A DNA stretch of 56,134 nt from positions 1 to 56,134 of IMG/VR virus record IMGVR_UViG_3300027741_000078, one strand, 5' to 3'. Source of the DNA: a virus. Taxonomy: Duplodnaviria; Caudoviricetes. The notes under the pieces are model-generated. The model was given only the letters and a program-made list of their open reading frames with translations. It had not been told where the DNA came from and did no database searches. This document shows, piece after piece, positions 1-56,134 of this stretch (positions are counted from its first letter, which is position 1; every line of letters begins with the position of its first letter). Both the position numbers and the translations under genes were made by a program.

Positions 1-121
1 GTGGCCGGTAAGTCATTCATTATTATTTTGGCGCAAGACGCCACTGGAAGCAGGTCAGTCACTTGGTCAACGGTTTCGTGGCCTTCTGCCACACCGCCTT
101 CGGTTACTCAGACCGCCAGCA
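1..121 (+). repeat. 121-bp exact repeat of 54377..54497 (circular overlap or duplicated module), continuing as patchy similarity to about 1670 / 56080
   Basis: Base-by-base comparison; first mismatch at 122 (G) vs 54498 (A). Confidence 0.9.
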
Positions 122-195
122 GGAAAGACATTTATTCGTTCTTCTCTGACGGAACTAGTTGGTATGGCACCACTATCGGGCAGGCGTATACATAA
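1..195 (+). CDS. C-terminal fragment of tail fibre (second copy of the 3' end of 53348..54571)
   Basis: Translation matches the C-terminus of ORF 53348..54571 except R/K in TAS[R/K]KDIY; 5' end lies outside the window. Confidence 0.85.
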   Translation: MAGKSFIIILAQDATGSRSVTWSTVSWPSATPPSVTQTASRKDIYSFFSDGTSWYGTTIGQAYT

Positions 196-2258
196 TGTTT
201 GCAGCATCTAAATCAGGTAGATCGGCTGCTGGTGGCGGCGGTACAACGGACCCATATTTTCCGTATGTTCCTTTGCTGTTGGAGACGACCAGCACCAACG
301 GTCAGCAAAACAATACGTTTTTAGATTCCAGCAGCAACACTTTTACCATCACCCGCAACGGAACCCCAACGCAGGGTAGCTCGACTCCGTATTGGCCGAA
401 TGGGCAGTGGAGTAATTATTTTAATGGCAGTAGTAATTTAAGCATAGCAAGTACCGCATCGTTAGCTATGGGTACTAACGATTTCACGATTGAGTTTTGG
501 GTTTATTTGCGCTCTGCAACAAACAACCGAACTCTGGCGTGGCCTGTTGCAGGCAATATATTGATATATTGCGATAACTCTGGTTATTTTGCTTATGCAA
601 GTTACGGCGTTGGGAATGTGTTGGCTAGTTCAATTGTCGCTCCTTTAAATACTTGGACGCACATTGCCATATCAAGAACCGGCACCAACAGCAAAATTTT
701 TGTTAACGGAGCTATAGGCGCTTCAACCAGTTCGGATTCAAATAACTGGGGTCAATCTGTATTTAACATTGGCTCTGACATTGCGGCTAACTTTTTAAAC
801 GGCTATTTATCTAACCTGCGAATTGTAAAAGGTACTGGACTTTATACAACCACATTCACCCCGCCTACGACTCCTCTTACCGCTGTTACCAACACGGTTC
901 TTCTCACCTGCCAGTCAAACCGATTCAAAGACAACAGCGCCTCACCACTTACAATTACGGTAGGTAACGGCACACCCACCGTCCAAGCATTCCAGCCGTT
1001 CTCCCCGGCGGCTGCGTACACCACTGCGCTGTATGGTGGGAGCGGGTATTTTAATGGTAGTGCGGATTATTTGAGTATTACCGATGGCTCTGCCCTGCAA
1101 TTGGGTTCTGGAAATTTTACAATCGAGGGGTGGGTTTATTGTTCGGCAGTTTCAGGAAACAACTCTATATATTCTAGAAATTTGTTCGGGATGATTATTG
1201 GAATTTCTGGAAGTAATTTTACATTTTTTGCATCTTCAAACGGATCAAGTTGGAATCTTGCAAGCGGAATTACTTTCGGGGCAGCAACATCAAACACTTG
1301 GGCTCATTTTGCTGCTGTTCGCAACGGAACAAACATTACCTTATATTTAAACGGCGTTTTGGGTAATACTGTCGCTGTTAGCACAAACGCATTATATGAA
1401 GTAACAGCGCCAACTGTAGGGTATTGGACTAGCGGCGGTGCAAACTGGTACTTAAACGGATACGTTTCCAACCTTCGAGTAGTCAAAGGCACAGCAGTCT
1501 ATACCGGAGCATTCACTCCACCCACGCTCGCACCGTTAACAACCGCAGGATCAACCAGCGCGGCAAGTTACTCAAGCACCACCAACGTAAATACAAGTTT
1601 TGCGGCCTCTAGCACCAGTCTCCTGCTCAACATGGCAAACGCAGGAATCTACGACGCCGCCGCGCAGAACGATGTGACTACGGCGGGGTCTGCGGTAACC
1701 GCTGTGACTCCAGCAAAATGGCCGCCAAGTAGCATGAGCTTTAACGGAAGCAACTCGTATGCTCAGGTTCTTTCAAACCCAGCGTTTACTTTAGGAACAT
1801 CAAACTTTACAATTGAGTTCTGGGTTTACTTTAATAGCGTTGCAGCAGCTCAAACGGTTGTAGGAAGACATATAACAACCGCCGCTGGGGATTGGGCAAT
1901 TTACACTGCGTCAACAGGAAGCCTGAACTATTACCTTAGTTCAAATGGCTCAACTTGGAACCTTGCCAACCAAGTATCAATTGGTAGCATTAGCACCGGG
2001 ACTTGGTATTACGTTGCTCTTGTAAGAAACGGGTCTGTATTTACTCCGTATATAGGAACGACTCCCGGTTCGGCCCCAACAGCGGGGACAACAACAACCA
2101 CATCATCCGCTCTGTTTGCAACCACGCAGGCACTAACTGTTGGCGCAGCCAATAACTCGCTTACATTCCTAAACGGGTATGTGCAGGATTTTCGATTTAC
2201 AGTTGGTGTGGCTCGTTCAATTACCACTGTACCTTCCGCAGCTCTTCCGACGAAATAA
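195..2258 (+). CDS. LamG/concanavalin-A-like multi-domain receptor-binding protein (three LamG domains), variant A
   Basis: ATG at 195 overlaps upstream stop (TAATG); three repeats of FTIExWVY...W[TAY]xxAxxR...GYxxx[LF]R. Confidence 0.85.
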   Translation: MFAASKSGRSAAGGGGTTDPYFPYVPLLLETTSTNGQQNNTFLDSSSNTFTITRNGTPTQGSSTPYWPNGQWSNYFNGSSNLSIASTASLAMGTNDFTIEFWVYLRSATNNRTLAWPVAGNILIYCDNSGYFAYASYGVGNVLASSIVAPLNTWTHIAISRTGTNSKIFVNGAIGASTSSDSNNWGQSVFNIGSDIAANFLNGYLSNLRIVKGTGLYTTTFTPPTTPLTAVTNTVLLTCQSNRFKDNSASPLTITVGNGTPTVQAFQPFSPAAAYTTALYGGSGYFNGSADYLSITDGSALQLGSGNFTIEGWVYCSAVSGNNSIYSRNLFGMIIGISGSNFTFFASSNGSSWNLASGITFGAATSNTWAHFAAVRNGTNITLYLNGVLGNTVAVSTNALYEVTAPTVGYWTSGGANWYLNGYVSNLRVVKGTAVYTGAFTPPTLAPLTTAGSTSAASYSSTTNVNTSFAASSTSLLLNMANAGIYDAAAQNDVTTAGSAVTAVTPAKWPPSSMSFNGSNSYAQVLSNPAFTLGTSNFTIEFWVYFNSVAAAQTVVGRHITTAAGDWAIYTASTGSLNYYLSSNGSTWNLANQVSIGSISTGTWYYVALVRNGSVFTPYIGTTPGSAPTAGTTTTTSSALFATTQALTVGAANNSLTFLNGYVQDFRFTVGVARSITTVPSAALPTK

Positions 2259-2260
2259 TC

Positions 2261-2680
2261 ATGCAAATAGCTAACCAAGACCTCATTATCAAGGACCACA
2301 CCGAGTGGTTCCCCAACACATCCTTCGGTGAGCGTGGCCCATCTGTGGAGTGGATCAAGTCCGAGGGCTACTACATCATCTCGGCATGGAAAGACTACGA
2401 CTCCAAGGCCCAAAAGCTAGTACCAGCCGCGCCGCATCTGCATGACGGTATGTGCTGCATCGTGGACGTGGAGCCACTGACCGCTGAAGAACTGCAATCG
2501 CGTGTCGATACTCAGTGGCAAGTGATCCGTACCCAGCGCAACCAGATGCTCAAAGACAGCGACTGGACCCAGCTATCAGACTCGCCGGTTGACAAGGCCG
2601 CATGGGCAACATACCGACAGGCTCTGAGAGACATCACAAAGCAGGCTGATCCCTTTAACATCGTCTGGCCGGCGGTGTAA
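2261..2680 (+). CDS. Tail fibre assembly chaperone-like protein
   Basis: IRTQRNQMLKDSDWTQLSD...WATYRQALRDIT...WP motif; follows adhesin gene. Confidence 0.85.
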   Translation: MQIANQDLIIKDHTEWFPNTSFGERGPSVEWIKSEGYYIISAWKDYDSKAQKLVPAAPHLHDGMCCIVDVEPLTAEELQSRVDTQWQVIRTQRNQMLKDSDWTQLSDSPVDKAAWATYRQALRDITKQADPFNIVWPAV

Positions 2681-2682
2681 AC

Positions 2683-4113
2683 ATGGCACAGGCAACCTTC
2701 ACCCCGATCCAGCTCTATTACAGCGCCAACACCGGAGCCACGCCATCAACTTCAAACCTGGCGGCGGGTGAGCTTGCCATTAACACTGCGGACGGGAAGC
2801 TTTTCTATAAGGACAGCTCCGGCAACCTGCAGACGATCGCAACAAAGGCAGCCGCGACAAACCCACTCCCGGTAAACACGGGCGGGACGGGCATCCAGGC
2901 GCTCACACAGGGCGGGATTGCTTACGGTGCGGCTACGACCTACGCCTTCACTGCAATCGGCTCTACGGGCGATCTATTGAGTTCTAACGGTACCGGTGCC
3001 CCGACATGGGTAACCCCGACGAACTTAAATACGGCATCGGCGATCGTCAAGCGGGACTCATCGGGTAACTTTGCCGCTGGGACGATTACCGCATCACTTA
3101 CTGGGACCGCTAGCACGGCGACCAATCTAGCGAACGGCGCATCAGGCTCCATCCCCTATCAAACGGGCGCTGGGGCGACTTCTTTCGTTCCTGCAGGGTC
3201 TAGTGGCACCGTCCTCACAATGTCCTCTGGCGGCGTTCCTACATGGGCCACAGCGGGTACTGCGACCTCGGCATCAAACCTCTCTGGCGGCACTGCTGGG
3301 GCTGTCGTTTATCAGTCTGCACCAAACACGACGGCATTCTTAACTGCAGGTAGCTCTGGCCAAGTTCTGACATTAACGTCGGCGCAGATTCCGGCATGGA
3401 CTACGCCAGGCTCGGTTACTTCGGTGGCCAATCTCTCCGGTGGTGCGGCTAACAAGATCCCATATCAGAGCGGGGCCAGTACAACTACTTTCATTGACGC
3501 CCCGACGGTATCTAGCTACCTCAAATATACCGGCAGCGCGTTTGCCTGGGCCAATCCTGTTACGAGCGTCTCCGCCAGCACAGGGATGAGCTTTACGACA
3601 ATCACCGGCACGGGTAGCGTGGCGATAGACACCACAGTCGTCCCGAGGTTTGCGAATGCAGGCACCTTTACGGCCACCCAGACCTTTAGTGGCTCAAGCA
3701 GCGTCGCATCACTCGCGCTGAACAACGCCCTTGAGACCTGCACCGTTACTGGATCCGCTGCATCTGGCGCCCTTAACATTGACGTCTCCACGCAGTCGGT
3801 GATCTTCTATAACACGGCGACTACTGCTACATGGACGCTTAACTTCCGTGCAAGTAGCGGGACCCCCCTAAGCTCCTTCATGAGTCAGGGGCAGTCGGTT
3901 ACGGTTGCTGTCCTCGTACAGACGGGCGCGGTTACCAACGCCTACAACACTGGCGTGACGATTGATGGCGTTGCTCCTACTGCACTCAAATGGCAGGGCG
4001 GTACGGCTCCTACGACGGGCAACTCAAACAGCATCGACGTCTACACCTACACCATCATCCGCACCGGTCCGTCCTCGTATACGGTGCTGGCTTCACAGAC
4101 GAAGTTTGCCTAA
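2683..4113 (+). CDS. Tail fibre protein (G/S/T-rich repeats, C-terminal adaptor-like domain)
   Basis: N-terminal LAAGELAINTADGKLFYK; repeated NLSGG..G.I.YQ units; C-terminal KWQGGTAPT...IDVYTY. Confidence 0.8.
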   Translation: MAQATFTPIQLYYSANTGATPSTSNLAAGELAINTADGKLFYKDSSGNLQTIATKAAATNPLPVNTGGTGIQALTQGGIAYGAATTYAFTAIGSTGDLLSSNGTGAPTWVTPTNLNTASAIVKRDSSGNFAAGTITASLTGTASTATNLANGASGSIPYQTGAGATSFVPAGSSGTVLTMSSGGVPTWATAGTATSASNLSGGTAGAVVYQSAPNTTAFLTAGSSGQVLTLTSAQIPAWTTPGSVTSVANLSGGAANKIPYQSGASTTTFIDAPTVSSYLKYTGSAFAWANPVTSVSASTGMSFTTITGTGSVAIDTTVVPRFANAGTFTATQTFSGSSSVASLALNNALETCTVTGSAASGALNIDVSTQSVIFYNTATTATWTLNFRASSGTPLSSFMSQGQSVTVAVLVQTGAVTNAYNTGVTIDGVAPTALKWQGGTAPTTGNSNSIDVYTYTIIRTGPSSYTVLASQTKFA

Positions 4114-4115
4114 TC

Positions 4116-5351
4116 ATGCCGGTACTTGCCACGATCGGGGCCGCCTCTGCTCGAGGATTCGGTGATTTTTATACAAGTACCAGTATATCTGGCAACGGCT
4201 GGATGGCGCGGATTGGTGCCTATACAAAGCCGATGACGAGCGATTCAAATAACAATATTTACGTTGGAAGCCCTGCTGGCTTGATCATGAAGGTTGGACC
4301 AGACGGGACTCTCGCCTGGCAAAAGAACGTCAATCAATCCGGAACAAACGTATCTGTTGAGCGCAATCAGGCAACAGGATCGGGCTTGGTTGGATTAGTA
4401 GGGTCTTCGGGAAGTGGGGCCATCAACAATAAGCCTTCGATTGAAGTGTTAGATAGCAACGGCAATGTTTATTATTCTGTATATTACAACGCGGCTAACT
4501 TTATTAACAGCATAACCGCGTCTGACGTTGGCAGCATCTACTTCTCAGGCACATTTGCGTCCGGATTTGCCGCCTACTTCAAGCTTTACGGAACAACAAT
4601 AGTCGCGAAGAAGTCGTATAGCAATACAAGCGGACAGCCTCGATTTGTTGGCGGTGGAAGTAACGACACCGCTTACATGGGCGACACTTTTAACGGGGTT
4701 GTTCCTAGCGTAGCCAAGGTGGATTCAAACCTTGCGTTGTTATGGAGGTCGGGAAGCTCTTCGCTTACAAGGGTCACGCAGGTAGTTGAGTCAAACGGTT
4801 TTGTTTATGCGGTTGGCACCACCTCTGCCGTTGTTAAATTAAACGCTACCACCGGAGCCTTTGTATGGGCCAAAACGCTATCCTCATCGTTTTTTACCTG
4901 CCTTGCGGTTGACAGCTCTGACAACATTTACGCCGGCGGGTATGACTTTACTAACAAACTTGGAATACTATTAAAGATTGACAATAACGGCAATCTAATC
5001 TGGCAAAGAAATTTTCTCTTGAGCCCCATAAATGCGGCTTATTACACGACGGTGTCTGCTATAACCGTAAACAATACAAATAATTCTATCTGTGTGCAGG
5101 TAACTCCTTCAGGGGCTGGCACCGCAACGTCAATGTTATTTTCTGTGCCGAACAACGGAACGCCAACCGGAACATACACTGTTGGCGGCTCTACTCTTGT
5201 CTACGCAATCAATTCAGGGACTCTTTCTTCGGCAACATATACTTTTAGCTCGTTGTCAACTTCTTTGGGCTCACAAACTTACGCAGAAGTTAGCTTGCCT
5301 GTATCTGCCTCTACCGCCTCAACCACTTACGACCTTATCTCGGTCCCCTAA
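4116..5351 (+). CDS. Beta-propeller putative receptor-binding protein
   Basis: ATG 2 nt after upstream stop (MPVLATIGAASARGFG); repeated blade motifs DSxxNIYxG and LKxDxxGxLxWQR. Confidence 0.7.
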   Translation: MPVLATIGAASARGFGDFYTSTSISGNGWMARIGAYTKPMTSDSNNNIYVGSPAGLIMKVGPDGTLAWQKNVNQSGTNVSVERNQATGSGLVGLVGSSGSGAINNKPSIEVLDSNGNVYYSVYYNAANFINSITASDVGSIYFSGTFASGFAAYFKLYGTTIVAKKSYSNTSGQPRFVGGGSNDTAYMGDTFNGVVPSVAKVDSNLALLWRSGSSSLTRVTQVVESNGFVYAVGTTSAVVKLNATTGAFVWAKTLSSSFFTCLAVDSSDNIYAGGYDFTNKLGILLKIDNNGNLIWQRNFLLSPINAAYYTTVSAITVNNTNNSICVQVTPSGAGTATSMLFSVPNNGTPTGTYTVGGSTLVYAINSGTLSSATYTFSSLSTSLGSQTYAEVSLPVSASTASTTYDLISVP

Positions 5352-5363
5352 TGGAGTCACATC

Positions 5364-5537
5364 ATGAGCAAGAAATGGATTCAGGAGGCTATTAAGAAGC
5401 CTGGCGCACTGCGAGAGGAACTCGGCGTCAAAGAGGGTAAGAAGATCCCGATGAAGAAGCTAGATAAAGCCGCTCACGCCTCTGGTAAACTTGGGCAGCG
5501 CGCACGACTAGCGAAAACCCTTCGAGGCTTTGACTGA
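5364..5537 (+). CDS. Small basic phage protein (57 aa, MSKKWIQEAIKKPGAL...)
   Basis: Translated by hand (below the ORF-track cutoff); GGAG SD upstream; fills the gap between neighbours. Confidence 0.7.
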   Translation: MSKKWIQEAIKKPGALREELGVKEGKKIPMKKLDKAAHASGKLGQRARLAKTLRGFD

Positions 5538-5538
5538 C

Positions 5539-5763
5539 ATGAATGAAATCCAGATGGGGTTCAACATTCTCGTTGGATTGGTCGCCTTCTTTGGTGGCTG
5601 GATCTTGAACAATATCTCCAAGACGCTTGACCGGTTAGATCAAGACGTTCGGAATATGCCCAAGACCTATGTCATTAAAGAGGACTACCGCCGAGATATT
5701 GACGAACTGAAGTCCATCTGCCATCAAATTTTTGATCGTCTTGAGAGCAAGGCGGACAAGTAA
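5539..5763 (+). CDS. Small single-TM membrane protein upstream of endolysin (possible holin/antiholin)
   Basis: Hydrophobic FNILVGLVAFFGGWIL followed by a charged helical tail. Confidence 0.6.
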   Translation: MNEIQMGFNILVGLVAFFGGWILNNISKTLDRLDQDVRNMPKTYVIKEDYRRDIDELKSICHQIFDRLESKADK

Positions 5764-5778
5764 AGAGGAGGCTAGATC

Positions 5779-6291
5779 ATGGCCGACTTTGACGCTGCAT
5801 TTGAGAAGATGATCGTTGACGAGGGGGGCTACGTCCTCCACACTGTTCCCGGTGACACGGGCGGGATGACCTATGCTGGAATTGCTAGAAATAAAAACCC
5901 CAACTGGCCGGGGTGGAATCTTATTGACCACGAAGAAAAGGGCCCTCTCCTTACTGAGATGGTGCGTAAGTTTTATAAGGCTGAGTTTTGGGACCGTATC
6001 CGAGGGGATGAGCTTACGAACCAGCCTATTGCGGAATCGATCTTCAACTTCGGCGTCAACACCGGAATCAACGTCGCGGTAAAGCTGGCGCAGTTAATTG
6101 TCGGCGTGACCCCTGATGGCGCTGTTGGACCTAAGACGGTTGAAAAGTTTAATTCTGTTGAGGCGGACTCGTTCAAGAAGGCCTATGCGTTAGCCAAGAT
6201 CGCCCGCTACGCCGACATCTGCAATAAGAACAAAACCCAGTCTAAATTTTTGCTTGGCTGGATCAACAGAACGCTGAGGGGCCTAAAGTAA
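5779..6291 (+). CDS. Endolysin, glycoside hydrolase family 108 with C-terminal peptidoglycan-binding segment
   Basis: EGGY...GDTGGMTYAGI, DGAVGPKT, FLLGWINR motifs; GAGGAGG SD. Confidence 0.9.
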   Translation: MADFDAAFEKMIVDEGGYVLHTVPGDTGGMTYAGIARNKNPNWPGWNLIDHEEKGPLLTEMVRKFYKAEFWDRIRGDELTNQPIAESIFNFGVNTGINVAVKLAQLIVGVTPDGAVGPKTVEKFNSVEADSFKKAYALAKIARYADICNKNKTQSKFLLGWINRTLRGLK

Positions 6292-6809
6292 TGGACTTGA
6301 CCCAAGAGTACATTAAAGAATGTTTGGATTACAATCCAGAAACTGGAACATTTTTTTGGAGGATTCGTCCAATCAGTCATTTCAAAGACTTGCGCCGCCA
6401 ACGAATTTTCAACAGGGTTTACGCTGGAAAGCCTTGTGGTCATTTGAACAAACAAGGATATTTGGTTATTCGGGTTGCAGGATTTCTTTGCAAAGCCCAC
6501 AGGTTGGCGTGGTTATATGTTCATGGCGCCATGCCAAAAGAATTGCTTGACCACATCAATCGAAACCGATCTGATAACAGAATTTGCAATTTACGAGAGG
6601 CTTCACCCACGTTAAACGCCCAAAATGCTTCAATTCGTGTCGATAATACAAGCGGCGTTACGGGCGTGTCTTGGCATAAAGTTACAAACAAATGGACTGT
6701 TCAAATTAGCAAACGGGGAAAACCGACACATATTGGTGTTTTTGCAACTATTGAAGAAGCAAAAATAGCAAGACTGCAGGCTGAACTTGCGCGAATGGAG
6801 ATCGCCTGA
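6291..6809 (+). CDS. HNH-AP2 homing endonuclease
   Basis: AHRLAWLYVHG...DHINRNRSDNRICNLR (HNH) plus NTSGVTGVSW...HIGVF (AP2); AT-richer than neighbours. Confidence 0.9.
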   Translation: MDLTQEYIKECLDYNPETGTFFWRIRPISHFKDLRRQRIFNRVYAGKPCGHLNKQGYLVIRVAGFLCKAHRLAWLYVHGAMPKELLDHINRNRSDNRICNLREASPTLNAQNASIRVDNTSGVTGVSWHKVTNKWTVQISKRGKPTHIGVFATIEEAKIARLQAELARMEIA

Positions 6810-7246
6810 TGGACTTAATCGGGATTGGGGCAATTATTGATGGGGTTGGGAAGGTTGCGGATTCGCTCTACACAACTGACAAAGAAAGGCTTGAGATTGG
6901 TCTAAAGGGCCGAGAGCTTGACCTAGAAGAGAAGCGGATTGAGCAGGCGACGGACCTCGCTCAGGTTGAAGTTAACAAGATTGAGGCGAACAACCCCAAC
7001 GTATTCGTAAGCGGCTGGCGTCCTGCTGTTGGCTGGGTTGGCGTGCTGGGGTTGGCTTATCAGTTCATCGGCTACCCGCTACTGCAGTGGTGCTGGGTCT
7101 TTGGGCAGGGAATAGACTGGATACCGAAGGGATTGGCCGCGCCACCGAATCTAGAGGTTGAGCAGCTCATGACGCTACTGGCCGGGTTGCTTGGGTTTGG
7201 TGGCATGAGGTCGTTTGAGAAGACTAAGGGCGTAGCCGCAAAGTAA
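6809..7246 (+). CDS. Holin, GTA 3TM-type family
   Basis: SGWRPAVGW and LLGFGGMRSFEK motifs, hydrophobic segments. Confidence 0.85.
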   Translation: MDLIGIGAIIDGVGKVADSLYTTDKERLEIGLKGRELDLEEKRIEQATDLAQVEVNKIEANNPNVFVSGWRPAVGWVGVLGLAYQFIGYPLLQWCWVFGQGIDWIPKGLAAPPNLEVEQLMTLLAGLLGFGGMRSFEKTKGVAAK

Positions 7247-7255
7247 GGAAAGATC

Positions 7256-7885
7256 ATGGCAGCGGTAATGACCTACTCGAGCCTGGTTGATGACATCTCT
7301 ACCTATCTAGAGCGCACCGACACGGCCACGATTGAGAAGATCCCGACCTTCATCATGCTGGCGGAGCAGGTGATCGCGGCAGAGTTGCAGTTCTTGGGCA
7401 ACTTGACGGTGGCGACCAGCACGATGACACCCAACGAGCCGACGATCGTAAAGCCCGCTCGCTGGCGCAAGACCGTCTCCATGAACCTGACCAGCAACGG
7501 CGTTCGGGAGCCGATCCTGCTGCGAAAGTACGAGTATCTACGCAACTACTGGCCTGACCCGCTGCAGACGGATACCCCAGTGTTTTACTCGGATTATGAC
7601 TATACGCACTGGTTTGTGGTCCCCACGCCAGACCTCGCCTATAACTACGAGGTTCTGTATTACGAGAGACCGCAGCCGCTTGACATCAATAACCAAACGA
7701 ACTGGTTCACGCAGTACGCTCCGCAGGCGATGTTGTACGGCAGCCTCCTGCAAGCCATGCCATTCCTTAAGAACGACGAGCGCACCCCGCTTTGGCAGGC
7801 ACAGTACGACAAGATTATTGCCACACTCAAGACCGAGGACGTGGCGCGAATTGGTGACCGTCAGACAGTAGTGAGGGATTCATAA
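7256..7885 (+). CDS. Tail adaptor / tail tubular protein A-like
   Basis: MTYSSL...IPTFIxLAE, PTPD..Y, TNW...LYGSL pattern; position in tail module. Confidence 0.7.
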   Translation: MAAVMTYSSLVDDISTYLERTDTATIEKIPTFIMLAEQVIAAELQFLGNLTVATSTMTPNEPTIVKPARWRKTVSMNLTSNGVREPILLRKYEYLRNYWPDPLQTDTPVFYSDYDYTHWFVVPTPDLAYNYEVLYYERPQPLDINNQTNWFTQYAPQAMLYGSLLQAMPFLKNDERTPLWQAQYDKIIATLKTEDVARIGDRQTVVRDS

Positions 7886-9111
7886 TGAGCTTTATTAGCC
7901 CCTTCACCGGCGACGTAATTCAGCCGACCGACGTCTCCTATCGCAGCGTCTCTCTAACGGCCAACACAACGCTTGCGTGGCCTGTTAATGGTAACGCTAC
8001 AGGCAACGTCGTCGCTCGCATCATGGACGTTACGGCGTCTTCTGCGGGCCTTAATCTGACGCTTCCACCGGCTACCCAGGCATCGGTTGGTTCAGACAGC
8101 CTAATCCGTAACGTCGGCAGCAACTCCTTTAACGTCCTAGACAACGCTGGTGGTGCGGTTGCCACGATCGCCGCTGGTCAGGCTCGTTACATCTACATCA
8201 CGACGAACGCTACTGATGCCGGGACGTGGGGCTCGATTGCGTTTGGTGCGGGTGCCTCTAACGCTGACGCGGCTACGCTTGCAGGGTACGGATTAAGGGC
8301 GATTACTACGACGCTCAATACCGCGCACCAGGTCAACACGTTCTCTAATGCGTATACGGCGGTTGCTGCGGACAGGGCGGATACCTTTGTCTGGACGGGC
8401 GGCTCGGATACCCTGACGCTTACCTCTGCCGTTACGCTTGGCAACGACTGGTTTATCTTGGTGCGTAACGGTGGCAGCGGAAATCTTGCCGTCGTACCAA
8501 GCTCGGGTCAGTTGATTGACGGCTCCGCTTCTATTTCTTTGGCTCCCAGTGATTCGTGCATGATTTGCTGCTCTGGGGCCGCTTTTTATACCGTTGGGCT
8601 GGGGAGAAGCACCCAGTTTAACTTTACTCAGTTAACGAAGGCCGTATCTGCGGGGACGTATACCCTGACGGCTACTGAGGCTGCCAACGTCATCCAGAAG
8701 TACACCGGGACGGTCGTGAGTCCGGTTACGGTTGTGCTGCCGCAGACGATTCAGGTTTATTACATTACTAACCAGGCGAGCAGTTCAATCACCTTCACGA
8801 CGGGTGCTGCGGGTGCTGCGACTGTCTCGGTGCCGGGTAGCCAGCAGGTGATCTTGCTCTGTGACTCGGTGAACCTGTTTAACGCCTCCACGATCGCGGT
8901 TGGTGGCTCGTCGGTGTCTCTGGTGAGCGGATCGGTTGGCTCTCCCTCTCTGTCTTTCTTGTCTGAGGCCTCGACCGGGATGTATTACGTCGGGACCGGG
9001 GAGGTTGGCCTGGCGATTCTCGGCGTCAAGCGTTTTGGCCTCACCGCTACCGGACTGACGATTAGTGGAACCGGCACATTCACGGGCGGGGTATCTGGCG
9101 GGGTATTCTGA
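7885..9111 (+). CDS. Virion structural protein (tail-associated)
   Basis: G/T/S-rich beta-type composition; translationally coupled within tail operon. Confidence 0.6.
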   Translation: MSFISPFTGDVIQPTDVSYRSVSLTANTTLAWPVNGNATGNVVARIMDVTASSAGLNLTLPPATQASVGSDSLIRNVGSNSFNVLDNAGGAVATIAAGQARYIYITTNATDAGTWGSIAFGAGASNADAATLAGYGLRAITTTLNTAHQVNTFSNAYTAVAADRADTFVWTGGSDTLTLTSAVTLGNDWFILVRNGGSGNLAVVPSSGQLIDGSASISLAPSDSCMICCSGAAFYTVGLGRSTQFNFTQLTKAVSAGTYTLTATEAANVIQKYTGTVVSPVTVVLPQTIQVYYITNQASSSITFTTGAAGAATVSVPGSQQVILLCDSVNLFNASTIAVGGSSVSLVSGSVGSPSLSFLSEASTGMYYVGTGEVGLAILGVKRFGLTATGLTISGTGTFTGGVSGGVF

Positions 9112-9112
9112 G

Positions 9113-11326
9113 ATGACTAAGAAGGTTTTTTCTCTAGATACTCAGGCAGGTGTACAACGCGACGGTACGCTGTTTGACAAGAACTTCTATAACGACGGGC
9201 GTTGGGTAAGGTTTCAGCGCGGCAGGCCTCGTAAGATCGGCGGCTACCGGATGCTATCTGACCAGCTCACGGGTCCATCTCGAGGGATGTGGACTAACGC
9301 TGCGAATGGTGTCAACCAGATTTTCTCGGGCTACAGCGGCGGCCTGCAGGAGCTCGTGATTGACAACAACGGCAACGGTCAGGGTATCCAGAACTTCACG
9401 CTATCCAACTTCACTGCTAGCAACAATAACCTCTGGCAGTTTGACGGGTTTTATGACGTCGGCGGTAATGGCGTTGGCTCAATCGTTGCTCATCCAGGTC
9501 AGAATCTTGCCGCGATTGATAGTTCCGTCAATACGCCGGTGCTTATTGGAGACATCAACGGCTCTACGATGTCTAAGGTTGGCGTATTCACCAACTCGCT
9601 TACGGGGAATAACACTGTAATCGCCACAATTCCTACGGCGAATCCGTTGATTGGTGTTGGGCAGACGGTAACTGGCACGAATATCCCTCCGAATACGACT
9701 GTTGTTGGCGTCAATACCACGAATATCACCTTCAACAACGTCATTCCATCGGGGACCGTCACCGCCACCTTTGACAATAACGTGGATGTATCTGGTGGCG
9801 TCGTCTCCCTGCACCCTTACCTGTTTGTCTTTGGCAACAACGGATTCCTAAAGAACTGCTCTGCCGGCAACCCTGCGAACTGGGTGGGGCTGGACTCAAA
9901 CGAGGTTAACGTCGCCACCGGGAAGATTGTGGCTGGGTTAGCGGTTCGAGGCGGTAGCAACTCTCCTTCTGGTCTGTTCTGGAGTCTTGACAGCCTTATT
10001 CGGGTCTCATACATCGGCGGGACGGGTACCCCTGCTCAATATTGGCGCTATGAGACGATCTCGGGGCAGACTTCGATTATGTCTAGCCAGTCCGTGATTG
10101 AGTACGACGGGATCTATTTCTGGTGCGGCGTTGACCGGTTCATGCTCTACGGCGGGACGGTGAAGGAGATCCCTAACGACTTTAACCAGAACTATTTCTT
10201 CGACAACCTTAACTACTCACAGCGGCAGAAGGTTTGGGCCTGCAAGGTGCCGAGGTACGGAGAGATTTGGTGGTTCTACCCTCGCGGAACGTCAACCGAG
10301 TGCAACGACGCGATTATCTATAACGTCCGATCCGGGGTATGGTATGACGCTGGGCAGGCTTTAGGGGCAGGCAGGAGCGCCGGCTACTTCTCAATGGTCT
10401 TCCCCTACCCAATCATGGCGCAGTCGACCACGATCCCTAGCACGCAGGTATTTACAAACACCTTCACGACGGTGAGCGGTAGCGTCTGGTTAAATGCAGA
10501 CTTCGCAAGCACTCTGGCAGACCCGCTGCAGGTTATTACGGGCAACAACATTGCTGCCAACACGACGGTGGTTACGGTTGTTGCGAATAGCCTAAAAACG
10601 ATCGGCGCATTAACGAGCGGCTCAGGGTACACACCAGGTACATACAATGCAACTGCATTAACAGGGGTCGGCGGGATAGGCGCGACGGCAGACATAGTGG
10701 TGGATGGAACGGGGGCCGTCACCTCTGTAACGATCGTCAGCAGGGGCTCTGGATACGCTATTGGTGCTGTGTTGTCTGCGAACATACCTGGCGGGGCTGG
10801 ATTCTCTGTGCCGGTTAGTGCTGTTTATGTTCAGAGCATCCAGATGTCAAACGCTGCAACTGGATCCGGCACCCAGACTCTGACGTTTAGCTCGCCATTA
10901 AATCGGATTCGCGTCTATCAGCATGAGTATGGCGTTAATGACGTGACCGGCCAGAACGCGGCGGCGATTGAGTCTTACTTTGAGACAAACGACCTTGGAT
11001 GGGTATCAGGCGGACCTGCAGCGCCGGCTCCACCTCCGGGTCAGGGCGGAGTAGCCGGAGACAACAAATGGCTGCGTCTAGAGCGTGTGGAGCCCGATTT
11101 TGTGCAGACCGGGAACATGAGCCTAGTCATTACGGGTAGGCCTTACGCGCAGTCTGATGATGCTACGTCAGAGCCGTATGTTTTTGGGCCTACGACTGGC
11201 AAGATTGACATGAAGGAGCAGAGGCGGGAGTTGAGGTTGCGTTTCATTAGTAACGTGGTGGACGGCAACTATCAGCTCGGTAAAGTGTTGTTAAGTGGAG
11301 ACTTTGGCGACGTTCGAGGGTACTGA
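9113..11326 (+). CDS. Tail nozzle / stabilisation (tubular B-like) protein with inserted G-rich modules
   Basis: ATG at 9113; WVRF..G.P.KIGG and EIWWFYP...IYN...WY motifs. Confidence 0.65.
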   Translation: MTKKVFSLDTQAGVQRDGTLFDKNFYNDGRWVRFQRGRPRKIGGYRMLSDQLTGPSRGMWTNAANGVNQIFSGYSGGLQELVIDNNGNGQGIQNFTLSNFTASNNNLWQFDGFYDVGGNGVGSIVAHPGQNLAAIDSSVNTPVLIGDINGSTMSKVGVFTNSLTGNNTVIATIPTANPLIGVGQTVTGTNIPPNTTVVGVNTTNITFNNVIPSGTVTATFDNNVDVSGGVVSLHPYLFVFGNNGFLKNCSAGNPANWVGLDSNEVNVATGKIVAGLAVRGGSNSPSGLFWSLDSLIRVSYIGGTGTPAQYWRYETISGQTSIMSSQSVIEYDGIYFWCGVDRFMLYGGTVKEIPNDFNQNYFFDNLNYSQRQKVWACKVPRYGEIWWFYPRGTSTECNDAIIYNVRSGVWYDAGQALGAGRSAGYFSMVFPYPIMAQSTTIPSTQVFTNTFTTVSGSVWLNADFASTLADPLQVITGNNIAANTTVVTVVANSLKTIGALTSGSGYTPGTYNATALTGVGGIGATADIVVDGTGAVTSVTIVSRGSGYAIGAVLSANIPGGAGFSVPVSAVYVQSIQMSNAATGSGTQTLTFSSPLNRIRVYQHEYGVNDVTGQNAAAIESYFETNDLGWVSGGPAAPAPPPGQGGVAGDNKWLRLERVEPDFVQTGNMSLVITGRPYAQSDDATSEPYVFGPTTGKIDMKEQRRELRLRFISNVVDGNYQLGKVLLSGDFGDVRGY

Positions 11327-11565
11327 TGGCCGTTTTATATGACCCGCGCTATCATACTTTCGTGTCTTGGGCCGACCTGATGGTGGAGCAATTCGCCAGT
11401 AATCAGCTTGAGATACCGAACGAGAAGACCGATTGGAAGGCGTGGGGTCAAGGCCTCAAGTCTATCGGGGTCTTCTCTAACGAAGCCGTTCCCGATCCTG
11501 ATCAGTATGGAAACTGGTCGGACTGGGCCTCTGCACTTATCAACGCGATGAATGGAAATGTCTGA
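11326..11565 (+). CDS. Hypothetical tail-module protein
   Basis: Coupled 79-aa Trp-rich ORF (TGATG overlap). Confidence 0.6.
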   Translation: MAVLYDPRYHTFVSWADLMVEQFASNQLEIPNEKTDWKAWGQGLKSIGVFSNEAVPDPDQYGNWSDWASALINAMNGNV

Positions 11566-12502
11566 CACAATTTTTGTTGGTATCTCATCCTACCGTGACC
11601 CGCTCCTAGCCCACACCATCAAAAGCGCCCTAGACAACGCCAAGTACCCTGAGCAGATTAGGTTCGGCGTTGTTGAGCAGGAGATCCCAGAGCGGCGGAT
11701 TGTTCCTGAATCATTTTGTGGCGCCAACATCACCCATATAGCGATTGACCCCAAGGTATCTCGAGGTGCCTGCTGGGCGAGGTCGTTGCAGATGTCCTTG
11801 TTTGACGATGAGGACTGGGTCTTCCAGATTGACTCTCACACCGTCTTTGATTACGGCTGGGACGAGTATTTTGTGGAGATGAGCAAGATACTGATGATGA
11901 CCAACCCGAAGGTCGTTATCTCGGGCTATCCAAGGGGCTTCATATTTAAGAACGGCAGGTCTGAGAAGGTCCGCGATGACGGGAAGGTGATCGTACACAC
12001 CTGCACAGAGGACACGAGCTTTGAGCATGGGCCGGTTCTCAACATTCCGCCAAAGGGTATTGACTCCGAGGTCCCGGTGAAGGGCTTTTATATTGGCGCC
12101 CAGACCATGTTTGCTCCGGGTCGTTTTATCTATGAGGTCCCTTATGACCCCTATCTTTACTTTAATGGCGAGGAGCACTCCTTAGCGGTGCGGGCGTTTA
12201 CGTTTGGGTGGGACATTTACCACTGCCCAGGTATGCCGGTATATCACCTTTACGAGACTAGTGACACGGACAGCTACCGCAAAAAGCACTGGGAAGACAA
12301 AGAGAACGAAGATCGTAAGGTAAAATGGGGGAATATGGACGTCAGATCTAAGACGCGCCTCGCTGAGATGCTTTTATACGGCAAGGACGTTGGCAGGATC
12401 GGCCTTGGTAATGTCAGGACTCTGCAGGAGTTTGCAGAGTTCTCTGGTATTGACTACCCCAATAAGTTCATCCACGAAAAGGCTCGAAAGGGAATTTGGT
12501 GA
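11552..12502 (+). CDS. GT60-like (Pfam 'GlcNAc'; Gnt1/polypeptide GlcNAc-transferase-like) glycosyltransferase
   Basis: IFVGISSYRD, SRGACWAR, FQIDSH, YDPYLYFNGEE...RAFT.G.DIY...YHLY motifs; start may be 11558. Confidence 0.85.
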   Translation: MEMSDTIFVGISSYRDPLLAHTIKSALDNAKYPEQIRFGVVEQEIPERRIVPESFCGANITHIAIDPKVSRGACWARSLQMSLFDDEDWVFQIDSHTVFDYGWDEYFVEMSKILMMTNPKVVISGYPRGFIFKNGRSEKVRDDGKVIVHTCTEDTSFEHGPVLNIPPKGIDSEVPVKGFYIGAQTMFAPGRFIYEVPYDPYLYFNGEEHSLAVRAFTFGWDIYHCPGMPVYHLYETSDTDSYRKKHWEDKENEDRKVKWGNMDVRSKTRLAEMLLYGKDVGRIGLGNVRTLQEFAEFSGIDYPNKFIHEKARKGIW

Positions 12503-12505
12503 TAT

Positions 12506-15500
12506 ATGGCTAATGACCTCACTACGCTAAAAGGAGAACTTTATTTAATAAACAAAGCGTCTAGTAATGGTTACGGCAATCGTGCTATGGGGCCGGAGTC
12601 CCATATCAATAATATAGCTAATATTCTATATAACGATTATGGTGTAAAGTCTCTAAGGGACATTCAGCCTTATTGGGTTCCTGCAACGCCAAGAATTGAC
12701 GGCAGGTACGAAAAGCGCCCCACCGGAACGGGGTACTGGAAGCTTACCCCTGCATGGCCCGGAAGCAAAATAAATACAAAAGAATGGGTTGACACATATA
12801 CATCCGTGTACATCCCCCCGGTTCCGGCCGTCCCTGCACATTGGTCGGACACGCAAGCGGTAAACAAGGCAAACGGCAAGGTAATCCCAATAGGGCAAAT
12901 TGGCTCTAGCGGAGAGGGAAAGGGCTATACAAACTACAAGCTGATGCCGATCAAGCAGGCGGACGGATCAACTGTCTTCGCGCCAGGACAAGAATGGCAT
13001 GACTCTAGTGACTTTAACAAGATCGCGCCGTTTCTATTTGTTGGTTTGGCGCTTACCGGGATTGGCGGGGCTCTCGGTGCAGTGGTTGGTTTAGAGGGGG
13101 CCGCAGCTAGTGCATTTGGAACGGCTGCAATTTCAACAGCAATCTCCGCCGCTGCAGGAAAAATAGGGGACGTCGGTGATGTTCTTGAGTCATTCGCGAA
13201 GGGTTTTGCAGGCAACTATCTAGGCGACCTTGTTGGCAAAGAAATAAGTTCCGTTATTGATTCAACAATCGGGAAAGGGCAGGTATCAGACGTTATTAAA
13301 AACGTCGTCACCGGAGGGGCAAAGAGCGCCGTTCAAGCCGTCGTTGATGGGAAAAATTTAGATCAAATCAAAAACGCCTTTGAAAAAGGAGGTGTTGCGG
13401 CGGCAATTCCTTCAATACTAGGCAAGGTCCCTGGTTACAATGACCTGTCTGCTGGATCGCAAAGCATTATTTCTAGCGCATTAACAGGCAAGTTAAATGG
13501 CAAAACTCCTACCGCCGGGCTAATTCAGTCTGCAATTACCGCGACTGGGGTTGTTGCAGACACCGCCAAGTCGTTAAATCTTGATCCTGCACAAGAAAAG
13601 CTGCTGGTATCGGGGCTAACGAATACTGCTATGGCGCTGGCGACAAATAAGCCGATTGATGAAGCGCTTGCAAAAACCTTAATACAGTCGGGCCAGACAG
13701 CATTTAATGATTTGGGGAAAAGCTACGCTGGAAAGCTAACCGCAGGGTTAACTGATAGCGTTAAAGCGCAAGTAAAGACGCCGCAGGATTTGGTCACGTT
13801 GGCGCAGCAGTCTTCAGACGGGGTAGACCAACTCCTCGAGACAATTAACGCGGCAGACAAACGGCAGAACGCTATTGAGACTCGGCTTGCCGCGATTAAA
13901 TCTGAAATCAATCCGCAGCTTGAATCTTATCAAAAGGCTGACGCCGAAAGAAACAAACAGTTAACAAATTATTACGACATGATCGGCAGCGGATACTCTG
14001 TCGGCGCAATCAATGATCAAATTGACAAGTTAAATTCAGCAACAGAAAAGTTAAATATTGAATCCACCGCTTTGCAAAATAAGTGGTCAAAGTATCAAGA
14101 CGAGACGAAGAGCCTAAATGATGAGTTAAGCCAGCTCAAGGTCTCGATTCCCAAAAATATAGAGTCCTTCAACCAATTCAAACAAAACCTGCAGGCGGCC
14201 GGCACGACGCTAGACGCATTTAATAACGACTTAAAGAGCAAAACCGAGTCTTTAATTGTTAGCAAAGTCGCGCCAGAATTCGACGCAAACGCCTACGCCA
14301 AGCTGCACAACATTAGCCCGTCTGAGGCCTATAGCAACTGGATAGGCACGGGGATGACGGCCCCTATCAATGACGCCGAGGTTAAGGCGATGGCCGCCGC
14401 CGCACCTCAGAGTGTTATTGAGGGGCTTGCCGATGCGGGAGACGTCAAGGAGGGTTTGGTTGACTCCCACCTGGCGTATGCCATTGCAGCAAGCGCCAAA
14501 GACCAACAGGACAAGGCTCAGGAGGCTATCCAGGCCAATATGCAGGGATACGCCAAGGCCGCTTACGAGGCAGCGCAGACCGGCAGCAAGACCTTTAAGT
14601 TTACGGGCGAGGATGGCGTCCAGTACACGCTAAACACGCCGAAAGAGCTTTTGCCGCGTACCTATCAAGATGCGCTGCAGACGGCTATCAACAACGGTGA
14701 TAAGACCTTCAAGTATACCGGCGAGGATGGCAAAGAGTACACGGTCCCGATTGCAAACAACCTGCTGCCCAGAACCTACCAAGACGCGATGCAGGCGGCG
14801 AAGCAGCGCGGGGACAATACCTTTCAGTACCTCGGCGAAGACGGAAAACAATACACGGTTGCGGTTCCGCAGGACGTGCAGAAGACGTCGATCGTAACCA
14901 AGGCTGCTCCTGCAATTCCAACCGTGTTTGGTTCGTGGAATAAGCCCACCCTAGATCAGTACGAGATACCTCCTGGCGTCAAGCTCGCCACCCCGCAGCA
15001 GGTTTACAACGATCGTACCGCGACCCTGATGAAGCTTGAGAACGGAAGCTACGTCTGGATCCAGGTTCAGAGCGATCGCCTTCGAGATCAGAAATACGGC
15101 ATAACGGATCCGGATTGGGTTAAGGCAAACGATCCCACGGCGTACATAGCAACAATTAAGAACATCCCAACGGATCAGTTACCGGCGTCCCTGCAGAAGA
15201 CTCAGCCTGGCTACGTTAAAGCCGCAGAGGACTTAATTGGTAAGGCTAAAAACATCGCGCCTAGCGCCGTCATGGATACGGTCTCCATGTTCCTTAATGG
15301 TGCGGCGGATGCGGCAAACATTTTTGGTGCGGTTTCTTCGGTTATTTCCGGCACCAAAACAGAGAACACTGCACTGGGTCAGCTTGCCAAAAATTTGACT
15401 GGCCTAAGCGATAAGGCCATGAGCGATGACCTCAAGTCTGCCATTGCCGATAATGTGCAGAGGTGGAACGACTCTCGAGGGCTTGGTGGCAGCGTTAGCG

Positions 15501-18500
15501 CAATCGCCCAGAGCATTTGGGAGAACCCGATCGCAACACTTGGGTTCCAGGTTGGATCCGAGGTCGTTAGCGAGCTGCTCACAGGCGGCACGGCGGGAGT
15601 GGGCGCGAAGTTGGCTGGCAAAGCCGCAAGGGGCGCCTACGTTGCTGATGAGTTGGCGGCGAAGGTTGCATCAAGAACCGGGATCGTACTGTCCGAGGCG
15701 CCGGAGATTATTGCCGGTACCGCAGGGGCTTTTGATTCAACTTACAACGATGTATACGCCACCGCAATAAAGAATGGCAAAACAGAGGCGCAGGCGGCCC
15801 AGATGGCTGCGGATGCTGCGTATAAGGTTGCCGGCGCAAGCTTGGTAACGGGGCTGATTGTCAATGGCAAGAACCCTAACGAACTATCCAATCTTATGTT
15901 TGGCGCCAAACCGTCTGCCGCCAAGCAAAACTTTCTAGATGCAACAACGGGGATTTCAAAGGCTTACGCTAATCAGGTTAAGAAGACCGGATTAGAGGAG
16001 GCCAAAGATGAATTTGTTGAGCAGTTAATACCAAATGCGGTTCGAGATATTTACAAGGGCGCCAATTTTGGGCTGTCAGCGATTGATCCTGGAAAGAGTT
16101 TAACTGAGGCCGCTTATGCGGGGATTATCGGAGGGCTTACTGGATCAACAATCGCCGCTGGTGTTGTGCCCGCTCGGAGCATTGATGATGTAAACAGAAA
16201 CATTACGGCACTAACCTCTCCTCAAATGCTGACGGCAATTGAAAAGGTTCAGCAAATAAAAGACAATCCCAGGTCTTATACCTTGGCTGAATTGTCAAAG
16301 CAAGAAGGCGAAATTATTTCTGCCGCTCACAAAGTTGGAATTTATGACCCAGAAGAAGTAGCCCGCATCGTAATCAGCGCATACCCTAGCGTAAACACAA
16401 AGCAATTAGATACCCTGATAGAGGCAGACGCAAAAGCTTCAATCAGGCAATCTGTAATTGACGAAAACCCGGCTGTTAATAATAGCGAACTAGACAGCAT
16501 TACGTCTGAAAATTACAACAGCGTCTCTGCTTATGTTTACGAAAAAAGGTCCGTTTCTGCGGCGGCTTCCTCAATGGACCCGTCGTCGGCTGCCGCCTAT
16601 ATTAAATCGTTTAGGTCTGCAGAGGCTTCAAATTCCAATTCCCTTGCTTCTTACGGAAAGCAATTAGAGGCGTCGTCTCCAGGGGCGTCAAAATCTCTTT
16701 CTTTATCCGCAAACCAAGCTAAAGTATTTTCAATAAGCCAGACCCAGTCATTATCTAAATCAACATCCGTTTCTTTATCGCAATCAAAATACCTCTCTTC
16801 TTCGTACTCAGTCTCTTATTCCAGGTCAGAGTCAATTGTCTTCTCAATACACGACTCTATTGCATCATCAAGCGCATGGAACTCCTCTCATGCCGCTTAT
16901 AACTGGTCAGTGTCTCAATCCACTTCGTCTTCGTTAAGCGCTTCAAGATCAATAAAGGCGTCGCAATCATCTTCGTTAAGCACTTATAAATCAGAGCAAT
17001 TATCGGCGTCGTCATCACTAAGCCTTTACAAAAAAGGATTGGCATCGCAGACGGTATCAAGCTCGCAATCAAGTTCTATAGCGAGCAGCGCCACTTCTCA
17101 GCCAATCAGCTCGTCTTTAAGCGAATTGCGATCTTCAGCTATATCTCAGTCAATATCAAAATCTGAATCTAAAGCTTCTTATCTTTCTAGCTACTCCGCG
17201 TCAACGTCATCTTCTACGTCGTCAAGAGCGGCGGAAATATCTGCCTCTAGGTCTAAATCCATAGAAGAATCTGCCGCTAAAAGCTCATATTTTTTGTCAT
17301 CTTCTTTGTCTGACTCTACTTCTCGAAGCGCTTCAAGATCCAATTTAATTTCGCAGTCAACATCTAAATCAACAATACAGTCGGTATCTAACAGCGCTTA
17401 CCTGTCTTCGTCTTACTTTGCTGCGTCTTCTACGTCAGTATCCAAATCTGAGGCGGCGGCTCAATCAATTTCAATTTCCAAGTCTGAGGCCGCTTCAAAG
17501 GCAAGCGCTTATTATTCTTCTTCTGCAACTTCTGCGTCTGCTGTTAGTGCTTCAAGATCAACTTTTATATCTGAGTCCAAGTCAAAGTCACAATCCGAAT
17601 ACCTTGCAAGAAGCTCCGCTTACTCATCCTCGTTGCTTTCATCCAGTGTTTCTAGATCTGAATATGCATCGCAAGCGCTAGAGAAATCTAAATCAAACTC
17701 GGCTTCTCAAGCTGCATATTTGTCTTCTTCTTATGCTGCGGCGTCATCTTCTTCTTTGTCTAGGTCAAACTCAAACTTAAATTCGTCGTCAATTTCTAAG
17801 TCTGAATCTACTTCAAGGGCGGCTTCTTATTATTCATCTTCTTCCGCGTCTGCCTCTGCCGTTAGCTCCTCAAAGTTAGCTTTTATATCTGAGTCAAAAG
17901 CAAAGTCAGAGTCGGAGTATCTTTCAAGAAGCGCCTCTTATTCTTCCTCATTGGTATCTTTTAACGCCTCTAAGTCAGCATATACATCGCAGTCTTTAGA
18001 GAAGTCAATATCGGACTCTGCTTTCCAAAAATCATATTTACTGTCCTCTTACGGCGCCGCATCTTCTTCTTCTACATCCAGATCAATCGCCGCGTCAACC
18101 TCTGCATCGCAGTCAAAAGTCGAGGCCACCTCCAAGGCTGTATCTTATTACGCTTCTTCATCGGCATCCGCTTCTTCTGATCTGGCATCAAAATCAAAGT
18201 CAATTTCTGAATCAAAGGCATCCAGTTCGGCCCAAGAGGCCATAAAGCTATCCGAAAGAATCGTATCTTATAGTATCTCGCAATCTTTATACTCGTCTTA
18301 TAGACTCTCCGTTTCAAATTCAAAAGCCGGGATAGTTACGCCAGTGAGTCCATCTCAGACCACACCGGCAAGCTCGTCTCCGAATACATCAGGCACAGCT
18401 AACGCCTCAAGCTTATCCGCAAGCGCCAAAATATCGATTAGCAAAAGTATATTAAACTCTACAAACGAAAGCATATTTATTAGCAACAGCCTTTTAGCCT

Positions 18501-19537
18501 TAACAAATGCGAGCATTCTTGCGGCTAGAAACGAAAAAGTATCGACGAGCAAAAGCATTCTGGCGTCGACAAGCAAAAGTATTCTAAACTCTATAAATCA
18601 AAGCGTATTTGTTAGCAATAGCATTCTGGCCTCAACGAGCGCTAGCATATCAACAAGCAAAAGTATCTCAGTCTCAACAAGCGCCAGCATCTCTTTGAGT
18701 ATAAAAACATCTATAAACACCAACATTCAATCAAGCAAACCGCCCGGCTCTTCCGTGGTAACGACGTCTGCAAGCGGAACGACGTCGGCTCCCGTAACGA
18801 CTTCTCCTGCTATCACCTCGTCTGCGGTGGAGTCCTCGACCGAGACAGCATCTTCGCCACCCGTAACATCCTCGCCACCCGTAACCTCTTCGCCACCTAT
18901 AACATCGTCGCCCGCCATAACCTCGCCAAAGGTCACGACACCTCCATCAAGCAGTCGCCCGGCAAGTAGCGGATTTCAATTTAGCACACCCTCAATTGCG
19001 CCTGTCACGGACTCCACGTTCTCGGATTATGTTAGGCCTATAATTGGCGGCGCACCGGTATACAAGGGAATCCTTGATCAGTTTTTCAAGAAAGTTGAAT
19101 CGGACAAACAACCGGAGACTTCTGTGCCCAAACAAGCGTATTACGAGTACGGAGAGTCAACTCCGATTTCTGACATTATTGGCAGCAATGAAGAGGTCGC
19201 TCCAGAAGAAGAGCCTGCTTTTGCGGCGGGCGGATTAACGTCTCCGCTAAAAACCTTCTATAAGTCGGGTAAAATACGCCAGGACTTCCGCAAGGGTGAT
19301 GCCGTCTCAGGGCCTGGTGATGGGCAGTCTGACGACATTCCCGCGATGCTAGCGGATGGCGAGTTTGTTATTCCCGCTGACGTCGTGGCCGCCTTGGGTA
19401 ACGGCTCAACTAAGGCTGGGAGCGATCAGTTGTACAAGATGATGCACGAAATTCGTAACCGTGCCAGGTCTGCCCACCCGAAGAGCCTTCCACCTAAAGC
19501 TCTGTCGCCACTTGATTACCTGAAGCGGAGAAAATAA
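12506..19537 (+). CDS. Giant (2343 aa) putative internal virion/ejection protein with Ser-rich and mucin-like regions
   Basis: N-terminal Gly/Ala hydrophobic stretch, coiled-coil region, 38-aa repeats, about 800-aa Ser-rich tract, C-terminal GPGDGQSDDIPAMLADGEFVIPADVV motif seen in phage tape-measure/internal proteins. Confidence 0.75.
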   Translation: MANDLTTLKGELYLINKASSNGYGNRAMGPESHINNIANILYNDYGVKSLRDIQPYWVPATPRIDGRYEKRPTGTGYWKLTPAWPGSKINTKEWVDTYTSVYIPPVPAVPAHWSDTQAVNKANGKVIPIGQIGSSGEGKGYTNYKLMPIKQADGSTVFAPGQEWHDSSDFNKIAPFLFVGLALTGIGGALGAVVGLEGAAASAFGTAAISTAISAAAGKIGDVGDVLESFAKGFAGNYLGDLVGKEISSVIDSTIGKGQVSDVIKNVVTGGAKSAVQAVVDGKNLDQIKNAFEKGGVAAAIPSILGKVPGYNDLSAGSQSIISSALTGKLNGKTPTAGLIQSAITATGVVADTAKSLNLDPAQEKLLVSGLTNTAMALATNKPIDEALAKTLIQSGQTAFNDLGKSYAGKLTAGLTDSVKAQVKTPQDLVTLAQQSSDGVDQLLETINAADKRQNAIETRLAAIKSEINPQLESYQKADAERNKQLTNYYDMIGSGYSVGAINDQIDKLNSATEKLNIESTALQNKWSKYQDETKSLNDELSQLKVSIPKNIESFNQFKQNLQAAGTTLDAFNNDLKSKTESLIVSKVAPEFDANAYAKLHNISPSEAYSNWIGTGMTAPINDAEVKAMAAAAPQSVIEGLADAGDVKEGLVDSHLAYAIAASAKDQQDKAQEAIQANMQGYAKAAYEAAQTGSKTFKFTGEDGVQYTLNTPKELLPRTYQDALQTAINNGDKTFKYTGEDGKEYTVPIANNLLPRTYQDAMQAAKQRGDNTFQYLGEDGKQYTVAVPQDVQKTSIVTKAAPAIPTVFGSWNKPTLDQYEIPPGVKLATPQQVYNDRTATLMKLENGSYVWIQVQSDRLRDQKYGITDPDWVKANDPTAYIATIKNIPTDQLPASLQKTQPGYVKAAEDLIGKAKNIAPSAVMDTVSMFLNGAADAANIFGAVSSVISGTKTENTALGQLAKNLTGLSDKAMSDDLKSAIADNVQRWNDSRGLGGSVSAIAQSIWENPIATLGFQVGSEVVSELLTGGTAGVGAKLAGKAARGAYVADELAAKVASRTGIVLSEAPEIIAGTAGAFDSTYNDVYATAIKNGKTEAQAAQMAADAAYKVAGASLVTGLIVNGKNPNELSNLMFGAKPSAAKQNFLDATTGISKAYANQVKKTGLEEAKDEFVEQLIPNAVRDIYKGANFGLSAIDPGKSLTEAAYAGIIGGLTGSTIAAGVVPARSIDDVNRNITALTSPQMLTAIEKVQQIKDNPRSYTLAELSKQEGEIISAAHKVGIYDPEEVARIVISAYPSVNTKQLDTLIEADAKASIRQSVIDENPAVNNSELDSITSENYNSVSAYVYEKRSVSAAASSMDPSSAAAYIKSFRSAEASNSNSLASYGKQLEASSPGASKSLSLSANQAKVFSISQTQSLSKSTSVSLSQSKYLSSSYSVSYSRSESIVFSIHDSIASSSAWNSSHAAYNWSVSQSTSSSLSASRSIKASQSSSLSTYKSEQLSASSSLSLYKKGLASQTVSSSQSSSIASSATSQPISSSLSELRSSAISQSISKSESKASYLSSYSASTSSSTSSRAAEISASRSKSIEESAAKSSYFLSSSLSDSTSRSASRSNLISQSTSKSTIQSVSNSAYLSSSYFAASSTSVSKSEAAAQSISISKSEAASKASAYYSSSATSASAVSASRSTFISESKSKSQSEYLARSSAYSSSLLSSSVSRSEYASQALEKSKSNSASQAAYLSSSYAAASSSSLSRSNSNLNSSSISKSESTSRAASYYSSSSASASAVSSSKLAFISESKAKSESEYLSRSASYSSSLVSFNASKSAYTSQSLEKSISDSAFQKSYLLSSYGAASSSSTSRSIAASTSASQSKVEATSKAVSYYASSSASASSDLASKSKSISESKASSSAQEAIKLSERIVSYSISQSLYSSYRLSVSNSKAGIVTPVSPSQTTPASSSPNTSGTANASSLSASAKISISKSILNSTNESIFISNSLLALTNASILAARNEKVSTSKSILASTSKSILNSINQSVFVSNSILASTSASISTSKSISVSTSASISLSIKTSINTNIQSSKPPGSSVVTTSASGTTSAPVTTSPAITSSAVESSTETASSPPVTSSPPVTSSPPITSSPAITSPKVTTPPSSSRPASSGFQFSTPSIAPVTDSTFSDYVRPIIGGAPVYKGILDQFFKKVESDKQPETSVPKQAYYEYGESTPISDIIGSNEEVAPEEEPAFAAGGLTSPLKTFYKSGKIRQDFRKGDAVSGPGDGQSDDIPAMLADGEFVIPADVVAALGNGSTKAGSDQLYKMMHEIRNRARSAHPKSLPPKALSPLDYLKRRK
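14560..14875 (+). repeat. Three 38-aa (114-bp) repeats: G.KTFKxxGEDGxxYT...LLPRTYQDA
   Basis: Visible in translation and DNA (ggcgaggatggc / ggcgaagacgga recurring). Confidence 0.85.
17396..18230 (+). repeat. 318-bp (106-aa) higher-order repeat, about 2.6 copies, within the Ser-rich tract
   Basis: Units start at 17396 (AYLSSSYFAA), 17714 (AYLSSSYAAA) and 18032 (SYLLSSYGAA). Confidence 0.8.
18851..18927 (+). repeat. 18-bp repeats encoding mucin-like SSPPVT units
   Basis: SSPPVTSSPPVTSSPPITSSPAITSP. Confidence 0.85.
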
Positions 19538-20553
19538 TGGGATTTCTGCAGGGCAACGCGCTCCCAAATGTCACGGAGACCCAAACCACCACCGACAAGC
19601 TGCCGGATTGGTATACCAATGTAGCGTCTGGGTTGTCGTCTGTTGGTCAGGATTACCTCAAGAAGACTCCTGATCAATTAACGGCCGCTTACGACCCGAT
19701 GCAGACGCAGGGTTACGGTCAGGTAGCAGGGGCTGCAGGGGCCTATAAACCGGGCCTGGCAAGCGCAACTCAGACGGCTAATGCTGCCGCAGCCGGGATT
19801 ACCCCTGAGCGCCTACAGCAGCTTATGAACCCCTACACGCAGAACGTCGTGCAGGAGCTGGCGCGTCAGAGCGGATTGAATCTACAAAGAAACATCCTCC
19901 CGCAGATCACCGGTCAGTTTGTTGGCTCAGGTGCATTAGGCTCCTCGCGTTATGCAGGCGCGCTTGGGCAGGCGATGACGGATACCGCGGCAAACTTGTC
20001 TGGTGAGCAGGGCAAGCTTTTGTCAAGCGGCTACAGCGACGCCATGAAGAATCTGCTTCAGGAGCAGCAGAATCAGGTTGCCGCAGGTAAGTTGCAAGGC
20101 GATCTGGCGGCGCAAGAGCAGGCGTTGGGATTGACTGGTGCTAAAGCCCTGACCACCGCCGGGGCAGAGCGTCAGAAGTATGAGCAGCAGAAGCTTGAGG
20201 CGCCCCTCACCGCGGCATCTAACGTCGCAGGGCTCTTGAGAGGGTATACGTTGCCAAACGATAAGACTCAGACAACTGTCAAACCTGGACAGCAGGGCCA
20301 GTTTGGCATGAGCGACTTTGAGAAGCTTGGATCAATTGTTTCAGTTCTTGGCGGCACTGACAAAACCAAGTTTCTTGAGGGCCTCAAAAACGCTGGCAAC
20401 AATGTTAAAGGGTACATTACTAGCTTTATTGGCAGCAATCCTCAATATAACTGGACAAATCTTTCGGGCTGGGGAAGTTATGGCACCGGGTCTGACAATC
20501 CAGAGGCGGAATTAGACACGGTTGTTGATCAGTATGCACCCAAAGAACCTTAA
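19537..20553 (+). CDS. Putative DNA ejection/pilot protein
   Basis: Q/A/G-rich; MNPYTQNVV...GALGSSR pattern typical of podovirus DNA-transfer proteins; position. Confidence 0.65.
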   Translation: MGFLQGNALPNVTETQTTTDKLPDWYTNVASGLSSVGQDYLKKTPDQLTAAYDPMQTQGYGQVAGAAGAYKPGLASATQTANAAAAGITPERLQQLMNPYTQNVVQELARQSGLNLQRNILPQITGQFVGSGALGSSRYAGALGQAMTDTAANLSGEQGKLLSSGYSDAMKNLLQEQQNQVAAGKLQGDLAAQEQALGLTGAKALTTAGAERQKYEQQKLEAPLTAASNVAGLLRGYTLPNDKTQTTVKPGQQGQFGMSDFEKLGSIVSVLGGTDKTKFLEGLKNAGNNVKGYITSFIGSNPQYNWTNLSGWGSYGTGSDNPEAELDTVVDQYAPKEP

Positions 20554-20561
20554 GGATCTCT

Positions 20562-22448
20562 ATGGCGACCAAGACTCCTATCATTACCGATGAAGAGCAG
20601 CAGCAGCGGCTAGACGAGGCCTATCAGCGGCTTGTTGACTCTCTTGACCAGCGCAAGAATAGAGTCTTCGACCCGACATGGATGGCCGCCGCTCAGGCTT
20701 TTGCTACGCCTTCAAAGACGGGTAGCGCATTTGAGGCTATTGGTCGGGTCGCTGGAGCAGTCGGTAAAGCTCAAGAGGCGGAGCAGGCGCAGGAGCAGGG
20801 TGTTGCTCAGAAGATGTTTGAGATTGAGCGCCAGCGGATTGAGATGGCGCAGAAGAGGAATCTATACGACGAGGCGGTTAAGGTTGGAAGAGGTGAATCT
20901 GCCCCCGGTGGATTACCGCAAGCCGCACCTCAGCCAGCACCACCCAGTCCGTTAGCGGCTGCGGCTCAGGCGCCTGTAGAGTCTGGCCCGGTTACTCCGC
21001 CGGTGGTAAAAGCCAGCCCCCTTTCAATGGAGCCCGTTTCTGCGAATACTCCTCCCCTACCTCCTTTAGCGCAAGCAGTCGCACCACAACCTCCTGCAGC
21101 GCCACCTCCCGCAGCACCACCTCCTGCAGCACCTCCTCCTGCACAACCTCCTGCTGCGCCGCCGCCCGCTTCCCCTCTTGCCGCTGCCAACGCTGCCGCT
21201 GCAAAATACAACCTTTCTCCAGAGGCGAGAAAACTGTTCTTGATGTCATTCAGGGACAGTGGTGATTACACAACGGCGATGTCAAAAGCCCAAGAATATG
21301 ACAAAAAAGCTCATGAGATGGCGATTGCAGAGCGGAATGCTCTCGTCAACGAAGCCAACTCTGCTCAAAATGCAGTAAGGGTGACGACAGGCGGCAATTT
21401 AATGCAAGTCAGCCCAACTGGAACGGTAACCCCTCTGTATCTTGGCAGCGGTAACAAAACGATTATTAACGGCAAAGAATACTTGGCAAATCCAAGGGAG
21501 ATAAACGATTTAGAGATGGCTCGGCATCGCGGGAATTGGGATGAGGTTAAAAATCTTGAGGCTAAAATTTCAGGGCAAGCGGAGGCTCCTCCATCAACCC
21601 CGCCAGCTACCCCAACCGGGCCGCTTTCTGCTGCAAGCAAGCCACCTAAGCCCCCCACAAAGAGGGAGTCGGTAGAGGAGGCGGCGGCAAGAATCGCAGA
21701 CGAAGAAAGCAAACGGAAAATAAATGAATCGGTGAAGACTGAGCAACTAAAAGAAGAGCAAAAGTTACAAAGAAGTATTGTTGAGTCTAAAGAGGACGCC
21801 TCATCTCAAAAACGCAACGCGGAGAGGTTGATTAAAATCTTTTCCGATAAGGGTATTCAAGAGATTCTGGGCCCGACAGCCAAGCCTGGTGTTAAGGCCG
21901 CCTTCCTTGAGATTGCTAGCAACCCGCTTGATGTTGCCGGTAACAAGGTTGCCATTACCAATCTACAGAAGGCGCTTGTTCAGTCCAAGGCTACTCAAGA
22001 GCAGATTGACAAGCTAAACGTCGCCAACTCAACGCTTCGGTTAGTCGAGCTTTCTACCGCCAAAAGCTTCCTCAAGGGTCAGGGCGCTGTGTCTAACTCT
22101 GAGCGCGAGCTGGTTGCGGAAATTAACGGCTCTGTCTACAAGGATCCGGCCAACGCCCTGCTATACAAAGCTCAACTTGCGTTTGCTCAGGCCGACATGA
22201 AGGATCGCTACATCAAAACCTTCCAGACCTGGAAAGACAAGCACCCTGATGGCACGGTTGAGCAATTTAACCGGACCGATGCCTATATTCAGATTGAAAG
22301 CAGTTACGGTAAGCAGCTTGAGAAAATCGGCGAGACGATTAAGCTAGGCAAGCCCGCGACAAAGACGGAGCCTGAGAAGAAGCCGGAGACGCCAATGTCA
22401 ACTTTCAGAGAGAAAGCCGCCTCTAAGATTCATTCAATACTTCAGTAA
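20562..22448 (+). CDS. Putative ejection protein with Pro/Ala-rich linker
   Basis: Helical, GQGAVSNSER motif, PPAAP repeats at about 21090-21170. Confidence 0.6.
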   Translation: MATKTPIITDEEQQQRLDEAYQRLVDSLDQRKNRVFDPTWMAAAQAFATPSKTGSAFEAIGRVAGAVGKAQEAEQAQEQGVAQKMFEIERQRIEMAQKRNLYDEAVKVGRGESAPGGLPQAAPQPAPPSPLAAAAQAPVESGPVTPPVVKASPLSMEPVSANTPPLPPLAQAVAPQPPAAPPPAAPPPAAPPPAQPPAAPPPASPLAAANAAAAKYNLSPEARKLFLMSFRDSGDYTTAMSKAQEYDKKAHEMAIAERNALVNEANSAQNAVRVTTGGNLMQVSPTGTVTPLYLGSGNKTIINGKEYLANPREINDLEMARHRGNWDEVKNLEAKISGQAEAPPSTPPATPTGPLSAASKPPKPPTKRESVEEAAARIADEESKRKINESVKTEQLKEEQKLQRSIVESKEDASSQKRNAERLIKIFSDKGIQEILGPTAKPGVKAAFLEIASNPLDVAGNKVAITNLQKALVQSKATQEQIDKLNVANSTLRLVELSTAKSFLKGQGAVSNSERELVAEINGSVYKDPANALLYKAQLAFAQADMKDRYIKTFQTWKDKHPDGTVEQFNRTDAYIQIESSYGKQLEKIGETIKLGKPATKTEPEKKPETPMSTFREKAASKIHSILQ

Positions 22449-22458
22449 TGAGGTCGTC

Positions 22459-23949
22459 ATGCCTTTTTCAGCACAAAACCTCAACGAAAATCAGCAAAAG
22501 ATTGCTGCTTTAATTTCCGCCAAGGCTGATGAGTTGGGCGTTGATCGCGATTTTGCTTTAGCGTTGGCGCACGCCGAGAGCAGCCTGAATCAGTTTGATG
22601 AAAAGAACAAGGTGCTTCTTGGCCCTCCTCCTAAAAACAAAAAAGGGGAGAGGGCTATTGGAGTCATGCAGGTTAAACCGTCAACCGCCAAAGATTATGG
22701 TTTTAGCTCTGCAGACCTGCTTGACCCTGAAAAAAATATCACAGCAGGCGTCACCTATCTAAAGAACTTAATTGACCAGAGTGAAGGGGACAAGGCTGTT
22801 GCTGCAGCAAAGTACAACTGGGGCCCAGGCCGAGATTTTTTTAAGACCGGCGAAGGCGAGTTGCCAGAGGAAACGGTCAAGTATTTAAGGTCAATTAAGG
22901 GATTTGGTGGGTTTGGGGACGCAACTAACCCAGAGCGAGCCACACCGGAACAAACCCCGCCGCCAGAGGAGCCGGTAGAAGTCCCCCCTGCTGCAGAGAT
23001 CCCAGTCGCGGAGCCAACTGCAGAAACCCCAAAAAGTCCAGAAGAGATCCAGAAAGAGGAGACGGAGGGGCGTAGGGATGACGCCTTAACCGCAGCAGCA
23101 CTTGGCGGAACCGCGGGTCTTGGCGCTGGTTATGTACGCAAGCAGGCCACTGCAGTTGAGGATCGCATCCTGAGAGAGGAAAAGGCGAGGGCGGCCGCAG
23201 CAAGGCAGATAGCCGCGATGGAAGCCAAGGGTGCCCCTCCCAAGGCGCCTGGCAACCTTCCCGCTCCAACTCCACCTGCGCCAGAGAAGCCTGCGCCGCT
23301 TAAGGGTGCCCAGTTGTGGGTTAAGAAACTTGGAAATAATATCCCCGACGTGATTGCAGCTCAAGCCGAGACAATGGATAAGGTTAGTCCTCGAGGCGGC
23401 CAGACACTGATCAATCAGGATGCTGCTGCGATGGAGAAGATCCGGCAGATGGGTGAGGGCAGGCAGCGTCTGATCGGCGAGGGCATGGGGCAGATGATGG
23501 TTCCGCCGGAGGTTGCTGAGGAGAGGGCTAGGGCCGCCGCTGCCGCCGAGGCTAATACTCAGAGGTTGGCCGCGATTGAGCGTGATACGAATGCAGCTCG
23601 TGAGGCCAGGCTAGCCGCGCAAGAGGCAAATAGTCCTCTTAATCGTGCCCGAGCCGCTATAACTCAAGTCGCCGAGAGCCCGGTTGGAAGGTTTGGTACT
23701 CGAGCTGGGCAGGCAATGTTTAGGTATGCCCCTGTCGTGGGCTATGGTATGGCGGGCGCATCAATGGGCAAGAGCGCCGAGGAGATGAGGCAGGCCTTGG
23801 AGCGCAAGGAGTACATTGACGCCCTGCTAGCCGCCGCTCAGATGGCTACCACGGGCGCATCAATGGTACCGCCACTTGCCCCGTTCGCTGTTCCTGCAGA
23901 CATCGGGCTCGGCGCCTACCGCATGGGCAAAGAATATTTTAGGGATTAA
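22459..23949 (+). CDS. Virion-associated lytic transglycosylase (SLT domain) protein
   Basis: AES, AIGVMQVKPSTA, AAAKYNWGPG, ETVKY motifs. Confidence 0.85.
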   Translation: MPFSAQNLNENQQKIAALISAKADELGVDRDFALALAHAESSLNQFDEKNKVLLGPPPKNKKGERAIGVMQVKPSTAKDYGFSSADLLDPEKNITAGVTYLKNLIDQSEGDKAVAAAKYNWGPGRDFFKTGEGELPEETVKYLRSIKGFGGFGDATNPERATPEQTPPPEEPVEVPPAAEIPVAEPTAETPKSPEEIQKEETEGRRDDALTAAALGGTAGLGAGYVRKQATAVEDRILREEKARAAAARQIAAMEAKGAPPKAPGNLPAPTPPAPEKPAPLKGAQLWVKKLGNNIPDVIAAQAETMDKVSPRGGQTLINQDAAAMEKIRQMGEGRQRLIGEGMGQMMVPPEVAEERARAAAAAEANTQRLAAIERDTNAAREARLAAQEANSPLNRARAAITQVAESPVGRFGTRAGQAMFRYAPVVGYGMAGASMGKSAEEMRQALERKEYIDALLAAAQMATTGASMVPPLAPFAVPADIGLGAYRMGKEYFRD

Positions 23950-23951
23950 GT

Positions 23952-23989
23952 AAAAAAGTTCACACAAGCGGAGCGAATCTGTGTAGAGT
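23952..23989 (+). promoter_or_regulatory. Putative early promoter, copy 1 (AAAAAAGTTCACACAAG-N15-TAGAGT)
   Basis: 17-bp element identical at 31169 and 34041; followed by GGAGG SD and ATG 24016. Confidence 0.7.
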
Positions 23990-24015
23990 GTGCCTCATCA
24001 ACACCGGAGGACACC

Positions 24016-24318
24016 ATGAACACAGCAAAACGACTCAGCAACGCATACGACTTCGATCACGGCAAGATCGCCAAGGCCATCGCAGACCACCGCGCCGAGG
24101 AGTACCTCGAGCTCAACATCGGCAAGAAGGCAGGCCACAAATACTGGGTCTTCCCAGACTTCTCCGTGCTCGTTGAGGACCCAAACGGCTTTATGTACCC
24201 AGACAGCTACGACTGGGTTTACGACGAGCTGGTCACCGCACGCTTTGAATGTGGCGACCTCAACATCGACGAGTGGGCAGAGGAGATGGGCAAGGGCGTC
24301 GACCGTATTTTCTACTGA
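24016..24318 (+). CDS. Hypothetical acidic early protein
   Basis: GGAGG SD, own putative promoter, convergent with the exonuclease gene. Confidence 0.75.
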   Translation: MNTAKRLSNAYDFDHGKIAKAIADHRAEEYLELNIGKKAGHKYWVFPDFSVLVEDPNGFMYPDSYDWVYDELVTARFECGDLNIDEWAEEMGKGVDRIFY

Positions 24319-25067
24319 TGGTCGTTCTTCAATTGCCAGAAGGAGAGGAGGTGGCAGAACATACGCCACCCCTTCTCCATGTCATCCTCGGTCCACTCTT
24401 GGATGCAGGCTAGACCCGGCCTAGAACGGGATACAAACACGTTAGCGCAGACCGCCTTAGGCATACCCAGCCCAACACGATAGGCGGCCAACTGCATCAT
24501 GTTCTCGTCGTAGTTAACGATCTCAGATTGAGATTCAAAGTCCTTAGTCTTGACGTCCAGCACGATGCCCTCTGTGTGCAGGTCAACGCGGCCACCAAAT
24601 CCCATCTCATGCGCGAAGGACCGCTCAGGGATCCAGGTGCGCTCGCCGTATGCCATCTTGATGACGTCAGTGGCCCCGGTAACGTGCTCGGCGTAAGCGT
24701 CCGGGTAATTGGTCTGCTCGTAGAAGTGCTCGATCGCGTTATGGATACGGGTCCCCTCCGCCGAGGCAGAGCGCGACGACTCCTGGCTGTCCTTAATGAT
24801 GCGGGAGATGTAGCTGTCGTCGTCCTCGCCCTCGTTGCGGGTCACCGTAAGCGCCGAGAGCAGTACCTGACGCTGCATCCAGATGTTAAGTCCGGGCTTT
24901 GCGGTGACGCCGGTGACGGTAGTAACAGAGGGTACGAGGTCCTTCTTCCTGGCGTCCCTCATCGTGGTCGGGCGATCCTTACCGTTTAGACCTGTTTGGG
25001 TATAAGCAGGGTCACCATCGCGGGTATACCAGTGCCCGCCGCTCTGCTCAAACTTAGAAATAATCAT
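24312..25067 (-). CDS. PD-(D/E)xK exonuclease (recombination)
   Basis: VPSVTT, GTRIH, ERSF...GGRVD...LDVKT, QLAAY motifs; start moved to ATG 25067 with AGGA SD. Confidence 0.85.
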   Translation of the reverse strand: MIISKFEQSGGHWYTRDGDPAYTQTGLNGKDRPTTMRDARKKDLVPSVTTVTGVTAKPGLNIWMQRQVLLSALTVTRNEGEDDDSYISRIIKDSQESSRSASAEGTRIHNAIEHFYEQTNYPDAYAEHVTGATDVIKMAYGERTWIPERSFAHEMGFGGRVDLHTEGIVLDVKTKDFESQSEIVNYDENMMQLAAYRVGLGMPKAVCANVFVSRSRPGLACIQEWTEDDMEKGWRMFCHLLSFWQLKNDHQ

Positions 25068-25335
25068 TGAGTGTCCTGTAATATTTACCAAACCCTTCGT
25101 CACGCAGCGCGGCCAGCTCCTTAGGCGATCGGAAACCTTCGACCGCACCCTCTGAGGTCACCTTGAACCTCACCTCGGGGAATTCACAACGCCGCTCGGC
25201 CAGCATCTTCTCCTTGAACTCGGCCTTGCAGTCGTTGCAGAAACCGTGACCCGCCGCTGGGTGAGAGACTCGGGCCATCTCTAGCCACTCTGCGTACTGC
25301 TCACGGCTCTCAAAACACAGCGGGAATTTACGCAT
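25054..25335 (-). CDS. Hypothetical Cys-containing protein
   Basis: PLCF...FCNDC...RC; in coupled operon. Confidence 0.6.
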   Translation of the reverse strand: MRKFPLCFESREQYAEWLEMARVSHPAAGHGFCNDCKAEFKEKMLAERRCEFPEVRFKVTSEGAVEGFRSPKELAALRDEGFGKYYRTLNDYF

Positions 25336-25510
25336 TCTGTTCTTTCTTCAATCGCGCAATCTCCTGCTCGCGGTCACTTAGCTTTTGAATCAGGCTGTAG
25401 TTAATCTCCATCCAGAGGTCGCCCTTGCGGGTACGCTCATCGTGGTCCCGCTTCATCATCTCAAACAGTCGCTCGGCAATCTCAATCTGCCGCGCCATAA
25501 ACGAGTTCAT
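25328..25510 (-). CDS. Hypothetical protein
   Basis: Coupled 60-aa ORF. Confidence 0.55.
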   Translation of the reverse strand: MNSFMARQIEIAERLFEMMKRDHDERTRKGDLWMEINYSLIQKLSDREQEIARLKKEQNA

Positions 25511-26439
25511 AGATCCCCCACGTTAATCAATTGGCCCCGAAACTCAACGTGATCGTCGTCCCACCGGTGAACAATCTCCGGCCACAGTAGCTCAGAATCC
25601 GCAAACGTCAAAACGGCAAAACCCGATCGCCAGTTGGTCGGGTTCATCTCCAGATAATCAATAAACTGAGGCCCGTCCACCTCAGCAAGCGTACCGGTGT
25701 CCACGCCGTACCTGTTGCCCCGCAGATCCGCATACGGCGTGACCTTGAGCGAGTGCAGGTGCCCGGTGACGATCGAGACTCCAGCGGCTACCGTGTTGGC
25801 GTGAGTGGCGTGGATGCCACCCTTATACCGATGCTTCACGATCACGTCATTCGTCGGCCAGCAACTCCAGCAGGGGTGCCAGGCGGGAAAGTGATCCTTC
25901 AACGAGAACCCGGCGATGTTCTCAAACTCGTGAGCCGCCTGAGCAAGACGATTCTCAAACCGGGCGTCGTGGTTACCCAACGGCCAGACCAACTGCACAT
26001 TGTGGCGGGCCTCTTTCGCTGCCGTCTCAATCTCCTCTAACGAGGCCTGGCAAGCGTTTAGCTCTTCCTTAAGCGACGGCCTATGCGTCCACCCGATACG
26101 CGGATAGCGGCTGATTGAGGCCCCGTCAAAGGCGTCCCCGTTGTTGATGACGGCGTAGGGCTTAAGCTCCTTGATCGCCCACAGCAAACCTTTGAATGCG
26201 GTGGAGCGGATGCCAGGCCAGAAGTGTGCGTCGGAAAAGACGATGACGGTTCCGGTGGTGATCCCTAGCCGGTGCTCCGCCTTGACGATGTGTGGCGCCC
26301 GTAATGGAGGAGGGATCTTTGCCGTGTTTATACGACGACGTAATGATCTTTCATTGACGCCCAGTACCCGAGACGCTGCGGCTACTGAGCCAGCACTCCG
26401 GATTGCAGCCTCAATCTGTTGGTCGGAGTGCTTCTGCAT
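25507..26439 (-). CDS. Calcineurin-like metallophosphoesterase with N-terminal HTH-like segment
   Basis: SDAH, NGDAFD, LGNHD, GHLH motifs; GSVAAASRVLGVNERSLRRR. Confidence 0.85.
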   Translation of the reverse strand: MQKHSDQQIEAAIRSAGSVAAASRVLGVNERSLRRRINTAKIPPPLRAPHIVKAEHRLGITTGTVIVFSDAHFWPGIRSTAFKGLLWAIKELKPYAVINNGDAFDGASISRYPRIGWTHRPSLKEELNACQASLEEIETAAKEARHNVQLVWPLGNHDARFENRLAQAAHEFENIAGFSLKDHFPAWHPCWSCWPTNDVIVKHRYKGGIHATHANTVAAGVSIVTGHLHSLKVTPYADLRGNRYGVDTGTLAEVDGPQFIDYLEMNPTNWRSGFAVLTFADSELLWPEIVHRWDDDHVEFRGQLINVGDL

Positions 26440-26441
26440 CG

Positions 26442-26729
26442 CTACTCCGCCATTTCAAACTCGCCGCAGTACGATGTGTTTTCTGTACGCGGGAACAATG
26501 ACGTTGGCAGTATCGATCCATCTTCTTCGGAGACGACGTTCATGATCGTTGGCGGGTAACGGCGGCACTCCCCGCTTGCCTCTTCATCCTGATACCAGTA
26601 GGCGCAGGTTGCACAGGCCACGTCATCCTCTTCGCCGTCCGCATAACCCTGCTCGGGCTGCTCTTCGGGCTGGATCTCCTCTCCGGCTGCGATGATGCGG
26701 AAGGACCACTCTTCTTTCAGTGCTGACAT
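26442..26729 (-). CDS. Hypothetical Cys4 metal-binding protein
   Basis: CATCAYW...GECRRYPP...YCGEF; AGGAG SD. Confidence 0.7.
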   Translation of the reverse strand: MSALKEEWSFRIIAAGEEIQPEEQPEQGYADGEEDDVACATCAYWYQDEEASGECRRYPPTIMNVVSEEDGSILPTSLFPRTENTSYCGEFEMAE

Positions 26730-26738
26730 AGAAAACTC

Positions 26739-27509
26739 CTAAACGGTTATTGATTCAAGTTCGTCGGTCACGCCAGGAATATCGTTAACCGAGGCGACGA
26801 TACCCATCGAGTAAATGTTAACAAAATGATCCTCTTGATTCTCAAAAAAATTGGTCTTCTTGAAGATCGGTTCATTAAACGACCAGACCTTGTAGTCCGA
26901 CATAAACTGCCGAATATAAAAGTTAATCGTCTTCTGAACGTGAGGGTTGTACTCCAAATAAATGACCGGCTTGTGACGCTTAATTGTTTCATAAGCACCG
27001 AGCATCGTCTGCGGCTCAAACCCCTCTGCGTCAACCTTGATGTAATCGCACCTCTCAAGGTTTAGGTCGTCGATCTTTACGACCGGGACACGCTTACCCT
27101 CAAGACCGCCAACCGTCACCGCGCCGAAGTTGTATTCGCTTCCGATCTCAATCTCGGGGACCATAATCGTCGAAACCTGATCACCCACCGCGGCGTGGAC
27201 AGCATTGACGTTAAAGACCTCGTTACAGACTAGGTTGGCGCACAGCATCTGAAAGATCAAACGCTGCGGCTCAAACGCATACAGAACCCCTTCAGGGCCG
27301 ATGTGGTGAGCAAGCGGCACGGTGTGGCTGCCGATGTTTGCCCCGACCTCCACAATGACTCCGCCCTCCGGGACGACAGAGCGGGAGAAGTCAACAAGCC
27401 GCTGCTCCCACTCGCCGTACTGCTCAAGACACTTGCCGATGTAGGTATCCTGAGCCGGATAAAAGAACTTACCCTCTCGAGCCTCAATCATTGCAATTTT
27501 GTGGCTCAT
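26739..27509 (-). CDS. FkbM-family SAM-dependent methyltransferase
   Basis: EVGANIG, AFEPQ, IKVDAEGFE, PVIYLE motifs. Confidence 0.9.
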   Translation of the reverse strand: MSHKIAMIEAREGKFFYPAQDTYIGKCLEQYGEWEQRLVDFSRSVVPEGGVIVEVGANIGSHTVPLAHHIGPEGVLYAFEPQRLIFQMLCANLVCNEVFNVNAVHAAVGDQVSTIMVPEIEIGSEYNFGAVTVGGLEGKRVPVVKIDDLNLERCDYIKVDAEGFEPQTMLGAYETIKRHKPVIYLEYNPHVQKTINFYIRQFMSDYKVWSFNEPIFKKTNFFENQEDHFVNIYSMGIVASVNDIPGVTDELESITV

Positions 27510-27793
27510 TTTGCCCTCGAGATCAAGAACACCTCAACGCCCCACGCCTCAGAGAGCTTGCGCTCAATTGAGTTCAGCACCTTATGGTCGGCGAATGCAG
27601 AGATCGGAGGACGCCTAATCGTGATGTCGATTGCCCACGGCGTGCTCTGCAGCATCACCTGTTTCGCCATCCCAGTCAGGCCCACGTCCTTGATCACCTT
27701 ATCGAAGAAGAGGTTGTTTGAGGGTTTAGGCTCGTCGTACTTAGCGGACTCAATCTCCATCATCGCCGCCCGCAGCTCGTCAGTAAACTCCAT
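27506..27793 (-). CDS. Hypothetical protein
   Basis: GGAGG SD; coupled to the downstream gene. Confidence 0.6.
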   Translation of the reverse strand: MEFTDELRAAMMEIESAKYDEPKPSNNLFFDKVIKDVGLTGMAKQVMLQSTPWAIDITIRRPPISAFADHKVLNSIERKLSEAWGVEVFLISRAK

Positions 27794-27920
27794 TGCGATC
27801 CTCCATGCGGTTGGATATAACCGCTACCAGTCCACAACACCCCAGCAGCACGACGGCGACGATCGTCTCGCCAGCCAACGCGCAGGCCAGGCCCATTCCG
27901 AATAAAATTGCGCTTGCCAT
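27780..27920 (-). CDS. Small hydrophobic protein (46 aa, MASAILFGMGLACALAGE...)
   Basis: Translated by hand; fills the operon gap. Confidence 0.45.
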   Translation of the reverse strand: MASAILFGMGLACALAGETIVAVVLLGCCGLVAVISNRMEDRNGVY

Positions 27921-27922
27921 GA

Positions 27923-28543
27923 TCAGAACGGGATGTCGTCGTCTTCAACCACCGCCGTCGAGAAGTTCACCGGAACCTTCTTCTGGTTCCACTCGGGGCA
28001 GGCCATGATCTTCTCCTTGAGGCGGTCGTTAAGCTTCTCAAAGACGGTCATGTTCCGATCGTCAAGGCTCCAGTAGTCAACCTCGTTGTACGGCGTTGGG
28101 AGATTCTTCTTAAGCGTGGCGTGGACCGGGCTAACGCTGCTCACCTTGGAGTAGGAGCGCCCCGTTGCGCCGATCTTCTCCTCCACGGTCAACATACACC
28201 ACTGCCCGAGGATGTTCTGCATTTTGAATCCCTTCTCCTCCTCCGGCGTAAAGTCACGGCCGCGCCATGCACGCAGGGTCTTACGCAGCGTGGCGTTCTC
28301 ATTCATGGAGGCGGTGTAGGTCTGGCTGATGCTCATCGGCTCGCCCTTGCCGATCGTGAGAGGGTTGCCGTCTGCGTCATCGCCGTGGACCTCCCACTGG
28401 ATCAGGACGATGTGGCGCTTGCTAACCTCGCCGTCGTAGGTGTTGGTTTGCGTTCCCATGTCGACGAATCGGTAGCATCGCGCGAGGTAGGTTCCGCTCG
28501 GTACTGGCTTGTAAGTGCTCTCGGATTGCTTGCTTAGGATCAT
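27923..28543 (-). CDS. Putative phage ssDNA-binding protein
   Basis: VPSGTYLARCYRFVDMGTQ N-terminus; SSB-type acidic tail DDDIPF; AAGGA SD. Confidence 0.75.
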   Translation of the reverse strand: MILSKQSESTYKPVPSGTYLARCYRFVDMGTQTNTYDGEVSKRHIVLIQWEVHGDDADGNPLTIGKGEPMSISQTYTASMNENATLRKTLRAWRGRDFTPEEEKGFKMQNILGQWCMLTVEEKIGATGRSYSKVSSVSPVHATLKKNLPTPYNEVDYWSLDDRNMTVFEKLNDRLKEKIMACPEWNQKKVPVNFSTAVVEDDDIPF

Positions 28544-28584
28544 GATTTTCCTTGATTAAATGTGCCGCGGATCGGGCAAGGCGG

Positions 28585-28612
28585 ACTCTACACTGCTAAA
28601 AAAAAATGTCAA
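28585..28612 (-). promoter_or_regulatory. Leftward sigma70-type promoter (TTGACA-N16-TAGAGT)
   Basis: Consensus -35 in the divergent intergenic region 28544-28671. Confidence 0.6.
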
Positions 28613-28671
28613 CACCCCCCTTGACGCCGTGCTAGAAAAACGACAACCTGCCGCACCAAGGAGGAAAACCG

Positions 28672-29304
28672 ATGAACTGGTACAAGTGGCGGATGACCGA
28701 GTATGCGGCGATGACCCGGCATCTATCTGACGGCGAGGACCTAGCGCTGCGTCGCATCATTGACCTTTACTACACCCTCAGGCACCCATTACCGCTAGAC
28801 CCAACCTGGACCGCCAAGAGGATTCAGTTTGAGCGGTACGACGTGGTGAGCGACGTCCTACAAGAGTTCTTAAAACGCACCGACGAGGGCTGGGTCTACC
28901 CTCAAGCCGAAGAGGACATCGCCAACTTCGAGGACAAGGTGCAGAAGGCGAGGACGGCTGCAGAGCAACGCTGGATGCGGACGCATAGCGAACGTAATGC
29001 AGAAGAGAGAAGAGAAGATAAGAACAGAGAAGAAAAAAACAATATGGCCGCTAACGCTGATCGTTTTATGGAATTCTGGAATGCGTGGCCGCCAGGAAAG
29101 CGCAAGTACGACAAAACCGGCGCTCTAAGAACATGGGCTCGTTACAAGCTTGACCCGTACGCCGATACAATCATCGCCCACGTCGAGCGGCAGAAGGCGT
29201 CGCAGTCGTGGCTCGAGGGCTACATCCCGGCACCAACGACCTACCTCAACCAGGCGAGGTGGGAGGCGGACGCCAACGCAATACCAGTGAGGCGTGGAAA
29301 ATGA
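28672..29304 (+). CDS. YdaU/DUF1376-like replication initiator
   Basis: TRHLS..EDLALRRIIDLYY; C-terminal FMEFWNAWP...YIPAPTTYLNQARWE; AGGAGG SD. Confidence 0.8.
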   Translation: MNWYKWRMTEYAAMTRHLSDGEDLALRRIIDLYYTLRHPLPLDPTWTAKRIQFERYDVVSDVLQEFLKRTDEGWVYPQAEEDIANFEDKVQKARTAAEQRWMRTHSERNAEERREDKNREEKNNMAANADRFMEFWNAWPPGKRKYDKTGALRTWARYKLDPYADTIIAHVERQKASQSWLEGYIPAPTTYLNQARWEADANAIPVRRGK

Positions 29305-29696
29305 TTGATAATGTGCTCTCTCGCCTAGACCGGGTAAGCGGCAGGAACGGCTCCTGGACCGCGAAGTGCCCGGCTCACCAAGACAAATCCCCATCGCTTG
29401 CCATCGCGGAGCGTGACGGGGTTGTTCTCCTCCACTGTTTTGCGGGGTGCTCTGCCTATGAAATATGTTCTGCGATCGGCCTGGAGATGTCTGATCTCTT
29501 TCCGGAGCGCGTGGAGACGGGTAAGCCGAAACCTAAGTTCTTCTCCAAGGACCTACTGAAGATCATTCACTTCGAGGCGTGTGTCGTCATGATGCTGGCC
29601 TCTGATGTTGCGAATGGAAAATCTATCTCCCAGGACGACCTAAACCGCGCCTGGCTTGCCTACGAGAGGATTGATGAAGCTCTCAAATTCGCTTGA
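29301..29696 (+). CDS. Primase-type zinc-binding domain protein (no TOPRIM domain)
   Basis: CPAHQDKSPSL...LHCFAGC. Confidence 0.8.
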   Translation: MIDNVLSRLDRVSGRNGSWTAKCPAHQDKSPSLAIAERDGVVLLHCFAGCSAYEICSAIGLEMSDLFPERVETGKPKPKFFSKDLLKIIHFEACVVMMLASDVANGKSISQDDLNRAWLAYERIDEALKFA

Positions 29697-30660
29697 CGGT
29701 ATTGAGGCTCGAGCACGGGCCCTTGACGAAAACAGACGTTTAAGGAAGGAGGAGATTGATGTCGACAGATACGAAAAGATAAGCGAAATTAAACTCAAGG
29801 TCCGGGAGGCCAGCGCCTATCTCCTTGACATACTCGACAGCCGCAACCAGCCAGCGCCACCTAAACCGCTGCAGATGCCGTGGCAAAAGACGCACGGTGA
29901 CTTTGAGTATCGGCTGGGTGAGGTAACCGTCTACGCCGGGTCTAACGGTGGCGGCAAGTCCCTGCTAACGGGTCAGGTTGCTCTTAGCCTCGTGCAGCAG
30001 GGCGAGAAGGTCTGCATAGCGTCATTCGAGATGAAGCCGACCCGTACCCTATCCCGGATGCTGCGTCAGTTCAGCGGAGAGAATACGGAGGGGCTAATGT
30101 ACCCTCAGGAGCGCCTTACGAGCACCGTGATGGCGTTTGATTCGTTCTCTGCTAGCAAACTGTGGCTCTACGATCAACAGGGCACCACCGACGCCAGGAC
30201 GGTGATTGCGATGGCCCGCTACTGCGCGATGGAGTTGGGAATTCGCCACGTTTTCATTGATTCGCTCATGAAGTGTGTACATGGCGAGGACGACTACAAC
30301 GCGCAGAAGGGTTTCATTAACGAGCTGACGGCGCTGGCTCGAGACCATAACGTCCACGTCCACCTCGTGCACCACATTCGCAAGCTCGCGAGTGAGGAGA
30401 TGCAGCCTAACAAGTTTGACCTCAAGGGCTCGGGGGCGATCACCGATCAGGTTGATAACGTCTTTCTAATTTGGCGTAACAAGAAGAAGGAGATGGCGGT
30501 AAAGGCGGGCGGCAGCTACACCCCGTATGAGTACGACCTGATGCTGATGTGCGAGAAGCAGCGCAACGGAGACTGCGAGGAGTGGTATCAGTTGTGGTAT
30601 CACCGCGACAGCCAGTCGTTTTGTGACAACGCAGAGATGACCCTCATTAAATATGATTGA
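29674..30660 (+). CDS. DnaB/T7 gp4-like replicative helicase
   Basis: Walker A GSNGGGKS, SFEM, FIDSL, VHHIRK, LKGSGAI, KQRNG. Confidence 0.9.
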   Translation: MKLSNSLDGIEARARALDENRRLRKEEIDVDRYEKISEIKLKVREASAYLLDILDSRNQPAPPKPLQMPWQKTHGDFEYRLGEVTVYAGSNGGGKSLLTGQVALSLVQQGEKVCIASFEMKPTRTLSRMLRQFSGENTEGLMYPQERLTSTVMAFDSFSASKLWLYDQQGTTDARTVIAMARYCAMELGIRHVFIDSLMKCVHGEDDYNAQKGFINELTALARDHNVHVHLVHHIRKLASEEMQPNKFDLKGSGAITDQVDNVFLIWRNKKKEMAVKAGGSYTPYEYDLMLMCEKQRNGDCEEWYQLWYHRDSQSFCDNAEMTLIKYD

Positions 30661-31030
30661 ACTCACCTTACCCTGGCCGCCCTCGGTCAATAATTATTGG
30701 AAGAAATGGCGCAACCGGATGGTGATCTCCGAAGGCGGGAGGCTCTACCGGGAGGCTGTGGCGCTGCAGGTATCGATGCAGGCCCCTAACACGAGTCTGG
30801 AGTGCCCTCTCGTGGTGGAGATTGAGGCATGGCGCCCTGACCGTCGCAAAAGGGATCTTGACAATCTCTGCAAGGCGACGTTAGATGCTCTTGCGACGGC
30901 CGGAGTGTACCGGGACGACTCGCAGATTCAGGATCTAAGGATTTATTGGGCAGAGCACCTGGGCGGAATGCTCAAGGTCAAAATCAAGGAGCGCAAGCGT
31001 GGTGAAGAACGAGTGGACGAAGGGGTTTGA
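30653..31030 (+). CDS. rusA: RusA-like Holliday junction resolvase
   Basis: LPWPPSVNNYW, PDRRKRDLDN..K...DAL, DDSQI. Confidence 0.9.
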   Translation: MIELTLPWPPSVNNYWKKWRNRMVISEGGRLYREAVALQVSMQAPNTSLECPLVVEIEAWRPDRRKRDLDNLCKATLDALATAGVYRDDSQIQDLRIYWAEHLGGMLKVKIKERKRGEERVDEGV

Positions 31031-31169
31031 TGCTGGGGTGGCGATCATGCTGCTCGAGATACAGGACTACATGGATCTAAGGCCGGAGCAGGAGTCGGTG
31101 CTGCTGCCGCTGCTAGATCATCTTCGACAGGAGGAGCCTATTAGGGTTTCCCCTAGTGAAGAAAGTTGA
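30999..31169 (+). CDS. Hypothetical protein (56 aa)
   Basis: GTG start with AAGGAG SD; translated by hand. Confidence 0.45.
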   Translation: MVKNEWTKGFDAGVAIMLLEIQDYMDLRPEQESVLLPLLDHLRQEEPIRVSPSEES

Positions 31170-31206
31170 AAAAAGTTCACACAAGACGGAAGTTCTTCGG
31201 TAGGAT
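31142..31206 (+). promoter_or_regulatory. Putative early promoter, copy 2, with upstream palindrome TAGGG-TTTC-CCCTA
   Basis: Palindrome 31142-31155, 17-bp element 31169-31185, TAGGAT 31201-31206. Confidence 0.7.
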
Positions 31207-31232
31207 TCTCACATCGCAACCGGAGAACCACC

Positions 31233-31523
31233 ATGAACACCACCGAAATCAACGCAGTAGACACCCTCGGCGCACTCTTGGCCCAGATCGCAACCCTCAC
31301 CGCACAGGCTGACGCCATCAAGGACCAGCTCAAGGATAGCGCCACGATGCCTGGCGGCTCGAAGGTGTTTGAGGGTGCGCTGTTTAAGGCAACCCACTCT
31401 GAAGCAAACCGGTCTACCGTTGACTGGAAGGCTCTGGTCAAGTCCTGCGGCATCAGCGAGAGCAAGATCGCTGAGTTCACCAAGACGACCGCGGTGTTCT
31501 CGATCAAGGTCACCAGCCGGTGA
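31233..31523 (+). CDS. Hypothetical early protein
   Basis: GGAG SD; flanked by putative promoter and terminator. Confidence 0.75.
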   Translation: MNTTEINAVDTLGALLAQIATLTAQADAIKDQLKDSATMPGGSKVFEGALFKATHSEANRSTVDWKALVKSCGISESKIAEFTKTTAVFSIKVTSR

Positions 31524-31533
31524 TTTTTCTAGC

Positions 31534-31565
31534 AGGGGCCCTGTTCGCAAGCGGGGCCCTTTTTC
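31534..31565 (+). terminator. Rho-independent terminator
   Basis: GGGCCCTGTT-CGCA-AGCGGGGCCC stem followed by TTTTT. Confidence 0.8.
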
Positions 31566-31587
31566 ATTTCTTATTTTGGGTGACGAG

Positions 31588-31794
31588 ATGATTAACGTCG
31601 CAGAGAGCATTGTAGAGGTTGGATTACTTGCCAGGAAGTTACAGGAGGTCTGTGCTTTCTCTGAGCCAGATCGTGAAGTTGTCGACGACCTGGTTTCCCA
31701 ATTATTATTTCATTGTTCAAGGATTTACGTTGAGAGCAATGAAGTTACTAGATTTGAGAAACCATTTTGGCAAACGGGGCAACTCCTCAGCTAG
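31588..31794 (+). CDS. Hypothetical protein
   Basis: ATG at 31588 within ORF 31369..31794. Confidence 0.45.
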   Translation: MINVAESIVEVGLLARKLQEVCAFSEPDREVVDDLVSQLLFHCSRIYVESNEVTRFEKPFWQTGQLLS

Positions 31795-32023
31795 GTCGGT
31801 AGGCGAGGAGGAGCTTGTTGAGGCGATGCAGTTTATGTCGTCCAAGAACAAGCGAATCAAGGTCTATAGCAACTATGGCTTTGTCAATCAATCCCACAAA
31901 TTCCCTTGCAGGATCCAGTTTATTGAGGGGCGTCGTATGCCTGACGACTCTTGGGACTGGACGATTGGATGGGAGTCTGGGGCCAGGAAAAACGGAATCG
32001 GTGAAAGGATAATCGTGACATGA
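31739..32023 (+). CDS. Hypothetical protein
   Basis: ATG at 31739; ATGA coupling to next gene. Confidence 0.5.
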   Translation: MKLLDLRNHFGKRGNSSARSVGEEELVEAMQFMSSKNKRIKVYSNYGFVNQSHKFPCRIQFIEGRRMPDDSWDWTIGWESGARKNGIGERIIVT

Positions 32024-32313
32024 TGCGTGATATTGAGTGGAAGAAGTGGCGGGATCAGATCATGAAAAACGACGGCAGTTATCACCCCCTTGAGGAGGCT
32101 CTATACAAGGCCTGGTGCGCCGCATGGGACTCCGCCGTGCATTGTTATGAGGACGCCAAGCCAAACCTGCGTCTTGGGCAGCGTGGAATCATCAAGCTTG
32201 CGATGGACGCCGGGCTAGTGGAGCGTAGCGAGATTGGCGGCCACTACGTCTGCGGTGAGGTCGAGGAGGTGGTGGACTTCGCCAGGCTGATTGAGGACGC
32301 CCATGCAATATGA
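32020..32313 (+). CDS. Hypothetical protein
   Basis: Coupled ORF with AAGGA SD. Confidence 0.6.
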   Translation: MMRDIEWKKWRDQIMKNDGSYHPLEEALYKAWCAAWDSAVHCYEDAKPNLRLGQRGIIKLAMDAGLVERSEIGGHYVCGEVEEVVDFARLIEDAHAI

Positions 32314-32587
32314 GCAGATTATTACGGACTACCTTGACGACAAGGGCGAGATGTTCGTAACCGAGATGCGGATACCGGATATGTTGCGCTCGACGCTTAA
32401 CTCGCGTCTGTCTGTGATGGCGCAGGCCGGCAAGATCAATCGGCGGCAGGAGTGGCACGAGGGGTTTCGCAAGAAGTGCTGGATGTATAGCCTGCCAAAC
32501 CGTGAGAAGGTTTACAAGGGTGCGAGTCCGTATAAAGGGGAGCCGGAATATGCCTACATTCTCAGAAATTTTTTCAGAGCAGCCTGA
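32303..32587 (+). CDS. Hypothetical protein (possible winged helix)
   Basis: GAGGA SD; STLNSRLSVMAQAGKINRR. Confidence 0.55.
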   Translation: MQYEQIITDYLDDKGEMFVTEMRIPDMLRSTLNSRLSVMAQAGKINRRQEWHEGFRKKCWMYSLPNREKVYKGASPYKGEPEYAYILRNFFRAA

Positions 32588-32804
32588 GTGCTACGTCGAT
32601 ACGCCAGAGGTCCTCAAACAGGCGTACAAGGCCGGGTACGCGGATGCGATGGGATGGAAGCGTGACAACTACCTCGAGGACGTCGGCTGGATTGGCCTGA
32701 CGGATGAGGAGATTGACCCCGCCGCAGAGCAGTCAGATAACTATGCGGCATTTCATAGTGGGGTTCGGTTTGCGGAAGCAAAGCTGAGGGAAAAGAACGC
32801 ATGA
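32550..32804 (+). CDS. Hypothetical WxGLTDEE-motif protein
   Basis: WIGLTDEEI...AEAKLREKN. Confidence 0.6.
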   Translation: MPTFSEIFSEQPECYVDTPEVLKQAYKAGYADAMGWKRDNYLEDVGWIGLTDEEIDPAAEQSDNYAAFHSGVRFAEAKLREKNA

Positions 32805-33097
32805 ACCGCGAAGACATCATCCGCATGGCGCGGGAGGCGGAAATTCCCGGATCGTGGGACTTAAATTGGTTTGACCCATATCTTGATCGCTTTGCCGCTC
32901 TTGTCGCCGCGCATGAACGGGAGGTGCCCGTCATGACTGAGTTAGTGATTGATTGTCCTCGCTGCGGCCACTGCTGCCCAGAGCGCCAGTGGGTCGGGCT
33001 GACGGATGAGGAAGTGCAGTACATTGCTGATAGCGAGTATGAAGAGACGTTTGTTCGTTTAATTGAAGCCAAACTCAAGGAGAAGAATGGTGGATGA
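32801..33097 (+). CDS. Hypothetical WxGLTDEE-motif protein
   Basis: MNREDIIRMAREA, CPRCG, WVGLTDEEV...IEAKLKEKN. Confidence 0.7.
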   Translation: MNREDIIRMAREAEIPGSWDLNWFDPYLDRFAALVAAHEREVPVMTELVIDCPRCGHCCPERQWVGLTDEEVQYIADSEYEETFVRLIEAKLKEKNGG

Positions 33098-33284
33098 TTT
33101 AGTTCATCGCCTACGCAAACGAGCAGAGATTCGCAGGCAGATCAGCACCCGCAAGTCTGTGCAAGAGGGCCAACCAGACCGTATTTCTGACTTGTTGGAT
33201 GAGGCTGCTGATGCTTTGGAGAAGCGCCAGTTGAGTTGTTTGATGGGCAAGGAATCTAACGATGATCAGATACGGAATCCTTGA
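33087..33284 (+). CDS. Hypothetical phage protein
   Basis: AAGGAG SD; RLRKRAEIRRQI...DRISDLLDEAA. Confidence 0.65.
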   Translation: MVDDLVHRLRKRAEIRRQISTRKSVQEGQPDRISDLLDEAADALEKRQLSCLMGKESNDDQIRNP

Positions 33285-33402
33285 CGACGAGGGCAAGGTT
33301 GTCCGGTGGGTCTGGGTCAAGCCGCCCTACCCGCACATCGTGAGCAGACCTAAACGTAAACCGAAGTTCGACTTCACTAATTTTGAGCCGGCACCATTTT
33401 GA
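33262..33402 (+). CDS. Hypothetical protein (46 aa)
   Basis: AAGGA SD; translated by hand. Confidence 0.45.
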   Translation: MIRYGILDDEGKVVRWVWVKPPYPHIVSRPKRKPKFDFTNFEPAPF

Positions 33403-33542
33403 TAAACAAAAACTGTCAGCAGTGCAGGGTCCACCCGGCGCTATACAAGGTCCCCACGCTCAAGGGCAACGGGTTCAGGTGGAAATGTGAGGCCTGCTAC
33501 AAGCGCAGGGTACCAAGCGGGATCAGGGAGAAGATTGCGTGA
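33399..33542 (+). CDS. Small Zn-finger-like protein (CQQC...CEAC)
   Basis: TTG start overlapping previous stop; stop overlaps next GTG. Confidence 0.45.
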   Translation: MINKNCQQCRVHPALYKVPTLKGNGFRWKCEACYKRRVPSGIREKIA

Positions 33543-33754
33543 CCGACCTCATTAACAACCCTCCCCACTACACCGCGGGAGGGATCGAGACTATCGACTA
33601 TATGCGGGCCAAGGCGAGCCCAGAGGAGTTTAGGGGATACCTTCGCCTCAACGCCCTTAAATATCTCTCTAGGGCCGGCCTGAAGGGTGATGCTGTGGAG
33701 GACCTGCGTAAGTGTGCCTGGTACGTTAACCGGCTGATCGAGGAGATGAGGTGA
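33539..33754 (+). CDS. DUF3310 (SaV-like) protein
   Basis: INNPPHYTAGGIETIDY...NALKYLSRAGLKG...EDLRKCAWY. Confidence 0.85.
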   Translation: MTDLINNPPHYTAGGIETIDYMRAKASPEEFRGYLRLNALKYLSRAGLKGDAVEDLRKCAWYVNRLIEEMR

Positions 33755-33830
33755 GGTTTCCCGATCAGAACATTTCCGCACCTGAAAGTGGCGCCGGCAT
33801 CACAAACTTCCCGATCGGGGCGGAGTCGAG

Positions 33831-34028
33831 ATGAACTGCCCTAGTTGCAACCTCAAGACGCGCACGATCGACACCAGGCAGTATTACGAGCCGACACTGA
33901 GCTTCAACTGGGCAGCCCGCCGTATCAAGTGCGAGGGGTGCGGCCTGATCAGTAAGACCGTTGAGCTGCCCCACGAGGACTACGAGATGCTCTACCTGGC
34001 GTATGTTGGGACTAAGGGTTTTCCCTAG
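33831..34028 (+). CDS. NrdR-N-like zinc-ribbon protein
   Basis: CPSC...TIDTR...RRIKCEGCG...TVE; GGAG SD. Confidence 0.7.
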   Translation: MNCPSCNLKTRTIDTRQYYEPTLSFNWAARRIKCEGCGLISKTVELPHEDYEMLYLAYVGTKGFP

Positions 34029-34078
34029 TAAAAAAAGTTCAAAAAAGTTCACACAAGCGCCGTCCTTTGTGGGAGTAT
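34014..34078 (+). promoter_or_regulatory. Putative early promoter, copy 3, with palindrome AGGG-TTTT-CCCT and tandem AAAAAAGTTC
   Basis: Palindrome 34015-34026, 17-bp element 34041-34057, GAGTAT 34073-34078. Confidence 0.7.
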
Positions 34079-34124
34079 CTGTCTACGGTCACTACCGATC
34101 GCAAACAACCAGAGGACAGAGAAA

Positions 34125-34451
34125 ATGAAAGTCACCAACGCAACAAAAGAAGCCTGCGAGGCAATCCGCATGATCCGCCAAGGGGATAAGTGGGTGCTGG
34201 TGCATCCGTACTATCCAGGACAGCTTCAGGGGCCGAGCACGCACAGCCAGCCGGATAGTTACGACGTTATCCGAGAGCAAATGGCTAACTGTCGGGCGTC
34301 CCTCGTTATGCACTTAATGGGTGTCTGGACGCTAGACATCGAGTTTTTGATTGAGGAAACGCGTGGCAACCTGAACGAAAAGATTGCTGCCGCGTTGCGG
34401 TATCACCGCGAGGTTGAGATCCCCCATCTTGCGTGGATGAATCAAGCCTGA
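34125..34451 (+). CDS. Hypothetical early protein
   Basis: GAGGA SD downstream of repeated promoter. Confidence 0.65.
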   Translation: MKVTNATKEACEAIRMIRQGDKWVLVHPYYPGQLQGPSTHSQPDSYDVIREQMANCRASLVMHLMGVWTLDIEFLIEETRGNLNEKIAAALRYHREVEIPHLAWMNQA

Positions 34452-34523
34452 ACCAACAAGGGTCCATCTTGGCTCCATCATGGTTACCATGAAGGTAGTC
34501 GCAATCAACGCAATAACGGAGGA

Positions 34524-34697
34524 ATGGTGAACGCAATCAGAGTACGGACGCAGGTCTACAAGCTTGGAAGGGCAATCTTCTACCCCAGCAACTTCAAGGG
34601 GTACTACAGCTTCCCAGGTAACCGCCTGATCACCGAGTGGGAGCTGTTACGAAGGGGCGCCACGGTAGACTACGAGATGCTGTGGCCTGCAGCGTAA
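34524..34697 (+). CDS. Hypothetical protein (57 aa)
   Basis: Translated by hand; start uncertain. Confidence 0.35.
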   Translation: MVNAIRVRTQVYKLGRAIFYPSNFKGYYSFPGNRLITEWELLRRGATVDYEMLWPAA

Positions 34698-34701
34698 TAA
34701 A

Positions 34702-35532
34702 ATGAGTGACCCGTTTAAGATTTCTGGACCAACCTGCATATCATTTTCCGGCGGGAGAACGTCCGCCTATATGTTATGGAGGACACTGGAAGCTAACAAC
34801 GGGTTGCCTGATGAGGCAAGAGTCTGCTTCCAGAACACCGGTAAAGAACGAGAAGAGACACTTAGATTTGTGAATGAATGTTCTGTGAGGTGGGGAGTAG
34901 AGATAGATTGGTTGGAGTTCAGAGACTCCGAGACCAAGTTTGAGAAGGTCACGTTTGAGACGGCCAGTAGGAACGGTGAGCCATTCGAGGCCGTCATCCG
35001 TAAACGTAAGTACCTGCCGAACCCGTTGGTGAGGTTCTGCACCGTAGAATTGAAGGTGAGAACCTGCCACCGATACTTAAAGTCTCTAGGTTGGGACGAA
35101 TGGGAAAGCTGGATCGGCATCAGGGCAGACGAGCAACGCAGGCTTGCGAAGATCAAGAACCAAGACTACGGGCGGCATGAAACCAAGTACGCTCCCTGCG
35201 GCATTGCAGGCATCACCAAACACGACGTAGCGAAGTTCTGGAAGGAACAACTCTTCGACCTAGAGCTGGACAACATCAACGGGGAGACACCCTGGGGAAA
35301 CTGTGACCTATGTTTTTTGAAGAATACGAATAAGGTCATGAGTCTAATTTCAAGAGAACCAGAGCGAGCATTGTGGTGGGCCAAGATGGAAACCATCACA
35401 GAACCTGACAAACCATCCGGTGGTTTCTTCCGCACAGACCGTCCGTCCTATCAAGCGATGATGGACGCGGCCAAGAGTCAGGTAGATATGTTCGACCAGA
35501 GCGAGGACATCTCGTGTTTCTGCGGCGATTAG
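34702..35532 (+). CDS. PAPS-reductase-like (PP-loop) protein
   Basis: ISFSGGRTS, NTGKE, RFCTVELK, IGIRADE, GNCDLCFLK, C-terminal CFCGD. Confidence 0.85.
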   Translation: MSDPFKISGPTCISFSGGRTSAYMLWRTLEANNGLPDEARVCFQNTGKEREETLRFVNECSVRWGVEIDWLEFRDSETKFEKVTFETASRNGEPFEAVIRKRKYLPNPLVRFCTVELKVRTCHRYLKSLGWDEWESWIGIRADEQRRLAKIKNQDYGRHETKYAPCGIAGITKHDVAKFWKEQLFDLELDNINGETPWGNCDLCFLKNTNKVMSLISREPERALWWAKMETITEPDKPSGGFFRTDRPSYQAMMDAAKSQVDMFDQSEDISCFCGD

Positions 35533-35559
35533 CGCTGCTTCTTTTTGTGTCATAATCTG

Positions 35560-35750
35560 ATCTCGCTCCCATGCGGTACGTCGGTGGTGGGAGCTTGCAA
35601 ACCCCGTTACACGAGCGAGCCAGAGCGGGGGCGGTGGGCGAATCCTAGAGCCGGGTGGTTGAAATAAGTCTGGGAAAAGCGTTGCCTAAGGAGCAGTGCA
35701 AAGCGGTCCCGTGTCTCTATATTGATACGGTAAGGACTTGCATTGCCTAA
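35560..35750 (+). ncRNA. Candidate structured non-coding RNA or cis-element
   Basis: Four consecutive hairpins with G-U pairs in a 311-bp non-coding gap; CATAAT at 35551. Confidence 0.4.
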
Positions 35751-35843
35751 GATAAGAATAGAATAGATTGATAGATAGATATATAGCGTGTTTTTTTTTG
35801 ATCAAAAACAAAGAGCACCCAGCACTTTGCGGAGGCATAAAAT

Positions 35844-36209
35844 ATGCACAAAATTACGGATGAGAGTAAGGAAAAGGTAAGGAAACTTGCTGCTGCAGGT
35901 ATTAGGTTTGAGGATATTGCCGCGAAGCTTGGTATATCTAGTGACACCCTTACGCGTAGATATAGGCAGGAGTTAGATGACGGTAGGATTGACGCTAACG
36001 CTGCTATTGGAGAGACTTTGTATCAGCAGGCTAAGAATGGTAATACTGCTGCGATGATCTTCTGGCTAAAGACTCAGGGTGGCTGGCGTGAGAAGAACCA
36101 CGTTGAGGTTACTGGTGAGAATGGTGGCCCTGTTAAGGTAGACACCTCAATCTTTAATGCCATCATCACCAACCTTGAAGCGAAGCGTCAGATAGAGACA
36201 AATGAGTGA
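35844..36209 (+). CDS. terS: Terminase small subunit (HTH type)
   Basis: DIAAKLGISSDTL...TAAMIFWLKTQGGWRE...TGENGGPV; immediately upstream of TerL. Confidence 0.85.
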   Translation: MHKITDESKEKVRKLAAAGIRFEDIAAKLGISSDTLTRRYRQELDDGRIDANAAIGETLYQQAKNGNTAAMIFWLKTQGGWREKNHVEVTGENGGPVKVDTSIFNAIITNLEAKRQIETNE

Positions 36210-38523
36210 TGCTGCCCTTATTGCGGCACTTAAGGATCCGGATTTAGCGAAGCAGTTCGCCGCCCTTCCTGAGGTTGATAGGGCTGCGTTTGAGTGGCGT
36301 GCTAAGTGGCTAACGCAGGCACATAAGCATCAGATAATGCCACCTGGGGACTGGTGGAGTATTTGGCTTTTGTGCGCTGGGAGGGGAGCCGGCAAGACGA
36401 GATTAGCCGCGGAGCAGATAGGGTGGCTTACATGGTCCAACCCAGGGACTCGAGCGTTAGTAGCCGCCCCAACCTCCTCTGACGTCCGTGGCACCTGCTT
36501 TGAGGGTGATAGCGGGCTGCTCAATGTAATACCGCCTGCGCTGATTGAGGACTACAACAAGAGCCTGCACGAGCTGCGCCTAAAGAATGGCAGCCTCATC
36601 AAGGGTATCCCAGCAAGCGAGCCGGAGCGCTTCCGAGGCCCTCAGTTCCATTTTGCCTGGGCTGATGAGCTAGCCGCCTGGGACTACCTGCAAGAGGCGT
36701 GGGACCAGATCCAGTTCGGGTTGCGGCTGGGTAAGCGCACGATCATGATCTGCACCACCACGCCGAGGCCCAAGGATCTGATCATTGACCTCATCGGCAG
36801 GGATGGTGAGGATGTGGTGGTAACGACCGCCTCCACCTACACCAACCTATCCAACCTGAGCCAGAACTTCCAGAAGCAGATCCTGCAATATGAGGGCACG
36901 AAGTTAGGAAGGCAGGAGATTTACGCCGAGATTATTGATCCCGAGGAGTCTGGGATTGTTAAGCGGGATATGTTTAAGCTGTGGCCTGTTGATAAGCCAT
37001 TCCCGCGGTTTGAGTACATTATTCAGAGTTATGATTGCGCCTACACAGAGAAGACGCATAACGATCCGACTGCCTGCATTACCTTTGGCGTATTCAAGCC
37101 GCTTGATAGTCCGATGGCGGTAATGGTAATTGATTGCTGGCAAGACCGATTACAATACCCAGACCTGCGCCCTAAGGTAGTTGAGGAGTTCGAGAATGTT
37201 TACGGTGAAGGCAAGGATCGCAAGCGTGTTGATCTCATCCTGGTTGAAGATAAGTCAGCCGGGATTAGCCTCATCCAAGACCTACAAAGGGCCCATCTCC
37301 CCGTGCGTTCGTACAACCCCGGCGGGGCGGATAAGATGCAGCGCCTGAACATCGTATCCAACATCATCGCCCGCGGCAGGGTATGGATACCGGAGAGCAG
37401 CACCAGGCCGGGATTCGTGAGGGACTGGGCAGAGGGTATGGTTAGCCAGCTCTGCTCGTTCCCTGACACGACCCACGATGATTTCGTCGACGCGTGCGTT
37501 GATTCATTGACTCAAGTTTCAATGGCTAACGGGACAAAGGCGATCAAGGATATTCGCGTTGGCGATATGGTCATGACCCCAAAGGGATTGCGGCGTGTTG
37601 AGGCTGTCCACGATAACGGAATCAAAGAGGTTTGGTTTGTTGATGGATTGCTAGCAACCGCAGACCATTTGGTGTGGACCCAGCTTGGATGGACTCGGGT
37701 TGACCGCTTGATTCAAGGTGTTCATAATGTCTCCTTTAACAGGGAGGCTTTATGGGATTCAAATCAAAGGGCGTCGCGGTGGAGTCGGTTGTTTTTAATG
37801 GCAGAAAGTACAACCGCTATCCTGAGAGCAGCAATCCGGCGCATCGAAAGTATTTTGCAAGAGCCGGCCACCGTCTTCATCGGGATGTTTGGATTTTTCA
37901 CAACGGGCCCATTCCAGAGGGTATGCACGTCCACCACATTGACGGCAACACGGCCAACAATGACATCTCCAATCTTGCCTGCGTCACAAGAGCAGAGCAC
38001 TGGGATGAGCATCGGGCCGAGTTGTCTGAACGAAGCAAAAGCCCAAAGCAGCTTGAGCATCTCGCAAGGATCCGGGGCAGCGCGGCGCAGTGGCATAGAT
38101 CCGCTGAAGGTATTGAGTGGCATCGGCAGCACACAAGTAGGTCATTGGCAAAAACCTGGGGTGTCCCTCGGGCATACGTTGAAAAACCTTTCCAGTGCTT
38201 TTGGTGCGGCGTTCAAGGGCTGCGTAAATTGGATACAAAACGCTTTTGCTCTACAACCTGCCAAAACGCCGAGTCACGTTTCCGTCTCGGTAAAACGAGT
38301 TACCAGCACCCATATCACGCGGCACGTCTTTGACCTTACGGTTGAGGGCGAGCATTGCTATTACGCCAACGGGATGCTCGTACACAATTGCTCGCAAGGG
38401 CTTAGGTTCCTGCGTGACTCTGGCTGGATTGATATTGATCCGCCACCTCGAGATACTTACGACGACGACGACTACGCCGACTCCAGCGCAGGCAAGAAGC
38501 GCGTCAACCCCTACGCAATTTAG
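36202..38523 (+). CDS. terL: Terminase large subunit containing an intein (mature protein about 475 aa)
   Basis: GRGAGKT Walker A, WADE Walker B, TTTP, QSYDCA, VEDKSAG, HDDFVDA nuclease motif. Confidence 0.95.
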   Translation: MSDAALIAALKDPDLAKQFAALPEVDRAAFEWRAKWLTQAHKHQIMPPGDWWSIWLLCAGRGAGKTRLAAEQIGWLTWSNPGTRALVAAPTSSDVRGTCFEGDSGLLNVIPPALIEDYNKSLHELRLKNGSLIKGIPASEPERFRGPQFHFAWADELAAWDYLQEAWDQIQFGLRLGKRTIMICTTTPRPKDLIIDLIGRDGEDVVVTTASTYTNLSNLSQNFQKQILQYEGTKLGRQEIYAEIIDPEESGIVKRDMFKLWPVDKPFPRFEYIIQSYDCAYTEKTHNDPTACITFGVFKPLDSPMAVMVIDCWQDRLQYPDLRPKVVEEFENVYGEGKDRKRVDLILVEDKSAGISLIQDLQRAHLPVRSYNPGGADKMQRLNIVSNIIARGRVWIPESSTRPGFVRDWAEGMVSQLCSFPDTTHDDFVDACVDSLTQVSMANGTKAIKDIRVGDMVMTPKGLRRVEAVHDNGIKEVWFVDGLLATADHLVWTQLGWTRVDRLIQGVHNVSFNREALWDSNQRASRWSRLFLMAESTTAILRAAIRRIESILQEPATVFIGMFGFFTTGPFQRVCTSTTLTATRPTMTSPILPASQEQSTGMSIGPSCLNEAKAQSSLSISQGSGAARRSGIDPLKVLSGIGSTQVGHWQKPGVSLGHTLKNLSSAFGAAFKGCVNWIQNAFALQPAKTPSHVSVSVKRVTSTHITRHVFDLTVEGEHCYYANGMLVHNCSQGLRFLRDSGWIDIDPPPRDTYDDDDYADSSAGKKRVNPYAI
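37700..37747 (+). promoter_or_regulatory. Putative internal promoter (TTGACC-N17-CATAAT) and SD (GGGAGG) for the nested HNH gene
   Basis: -35 at 37700-37705, -10 at 37723-37728, SD at 37742-37747, ATG at 37752. Confidence 0.7.
37752..38333 (+). CDS. HNH homing endonuclease nested in an alternative frame inside the intein
   Basis: LHRDVWIFHNGPIPEGMHVHHIDGNTANNDISNL...EH; C-terminal CFWC...FCSTTC. Confidence 0.88.
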   Translation: MGFKSKGVAVESVVFNGRKYNRYPESSNPAHRKYFARAGHRLHRDVWIFHNGPIPEGMHVHHIDGNTANNDISNLACVTRAEHWDEHRAELSERSKSPKQLEHLARIRGSAAQWHRSAEGIEWHRQHTSRSLAKTWGVPRAYVEKPFQCFWCGVQGLRKLDTKRFCSTTCQNAESRFRLGKTSYQHPYHAARL

Positions 38524-38530
38524 GTGACCT

Positions 38531-39631
38531 ATGGGCGATCGGAGCATGGACAGGTTTGGTTACGCGGAGAGGACGATCGCCAACCTGATGAAGCAGCCTG
38601 AGACAAAGGCGGAGAAGAGGAACCTTACCACCGCGGAGAAGGCGCAGGCTTTCCTTGAGGAGCAGCTACGCCAGATCACCACCCCGGAGCGGGCACGCAG
38701 GCTTTCCATGACGGCCTTTGGCGGCCCCCAGAGTGGTATCCCTGGTGGTATGGGCGCAGTCGACTTCGTGCCGTTCCTGGGCTCCGCTAAGGGGGTTGAG
38801 GAGGGTGCCCGCGACGTCAACCAGGCGGCCTACGATTTGGAGTCTGGCCGGTATGGTGACGCCCTTCGCAACTATGGAGCCGCTGTGCTTGGGGTTCTGC
38901 CTGGTGCTGCTGGGGCGGTCAAGGTTGCTCCCGGTCTTGCCAAGGCAATCAAGGCGGCCCCACAGGATGAGGCTCTGAGGCTTGCCCAGCAACGAGCAGC
39001 ACTACCGCCATCGCAGGGTGGTTTAGGGTTGCCGGCAGAAAACACGCCAATCGAACGCGCTCAAGCAATGGGGTTTGATTACGCTAGAAGAAGTAGAAAT
39101 CCAAGTGAACCATTTAATGATGTCAATTACGCAATGTTTGCGGAACACAATGGGGATCCAGACGAGGCATTGGATAGATTGCGTACATTTGGCAAAGGCC
39201 AATGGTTAGGAAGAGCCGAAGTCCCAGTTAAAGACATTCAAAAAGACATTGTTCGTTTAATTAAAAGAAGAGGGCTTAACGAACCATATCAAACAACGGC
39301 GGCTAACTTGGCAAGAGAAGCCAATCCAACTGACATTGTGAACTCTGGCGGAATGTGGGACGCCCCAGAGATTGCAGAGGCGGTTGTTGAACACGCTAGG
39401 GATAAGGGAGTTGGGGGAGTATTCCTAAATGATGGTGCAATTATATGGGACCCCGAATTGATACGGTCTCGTGAAGCAGCTTTTGATCCTTGGCGTAGAG
39501 ACGCGGCAACTGCAGCAGCGTTCGGCGTAGCAGCCCCTGATTTGTTGGCAAAAGAAAAGACAGAAAAGAAGCCTAAGAAAGATAAAACTAAGAAGAAGCC
39601 CGAAGGCGCTCTATCCCTAATTACTGAGTGA
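38531..39631 (+). CDS. Hypothetical protein between TerL and portal; possible divergent ADP-ribosyltransferase (PolyVal-like) effector
   Basis: ERAQAMGFD...IRSREAAFDP flanks resemble those around ART-PolyVal domains. Confidence 0.55.
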   Translation: MGDRSMDRFGYAERTIANLMKQPETKAEKRNLTTAEKAQAFLEEQLRQITTPERARRLSMTAFGGPQSGIPGGMGAVDFVPFLGSAKGVEEGARDVNQAAYDLESGRYGDALRNYGAAVLGVLPGAAGAVKVAPGLAKAIKAAPQDEALRLAQQRAALPPSQGGLGLPAENTPIERAQAMGFDYARRSRNPSEPFNDVNYAMFAEHNGDPDEALDRLRTFGKGQWLGRAEVPVKDIQKDIVRLIKRRGLNEPYQTTAANLAREANPTDIVNSGGMWDAPEIAEAVVEHARDKGVGGVFLNDGAIIWDPELIRSREAAFDPWRRDAATAAAFGVAAPDLLAKEKTEKKPKKDKTKKKPEGALSLITE

Positions 39632-39639
39632 GAAGCAAT

Positions 39640-42201
39640 ATGGCAACACCGTTCCCTGTCGATCCGGAGTTCAACCGCTTCATTGAGGGCCAGCAGCAAG
39701 AGGAGCCTGAGCCGCTCGCTGATGACCTGTTCTCTGATGACGACACAGACATTGAGGAGCTTCCTGACGGCGGCGCTATCGTCAAGCAGACGACTGAGGG
39801 CCCGATGGAGAACGAGGACTTCTATTCCAACCTCGCCGACGACTTCGACGTTGAGATGGATGATGACCTCGGCGGGCTAGCGCTAAGGTATGTCGAGCTT
39901 GTTGAGAAGGACAAGCGGGCGCGGCAAAAGCGTGACGAGCAGTATGAGGAGGGGATCCGCCGTACTGGTCTGGGTAACGATGCTCCTGGTGGCGCTAACT
40001 TCAGCGGGGCCAGCAAGGTAGTCCACCCGATCATGGCCGAGGCCTGCATTGACTTTGCCGCTCGAGCCGTTAAGGAGCTATTCCCGCCTGACGGTCCGGT
40101 TCGCACCAACATCATCGGCGAGGTTGATGACGACAAGACTGCGGCCGCCGATCGCAAGCGTGACTTCATGAACTGGCAGCTTACTGACCAGATTGAGGAG
40201 TTCCGCGACGAGCAAGAGCAGATGATGACGCAGCTTCCTCTGGGTGGCTCGCAGTACATGAAGCTCTGGTACGACGAGCGCAAGAAGCGTCCCTGTGCCG
40301 AGTTCCTCCCGATTGACAATGTGCTGCTGCCGTTTGCCGCGGTGAACTTCTATACCGCCCAGCGCGTGACCGAGGTGCAGGACATCACGCAGTATGAGTT
40401 TGAGCGGCGTGTTGCGTCTGGGTTGTACAAGGACATCGGCTGGCTATCCTCCGCGCACGAGCTGGAAGAGACCAAGGCGCAGAAGGCCACCGACAAGATT
40501 GAGGGCCGATCCAAGGGTGAGAATGAAGACGGGATGCGCCGTATATTCCACATATATACCTGGCTCGAGCTAAAGAACGACAAGTACACAAAGGGTGAGT
40601 CGGCGCCCTACATCCTCATGATTGACGAGTACAACACCGAGGTCATCGGTCTGTACCGCAACTGGGAGGAAGGCGACGAGACGATGACCAAGCTTGACTG
40701 GATCGTCGAGTACAAGTTCATTCCCTGGCGTGGTGCGTATGCGATCGGGCTGCCACACCTCATTGGCGGCCTCTCTGCGGCCCTTACAGGCTCTCTAAGG
40801 GCTCTGCTGGACTCTGCCCACATCAACAACGCTGCGACGCTCCTAAAGCTTAAGGGCGCGAAGCTATCGGGTCAGTCTGTGCAGGTTGAGGTGACGCAGG
40901 TTGCCGAGATTGAGGCGGCTCCTGGCATTGACGACATCAAGAAGCTTGCGATGCCGATGCCGTTTAACCCTCCCTCGCCGGTGCTGATGGAGTTGCTGGG
41001 GTGGTTGACGAACGCCGCTAAGGGTGTGGTGACGACGGCCGAGGAGAAGATAGCCGACGTTAACGCCCAGGCTCCGGTTGGCACGACGCAGGCCTTGATT
41101 GAGCAGGGTGCTGCGGTCTTCTCATCTATTCACGCTCGTCTTCATGCTAGCCAGAAACGGCTGTTGAAGGTGCTTGGGCGTATCAATCGCTGGTATCTGG
41201 AGGATATGCAGCGTGATGAGGTCGTGGAGGGGCTTGAGATTAGCCGTGACGACTTCCTAAAGGTCAGTGATGTGGTCCCGGTGAGTGACCCGCACATCTT
41301 CTCTGAGACGCAGCGCATGGCCCAGACGCAGGCCGTGATGGCGATCATGGAGAAGGCGCCTGATTTGTTCAATCGACAGGCTGTTATTGAGCGGTTTTTG
41401 AAGCAGATCAAGGTTCCTAGCATCAATGAGTTGATGATTAAGAACCCTGAGCCGACGCTAACGGACGCCGCCAATGAGAATGTGGCGATGGCAAGCAATC
41501 AGATGGCTAAGGCGTTTCCTGAGCAGGACCATTTGGGGCATATTCAGGTGCATTTGGACTTTGCAAAGAACCCTGTTTACGGTTCAAACCCCTTAATTGC
41601 GCCTATTTACCTGCCAAAGGTCATAGATCATTTGCGCGAGCACATTGTCTTGTGGTATTTACATCGCATGAGCGGCTATGTTGAGAAAACAACTGGAGAA
41701 AGTCCGGAAATTTACGAAAACATGGACAATCCTAGGCCGATGGACAAGATTTTTGGGGCTGTTTCTCAGCACGTCATGCTTGATACGCAAGAAACGCTCG
41801 CTGGGATCATGCCTGAGATACAAAAACTCATGCAGATGGCCGAGCAATACAAGCAGAAACCGGAAATGCCGCCTGATGCACAGGTGTTGATGCAAACGAG
41901 CATGGCGGAGACGCAGCGCAGAGCACAAAGAGACCAGCAAGAGATGCAGTTGAAGGCCCAAGAGATGCAGGCCGAGGCGTCAATGAAGACCCAGAAGATG
42001 CAGGCCGACTATGACCTGACTCAGCAGGAGTTGAAGTTGCGCTACGGCTCTAAGCAGCTTGATAACGACCTCAAGGAGCAGATTGAGGGGGCTAAATTGG
42101 AGCGGGATGCCGCGGCATTGAAGATTGACCAGGACAAGATTGCGATCGAGATGGCTAAGGGTGGTTTGGTTCAACAAGGAGACGGCTATGGCAACGAGTG
42201 A
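39640..42201 (+). CDS. Portal protein
   Basis: SKVVHP.MAEA, FMNWQLT, GAYAIGLPHLIGG, APVGTTQALIEQG motifs; size and position. Confidence 0.9.
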   Translation: MATPFPVDPEFNRFIEGQQQEEPEPLADDLFSDDDTDIEELPDGGAIVKQTTEGPMENEDFYSNLADDFDVEMDDDLGGLALRYVELVEKDKRARQKRDEQYEEGIRRTGLGNDAPGGANFSGASKVVHPIMAEACIDFAARAVKELFPPDGPVRTNIIGEVDDDKTAAADRKRDFMNWQLTDQIEEFRDEQEQMMTQLPLGGSQYMKLWYDERKKRPCAEFLPIDNVLLPFAAVNFYTAQRVTEVQDITQYEFERRVASGLYKDIGWLSSAHELEETKAQKATDKIEGRSKGENEDGMRRIFHIYTWLELKNDKYTKGESAPYILMIDEYNTEVIGLYRNWEEGDETMTKLDWIVEYKFIPWRGAYAIGLPHLIGGLSAALTGSLRALLDSAHINNAATLLKLKGAKLSGQSVQVEVTQVAEIEAAPGIDDIKKLAMPMPFNPPSPVLMELLGWLTNAAKGVVTTAEEKIADVNAQAPVGTTQALIEQGAAVFSSIHARLHASQKRLLKVLGRINRWYLEDMQRDEVVEGLEISRDDFLKVSDVVPVSDPHIFSETQRMAQTQAVMAIMEKAPDLFNRQAVIERFLKQIKVPSINELMIKNPEPTLTDAANENVAMASNQMAKAFPEQDHLGHIQVHLDFAKNPVYGSNPLIAPIYLPKVIDHLREHIVLWYLHRMSGYVEKTTGESPEIYENMDNPRPMDKIFGAVSQHVMLDTQETLAGIMPEIQKLMQMAEQYKQKPEMPPDAQVLMQTSMAETQRRAQRDQQEMQLKAQEMQAEASMKTQKMQADYDLTQQELKLRYGSKQLDNDLKEQIEGAKLERDAAALKIDQDKIAIEMAKGGLVQQGDGYGNE

Positions 42202-42337
42202 TCAGGAGCAGCGTGGGGTTAACGTGCCCCAGCACAAGCGGATGGCGATGGGCGAGAAGCTTGACGGCAAGAGTATGAAGGGCGGCGAGAAGGAGCCGGC
42301 AAAGGGTGGGCTGCAACAGGCAAAGGAAAAGAAATGA
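42188..42337 (+). CDS. Small basic protein (49 aa)
   Basis: AAGGAG SD; VPQHKRMAMG. Confidence 0.55.
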   Translation: MATSDQEQRGVNVPQHKRMAMGEKLDGKSMKGGEKEPAKGGLQQAKEKK

Positions 42338-42513
42338 AGTTCGTTTCTGATCTGATTGATTTGATTGATGAGCAGCAAACATTCGTGTCCGAGTCTATGT
42401 TGGCGGGCGCGAATTCTTGGGAGGCGTATCAGCGTCTAGTTGGGCAAAACATTGGCCTGCAGATGGCGCTCGATTTTATTAACAACTTGCTTGAGGATGG
42501 AGATGCAAACTAA
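42334..42513 (+). CDS. Hypothetical head-module protein (59 aa)
   Basis: Translated by hand; YQRLVGQNIGL; ATGA coupling. Confidence 0.65.
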   Translation: MKFVSDLIDLIDEQQTFVSESMLAGANSWEAYQRLVGQNIGLQMALDFINNLLEDGDAN

Positions 42514-42913
42514 CGATCTGGAATGGGCTTTCCCATCGGTAGAACCGGGGGCGCGACCTGCTGGCGGACGGATTCTGGTCCAACTGCGGCGGACGAAGCG
42601 TAAGACGGCGGGTGCGGGAATCATTCTCGTAGAGGAGACGAAGGAGACGGAGAAGTGGAACAACATGGTGGCTAAGGTCATCGCGTTGGGTCCCCTAGCC
42701 TTCTGCCACCGCGACACGCAGAAACCTTGGCCGGAAGGCGCATGGTGCAACGTGGGCGATTTTGTCCGAGTGCCTAAGTGGGGCGGGGATAGATGGGAGA
42801 TTCCTGTGCCTGGCGAGGACGGCGAAGACCCGGCCCTTTTTGCCATTTTCAACGATCACGAGGTTATTGCGATCGTTACCGGCAACCCTCTTGATATGAA
42901 GGCGTTTGTATGA
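42503..42913 (+). CDS. groES: GroES/Cpn10-like co-chaperonin
   Basis: PAGGRILV...TAGAGIIL...VIALGP...VGDFV...NDHEVIA. Confidence 0.85.
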   Translation: MQTNDLEWAFPSVEPGARPAGGRILVQLRRTKRKTAGAGIILVEETKETEKWNNMVAKVIALGPLAFCHRDTQKPWPEGAWCNVGDFVRVPKWGGDRWEIPVPGEDGEDPALFAIFNDHEVIAIVTGNPLDMKAFV

Positions 42914-43764
42914 CGGACGAAATTCAAGACATTGTTGACGTGGTGGAGGAAACCGACGGCTCCGTTGTCGCTGAGATTCCCCACGAGAGTGAGCCTCAAG
43001 AAGAGCCGTCCTCGGAACTAGCGGAGCAGAACCGCAACCGCCGCAAGGAGAAGAAGGAGCGGTATAAGCGTATCAACGAGGAGAAGGATACGCAGCTTGA
43101 GCTTTTGCAGCGCCAGAACCGTGAGCTGCTCGAGCGCCTAACCGCTGTAGAGCGCCGTGGTGTCCAGTCCGAGGTCTCTTCGATGGAGAAGAAGATCCAG
43201 GACGAGGAGGAGCGCTACAAGTGGGCCCAGGATCAGATGAAGAAGGCGATGGGGGAGCTTGACGGGGAGACCTTCGTTAGCGCCCAGCAGGTTCAGGCCG
43301 ACGCCGAGAAGAAGCTTGAGTATTGGCGCTGGAAGAAGCAAAACACCATTGAGCAGGCTGAGGCACCTCCGAAGGCAGATCCAAAGGTTATCAATTATGC
43401 GAACCAATGGATGTCAAAGAATAAGTGGTATGACCCTAACGGCACTGATCCGGATAGTGAGATTGCCCGCGTAATTGACGCCCAATTGGTAAAGGAAAAC
43501 TATGACCCTGCCTCTGCCGAGTATTGGGAAGAATTGGATGCTCGCGTGAAGGAGCGCATTCCGCGTCGCCAGAGCAGGCCTAGGAGCGTCGTAACGGGCT
43601 CAGAGAGGGAGACCGCATCCGAGAAGGACGGTAACTCTTTCTACATTAGCCCTGAGCGCGTTAGGGCTATGAAGGAGGCTGGATTTTGGGACGACCCCAA
43701 GATGCGGTCAAAGATGATCAAGCGATTTGCAGAGTGGAATCGAAACAATCGGGAAAATGACTAA
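42910..43764 (+). CDS. Scaffolding protein
   Basis: Acidic/coiled-coil, WMSKNKWY motif; between portal and capsid. Confidence 0.7.
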   Translation: MTDEIQDIVDVVEETDGSVVAEIPHESEPQEEPSSELAEQNRNRRKEKKERYKRINEEKDTQLELLQRQNRELLERLTAVERRGVQSEVSSMEKKIQDEEERYKWAQDQMKKAMGELDGETFVSAQQVQADAEKKLEYWRWKKQNTIEQAEAPPKADPKVINYANQWMSKNKWYDPNGTDPDSEIARVIDAQLVKENYDPASAEYWEELDARVKERIPRRQSRPRSVVTGSERETASEKDGNSFYISPERVRAMKEAGFWDDPKMRSKMIKRFAEWNRNNREND

Positions 43765-43766
43765 AA

Positions 43767-44309
43767 ATGGATGCTAGAATTAAGAAACCGTTATCTCTTG
43801 GCGGACGCGAAACTCGTGCTAGCGAGGACGCATCAAGGGCTCCTGTAGAGGAGAAGTTCGTCTCAACGCAAGAACGTCGGAAGATGTGGAGCGATGAGTG
43901 GACACAAAGTGCGCTGCCAAAAGTGCCTGAGCTTCCGGGATGGCATCTTTGCTGGCTATCGACAACTAACTCTTACGACAGTATTGATAAGCGGATTCGT
44001 CTTGGGTACGTTCCTGTTAGGGCAGATGAGTTACCTGGGTTTGAGAATTACCGCGTAAAGGCTGGCGAGCAAATCGGACACGTTGCTTGCAACGAAATGG
44101 TTTTATACAAAATCCCTATGGACTTGTATCAAGACATTATGTTGCAAATGCACCATGAGATGCCAAACGACGAGGCGGATAAGATTCGCGTCCAAGTTGA
44201 AAATCTTCAGGGTGCCCGTGACAGTTCCGGCAAGAGTCTGGGTCGGGTAGAGGGCGAAGGGTTTGGCGAATTCGACCGAAATGTAAGAACCCCCGTATTT
44301 GCGGGATAA
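43767..44309 (+). CDS. Head-module protein
   Basis: PGWHLCWLSTTN...RLGYVPV; position. Confidence 0.65.
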   Translation: MDARIKKPLSLGGRETRASEDASRAPVEEKFVSTQERRKMWSDEWTQSALPKVPELPGWHLCWLSTTNSYDSIDKRIRLGYVPVRADELPGFENYRVKAGEQIGHVACNEMVLYKIPMDLYQDIMLQMHHEMPNDEADKIRVQVENLQGARDSSGKSLGRVEGEGFGEFDRNVRTPVFAG

Positions 44310-44326
44310 CTTTTAGGAGTAATGCT

Positions 44327-44953
44327 ATGTCAGCAAATAGTGCTCCGTTCGGCCTGCGTCCGGCGTTCCACCCTTCCGGTCTGGATCGTGCCCAAGCGCT
44401 TGCTGGCGGTATTGCATCGGCTTACAACACCGATATTCTCAAGGGCGCTCCGGTTAAGCAGAACACGAGCGGTAACATCGTTCTGGCTGCTGCATCGGAT
44501 GCAATTCTCGGCGCATTCTCTGGCGTGGAGTGGACTGATACAACGGGCCGCCGTCGTGTCTCCAACTACTGGCCGGCGAACACTGCCTACCAAACCGGAT
44601 CCTGCGTCACTTATTTCTATAGCGATCCCAACATCGTTTACGAAATCCAGACCGATGCAACGATCACTCAGGCCTCTATCGGCGACGAGTACGACTTCTC
44701 GGCTAGCACGGGCTTTACGGTCTCTAGCGGTTCCACGACCACTGGACTGTCGACGGCTGGCTTGGGCGTCTCTACCGCTGCTGGCGCTGCCGGAACTGGC
44801 GTGATGCGTGTTGTTGATTTGGCTCCCTACACCGACAACGCATGGGGTGATGCGTATGTGGTTGTGCGGGTTCAGATCGCCAAGCACCAGTACGCTTCGA
44901 TTAACGTGTCGTCGAATTCGACGTCCACCGCTGCCTACCCGGCTGCACTGTAA
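44327..44953 (+). CDS. Capsid decoration / minor capsid protein
   Basis: APFGLRP...DPNIVYEIQ; AGGAG SD; directly upstream of MCP. Confidence 0.7.
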   Translation: MSANSAPFGLRPAFHPSGLDRAQALAGGIASAYNTDILKGAPVKQNTSGNIVLAAASDAILGAFSGVEWTDTTGRRRVSNYWPANTAYQTGSCVTYFYSDPNIVYEIQTDATITQASIGDEYDFSASTGFTVSSGSTTTGLSTAGLGVSTAAGAAGTGVMRVVDLAPYTDNAWGDAYVVVRVQIAKHQYASINVSSNSTSTAAYPAAL

Positions 44954-44968
44954 TAGGAGGACTGAATC

Positions 44969-45883
44969 ATGGCAGCTCCAATGCGTAGTACCGACTTTCG
45001 GAGCATCGTTGAGCCAATTCTCAATGAGTGCTTCGATGGAGTCTATGACCAACGTACCGATGAATGGTCGCGGGTTTTCCGTGAGCAGACCGGTATCCCC
45101 CGCAACTACCACGAGGAACCGGTCCTTTACGGTTTCGGCGCGGCTCCACAACTGCCTGACGGGACCCCGGTCTCGTATCAGCAGGGTGGTGTGCTCTTCC
45201 TCAAGCGCTATGTGTACAACGTCTATGGCTTGGCGTTTGCACTGACCAAGGTGCTTGTTGAGGACGGCGACCATATCCGTATCGGCCAGGTTTACTCGCG
45301 TCACCTTGCTCAGTCTTTGATTGAGACGAAGGAGACTCTGGCTGCAAACGTGCTTAACCGTGCGTTTAACTCCAGCTATCCTGGCGGTGACGGTGTTGCG
45401 CTTAACTCCACCTCGCACCCGCTCGTTAGCGGCACCTTCAGCAACCTGTTGACGACCGCGGCAAACCTGTCGCAGACCTCGCTTGAGCAGATGTTGATCC
45501 AGATCCGTCAGGCTGTGGACAACAACGGCAAGAAGATTCGTCTGGTCCCACGCCAGTTGGTTGTGGCTCCTGGCAACGTCTTCCAGGCCGAGGTTCTGTT
45601 GAAGTCTGTTCTGCGTTCGGGCAGCGCCAACAACGACATCAACCCAGTCAAGTCGATTGGGCTGTTGGACGAAGGCGCGGCTGTTCTCTCGCGTTTGACC
45701 TCCGCCACTGCATGGTGGGTTCAGACCGACGCTCCAGAGGGCATGAAGCTTCTGATGCGCCGCAAGCTTGAGAAGACGATGGAAGGTGACTTTGAAACCG
45801 ACTCGATGCGCTACAAGGCAACTGAGCGTTACGACCTCGGATTCACGGACCCAAGGGCGATGTACGGAACTCCAGGTGTTTGA
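44969..45883 (+). CDS. Major capsid protein (Mu gpT-like)
   Basis: AANVLNRAF, GDGVAL, PRQLVVAP, RYKATERY..GFTDPR; GGAGG SD. Confidence 0.92.
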   Translation: MAAPMRSTDFRSIVEPILNECFDGVYDQRTDEWSRVFREQTGIPRNYHEEPVLYGFGAAPQLPDGTPVSYQQGGVLFLKRYVYNVYGLAFALTKVLVEDGDHIRIGQVYSRHLAQSLIETKETLAANVLNRAFNSSYPGGDGVALNSTSHPLVSGTFSNLLTTAANLSQTSLEQMLIQIRQAVDNNGKKIRLVPRQLVVAPGNVFQAEVLLKSVLRSGSANNDINPVKSIGLLDEGAAVLSRLTSATAWWVQTDAPEGMKLLMRRKLEKTMEGDFETDSMRYKATERYDLGFTDPRAMYGTPGV

Positions 45884-45890
45884 CGCGGGC

Positions 45891-45919
45891 TTGTAAACCC
45901 CAACGGGGATCTGTATACT
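45891..45919 (+). promoter_or_regulatory. Sigma70-type promoter TTGTAA-N17-TATACT for the endonuclease gene
   Basis: Spacing counted; AAGGAG SD at 45936. Confidence 0.65.
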
Positions 45920-45942
45920 CCAAGGCTTAACCACCAAGGAGT

Positions 45943-46611
45943 ATGCAGATGCCCGTAAAATGTCATGTAATTGGTTGCGGAAAGGAAATAGCTGCAAAAG
46001 GCTTGTGCCAAAAGCACTACATGAGGGTTCAGAGGACTGGCAAAGTTGAAGATAGCCGGCCCGAGGATTGGGGCAAACGAGAACGGCATCCGCTTTACAA
46101 AGTATGGACTGGCATTTGCAGATACCATCGTTTGGACATGGATCCGCAGTGGCGAGAGGATTTTTGGAAATTTGTCGGAGATGTGCCGGAAAAGATTGCC
46201 GGGGCTAAGGCGTTTAGGCCAGACAAGCTAAAACCTTGGGCTAAAGATAATTTTTATTGGAAAGAAGCCAGGGTTTCAAGTGAAGACTACAAAGAGTATA
46301 TGCGTGAATGGCACAAACATTCTCGCGCAGCAAACCCAGAATATTATGCAAATCAAGCCCTGAAAAAAAAGTACGGGGTTGATCTGCAGTGGTATCAGGA
46401 GACTTTAAGCAGACAAAACGGTGTTTGCGCCATATGCAAAAAGCCAGAGACAACAACCATAAGAGGAAAGTTGATTTCCATGCCGGTTGATCACGATCAC
46501 AACACGGGGAAGGCTAGGGGTTTGCTTTGCACACAATGCAATAGGGGGCTCGGGCTCTTTCGTGATAGCGAGACGATATTACAGGCTGCAATCGAATATC
46601 TTAGAGTATAA
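45943..46611 (+). CDS. Endonuclease VII-family (homing) endonuclease
   Basis: KYG...QNGVCAIC...VDHDH.TG..RGLLC..CNRGLG.F.D; N-terminal C...C...GLC..HY. Confidence 0.9.
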   Translation: MQMPVKCHVIGCGKEIAAKGLCQKHYMRVQRTGKVEDSRPEDWGKRERHPLYKVWTGICRYHRLDMDPQWREDFWKFVGDVPEKIAGAKAFRPDKLKPWAKDNFYWKEARVSSEDYKEYMREWHKHSRAANPEYYANQALKKKYGVDLQWYQETLSRQNGVCAICKKPETTTIRGKLISMPVDHDHNTGKARGLLCTQCNRGLGLFRDSETILQAAIEYLRV

Positions 46612-46618
46612 TTTTGTG

Positions 46619-46642
46619 GAGGGAGGGGTCCCTCGTTTTTTT
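46619..46642 (+). terminator. Putative terminator
   Basis: GAGGGA-GGGG-TCCCTC, then G and T7. Confidence 0.6.
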
Positions 46643-46676
46643 AACTGAACAAACTTTTCAAGAAGGAGTTCATGCG

Positions 46677-47651
46677 ATGCCCCAGTTCAGCGAAGATTTG
46701 TTTCTCGGTCCGGCCCAAACCTTTATGGGCACCGGTAACCGTCCATATACCACCACCGCGATTGGCGGCACGGGTGGCTCCTCTTCTTCCACCTTGACCA
46801 TCACATCGATCGGTTTTGGTGCTCCTATTGTGCTTGGGATGTATGTTGACGGCACGAGCGTGACCGACGGCACCTACATCACAGCGTTTGGCACGGGTAC
46901 CGGCGGCGCTGGCACCTATACCCTTAACCAGGCGATCAACATTGCCAACACGACGGCATTAACGCTGCACGGTAATATTCCGTTTGATGATCCTAGCCAA
47001 ATGGATCTGGGCGTTGGTCCTCTTGGCCGTATCTATGTCTGGGATGTCATTCCACAGGCTGCGGTAACCAACAACATCGCCGCGTCTCAAACGGCTGCTG
47101 GCGCTGGTGCCGTGACGTTGACTGCGGGGACCTCGGCGAAGTCGGTGGTTCGCAACGATGGCACGACGGTCATTCAACTGGATCTGCCTCGTGCGGTGAA
47201 GGTGAACTGCTCGACGACGGCTCGTGCGTTTACGGTTAGCGGTTATGACTACTACGGCCAGCCGATGACGGAGACGATTACGGTTTCTGTTGCCGGTACC
47301 GCGGTGACTGGCAAGAAGGCCTTCTATCAAGTCTCTGGCGCAACGATCGCTGGCTCCGCTACCTCAGTCGTGATCGGCACTAGCGACGTGCTTGGTATCC
47401 CGGTGCGCGTGGTTAACGTGGCTTATGTGGCGAGCGTTAAGAGCAACAGCACTCTGGCTCAGGATGCTGGTACGTTCGTCGCGGCGGATACGGCTACGGC
47501 CACCGCAACCACTGGCGACGTTCGCGGCACCTACACCCCTGCAACAGCATCGGACGGCATTGTTCGTACCGTGATGGGCATCCTGCTGCCGGCTATTGCG
47601 GTCGGCCCAAATGCAACCCGTGTCGGCGCTCTGGGCGTCACCCAGGCATAA
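46677..47651 (+). CDS. Virion structural protein
   Basis: AAGGAG SD; T/G/A-rich; GVGPLGR, TATTGDVRGTY. Confidence 0.7.
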   Translation: MPQFSEDLFLGPAQTFMGTGNRPYTTTAIGGTGGSSSSTLTITSIGFGAPIVLGMYVDGTSVTDGTYITAFGTGTGGAGTYTLNQAINIANTTALTLHGNIPFDDPSQMDLGVGPLGRIYVWDVIPQAAVTNNIAASQTAAGAGAVTLTAGTSAKSVVRNDGTTVIQLDLPRAVKVNCSTTARAFTVSGYDYYGQPMTETITVSVAGTAVTGKKAFYQVSGATIAGSATSVVIGTSDVLGIPVRVVNVAYVASVKSNSTLAQDAGTFVAADTATATATTGDVRGTYTPATASDGIVRTVMGILLPAIAVGPNATRVGALGVTQA

Positions 47652-47664
47652 GGAGTAAAGAATC

Positions 47665-48651
47665 ATGGGTCAGTTTAAGCCAATGATCAAGATGGAGACC
47701 ACCGAGCCAACCGTAGAGTTGAAGCTCAAGAAGGGTGGCGCGGTCAAGAAGATGGCCCGCGGTGGTGCTCCGATGGGTGCAATGGTCGGCGCTCCTAAGG
47801 GTGGTGTGATGACTGGCGCGGCTCCAGCAATGCCTGCTCTTGCAGCTCGTCGTCGTGCGATGAAGGCTATGGGCGCTGCTCCGGCGGCTCCTGTTGGGCC
47901 TGCTGCTGCAATGATGGGCATGAAAAAGGGCGGCGAGGCTGATATCGCGCAGGACAAGGCCATGCTCAAGAAGGCCTTTATGCAGCACGATATGCAAGAG
48001 CACAAGGGCGGCAAGGGTACCAAACTCAAGCTGAAGTCTGGCGGTATGGCAGACAAGATGGAGAAGTTTGAGACCAAGACCACGGTTGAGGGCAACGAGG
48101 GCGAGTTCAAGAAGACGAAGATGCACGAGGCCAAACCGGATCGTGTGAAGGGCCCCACCGGCATGATCAAGGAGAAGAATGCTGGCGGTTACAAGACTGG
48201 CGGCGTTGTGAAGGGCGCGGGTGGTTTTAAGACTGGCGGTGTTGTTGAGGGTCAGGGCGGTTTCCGCAAAGGCGGTGCCATAAAAAAGTTTGCTGAGGGC
48301 GGCCGCGTACAGCACGACGGCGGTCCGGAGCAGATGGAGCAGGGTAAGAAGAAGCCTGCCGGTCCCGTTTCCATCAACAGCCTCGCTGGCACCTATAAGA
48401 AGGGTGGCGCGGTGATGATGGCCGCGGGTGGTGACCCTAACGCTGACTTTTATCGTCGCAAAACAGAAGAAAACGAGGCTGATGCGAAGGCTATGCGGGA
48501 TGCGCTGATGTTCATTCCTCGCAAGATTCACAAGGCTGGGAAGGTTGTTGTAGATGCGATGAATCCTAATCGTGGCGCGGTCACCGATACTGAGCGTGAA
48601 GTAAGCCGGACGGTTGTGCCTGCCAAGAAGAAGGGCGGCGTAGTCTGTTAA
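47665..48651 (+). CDS. K/G/M-rich protein with repeated xxGG motifs
   Basis: About 12 copies such as LKKGG, MARGG, YKTGG, FAEGG; AAGGAG SD. Confidence 0.7.
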   Translation: MGQFKPMIKMETTEPTVELKLKKGGAVKKMARGGAPMGAMVGAPKGGVMTGAAPAMPALAARRRAMKAMGAAPAAPVGPAAAMMGMKKGGEADIAQDKAMLKKAFMQHDMQEHKGGKGTKLKLKSGGMADKMEKFETKTTVEGNEGEFKKTKMHEAKPDRVKGPTGMIKEKNAGGYKTGGVVKGAGGFKTGGVVEGQGGFRKGGAIKKFAEGGRVQHDGGPEQMEQGKKKPAGPVSINSLAGTYKKGGAVMMAAGGDPNADFYRRKTEENEADAKAMRDALMFIPRKIHKAGKVVVDAMNPNRGAVTDTEREVSRTVVPAKKKGGVVC

Positions 48652-48680
48652 GGGTAGGGGCTTCGGTCCCTATCTTCATT
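48652..48680 (+). terminator. Hairpin with C(UUCG)G loop, possible weak terminator
   Basis: GGTAGGGGC-TTCG-GTCCCTATC, short U tract. Confidence 0.55.
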
Positions 48681-48690
48681 GGAGATTGGT

Positions 48691-49443
48691 ATGGGCGTTT
48701 ATTCTTCTGCTACCCGGCAGGGCGCGTATGAGCCGTTTGAGCTGCAGGTTGCTCGTGGACAGGTTGACGGGCACACGCCGTTAAACATTTTTGGATTTAG
48801 TTCCGCTGTTGGATCATCCGCGCTCGGGCCGTTATGGGAGGGGTTGACTCTTTCTGGGGGCGCCTATGCTTATCCTTCAAGCGCCGCCCAGTTGGTTTTG
48901 GTTAGTGATTCTGCGTCTGATACATCTGCATTAAGCGTGCAGATTCAGGGTTTGGACGCAAATTACGCCCCGGTGGTGGAAACCATTGCAATGAATGGCA
49001 CCACAAACGTAACGACCACCAACTCGTTCTTACGCATCAATTTGATGACAACAACAAACGGGTTGAATGTTGGGAATATTACCGCAAAGATCAGCACAAC
49101 AACTTACGCAAAGATTTCTGCTGGCATTGGGCAAACCCAGATGTCGTTGTATACGGTTCCGGCTGGATACACTTTCTATTTGTCATATCTGCAAGCTGAC
49201 GCAAGCATTGGGTTTACGTCTAGCAACTACATGAAGTTTGCCGAATACAACAAAGACAACGCAACAGGGGAAATTAACCTGTTGAGCCAGTCTACGTTTG
49301 TGCAAACATTGAACATTCCATTTACTTGTCCTATTGCTCACAGTCAAAAAACTGACATTCAGTTTCAAATTGTTGCTAATACTGGCAGCCCCTTTTTGGC
49401 AAATATTTATGCCGGCGGCGTCTTGATCAAGAACGCGGACTAA
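48691..49443 (+). CDS. Putative virion structural protein
   Basis: GGAG SD; FELQVARG, IQGLDANY, YTVPAGYT. Confidence 0.65.
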   Translation: MGVYSSATRQGAYEPFELQVARGQVDGHTPLNIFGFSSAVGSSALGPLWEGLTLSGGAYAYPSSAAQLVLVSDSASDTSALSVQIQGLDANYAPVVETIAMNGTTNVTTTNSFLRINLMTTTNGLNVGNITAKISTTTYAKISAGIGQTQMSLYTVPAGYTFYLSYLQADASIGFTSSNYMKFAEYNKDNATGEINLLSQSTFVQTLNIPFTCPIAHSQKTDIQFQIVANTGSPFLANIYAGGVLIKNAD

Positions 49444-49445
49444 TC

Positions 49446-49946
49446 ATGCCTACCAGGTCTCCTGCCCAAGAGCGGCTAATGCAGGCGGTCGCGCACAACC
49501 CTAAGTTCGCAAAGAAGGTTGGCATCCCGACGAAGGTTGGCAAGGAGTTTACGGCTAAAGAGGGCGGGCTCTACGCGAATATTCACGCAAAGCAGGAGCG
49601 TATTGCCCACGGTAGCGGCGAAAAGATGCGTAAACCTGGCTCTCCAGGTGCACCAACAGCGCAGGCGTTCAAGGAATCTGCGAAGACTGCGAAGATGAAG
49701 GAAGGTGGACCTAGCCTGGCTATAGGGCGCGGGGAAAAGCTCCCAGCAAGCCAAGGAGCGGGTTTAACGGCCAAGGGTAGGGCTAAGTACAACCGCGAGA
49801 CGGGAAGCGATCTGAAGCCTCCCCAGCCGGGCGGAGGGGCAAGGCGTGATTCGTTTTGCGCTCGCATGGGTCCGGTCGCTGAGAAGAGTGAGAAGGGTAG
49901 TCGTGCTAGGGCCTCGATGAAGCGTTGGGCGTGTTCGGGATGGTAG
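49446..49946 (+). CDS. Basic hypothetical protein
   Basis: AHNPKFAKKVGIP, GLYANIHAK, RRDSFCARM. Confidence 0.65.
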   Translation: MPTRSPAQERLMQAVAHNPKFAKKVGIPTKVGKEFTAKEGGLYANIHAKQERIAHGSGEKMRKPGSPGAPTAQAFKESAKTAKMKEGGPSLAIGRGEKLPASQGAGLTAKGRAKYNRETGSDLKPPQPGGGARRDSFCARMGPVAEKSEKGSRARASMKRWACSGW

Positions 49947-49949
49947 ATT

Positions 49950-51002
49950 ATGGCGTACAGCGGAACGGTCGGTCAGACGGTTATCAATGTCCAGAAGGTT
50001 ATTGATCATGCCGCTCGTCGTGCAGGAAAACTTGCGGAAGAGTTAACCGTTGAGCAGGTAAATTCTGCCCGTGAGTCTCTGTATTTCGTCTTATCGCACC
50101 TGATCAACACCGGAGTTGACTACTGGGCGATTGAAAAGAAGGTGTTTGGCCTTCTTCCAGACAAGCAGGTCTATGATATGCCTGCGGGGTTTAACGATAC
50201 CCTAAACGTCCTGTATCGGCGCATGAACCGCCCCTCTGGAGCCTACTCTTCAAGCTCTGGGATCGCAATAAACGCCTTTGACGGCAACATCGACACTGTT
50301 TGCACGCAGACTTCTCCGAATGGAAACATATCAATTTATTACAATTCCCCGGTCTACATCGGCTCAATCGGAGTATTGCCGGGAGTTTCTGGAAACATCA
50401 CGGTTGTATTTGAGTATTCCACCGACGGAATTACATGGAATGCGCTCTACTCCCCGGGCCAGACGACGTGGGCTGACAAAGAATGGCTCTGGTACGACAT
50501 TGAGACGGGTCAAAACGTCCAGTATTACCGGATGCGAGCCATTAACGGAAGCACGATAGCCGTTAGGGAGTTGTATTTTGGCAACAACTCAACAGAAATC
50601 ACGATGGCTAGCCTTAATCGTGATGACTACACGAACCTTCCAAACAAAAACTTTACTGCAAACCAGCCGTTTCAGTATTGGCTAAACCGCACGATCCCGT
50701 ATTCGCAGATTAACCTGTGGCCGGTACCGAGTGATGCGTTTGTGCAGATGGTTGTCTGGTACTCGCGTCAGGTTATGGACGTGGGTGCGCTCACGGACGA
50801 GCTAGAGATACCCCAGCGCTGGTATATGGCGATCGTGAATATGCTGGCGCATCAGATGGCGATGGAGTTGCCGGGCGTTGAGCCTGCTCGCATTCAGTAT
50901 CTTGAGGCTCAGGCGCAGTCTACGTTTAACCTTGCAGAGCAGGAGGAGCGTGGTCGAGGTCCAATTTACTTTGCTCCGAATATTGCGCCCTATAACAGGT
51001 GA
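49950..51002 (+). CDS. Head-tail adaptor-like protein with discoidin/CBM-like insert
   Basis: LWPVP motif; insert NAFDGN...EYSTDGITW...YYRM...VRELY. Confidence 0.65.
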   Translation: MAYSGTVGQTVINVQKVIDHAARRAGKLAEELTVEQVNSARESLYFVLSHLINTGVDYWAIEKKVFGLLPDKQVYDMPAGFNDTLNVLYRRMNRPSGAYSSSSGIAINAFDGNIDTVCTQTSPNGNISIYYNSPVYIGSIGVLPGVSGNITVVFEYSTDGITWNALYSPGQTTWADKEWLWYDIETGQNVQYYRMRAINGSTIAVRELYFGNNSTEITMASLNRDDYTNLPNKNFTANQPFQYWLNRTIPYSQINLWPVPSDAFVQMVVWYSRQVMDVGALTDELEIPQRWYMAIVNMLAHQMAMELPGVEPARIQYLEAQAQSTFNLAEQEERGRGPIYFAPNIAPYNR

Positions 51003-51005
51003 TCT

Positions 51006-51341
51006 ATGCCTGTTTTCCTTGATACGACGGGGCTCTCAGATTTAGCAATCGCAATCTGTGATCGGTGCCGCATGAAGAGGCCGCACGCGGTAATGCGATC
51101 TGATCCAAACTTTCCAGGTCTGCAGGTCTGCGATCAGGGTTGCGCGGATAACTTTGATCCGTATCGACTCGCTGCACGCAAGACAGAAAAGATTACAATA
51201 CGCTTTCCGCGCCCTGACGAGAGTGTTGCAGTTGAGGATAACAACCTCACGACTGGCGGAGACAATAATTATGTATTGTCGCCAGAGCAGAATACTCAGA
51301 CGCCAGAGAATAACGGCAACCTGGATAGTATTGAGATATAG
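51006..51341 (+). CDS. Hypothetical Cys-rich protein
   Basis: ICDRC...VC..GC.D..DP...FPRPD. Confidence 0.65.
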   Translation: MPVFLDTTGLSDLAIAICDRCRMKRPHAVMRSDPNFPGLQVCDQGCADNFDPYRLAARKTEKITIRFPRPDESVAVEDNNLTTGGDNNYVLSPEQNTQTPENNGNLDSIEI

Positions 51342-53348
51342 ATGGCAAATGTAACTATTACCCAGCTTCCAGCGGCCCAACCCCTAACCGGCACGGAGCT
51401 GGTGCCTGTCGTCCAGAACGGGCAGACGGTTCGCACGACTACCGGTGCGATTGGCGGTGGCGGTGGCGGCAGTGGGTCTGTTACATCTGTCAACGTCTCT
51501 GGTGGCACTACGGGTTTGACGACGACTGGCGGGCCGATTACTACCTCTGGGACTATCACACTAGGTGGGACACTTAATGTTAGCAACGGCGGGACTGGCG
51601 GCACGACTGCTCAACAGGCTCGGGCAAATGTTCTCCCGAGTTATACGGGAAATGCATCGTATGTACTTCGTGTCAATGCCGGCGCTACAGATGTTGAGTG
51701 GTCCGCTTCCGGTGGTGGGGGTAGTGGAAGCGTTGTTCAGGTCAATACGGGCACTGGATTAACCGGCGGCCCGATCACAACTTCCGGGACGATTGCGATT
51801 GCCACGACCGATGTAACGGCTGGTAGTTATTCAAATCCCAGTTTTACGGTTAACGCGCAGGGGCAGATCACCGCGGCGTCCTCTGGCTCGATTCCTGTTA
51901 CAAGCGTATCCGGCACCGCGAACGAGATTACTTCGTCTGGTGGCGCGACTCCTACGCTGTCCTTGCCTAGTGCGCTTACCTTTACCAACAAAACGGTCAC
52001 GGGTGGATCATTTACTGGCGGGACGATTAACAACACGGTGATTGGCGGGACGACTGCGGTTGCTGGCACGTTTAGCACGATTAATGCCGCGAGCGGGAAC
52101 ATTACTACCACCCCGACTAGCGTTAACAATATTGTTAATAAGGCGTATGCGGACGCGGTTGCATCGGGATTGAGCTTTCATGCAAATTGTGACCTAGCGA
52201 CTGCCGCGGCCCTTCCTACTTGTACCTATAGCAACGGAAGCTCTGGCGTTGGGGCGACGTTAACCGCTACCGCTAACGGGCTTCTAACCGTTGACTCTGT
52301 GAATGTGGTGGCCGGCAATCGCGTGCTGGTGAAGAACCAGGTAAATCAGGCGCAGAACGGCATCTATACGGTCACTCAGATTGGCGACGGATCAACCCCG
52401 TTCATTCTGACTCGTGCGACGGACTACAACACCCCTGGCGCGACCTACTTAAACGTGGACGCCGGCGACTTTACGCTGATCCTGACCGGTGCAACGAACG
52501 CAAGCACCTCGTGGGTACAGACGACGCTGCAGCCGATTACGATTGGCACGACGAATCTTGTCTTTGTGCAGTTTGGCGCGGGGACGGTCGTCTACTCAAA
52601 TGGAACGGGTCTAAGCCTCTCCCCGACCAACCAATTCAGCATCACAAATACCGGCGTATCTTCTGGAACTTACGGCTCTGGCTCTCTGGTTCCTCAGATC
52701 GCCGTAAACGCTCAGGGTCAGATTACTGGTGCGATCAATACCAGCATTGCGATTAGCGGCAGCCAGGTTACTTCGGGTACTGTGGCGATCGCTCAGGGCG
52801 GCACCGGTCAGACATCGCAGGAGTCTGGATTTAATGCGCTGTCTCCGATTACTACGCTCGGCGATATTATTGTCGGGACGGGAACAAACGCCGCGGGAAG
52901 GCTTGGTATTGGCTCCAACGGTCAGGTGTTGACGGTTCAGAGTGGAACTGCGACATGGGCCGCTCCAACGGGTGGCGGTGGTACTCCGGGTGGAAGTCCA
53001 AATACAATCCAATATAACAATGGTGGTGTATTTGGCGGCCAATCCAACTACACGACTGACGGGGCGAATGTACAATTAGGTTCTCAAGGGATATTTAAGT
53101 TTGCCGACCTTGACTCGAGTAATTTTGTTGGATTTAGGGCCCCTGCGACTGTTCCTACTAATGTGACGTGGACGCTCCCCTCGACGGACGGGACTGCGTA
53201 TCAGGTGTTGGCTACGAATGGCTCTGGTTCTCTGGTCTGGGTCACACAAAGCGGCGGTGGTGGCGGTGGTGGATCTCCCAATTTGGACGGCGGGATACCT
53301 AGCTCAACCTACGGCGCGATTACACCAATTAACGGGGGGACACCGTAA
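51342..53348 (+). CDS. Tail fibre protein (Gly/Thr-rich)
   Basis: ITQLP.A, GSVTSV...GGPITTSGTI repeats, RVLVKNQ...NGIY. Confidence 0.8.
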   Translation: MANVTITQLPAAQPLTGTELVPVVQNGQTVRTTTGAIGGGGGGSGSVTSVNVSGGTTGLTTTGGPITTSGTITLGGTLNVSNGGTGGTTAQQARANVLPSYTGNASYVLRVNAGATDVEWSASGGGGSGSVVQVNTGTGLTGGPITTSGTIAIATTDVTAGSYSNPSFTVNAQGQITAASSGSIPVTSVSGTANEITSSGGATPTLSLPSALTFTNKTVTGGSFTGGTINNTVIGGTTAVAGTFSTINAASGNITTTPTSVNNIVNKAYADAVASGLSFHANCDLATAAALPTCTYSNGSSGVGATLTATANGLLTVDSVNVVAGNRVLVKNQVNQAQNGIYTVTQIGDGSTPFILTRATDYNTPGATYLNVDAGDFTLILTGATNASTSWVQTTLQPITIGTTNLVFVQFGAGTVVYSNGTGLSLSPTNQFSITNTGVSSGTYGSGSLVPQIAVNAQGQITGAINTSIAISGSQVTSGTVAIAQGGTGQTSQESGFNALSPITTLGDIIVGTGTNAAGRLGIGSNGQVLTVQSGTATWAAPTGGGGTPGGSPNTIQYNNGGVFGGQSNYTTDGANVQLGSQGIFKFADLDSSNFVGFRAPATVPTNVTWTLPSTDGTAYQVLATNGSGSLVWVTQSGGGGGGGSPNLDGGIPSSTYGAITPINGGTP

Positions 53349-54571
53349 TGCCTGTTCAGATACAACTTAGAAACGGTACTGCGGCTCAGTGGACCGCGGC
53401 CAACCCCGTTCTTGCTGGTGGCGAGCTTGGCGCGGAGACGGACACTAGCAAGTTCAAGATCGGCAACGGCTCCACTGCCTGGAACAGCCTTGCGTACTCT
53501 TTGGGTGTCGTCTCAAAGGGCGCCTATGCCGGCGGGACTCAATACTATGTAAACGATATTGTTACCTCTGGCGGCAATAGCTACATCTGTATTCTGAATT
53601 CTATTGGCAACGCGCCACCAAACGCGACGTACTGGAGCCTGCTTGCTCAGGCCGGAACGAACGGCACAAACGGCACGAACGGTACCAACGGCACGAACGG
53701 CACATCGTTTACATGGCAGGGGACGTGGTCTTCCGGCACGACCTATACCGCTAACCAGACCGTTTCTTACGGTGGCAGTAGCTATATTGCTATCGCAACC
53801 AGCACAGGCGCCAACCCCTCGAGCTCTCCGGGATCATGGTCTTTGATGGCTCAGGCTGGAACCGGTACCGTAAACGGCCCAGGAAGCTCTGTAAGCGGGA
53901 ATCTGGTCTCGTGGAATGGTACGGGCGGGACGACGATCGCGGACTCTGGTAAGGCTGCCCCTTCTGGCGTCATTGTTGGCACGACCGATACCCAGACGCT
54001 GACGAACAAGACTCTGACGCTGCCGGTTATTGCGTCTATATCTAATACCGGGACAATCACAATCCCGACTGGTACGGATACTTTGGTCGGGCGGGCAACG
54101 ACAGATACCTTAACTAACAAGACTCTGACGCTGCCTGTAATTGCATCTATCTCTAATAGCGGAACAATAACGCTTCCGACGGGTACAGACACTTTGGTGG
54201 GACGGGCAACTACAGATACCCTTACCAACAAGACGCTGACCAACCCGACGGTAACGAACTACATTGAGACGGCGTATACAGCCAACACAGGCACTGCGAT
54301 TACTATTACTTTGACCAACGGTACGGTTCAGATTTTGACGTTGACGGGTAACGCAACGATCACAATGCCCACTGCTGTGGCCGGTAAGTCATTCATTATT
54401 ATTTTGGCGCAAGACGCCACTGGAAGCAGGTCAGTCACTTGGTCAACGGTTTCGTGGCCTTCTGCCACACCGCCTTCGGTTACTCAGACCGCCAGCAAGA
54501 AAGACATCTATTCGTTTTTTTCTGACGGAACTAGTTGGTATGGCACCACTATCGGGCAGGCGTATACATAA
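53348..54571 (+). CDS. Tail fibre with Mtd-N-like N-terminus, CBM-like modules, GTN repeats and C-terminal adaptor-like domain
   Basis: IQLRNGTAAQWTAANPVLAGGELG...FKIGNG..AW..L.Y; (GTN)5; TDTLTNKTLT repeats. Confidence 0.85.
   Translation: MPVQIQLRNGTAAQWTAANPVLAGGELGAETDTSKFKIGNGSTAWNSLAYSLGVVSKGAYAGGTQYYVNDIVTSGGNSYICILNSIGNAPPNATYWSLLAQAGTNGTNGTNGTNGTNGTSFTWQGTWSSGTTYTANQTVSYGGSSYIAIATSTGANPSSSPGSWSLMAQAGTGTVNGPGSSVSGNLVSWNGTGGTTIADSGKAAPSGVIVGTTDTQTLTNKTLTLPVIASISNTGTITIPTGTDTLVGRATTDTLTNKTLTLPVIASISNSGTITLPTGTDTLVGRATTDTLTNKTLTNPTVTNYIETAYTANTGTAITITLTNGTVQILTLTGNATITMPTAVAGKSFIIILAQDATGSRSVTWSTVSWPSATPPSVTQTASKKDIYSFFSDGTSWYGTTIGQAYT
53994..54240 (+). repeat. 111-bp (37-aa) tandem repeat, about 2.2 copies
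   Basis: TLTNKTLTLPVIASISNxGTITxPTGTDTLVGRATTD repeated. Confidence 0.8.
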
Positions 54572-56134
54572 TGTTTGCAGCATCTAAATCTGGTAAAGCT
54601 GCGGCTGCGGCTGTCACAACGGATCAATATTTCCCGTACGTCCCCTTGCTGTTGGAGACGACCAGCACGAACGGGCAGCAGAACAACACGTTCTTAGATT
54701 CCAGCAGCAACACATTCACCATCACCCGCAACGGAACCCCAACGCAGGGCAGCTCGACTCCGTATTGGCCGAATGGGCAGTGGAGTAATTATTTTAATGG
54801 TAGTACGGATCGTTTTTCTTTAGGAACTAACGCAGCACTCAATCCCGGAACAGGAAATTTTACTTTTGAATGTTGGATCTATTCCACGGGCACAACCACA
54901 AATTCTTCTTTGTTTGAAGGTGCTACCGGCGGACTTTCTGTCACATTTAATGGTTCAAATCAACTTTCTGTTGCGCAATCAGGAGTAGGGTACTTAATTA
55001 CAGATCCTGCGGCGTTCGCCCTAGCAAATCAGTGGGTTCACATTGCCGTAGTGCGGTCTGGAACGAATTTGTCTTTGTATAAAAACGGTACAAGGGTTGC
55101 CACTTCTGCGGCTAATTCAACTTCTTTTGTCACTGTAACCCAAAACTATATTGCGTTTAACGGGGGTTCCGTTTATTTCCCCGGTTACATTTCAAATCTG
55201 CGTTTGGCTATTGGGGCAGTAGTTTACGATCCAACACTAACCACCCTCACCGTTCCAACCGCGCCTTTGACTTCAACCACTGGCGGAACAACCCCCCCAA
55301 CAGGCACTCAGACAAAACTTCTTATTTGCCAATCCAACCGATTTATTGACAACGCATCTTCCCCAAATACAATTACATTGGCTGGCACCCCACAAGTCCA
55401 AGCATTCCAGCCGTTTTCCCCGTCGGCATCGTACACCACTGCGCTGTATGGCGGGGGCGGGTACTTTAATGGTAGTACGGATTATCTAACAACTCCAAGC
55501 AACTCCGCGTTTTACATATCATCCGGGCAATTTACTATTGAGGCTTGGATTTATAAAACGGCAACGGGCAACTTTACAATTATTGCTCAGTCGCAGAATA
55601 ACGGTACGCCGTATGCCGGATGGACTTTAAGAATTAGTTCTACCGGCAATCTTGTTTTTGAAGGAACAAACGGCGCTCTTGTAACTGGCGCAACGGCCTT
55701 GCCAAACAACACATGGATTCACGTTGCTGCCGTTCGAGTTACAAGCGCAATTGTTCTTTATGTTAATGGCAAGTCCGACAACACCGGAACACCTGCAATC
55801 ACAGATTATGCAGGAACCCTAACGGTAGGAAATTACACCTTTCCTGTGGCCGGAAGATACTTTAGCGGCTACATAAGTAATTTACGGTTTGTAAAGGGCG
55901 CAGCAGTCTACACCGGCAACTTCACCCCACCCACGCTTGCACCGTTAACCACTTTGGGTACAACTAGCGCGGCAAGTTATACAGACACCACTAACGTCAA
56001 CACAACCTTTACATCGGGCACCAGCCTCCTGCTCAACATGACCAACGCAGGAATCTACGACGCCGCCGCGCAGAACGATATTATTACGGTTGGTGAAGTT
56101 CAGACCAGCACAACCCCGACGCCTAAATTTGGCG
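54571..56134 (+). CDS. LamG multi-domain receptor-binding protein, variant B (3'-truncated; absent from the ORF track)
   Basis: TAATG-coupled ATG; MFAASKSG...FTFECWIY...WVHIAVVR...GYISNLR; appears open to the window end on spot checks. Confidence 0.85.
   Translation, partial: MFAASKSGKAAAAAVTTDQYFPYVPLLLETTSTNGQQNNTFLDSSSNTFTITRNGTPTQGSSTPYWPNGQWSNYFNGSTDRFSLGTNAALNPGTGNFTFECWIYSTGTTTNSSLFEGATGGLSVTFNGSNQLSVAQSGVGYLITDPAAFALANQWVHIAVVRSGTNLSLYKNGTRVATSAANSTSFVTVTQNYIAFNGGSVYFPGYISNLRLAIGAVVYDPTLTTLTVPTAPLTSTTGGTTPPTGTQTKLLICQSNRFIDNASSPNTITLAGTPQVQAFQPFSPSASYTTALYGGGGYFNGSTDYLTTPSNSAFYISSGQFTIEAWIYKTATGNFTIIAQSQNNGTPYAGWTLRISSTGNLVFEGTNGALVTGATALPNNTWIHVAAVRVTSAIVLYVNGKSDNTGTPAITDYAGTLTVGNYTFPVAGRYFSGYISNLRFVKGAAVYTGNFTPPTLAPLTTLGTTSAASYTDTTNVNTTFTSGTSLLLNMTNAGIYDAAAQNDIITVGEVQTSTTPTPKFG

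Follow-up and report, generated by a model that had tools for sequence, protein, structure and literature searches.

The window, by which the whole analysed stretch of 56,134 nucleotides is meant, contains between positions 7256 and 23949 a series of genes which overlap or nearly abut and whose products are tail or nozzle-like and ejection-type proteins (Table 1). No surplus of promoter- or terminator-like sites was found across 7256-23949. A preceding sequence-only reading had called this region a tail operon, which is roughly right. The virion structural protein of 209 amino acids is conserved in all relatives. The tail protein of 737 amino acids is 50% identical to the 'phage stabilization protein' of MW202545.1 and 41% identical to a virion protein of Caulobacter phage GB2A, and has relatives in at least 596 IMG/VR contigs; an alternative upstream GTG at 9065 would extend it to 753 amino acids. 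Searches against PHROG gave no match for the proteins of 408 and 628 amino acids, and a Pfam search gave none for the small protein of 79 amino acids, while the last gene product matched 'lytic tail protein' (E 8.8e-19) and also transglycosylase PHROGs. The start of the small gene overlaps the preceding stop codon (ATGA) and its end overlaps the start of the glycosyltransferase gene by 14 nucleotides. The latter stops with a TGA at 12500-12502 and the next ATG is found at 12506, therefore three bases separate it from the giant gene, as had been read before, and the stop of the giant gene is in turn overlapped by the start of the ejection-type gene of 338 amino acids. Glycosyltransferase and giant gene thus belong to one tightly coupled late operon.

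Table 1. Genes and protein regions of the late operon (positions in the window).
Feature	Position	Strand	Remarks
Virion structural protein, 209 aa, first operon gene	7256..7885	+	phrog_2941, E 3.9e-30
Tail protein, 408 aa	7885..9111	+	syntenic homologue in MW202545.1 annotated 'tail protein'
Tail or nozzle-like protein, 737 aa	9113..11326	+	phrog_3287 'virion structural protein', E 3.1e-23
Conserved small protein, 79 aa	11326..11565	+	homologous gene in relatives
Predicted soluble GT-A glycosyltransferase, PF11397 (GT60-like)	11552..12502	+	316 aa; QIDSH (DxH) at residues 92-96
Giant protein, N-terminal ~1350 aa	12506..16549	+	translation
Giant protein, Ser-dominated, Gly-poor low-complexity tract	16550..18757	+	Ser at alternate residues
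Giant protein, Thr/Ser/Pro mucin-like repeats (SSPPVT and variants)	18758..18925	+	translation and repeat search
Giant protein, conserved C-terminal domain (GFQFSTP ... GDGQSDDIPAMLADGEFVIPADVVAALGNGSTKAGS ... KRRK)	18950..19537	+	relatives
Ejection-type protein, 338 aa	19537..20553	+	phrog_4287 'DNA ejection protein', E 1.2e-6; synteny conserved
Ejection-protein-set member, 628 aa	20562..22448	+	syntenic in relatives
Lytic transglycosylase-domain protein (N-terminal), 496 aa, last operon gene	22459..23949	+	phrog_2013

The giant gene (12506-19537) consists of a single open frame of 2343 amino acids, and the serine-dominated tract of about 800 residues which had been described in it is indeed present, with 305 serines among the 800 residues from 1331 to 2130 (38%) and 40-45% serine in each block of 100 residues between 1401 and 1900. 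Autocorrelation of the serines has a period of 2 and reaches over more than 20 residues. All six serine codons occur (254 TCN and 51 AGY), the only unit obtained by a repeat search in the tract is a diverged one of 318 bp with 1.9 copies, and the tract lies in frame between an N-terminal part and a C-terminal domain which are both conserved in relatives; it is not a slippage artefact. AlphaFold2 gave no confident fold for it (pLDDT 34.6), and none of the other ORFs of the phage contains a comparable serine tract. The SSPPVT repeats reported to follow the tract were recovered as TSSPPVTSSPPVTSSPPIT, an 18-bp unit with 4.3 copies at 18849-18925. In the N-terminal part, which is 80% identical in relative L009, a Gly/Ala-rich hydrophobic segment (around residues 176-218), coiled-coil-like stretches and a helical region can be recognised; Pfam yielded only weak coiled-coil matches for it, and no match was found among 50,697 phage records. 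The C-terminal domain is 68-97% identical among four relatives, and its motif recurs in 32 records, of annotated tape measure proteins and of large proteins, from phages of Arthrobacter, Caulobacter, Pelagibacter and cyanobacteria. The neighbouring genes, with the DNA ejection protein match (phrog_4287) immediately downstream and the lytic transglycosylase protein further on, form an ejection-protein context, the synteny of which is common to MW202545.1 and Caulobacter phage GB2A. The earlier label of a virion-module protein is better replaced, based on neighbour genes and C-terminal motif, by that of a predicted ejection or internal protein, tape-measure-like, in an uncultured phage of the short-tailed type.

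The glycosyltransferase gene encodes the motifs IFVGISSYRD, QIDSH and YFNGEE as claimed, and its assignment to a family was borne out by a match to the Pfam profile PF11397 'Glycosyltransferase (GlcNAc)' (E 2.3e-52; 179 bits, with the cut-off at 21; residues 53-301), the Pfam family to which Gnt1 of CAZy GT60 belongs, by a match to phrog_24687 'glycosyltransferase' (E 1.6e-44) and further by fold searches. Among 258 homologues found, all 120 of the matches listed carry PF11397, and aspartate 94 and histidine 96 of the QIDSH motif are invariant across 25 homologues; these two residues are probably the counterparts of the manganese ligands of GT27. Comparison with PDB chains by sequence gave nothing meaningful (best E 0.18, an unrelated chain), and a profile search of PDB chains matched none. 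Folds were compared with an AlphaFold2 model (pLDDT 91.3). GT-A enzymes fill both fold searches run with it: polypeptide GalNAc-transferases account for every Foldseek match listed from the PDB down to rank 50, and an independent fold search placed GalNAc-T1 (Z 22.4 over 272 residues) and TgGalNAc-T3 (Z 21.2 over 262 residues) first, with the next family reaching only Z 17.1. The modelled enzyme is thus closest in fold to the mucin-type polypeptide GalNAc-transferases of family GT27 from animals and apicomplexans, from which it differs by a sequence identity of only 13-17% and by having neither a ricin-type lectin domain nor a membrane anchor. Family and predicted fold together point to a protein acceptor.

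Characterised members of GT60 are described as transferring GlcNAc to protein hydroxyls, with the hydroxyproline of Skp1 as target of Gnt1 in Dictyostelium and Toxoplasma and mucin threonines as target of the UDP-GlcNAc:polypeptide transferase of Trypanosoma cruzi (passages of PMC6939170). The phage enzyme resembles these alpha-GlcNAc-transferases as a predicted soluble GT-A protein of PF11397 with a DxH motif, and it adjoins an acceptor-like mucin-type T/S/P repeat. Unlike in these systems it is encoded by a phage, its candidate acceptor is mostly serine in an SxSx pattern, and no prolyl hydroxylase partner was seen. Literature searches for 'PF11397', and for 'GT60' together with 'phage', found no paper on a role of this family in viruses.

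Relatives were collected in a census anchored on the tail protein of 737 amino acids, with one set from IMG/VR and one from metagenomes. In 14 contigs of close relatives the glycosyltransferase, 71-98% identical, lies one gene ahead of the giant gene, and in two of these contigs a three-gene cassette also stands between them. In all six complete giant proteins of these relatives serine is the commonest residue of the tract and glycine makes up 0-1%. Homologues from phages lacking the glycosyltransferase, 400-2420 amino acids in length, have low-complexity tracts of 60-830 residues in 27/32 cases from IMG/VR and 31/38 from metagenomes, with T, G, P or A predominating, and a serine-dominated glycine-free tract occurs in none of them (0/27 and 0/31, together 0/58). 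Three complete genomes of such relatives contain no PF11397 gene anywhere. Since their tracts can be equally long and hydroxyl-rich, for example (GT)n, (GTT)n or (TPAV)n, a tract as such does not need the glycosyltransferase. The phages which have the enzyme form one clade, with tail proteins 75-98% identical within and at most 67% identical to the remaining relatives, so the co-occurrence of enzyme and serine tract counts as one evolutionary event. Moreover, tract composition is also conserved inside sub-clades of similar depth which lack the enzyme (L122-L126 and L110/L114, for example), and retention of serine across the clade is therefore no sign of selection. Whether enzyme and tract are gained and lost together, as the sequence-only reading had wanted checked, has thus a mixed answer: the distribution of 6/6 against 0/58 agrees with it, but comes from a single clade. 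The acceptor is named from adjacency after this result just as it was before.

Between the gene for the small protein, whose homologues of 79-110 amino acids form one cluster of 68 among the ORFs at this slot, and the tape-measure-like gene, relatives carry unrelated genes, namely an ACP-like gene with a ketoacyl synthase, a PF10118 hydrolase, or members of several unidentified families of 120-200 amino acids, as would be expected of an insertion hotspot. PF11397 enzymes themselves are encoded by no fewer than 591 IMG/VR contigs. At 74 loci with more distant members no sizeable ORF with 30% serine or more was found, and T/P-rich or S/T-rich neighbours were present at only two (L099 and L100). 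Locus L102, apparently of the same lineage by its gene sizes, falls just under the cut-offs. A serine-rich neighbour was found at one of 46 further loci, and this one (L288) belongs to the clade carrying the enzyme. The nearest relatives of the glycosyltransferase outside the clade (44-46% identical) follow a portal-sized gene of about 800 amino acids or adjoin a DNA polymerase-like gene, as judged by eye from N-terminal sequences. Distant PF11397 genes adjoin DNA polymerase A in 6 of 64 neighbours scanned, other neighbours being ribonucleotide reductase, sugar epimerases and terminase; the contexts comprise replication, nucleotide metabolism, head and glycan synthesis.

That the phage glycosylates its own giant serine-rich protein is plausible from these data, at somewhat less than an even chance. 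The enzyme of 316 amino acids would be a PF11397/GT60 polypeptide O-HexNAc transferase, soluble, of the GT-A type and dependent on metal (DxH). It would be produced late, as part of the translationally coupled operon which also encodes the tape-measure-like protein, and would act in the host cytoplasm ahead of packaging. With host UDP-HexNAc, most likely UDP-GlcNAc, as donor it would place single sugars on serines and threonines of the glycine-free SxSx tract and the SSPPVT repeats, by which a flexible spacer might become a stiffer, hydrophilic and protease-resistant glycopeptide rod. We infer the protein acceptor, the giant protein as that acceptor, the donor sugar and the benefit. Self-glycosylation, as proposed in the sequence-only reading, is partly supported, by family, fold and coupling, by the acceptor-like tract and its serine-dominated form being seen only with the enzyme, and by the absence of a DNA hydroxymethylation gene; it is weakened by the restriction to one clade, by the tracts in phages lacking the enzyme and by about 120 other PF11397 loci without a serine-rich neighbour. 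It also counts against it that a heavily glycosylated giant protein, if ejected, must still fit through the tail channel.

An alternative which is credible to a similar degree, again rather below even, is that the glycosyltransferase came into a variable slot of the late operon as an accessory ('moron') gene. Its target would be another protein, of the host or of the phage, or else a glycan of the host envelope or the lipid-linked precursor of such a glycan, and its adjacency to the serine tract would be a coincidence of the insertion site. The unrelated genes which occupy the slot in relatives agree with this, as do the varied contexts of PF11397 enzymes without serine-rich neighbours, including the portal-sized and DNA polymerase-like genes beside the nearest relatives outside the clade and the confirmed DNA polymerase A neighbours elsewhere. 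Wherever activity has been characterised in the family or in its nearest structural neighbours, however, polypeptides are the substrate, and the enzyme is predicted to be soluble and to be expressed together with the virion genes instead of early. It is kept in place and intact across the whole range of identities, beside the most acceptor-like protein of the genome, and no other sugar-pathway gene for building a glycan accompanies it: the complete genome contains no GT2 or GT1 gene, and PF00534 (GT4, Glycos_transf_1) is likewise absent, with the control detected in 14/14 genomes. Compatible with the accessory gene and not separate from it is the view that the serine tract is just one of the compositions taken on by a flexible spacer, fast-evolving and common to the protein family; the tract would need no modification, and the glycosyltransferase would be irrelevant to it. 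The T-, G-, P- or A-dominated tracts of the homologues without the enzyme would fit such a spacer, but serine dominance with 0-1% glycine alongside the enzyme only would be left unexplained, and we consider this view improbable.

Phage glycosyltransferases are classically DNA-modifying, as stated in a part of PMC12619734, and DNA polymerase genes adjoin some distant PF11397 genes. Glycosylation of phage DNA in the manner of the T-even glucosyltransferases is nevertheless very hard to reconcile with the location of the gene in a late structural operon and with a complete genome in which no gene of the thymidylate-synthase or hydroxymethylase families was found (the positive control of the thymidylate-synthase-type search was detected in 10/14 genomes). 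In addition, the T4 DNA glucosyltransferases have a GT-B fold, whereas the phage enzyme has a predicted GT-A fold nearest to GT27.

Sugars on phage particles are to our knowledge documented in only few phages, on outer capsid and tail surfaces. In mycobacteriophages, capsid and tail-tube subunits reportedly carry the glycans at their C-termini, on the surface of the particle (Freeman et al. 2023, Cell Host Microbe). For mycobacteriophage virion glycosylation, too, a phage-encoded glycosyltransferase is proposed to modify an own virion protein (section of PMC12619734), but the candidate acceptor of the present phage is internal and probably ejected, and the glycosyltransferase family differs. 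The major head protein (44969-45883) has no S/T-rich C-terminal tail, S+T reaching at most 37% in any window of 30 residues, and PHROG scans recognised no tail-tube gene. If self-glycosylation is true, this would be the first glycosylated internal or ejected phage protein and the first function for PF11397/GT60 in viruses. It would connect enzymes of the mucin and Skp1 types, known from eukaryotes, with viruses of prokaryotes, and enzyme and repeat tract would make a tractable two-gene system for producing O-HexNAc polypeptides in defined form. Should it be false, the tract would be another variant of a rapidly evolving spacer, and the enzyme, whose gene is very common in phages, would have another target. 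A wider reading, which we regard as unlikely, is that this phage group, widespread in freshwater, uses the slot as a dedicated site for enzymes decorating the ejection protein, with a mucin-type O-HexNAc transferase and a serine-only acceptor tract in one clade, ACP and ketoacyl synthase lipidating the N-terminus in others and a metal-dependent hydrolase in others again. Glycosylation or acylation after translation would then be a means by which phages adjust a protein of DNA delivery, and a glycosylated ejection protein would be the counterpart in bacterial viruses of eukaryotic mucin domains, by way of a GT60/GT27-type enzyme.

The comparison with serine-rich adhesins drawn before holds for the Ser-X pattern. 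Like the Gram-positive serine-rich repeat glycoproteins (GspB, Fap1, SRRPs) with their GtfA/GtfB, as described in parts of PMC7948813, PMC5207161 and PMC6973325, the giant protein has a long tract with serine at alternate residues and a gene beside a glycosyltransferase, and an intracellular O-GlcNAc-type modification is proposed for it. It does not hold for the remaining features: the phage genome lacks a GT4-type GtfA/B, the sequence of the giant protein (from MANDLTTLKG to KRRK) has neither LPXTG nor an accessory-Sec signal, PHROG scans gave no SecA2/SecY2-like gene, and in place of a cell-surface adhesin the protein is a predicted ejection or tape-measure-like one. If true, self-glycosylation would extend the known glycosylation of virions and serine-rich adhesins as a variant. 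As a minor observation, a weak language-model lead to an accessory-Sec adhesin cluster was obtained (score 0.78, rank 10).

The sequence-only reading had placed a glycosyltransferase (GT) with the motifs IFVGISSYRD, QIDSH, and YFNGEE directly beside a giant protein with a serine tract, and on translation the motifs, the adjacency, and the tract were all recovered, with a gap of 3 bases between the stop codon of the GT gene and the start of the giant gene. The family assignment was upheld as well, the 316-residue enzyme matching PF11397 "Glycosyltransferase (GlcNAc)" with E 2.3e-52 and a PHROG glycosyltransferase family with E 1.6e-44. Among 25 aligned sequences the Q-x-D-x-H element (D94, H96) is invariant together with other residues. 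Comparison of the AlphaFold2 model of the enzyme (pLDDT 91.3, pTM 0.91) with the PDB by Foldseek yielded polypeptide GalNAc-transferases as all of the matches listed, to rank 50, the best with E 5.8e-11. A search independent of Foldseek over 48,161 chains gave mouse GalNAc-T1 at Z 22.4 over 272 residues and Toxoplasma GalNAc-T3 at Z 21.2, followed 4-5 units lower by chondroitin polymerase as the next family (Z 17.1) and by generic GT-A enzymes at a Z of about 15. A PDB search with the sequence itself returned only an unrelated protein at E 0.18, and a profile of the 25 sequences gave no match there. Characterised GT60 enzymes are described in PMC6939170 as placing GlcNAc on protein hydroxyls. 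The most economical view of the phage enzyme is that it adds a single sugar to a protein. Glycosylation of DNA is unlikely and was rejected because no thymidylate-synthase-type gene was found in the phage (control positive in 10 of 14 genomes), and a multi-sugar glycan was rejected because neither GT2 nor GT1 genes were found in it (controls positive in 14 of 14).

In the giant protein serine makes up 40-45% of every 100-residue block from residue 1401 to 1900 and 305 of the 800 residues from 1331 to 2130, and SSPPVT-type repeats close the tract, as had been read. The tract is a feature of the protein and not a nucleotide repeat, since all six serine codons are in use, no more than one diverged 318-bp duplication exists, and serine positions alternate with a period of 2 over more than 20 residues. 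Single-sequence AF2 prediction for residues 1401-2000 gave a mean pLDDT of 34.6 and no confident fold, a result compatible with disorder and with a fold alike. The ESM Atlas returned weak leads only for the same residues, the best score of 0.84 lying below the tool's level for more than a lead; one of these weak leads was an accessory-Sec adhesin cluster (0.78). A Pfam scan of the giant proteins of four relatives found Extensin_1 in locus L013 (106.6 against a cut-off of 105 bits) and, below threshold, in L008 (64.5 against 105 bits), and both matches are most likely compositional. No comparable serine/threonine tract was found in the other ORFs of the window, the head protein included, and tblastn of the N-terminal 1365 residues of the giant protein against 50,697 phage records gave no match.

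Relatives share 68-97% identity over the last 195 residues of the giant protein, and a motif within this stretch recurs in annotated tape measure and other large proteins of 32 phage records. The gene order is kept in MW202545.1 (locus L025) and in the Caulobacter phages GB2A, RW, RLK, and KcrB, where a protein of 580-640 residues replaces the giant one. As judged from its operon neighbours, the C-terminal motif, the kept gene order, and the lack of a recognised tail tube or sheath gene in the window, the giant protein is probably an internal or ejection protein resembling tape measures, in a phage of the short-tailed type. The genes of the operon abut or overlap, with ATGA overlaps, one 14-nt overlap, and one 3-nt gap, and promoter- or terminator-like sites are not in excess within it. 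The window, an entire IMG/VR virus record of 56,134 bp, is estimated to be 100% complete, no tRNA genes were found in it, and megablast of positions 11000-20000 gave no near match among 50,697 deposited phage genomes.

Positions and properties of the genes and loci discussed
Feature	Record	Position (strand)	Details
Late operon	window	7256-23949	nine genes listed next
Operon gene 1	window		virion structural protein
Operon gene 2	window		408-aa tail protein
Operon gene 3	window	9113-11326 (+)	737-aa tail or nozzle-like protein
Operon gene 4	window		conserved 79-aa gene
Operon gene 5, GT	window	11552-12502 (+)	316 aa, PF11397
Operon gene 6, giant gene	window	12506-19537 (+)	2343 aa
Operon gene 7	window		338 aa, match to "DNA ejection protein"
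Operon gene 8	window		628-aa protein
Operon gene 9	window		496 aa, lytic transglycosylase domain
HNH endonuclease gene	window	6291-6809	between endolysin and holin genes
Endonuclease VII/HNH gene	window	45943-46611	directly after major head protein gene
Phosphoadenosine-phosphosulfate reductase-like gene	window	34702-35532	phrog_424, E 1.9e-47; just upstream of terminase genes
Slot cassette, ACP-like gene			~100 aa with DSLD motif; weak match to PF00550 (E 0.004)
Slot cassette, beta-ketoacyl synthase			~370 aa, PF02801 (9.5e-16), PF00109 (3.8e-10)
Slot cassette, third gene			~150 aa, protein of unknown function
Slot cassette, whole	L004	10979-12887	
Slot cassette, whole	L025 (MW202545.1)	14252-16072	
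Slot genes, PF10118 and the gene after it	L110; also L112, L113, L114	12461-13638 (L110)	PF10118 "predicted metal-dependent hydrolase", E 8.1e-38
Slot genes, several uncharacterised families			120-175 aa
Ser tract of KASxx units	L008	9244-10150	aa ~1301-1600
Cys-rich giant-protein counterpart	L025 (MW202545.1)	16074-19235	639 aa, C-terminal motif twice
PF11397 enzyme with mucin-like neighbours	L100	397-12666	417-aa enzyme adjoining 484-aa gene

The enzyme is 71-98% identical in 14 IMG/VR contigs and is always encoded one gene before the giant gene, with an extra three-gene cassette between the two in L003 and L004; wherever the giant gene is complete or reaches the tract (L002, L004, L005, L008, L013, L015, L288), the tract is present. 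Single-sequence IMG/VR scans with GT, the N-terminal half and the C-terminal domain of the giant protein, and the 338-residue protein reached the close clade only. Relatives lacking GT were reached only with a profile which included two distant GenBank relatives; the wider census used a profile of the 737-residue tail protein. GT was present in none of the 54 IMG/VR loci with at least 2 kb downstream (76 loci in all, 49-67% identity) and in one of 56 such metagenome loci (80 in all), a clade member. Nor did a GT profile find one in the whole records of four GT-less relatives, three of them complete, while as a positive control it picked up the GT gene of the window. Tract composition was scored in homologues with the C-terminal domain. 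Serine is the commonest tract residue, with 0-1% glycine, in six of six proteins accompanied by GT, in none of the 27 tracts among 32 GT-less IMG/VR proteins, and in none of the 31 among 38 GT-less metagenome proteins, some of which duplicate IMG/VR contigs; there the tracts are of (GS)n/(GT)n, (GTT)n, (SGY)n, or (TPAV)n type or rich in alanine or proline. The expectation that GT and serine tract are gained and lost together thus stood in so far as serine-dominated tracts occur only with GT. It did not stand further, because the GT-bearing phages form one clade, so that the perfect association amounts to one evolutionary event, and long hydroxyl-rich tracts also occur without GT. Persistence of serine within the clade is no evidence of selection, since GT-less sub-clades of similar depth likewise keep their composition. 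Glycosylation of the phage's own giant protein by GT is the single most specific explanation of the gene pair, and we consider it possible, somewhat short of probable.

That GT is instead an accessory gene with another acceptor is a serious possibility, to be put at a little under an even chance, and the wider distribution of the family bears on it. PF11397 relatives of GT are encoded by at least 591 IMG/VR contigs. At 74 loci with an enzyme at most 46% identical to GT, no sizeable ORF within 10 kb reached 30% serine per 100 residues, and at the cut-offs used large T/P-rich or S/T-rich neighbours occurred only at L099 and L100. A second scan of 46 further loci found an ORF of this kind only at L288, a clade member. 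Of the 97 distinct immediate neighbours, 64 were scanned, and six of these matched DNA polymerase A; two or three occurrences each were counted for DUF3310, ribonucleotide reductase, ADP-ribosylglycohydrolase, NAD-dependent epimerase, GT7 domains, and terminase, and one each for Gp23 capsid and others. The PF11397 family has no general link to serine-rich proteins, and outside the clade of the window this census showed no pairing of a PF11397 enzyme with an SxSx tract.

Self-glycosylation of the giant protein, if true, would work like the glycosylation of serine-rich-repeat adhesins and like that of mycobacteriophage virions. The phage system is a member of neither, because in contrast to the adhesin system the phage has no GT4 priming enzyme and the giant protein neither LPXTG anchor nor accessory-Sec signal, and in contrast to the mycobacteriophages its capsid has no S/T tail.

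The slot between the conserved 79-residue gene and the giant gene, which holds GT in the clade of the window, is occupied by other genes in relatives. The ACP/synthase cassette immediately precedes the tape-measure-like gene in L004, L025, L135, L140, L167, and L175, and in L004 it occurs together with GT; it may be a phage system acylating its ejection protein. The PF10118 gene is followed by one for a protein of 156-203 residues, which falls into one family with the product of the third cassette gene. The pattern fits an insertion hotspot and fits equally a place for enzymes acting on the neighbouring protein. The protein downstream of the cassette starts with MSGVV or MGGVV in the two cases read (L004 and MW202545.1).

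Several minor observations concern the giant protein and its counterparts. The serine tract of L008 and L015 consists of five-residue KASxx units and not of SxSx; a pentapeptide-repeat helix for the L008 repeats was unsupported, the Pentapeptide_4 match (E 0.044) being far below the cut-off and coming from L013. In MW202545.1, besides the cysteine-rich counterpart, the protein next to it, a homologue of the 338-residue ejection protein, terminates in consecutive CCS/CCC repeats.

Others concern PF11397 enzymes in distant phages. L099, L100, and L102 are the only distant loci with mucin-like sequence near such an enzyme. L102 has the same gene sizes as L100 from -1 to +3, and the two are probably of the same lineage; in both the opposite strand encodes proteins of 1917, 881, and 326 residues with TP-rich and S/T-rich linkers. 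Glyco_transf_7 domains were found in two of the 64 scanned neighbours, a set which includes the 484-residue gene of L100. Directly beside one distant enzyme is a gene with a match to a 2OG-Fe(II) oxygenase (PF13640, E 1.8e-6), which recalls the pair of prolyl hydroxylase and Gnt1 in the eukaryotic Skp1 pathway. Longer phage enzymes occur as P0107 (536 residues), in which methyltransferase domains (PF13649, PF08242) form a fusion with the PF11397 enzyme, in L043, L044, L046, and L060 (536-545 residues), and in L064 (675 residues).

In the window itself the HNH and endonuclease VII/HNH genes are probably homing-type insertions, and a phosphoadenosine-phosphosulfate reductase-like gene is also present.

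Follow-up and report, generated by a model that had tools for sequence, protein, structure and literature searches.

An HNH_3 endonuclease gene overprinted out of frame in a phage terminase intein, with conserved putative signals for its own expression

The large terminase gene (terL) was analysed in a stretch of viral DNA of 56,134 nucleotides (Duplodnaviria; Caudoviricetes; IMG/VR record IMGVR_UViG_3300027741_000078, positions 1 to 56,134), referred to here as the window. The gene is one long open reading frame (ORF) interrupted by an intein, and within the intein-coding DNA a second ORF, predicted to encode an HNH endonuclease, is present in another frame. The features are listed with the evidence on which each was assigned.

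36202..38523, + strand: terL precursor ORF (N-extein, intein and C-extein), 773 aa; a single ORF with Pfam Terminase_6N, Terminase_6C and Intein_splicing
36202..37494, + strand: N-extein of TerL, 431 aa, with the nuclease motif HDDFVDA at its end; Pfam, intein-less homologues, 99% identity to the intein-less locus L093
37495..38388, + strand: class-1 intein, 298 aa (Cys1 to His-Asn), then Cys+1; motifs, Pfam, alleles and structure model
37495..37761, + strand: N-terminal splicing part of the intein, residues 1-89, with blocks A and B (TADH); pLDDT 90-96, wobble in the TerL frame, T55 and H58 invariant
37700..37728, + strand: sigma-70-like promoter motif TTGACC-N17-CATAAT (putative) in intein-coding DNA; score 10/12, kept in 20/22 close relatives
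37742..37747, + strand: Shine-Dalgarno (SD) sequence GGGAGG, 4 nt upstream of the HNH ATG; read directly, SD and ATG present in 28/28 close loci
37752..38333, + strand: HNH_3 endonuclease gene (predicted), 193 aa and TGA, frame +2 relative to terL; ORF, Pfam HNH_3, pN/pS, AlphaFold model and I-HmuI match
37762..38259, + strand: HNH DNA as read in the TerL frame (intein residues 90-255), free of stops and predicted to be disordered; pLDDT < 50, no secondary structure, no Pfam family, pN/pS > 1
38260..38388, + strand: C-terminal splicing part of the intein, residues 256-298, with blocks F and G, VFDLTVEGEHCYYANGMLVHN; pLDDT 89-96, wobble back in the TerL frame at 38290-38334
38389..38523, + strand: TerL C-extein, 44 aa, CSQGLRFLRD... 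and stop codon; ORF and intein-less homologues

The match of the long ORF to the splicing families Intein_splicing and Vint is at 36.9 bits (cut-off 35.8) and 27.2 bits (cut-off 27) respectively. On direct reading, Cys1 is located at 37495, block B contains TADH, and VFDLTV...VHN|C ends at 38388; blocks F and G therefore finish in His-Asn, with Cys at +1 (VFDLTVEGEHCYYANGMLVHN|C). An earlier note on this DNA, made from its letters without database searches, had placed a 298-aa intein here directly after HDDFVDA, and the motifs, Pfam and intein-less alleles all agree with it. Residues C1, T55 and H58 are invariant across 64 aligned inteins; among the 81 loci with this nested layout, Cys1 is present in 80 (the remaining locus is cut off) and the terminal Asn is followed by Cys or Ser in every one. 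In the AlphaFold model of the intein, residues 1-89 and 256-298 have pLDDT values above 89, and residues 90-255 fall below 50. The model matches known mini-inteins (gp41-1, E 4e-6; Ssp DnaB and Mtu RecA, TM 0.78-0.79), and the predicted structure is that of a mini-intein (Hint) fold with a disordered loop formed by residues 90-255. The earlier note had seen no recognisable motif in this middle part of the intein frame, and Pfam likewise returned no family match there. The nucleophile, block B, blocks F and G, the predicted Hint fold and the precise insertion are all those of a class-1 intein, and the protein would be expected to splice. For the 69 N-exteins compared, the host gene matched Terminase_6N in 54 cases, Terminase_3 in 20 and Terminase_6C in 34.

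Comparison of the window (HDDFVDA|intein|CSQGLRF) with an intein-less homologue (HDEFVD|CISQGLRY) confirms the intein boundaries. In the sister locus L093, the N-extein of which is 99% identical, the intein is missing and exactly 894 bases are absent. Both the intein and the nested HNH gene are lacking in 72 of the 80 closest TerL relatives, and a single metagenome run contained an intein-bearing relative together with a contig (X4) that joins 37491 to 38392. The distribution on a tree of TerL exteins needs 11 state changes, of which at least 5 are forced by well-supported branches. The element thus shows presence/absence polymorphism, and its sporadic distribution requires at least 5-11 gains or losses. 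Over 35541-39600, the homologous span usable for comparison with L093, there is no convincing co-conversion tract beside the insertion: the 16 nt upstream contain just two substitutions, in addition to the junction codons, and downstream the two loci first differ at a distance of 64 nt. Contigs from an independent run show 0 differences and 0 gaps relative to the window, and a 92% identical relative has 89 substitutions and 0 gaps over 37306-38424. Indels that bring the HNH gene into the intein frame, which the earlier note had named as an outcome that would speak against its reading, were found in neither.

The nested ORF at 37752-38333, which the earlier note had also recognised as an HNH gene, matches HNH_3 in Pfam (E 3.8e-18, 65 bits, cut-off 24.8), and no other family is matched at E up to 0.01. 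All 63 HNH ORFs of relatives that were compared match the same family. Residues H61, H62, N69, N70, N74 and H83 are invariant and form an HNH motif with the catalytic His and Asn. The tail and stop codon of the gene are also encoded by the first 74 bases of the C-terminal part of the intein (from 38260), and its TGA (38331-38333) spans the block F codons TTT GAC. The AlphaFold model of the HNH protein has a mean pLDDT of 87. I-HmuI, an HNH nicking homing endonuclease of the Bacillus phage SPO1, has its gene inside a group I intron and bears a helix-turn-helix at the C terminus. It is the best structural match to the N-terminal half of the model: with VIA-align, residues 13-93 align to I-HmuI (PDB 1u3e) at Z 7.2 (rmsd 2.9 over 74 residues, 26% identity), the second-best match scoring 4.7. 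Foldseek against the PDB gave nothing at E up to 0.001, the fold match itself having E 0.02 and a probability of 0.93. In place of the helix-turn-helix of I-HmuI, the I-HmuI-like half is followed here by a helical middle part and a C-terminal CxxC...CxxxC zinc ribbon. The nested protein is accordingly classed as a predicted homing endonuclease of the HNH_3, I-HmuI-like type, with a fold match that covers its N-terminal half.

Comparison of relatives shows which of the two frames is under selection in the overlap. For the HNH frame pN/pS is 0.07-0.3 and amino acid identity 0.68; the corresponding values for the TerL/intein frame are 1.1-3.3 and 0.46. At 37750 the wobble phase changes over to the HNH frame, and at about 38290-38334 it goes back to that of TerL; all indels among the relatives are multiples of 3. 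Stops in the TerL frame of the overlap number 0 in 72 unique nested copies, when 2.2 per gene are expected, in contrast to 1-12 stops in the corresponding frame of all ten free-standing or non-nested homologues. The 72 copies are related by descent, so the summed probability of this avoidance is not a true P-value; in AT-rich hosts the probability of 0 stops is 2-3e-4, and for the window alone a synonymous shuffle gave P(0 stops) = 0.64, which is not significant. Judged from these patterns, selection in the overlap acts on the HNH frame, with the TerL frame merely kept free of stops. The locus thus has the characters by which an out-of-frame endonuclease is recognised, namely an ORF between the splicing blocks, an intein frame that is stop-free and unstructured, and purifying selection in the endonuclease frame only. 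The suggestion that a free-standing type of HNH gene became nested in a mini-intein, leaving the DNA dual-coding, is strengthened by the wobble switch, the pN/pS values, the avoidance of stops in nested copies only and the free-standing homologues beside terL; conservation follows the HNH frame, and only the opposite pattern, with the intein frame conserved, would have counted against the suggestion.

The same layout with the same +2 offset is present in 76 of the best 80 relatives from IMG/VR, a share that overstates that in the whole HNH family since nested copies made up most of the query alignment of which these loci are the best hits. It is also present in four of the five cultured-phage loci examined, from phages of Proteobacteria, Actinobacteria and Clostridia. 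The offset is +2, and the host ORF is continuous and without a stop, in 81/81 nested loci. As 555 IMG/VR stretches encode relatives of the HNH protein, the layout is common, contrary to the earlier view that it is rare. Free-standing homologues adjoin terminase genes in all six cultured phages that were looked at; the homologue in BP10 precedes terS, and those in Shemara, EauM-23, PAE1, CL2 and SN1 are located between terL and the portal gene.

Two candidate start signals precede the HNH gene, both at the positions given in the earlier note. A 5-mer SD sequence is found before the HNH gene in 41/69 family loci, compared to 7% in controls, and a 4-mer in 53/69; the start codon is ATG in 60/65 loci, and the copy in TJE1 has no obvious SD. 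The promoter-like motif scores 10/12 and is the top site in 35500-39700, although its consensus is sigma-70-like and may not be that of the host. A scan of the window gave 3 such sites where 3.6 are expected, and the match is not significant within it; as this is also true of the open frame, it is the relatives that lend both their significance. Among these, the wobble positions 37701 and 37728, two of the four inside the hexamers, are invariant (21/21 and 22/22) despite codons with a usage of only 20-22%, against a background of just 3.2% invariant positions among 311 comparable columns. One relative (L026) has a 10/12 site at the same place despite a change of residues from H-N to D-T. Motifs of at least 10/12 occur in 24/69 upstream windows of the family versus 0-0.8% in four kinds of control, and the distance to the HNH ATG is constant at 23 or 26 nt. 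The SD with its ATG and TTGAC-N17-CATAAT are thus retained, even at synonymous positions where this means a rare codon, and the motif is a putative promoter. Contigs of the one RNA-library run found (X3) were compared over 38372-38600, a span with no bearing on an HNH transcript or on a start near 37735. It was this embedded promoter that the earlier note had singled out, and its candidacy has gained from the close relatives, the invariant rare-codon wobble and the family-wide enrichment. An alternative with the same architecture, plausible but rather unlikely in our judgement, dispenses with the promoter: the HNH protein would be translated only by internal initiation at the SD on late terL mRNA, and the motif and its invariant wobble would reflect RNA structure, codon context or chance among related sequences. 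The 4-mer SD is indeed more widely kept than a promoter motif of at least 9/12 (36/69 loci), and such a site is absent upstream in 31/47 distant relatives. The -35 hexamer also overlies codons of a conserved intein motif, G-W-x-R-V-D-x-L, which itself favours TTGA(C/T); the spacer, too, has an invariant wobble base, the third, in the Leu codon at 37708-37710; and TTGAC...TCAA can pair, so that an RNA or DNA hairpin is possible. Against this stand the rare-codon wobble positions, the site retained in L026, the enrichment over controls and the constant spacing.

The remaining alternatives concern the HNH protein itself. It may not be a homing enzyme, or not only one, but a packaging accessory, like the HNH partners of TerL at cos, that was captured in terL. 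Known packaging HNH genes adjoin cos and the terminase genes, as described in the accessible part of PMC3592412, and the position of the free-standing homologues would fit. This is nevertheless improbable, as the 72 of the 80 closest relatives that have neither intein nor nested HNH, one of them with a 99% identical N-extein, show the nested gene to be dispensable; it is scattered sporadically over the TerL tree, its family is HNH_3 with an I-HmuI-like fold, and it is always accompanied by an intein at the same structural site. For a packaging HNH of the HK97 gp74 type, a required partner of TerL, conservation throughout a TerL type would be expected, and the same 72/80 count speaks against this. 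Programmed ribosomal frameshifting to +2 and back, which would yield a canonical intein-endonuclease fusion, could account for the constant offset, but it is very improbable: it requires two precise shifts, a stop shuts the HNH frame 4 codons ahead of the window's ATG, as one does within 10 codons upstream of the start in 50/65 loci, and the start codon and SD are conserved at the 5' end of the ORF. No slippery heptamer of the form X XXY YYZ is present in the TerL frame at 37730-37790, and since the HNH stop lies inside block F the return shift would fall within structured intein sequence. An assembly or sequencing indel, or a decaying pseudogene, has a negligible probability. A stop-containing phiCD119 record, where the related phiCDHM19 is intact (described below), speaks for it, but HNH-frame purifying selection is strong and indels keep to multiples of 3. 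The artefact reading is refuted for the window by the indel-free independent run, the frame layout common to 81 loci and the selection on the HNH frame.

We consider it likely that the locus is a mobile terL intein whose homing endonuclease is a separate gene, overprinted in the +2 frame with its own SD and putative promoter. Ribosomes translating terL would pass through the nuclease DNA in the TerL frame, and the mini-intein fold would then have its two halves connected by a predicted disordered loop of some 165 residues. Protein splicing would excise intein and loop together and join ...HDDFVDA to CSQGLRF..., by which the TerL nuclease active site would be re-formed. The 193-aa HNH protein would be made separately from GGGAGG-N4-ATG (37742-37754), most likely on a short mRNA that starts at about 37735 from TTGACC-N17-CATAAT inside the coding DNA of the intein N-terminal part; on such a transcript the HNH start site would be spared from terL-frame ribosomes. 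In a mixed infection the enzyme may nick or cut an intein-less terL at the DNA encoding the conserved HDD..DA motif, and repair would copy the intein and the HNH gene as one; the sporadic distribution and the nearly identical intein-less sister locus bear on this indirectly. A broader proposal is put forward tentatively, and we lean slightly against it: one ancient composite of a mini-intein and an I-HmuI-like HNH gene, in +2 and with its own promoter and SD, could have acted as a self-sufficient expression cassette, spreading into codons of the nuclease active site in no fewer than three families of TerL, among phages that infect Proteobacteria, Actinobacteria and Firmicutes. It would then be the largest and most widespread family of overprinted intein endonucleases so far, and its promoter would uncouple an early nuclease from late TerL.

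It was only in 2025-2026 that out-of-frame homing endonucleases of inteins were reported; these belonged to other nuclease families and were called rare, and the accessible parts of those reports leave their expression open. The HNH_3 family in terL is new and widespread and is notable for its embedded expression signals; it shows the layout to be common in environmental phages and in hosts of three phyla. Its target would be the DNA for the catalytic motif in an enzyme essential to packaging, and its conserved translation and transcription signals are testable. Gene callers give one long terminase at such loci and overlook the nuclease, and in intein surveys restricted to in-frame domains they would pass for mini-inteins, or for inteins whose insert is of an unknown kind. 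The loci are also natural material in which selection keeps one frame just stop-free and conserves the other. If the proposal of a cassette with an internal promoter holds, it would answer how hidden out-of-frame homing endonucleases are expressed.

The earlier note had mentioned out-of-frame intein endonucleases as reported in some actinobacteriophages. The architecture is indeed on record, as an endonuclease VII-like homing endonuclease in frame 3 of actinobacteriophage inteins (Gosselin, Arsenault, Gogarten; bioRxiv 10.1101/2025.01.02.630785), but in the available portion of that preprint the HNH_3 family is not covered. As described there, those inteins share with the present locus a sense-strand nuclease ORF in frame 3 between the splicing blocks, an intein frame that is open without recognisable structure, TerL among the host genes, and a proposed origin from a free-standing endonuclease gene invading an intein. 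The nuclease family differs, being endonuclease VII (IPR004211) there and HNH_3 only, I-HmuI-like, here. Assignment to the endonuclease VII-like subgroup was rejected on the Pfam result for the 63 copies. A tblastn search with the TJE1 copy returned 22 phage records, none of them an actinophage named in the portion of the preprint available, and the hosts here include Proteobacteria and Clostridia, unlike those of the actinobacteriophage set. Neither 'promoter' nor 'ribosom' occurs in that portion of its text.

A cyanobacterial dnaX intein carries a LAGLIDADG endonuclease in a +2 ORF (Phillips, DeSimone, Gogarten; bioRxiv 10.64898/2026.09.14.751524). From the accessible part of the preprint, it resembles the terL intein in the +2 ORF with a putative SD before it, in a dN/dS that depends on the frame (low for the endonuclease, elevated for the intein), in the coexistence of intein-free and intein-bearing alleles, and in the secondary invasion of a mini-intein that is proposed. 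That system is a LAGLIDADG enzyme in a cellular gene, as opposed to HNH_3 in phage terL, and 'promoter' occurs 0 times in that part. The ShiLan domain is a hidden out-of-frame HNH in mycobacteriophage DNA methylases (PMC11855218, accessible part). There, as here, the third frame of a stop-free insertion encodes an HNH protein that has zinc fingers and a length of about 195 aa, and the distribution is sporadic, but ShiLan lacks a splicing domain, so that the insert remains in the host protein, in contrast to the complete intein found here. No detectable RBS is reported for it and leaderless initiation is proposed, whereas the SD here is strong. In fractured genes (Dassa et al. 2009, PMC2677866, accessible part), a free-standing endonuclease gene separates the two halves of a split intein, and here an endonuclease gene of free-standing type likewise lies between the N- and C-terminal splicing parts. 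Because the 773-aa ORF is continuous, as are the host ORFs of all nested loci, cis-splicing is expected and not the trans-splicing of fractured genes, and a fractured gene or split intein was rejected. A full-text literature search found no published report of an out-of-frame HNH_3 gene in a terminase intein; the TerL intein of phage TaPaz is mentioned without one in the accessible part of PMC8228797, and that of PMC5050341 does not mention an out-of-frame HNH in a terminase intein.

Among 239 candidates in a search of longer proteins, no in-frame HNH form was seen in TerL, which argues weakly against such a form. The single match (P0001) has its HNH_3 in frame within an intein of ribonucleotide reductase. 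The old record of phage phiCD119 has stops in both frames of the nested region, and its relative phiCDHM19 has the region intact.

The HNH gene overprinted on the terL intein is real, and the interpretation in the earlier note, of an HNH gene nested out of frame in a mini-intein whose DNA is dual-coding, holds, as indicated by selection on the HNH frame and by a TerL frame that stays free of stops in relatives. The landmarks on which it was built were all recovered at their coordinates in the complete virus record (56,134 bases), with block TADH of the intein read directly (a slash marks a splice junction):

36202-38523, long ORF (773 aa) with Pfam Terminase_6N, Terminase_6C and Intein_splicing/Vint
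37495, intein Cys1
37700-37728, TTGACC-N17-CATAAT, the best sigma-70-like match in 35500-39700
37742-37747, SD-like GGGAGG
37752-38333, nested ORF (193 aa), frame +2 inside the long ORF, with Pfam HNH_3 (E 3.8e-18)
37752, ATG start of the nested HNH
38331-38333, TGA stop of the nested HNH, across TTT GAC of the intein frame
38388, end of the intein C-terminus, VFDLTV...VHN/C

HMM searches of both frames found HNH_3 in the nested frame and no Pfam family in the mid-intein read in the TerL frame. The intein-less homologue MW202545 reads HDEFVD/CISQGLRY where the window has HDDFVDA/intein/CSQGLRF; this alignment confirms the predicted DA/C junction and so fixes the intein limits at 37495-38388. 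Directly before terL lies a gene for a small HTH protein (35844-36209), which may be the small terminase, and approximately 300 nt upstream of this is a PAPS-reductase-like gene (276 aa, PF01507; 34702-35532, + strand).

The two frames were compared across the overlap in 23 unique close relatives (57-77% HNH identity). Conservation tracks the HNH frame rather than the TerL frame, with pN/pS of 0.07-0.30 vs 1.1-3.3 in pairs above 85% nucleotide identity and mean amino acid identity of 0.68 vs 0.46. In the exteins and both splicing parts TerL position 3 is the most variable codon position; from 37750 to ~38290 variability peaks at TerL position 2 (equivalent to HNH position 3), and it is back at TerL position 3 in 38290-38334. 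Every gap in the alignment has a length divisible by 3. The TerL frame is protected from stops across the nested HNH family: none occur in 72 unique nested copies, against 2.2 per gene expected from synonymous shuffles, and 1-12 were found in each of ten free-standing or non-nested homologues. For the window alone the same shuffles give P(0 stops) = 0.64, and the case for stop avoidance therefore rests on the family, being strongest in the AT-rich members (P = 2-3e-4).

A frameshift fusion of the HNH with the intein is disfavoured by the start signals and by the HNH frame, which in 50 of 65 loci is closed no more than 10 codons before the start. Each of the 28 close loci has an ATG in the corresponding position, and a purine-rich SD lies 4-8 nt ahead of it. 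A 5-mer SD is found in 41 of 69 unique loci, whereas internal, in-frame start-like codons have one in 7%.

The earlier note also proposed an embedded promoter. The motif is present and conserved in relatives, although the number of sites in 35500-39700 is at shuffle level (3 vs 3.6). In 20 of 22 unique close relatives it recurs with its spacing to the ATG fixed at 23 or 26 nt, a conservation to be read with the overlap of the -35 hexamer with a conserved intein motif in mind. The wobble bases of Val GTT (37701) and Asn AAT (37728) are T in 21/21 and 22/22 sequences; these codons make up 20% of Val and 22% of Asn in these genes, and among 311 comparable columns the wobble base is invariant in just 3.2%. 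Sites of at least 9 of 12 were found upstream of the HNH in 36 of 69 windows, by a sigma-70-like consensus that may not be the host's, vs 2.5% in the N-extein (TerL before the intein), 3.9% inside the HNH, 4.3% at the intein start and 7.5% in shuffles; at 10 or more of 12 the figures were 24 of 69 vs at most 0.8% in controls. No site reaching 9 of 12 was seen upstream in 31 of 47 distant relatives. A third invariant wobble base, G in 24/24 sequences, is in the Leu codon at 37708-37710 in the promoter spacer, and around it TTGAC...TCAA (within 37700-37718) could form a short hairpin.

The AlphaFold model of the intein, built with 64 aligned inteins, matches mini-inteins. At its two ends pLDDT is 90-96 (residues 1-89) and 89-96 (residues 256-298); between them, residues 90-255 are below 50 and lack secondary structure. 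The nested HNH model has a mean pLDDT of 87, and over residues 13-93 its best match is the homing nickase I-HmuI (Z 7.2; next match 4.7). H61, H62, N69, N70, N74, H83 and the four Cys of the zinc ribbon are invariant in 63 HNH sequences. We infer that the TerL intein splices, that the HNH cleaves and that the embedded promoter is active.

The layout is neither an artefact nor a one-off. Contigs from an independent run showed 0 differences and 0 gaps against the window, and a 92% relative spanning 37306-38424 had 89 substitutions and 0 gaps. With tblastn, homologues of the nested HNH were found within a single annotated terL in four cultured phages (Rhodobacteraceae phage LS06-2018-MD07, Tetrasphaera phage TJE1, Acinetobacter phage Highwayman and Clostridium phage phiCDHM19), all at offset +2 with the TerL frame open across the HNH. 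Nor is it rare, as had been thought: when IMG/VR was scanned with six aligned HNH proteins, 555 stretches encoded relatives, and in 76 of the best 80 a long ORF encloses the HNH at the identical offset. In all 81 nested loci the enclosing insert ends in ...N/C or ...N/S, Cys1 is visible in 80 (the other is cut off), and the insertion point is always 0-4 residues from the nuclease motif (H)DD..DA. Pfam matches in 69 N-exteins were Terminase_6N (54), Terminase_3 (20), Terminase_6C (34) and, in a few, T7-type domains; six matched Intein_splicing, one of these with a LAGLIDADG domain.

Some terL genes (L007, L008, L025, L033, L043, L071, L072; enclosing ORFs 1048-1191 aa) have a second intein in the N-extein. 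In the closely related TerL genes L021-L025 and L029-L032 a related intein sits 3 codons further upstream (HDDF/C...N/CDAFSQ vs HDDFVDA/C...N/CSQ at 37483-37497 in the window), so that the element is found at two sites separated by 9 nt. In an older record, Clostridium phage phiCD119 (L092), annotated as two genes, the TerL frame (first stop 1744-1746) and the HNH frame are both interrupted by stops within 1700-2000. The relative phiCDHM19 is intact in this region; a sequencing error or decay of the element could account for the stops.

Of the 80 TerL relatives that are closest in IMG/VR, 72 are without the intein, six carry intein and HNH and two are cut off. L093, the nearest, is 99% identical in the N-extein and is missing precisely the 894 bases of the intein. 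The N-extein tree (94 unique rows drawn from two biased searches, 27 with intein) requires at least 11 state changes, at least five of them forced by well-supported branches, and the window groups with L093 inside a clade of eight intein-less rows. An intein-bearing relative and a contig joining 37491 to 38392 come from one and the same run. The samples of runs X1 and X2, in which the window occurs, also contain contigs of a more distant, intein-less terL (...HDEFVDCI..., loose ends at window 37416-37466).

An out-of-frame endonuclease in an intein is an already known architecture. In line with the earlier note, bioRxiv 10.1101/2025.01.02.630785 describes actinophage inteins, TerL among their host genes, in which frame 3 encodes an endonuclease VII-like protein. 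A LAGLIDADG gene at +2 in a dnaX intein is reported in bioRxiv 10.64898/2026.09.14.751524, which argues from frame-dependent dN/dS as is done here, and PMC11855218 reports a hidden HNH without intein in phage methylases; the texts of these three sources make no mention of a promoter. The nested HNH_3 nuclease belongs to a different family from those in the published out-of-frame cases, and no description of the TerL intein/HNH_3 family was found in full-text literature, searched in main texts. It is a new, very widespread case with conserved embedded start signals.

In six cultured phages (L005 and L087-L091: BP10, Shemara, EauM-23, PAE1, CL2, SN1) the free-standing homologues of the nested HNH are without exception immediate neighbours of terS, terL or the portal gene, and most of them separate terL from the portal gene, which fits an origin of the nested HNH from a terminase-targeting free-standing endonuclease gene. 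The window has a second HNH_3 gene, free-standing and with an AP2 domain (172 aa; 6291-6809, + strand), flanked by a GH108 endolysin (5779-6291) and a 3-TM holin (6809-7246). Its similarity to the nested HNH is weak (36% identity over 33 residues), with LDHIN in place of HVHHID.
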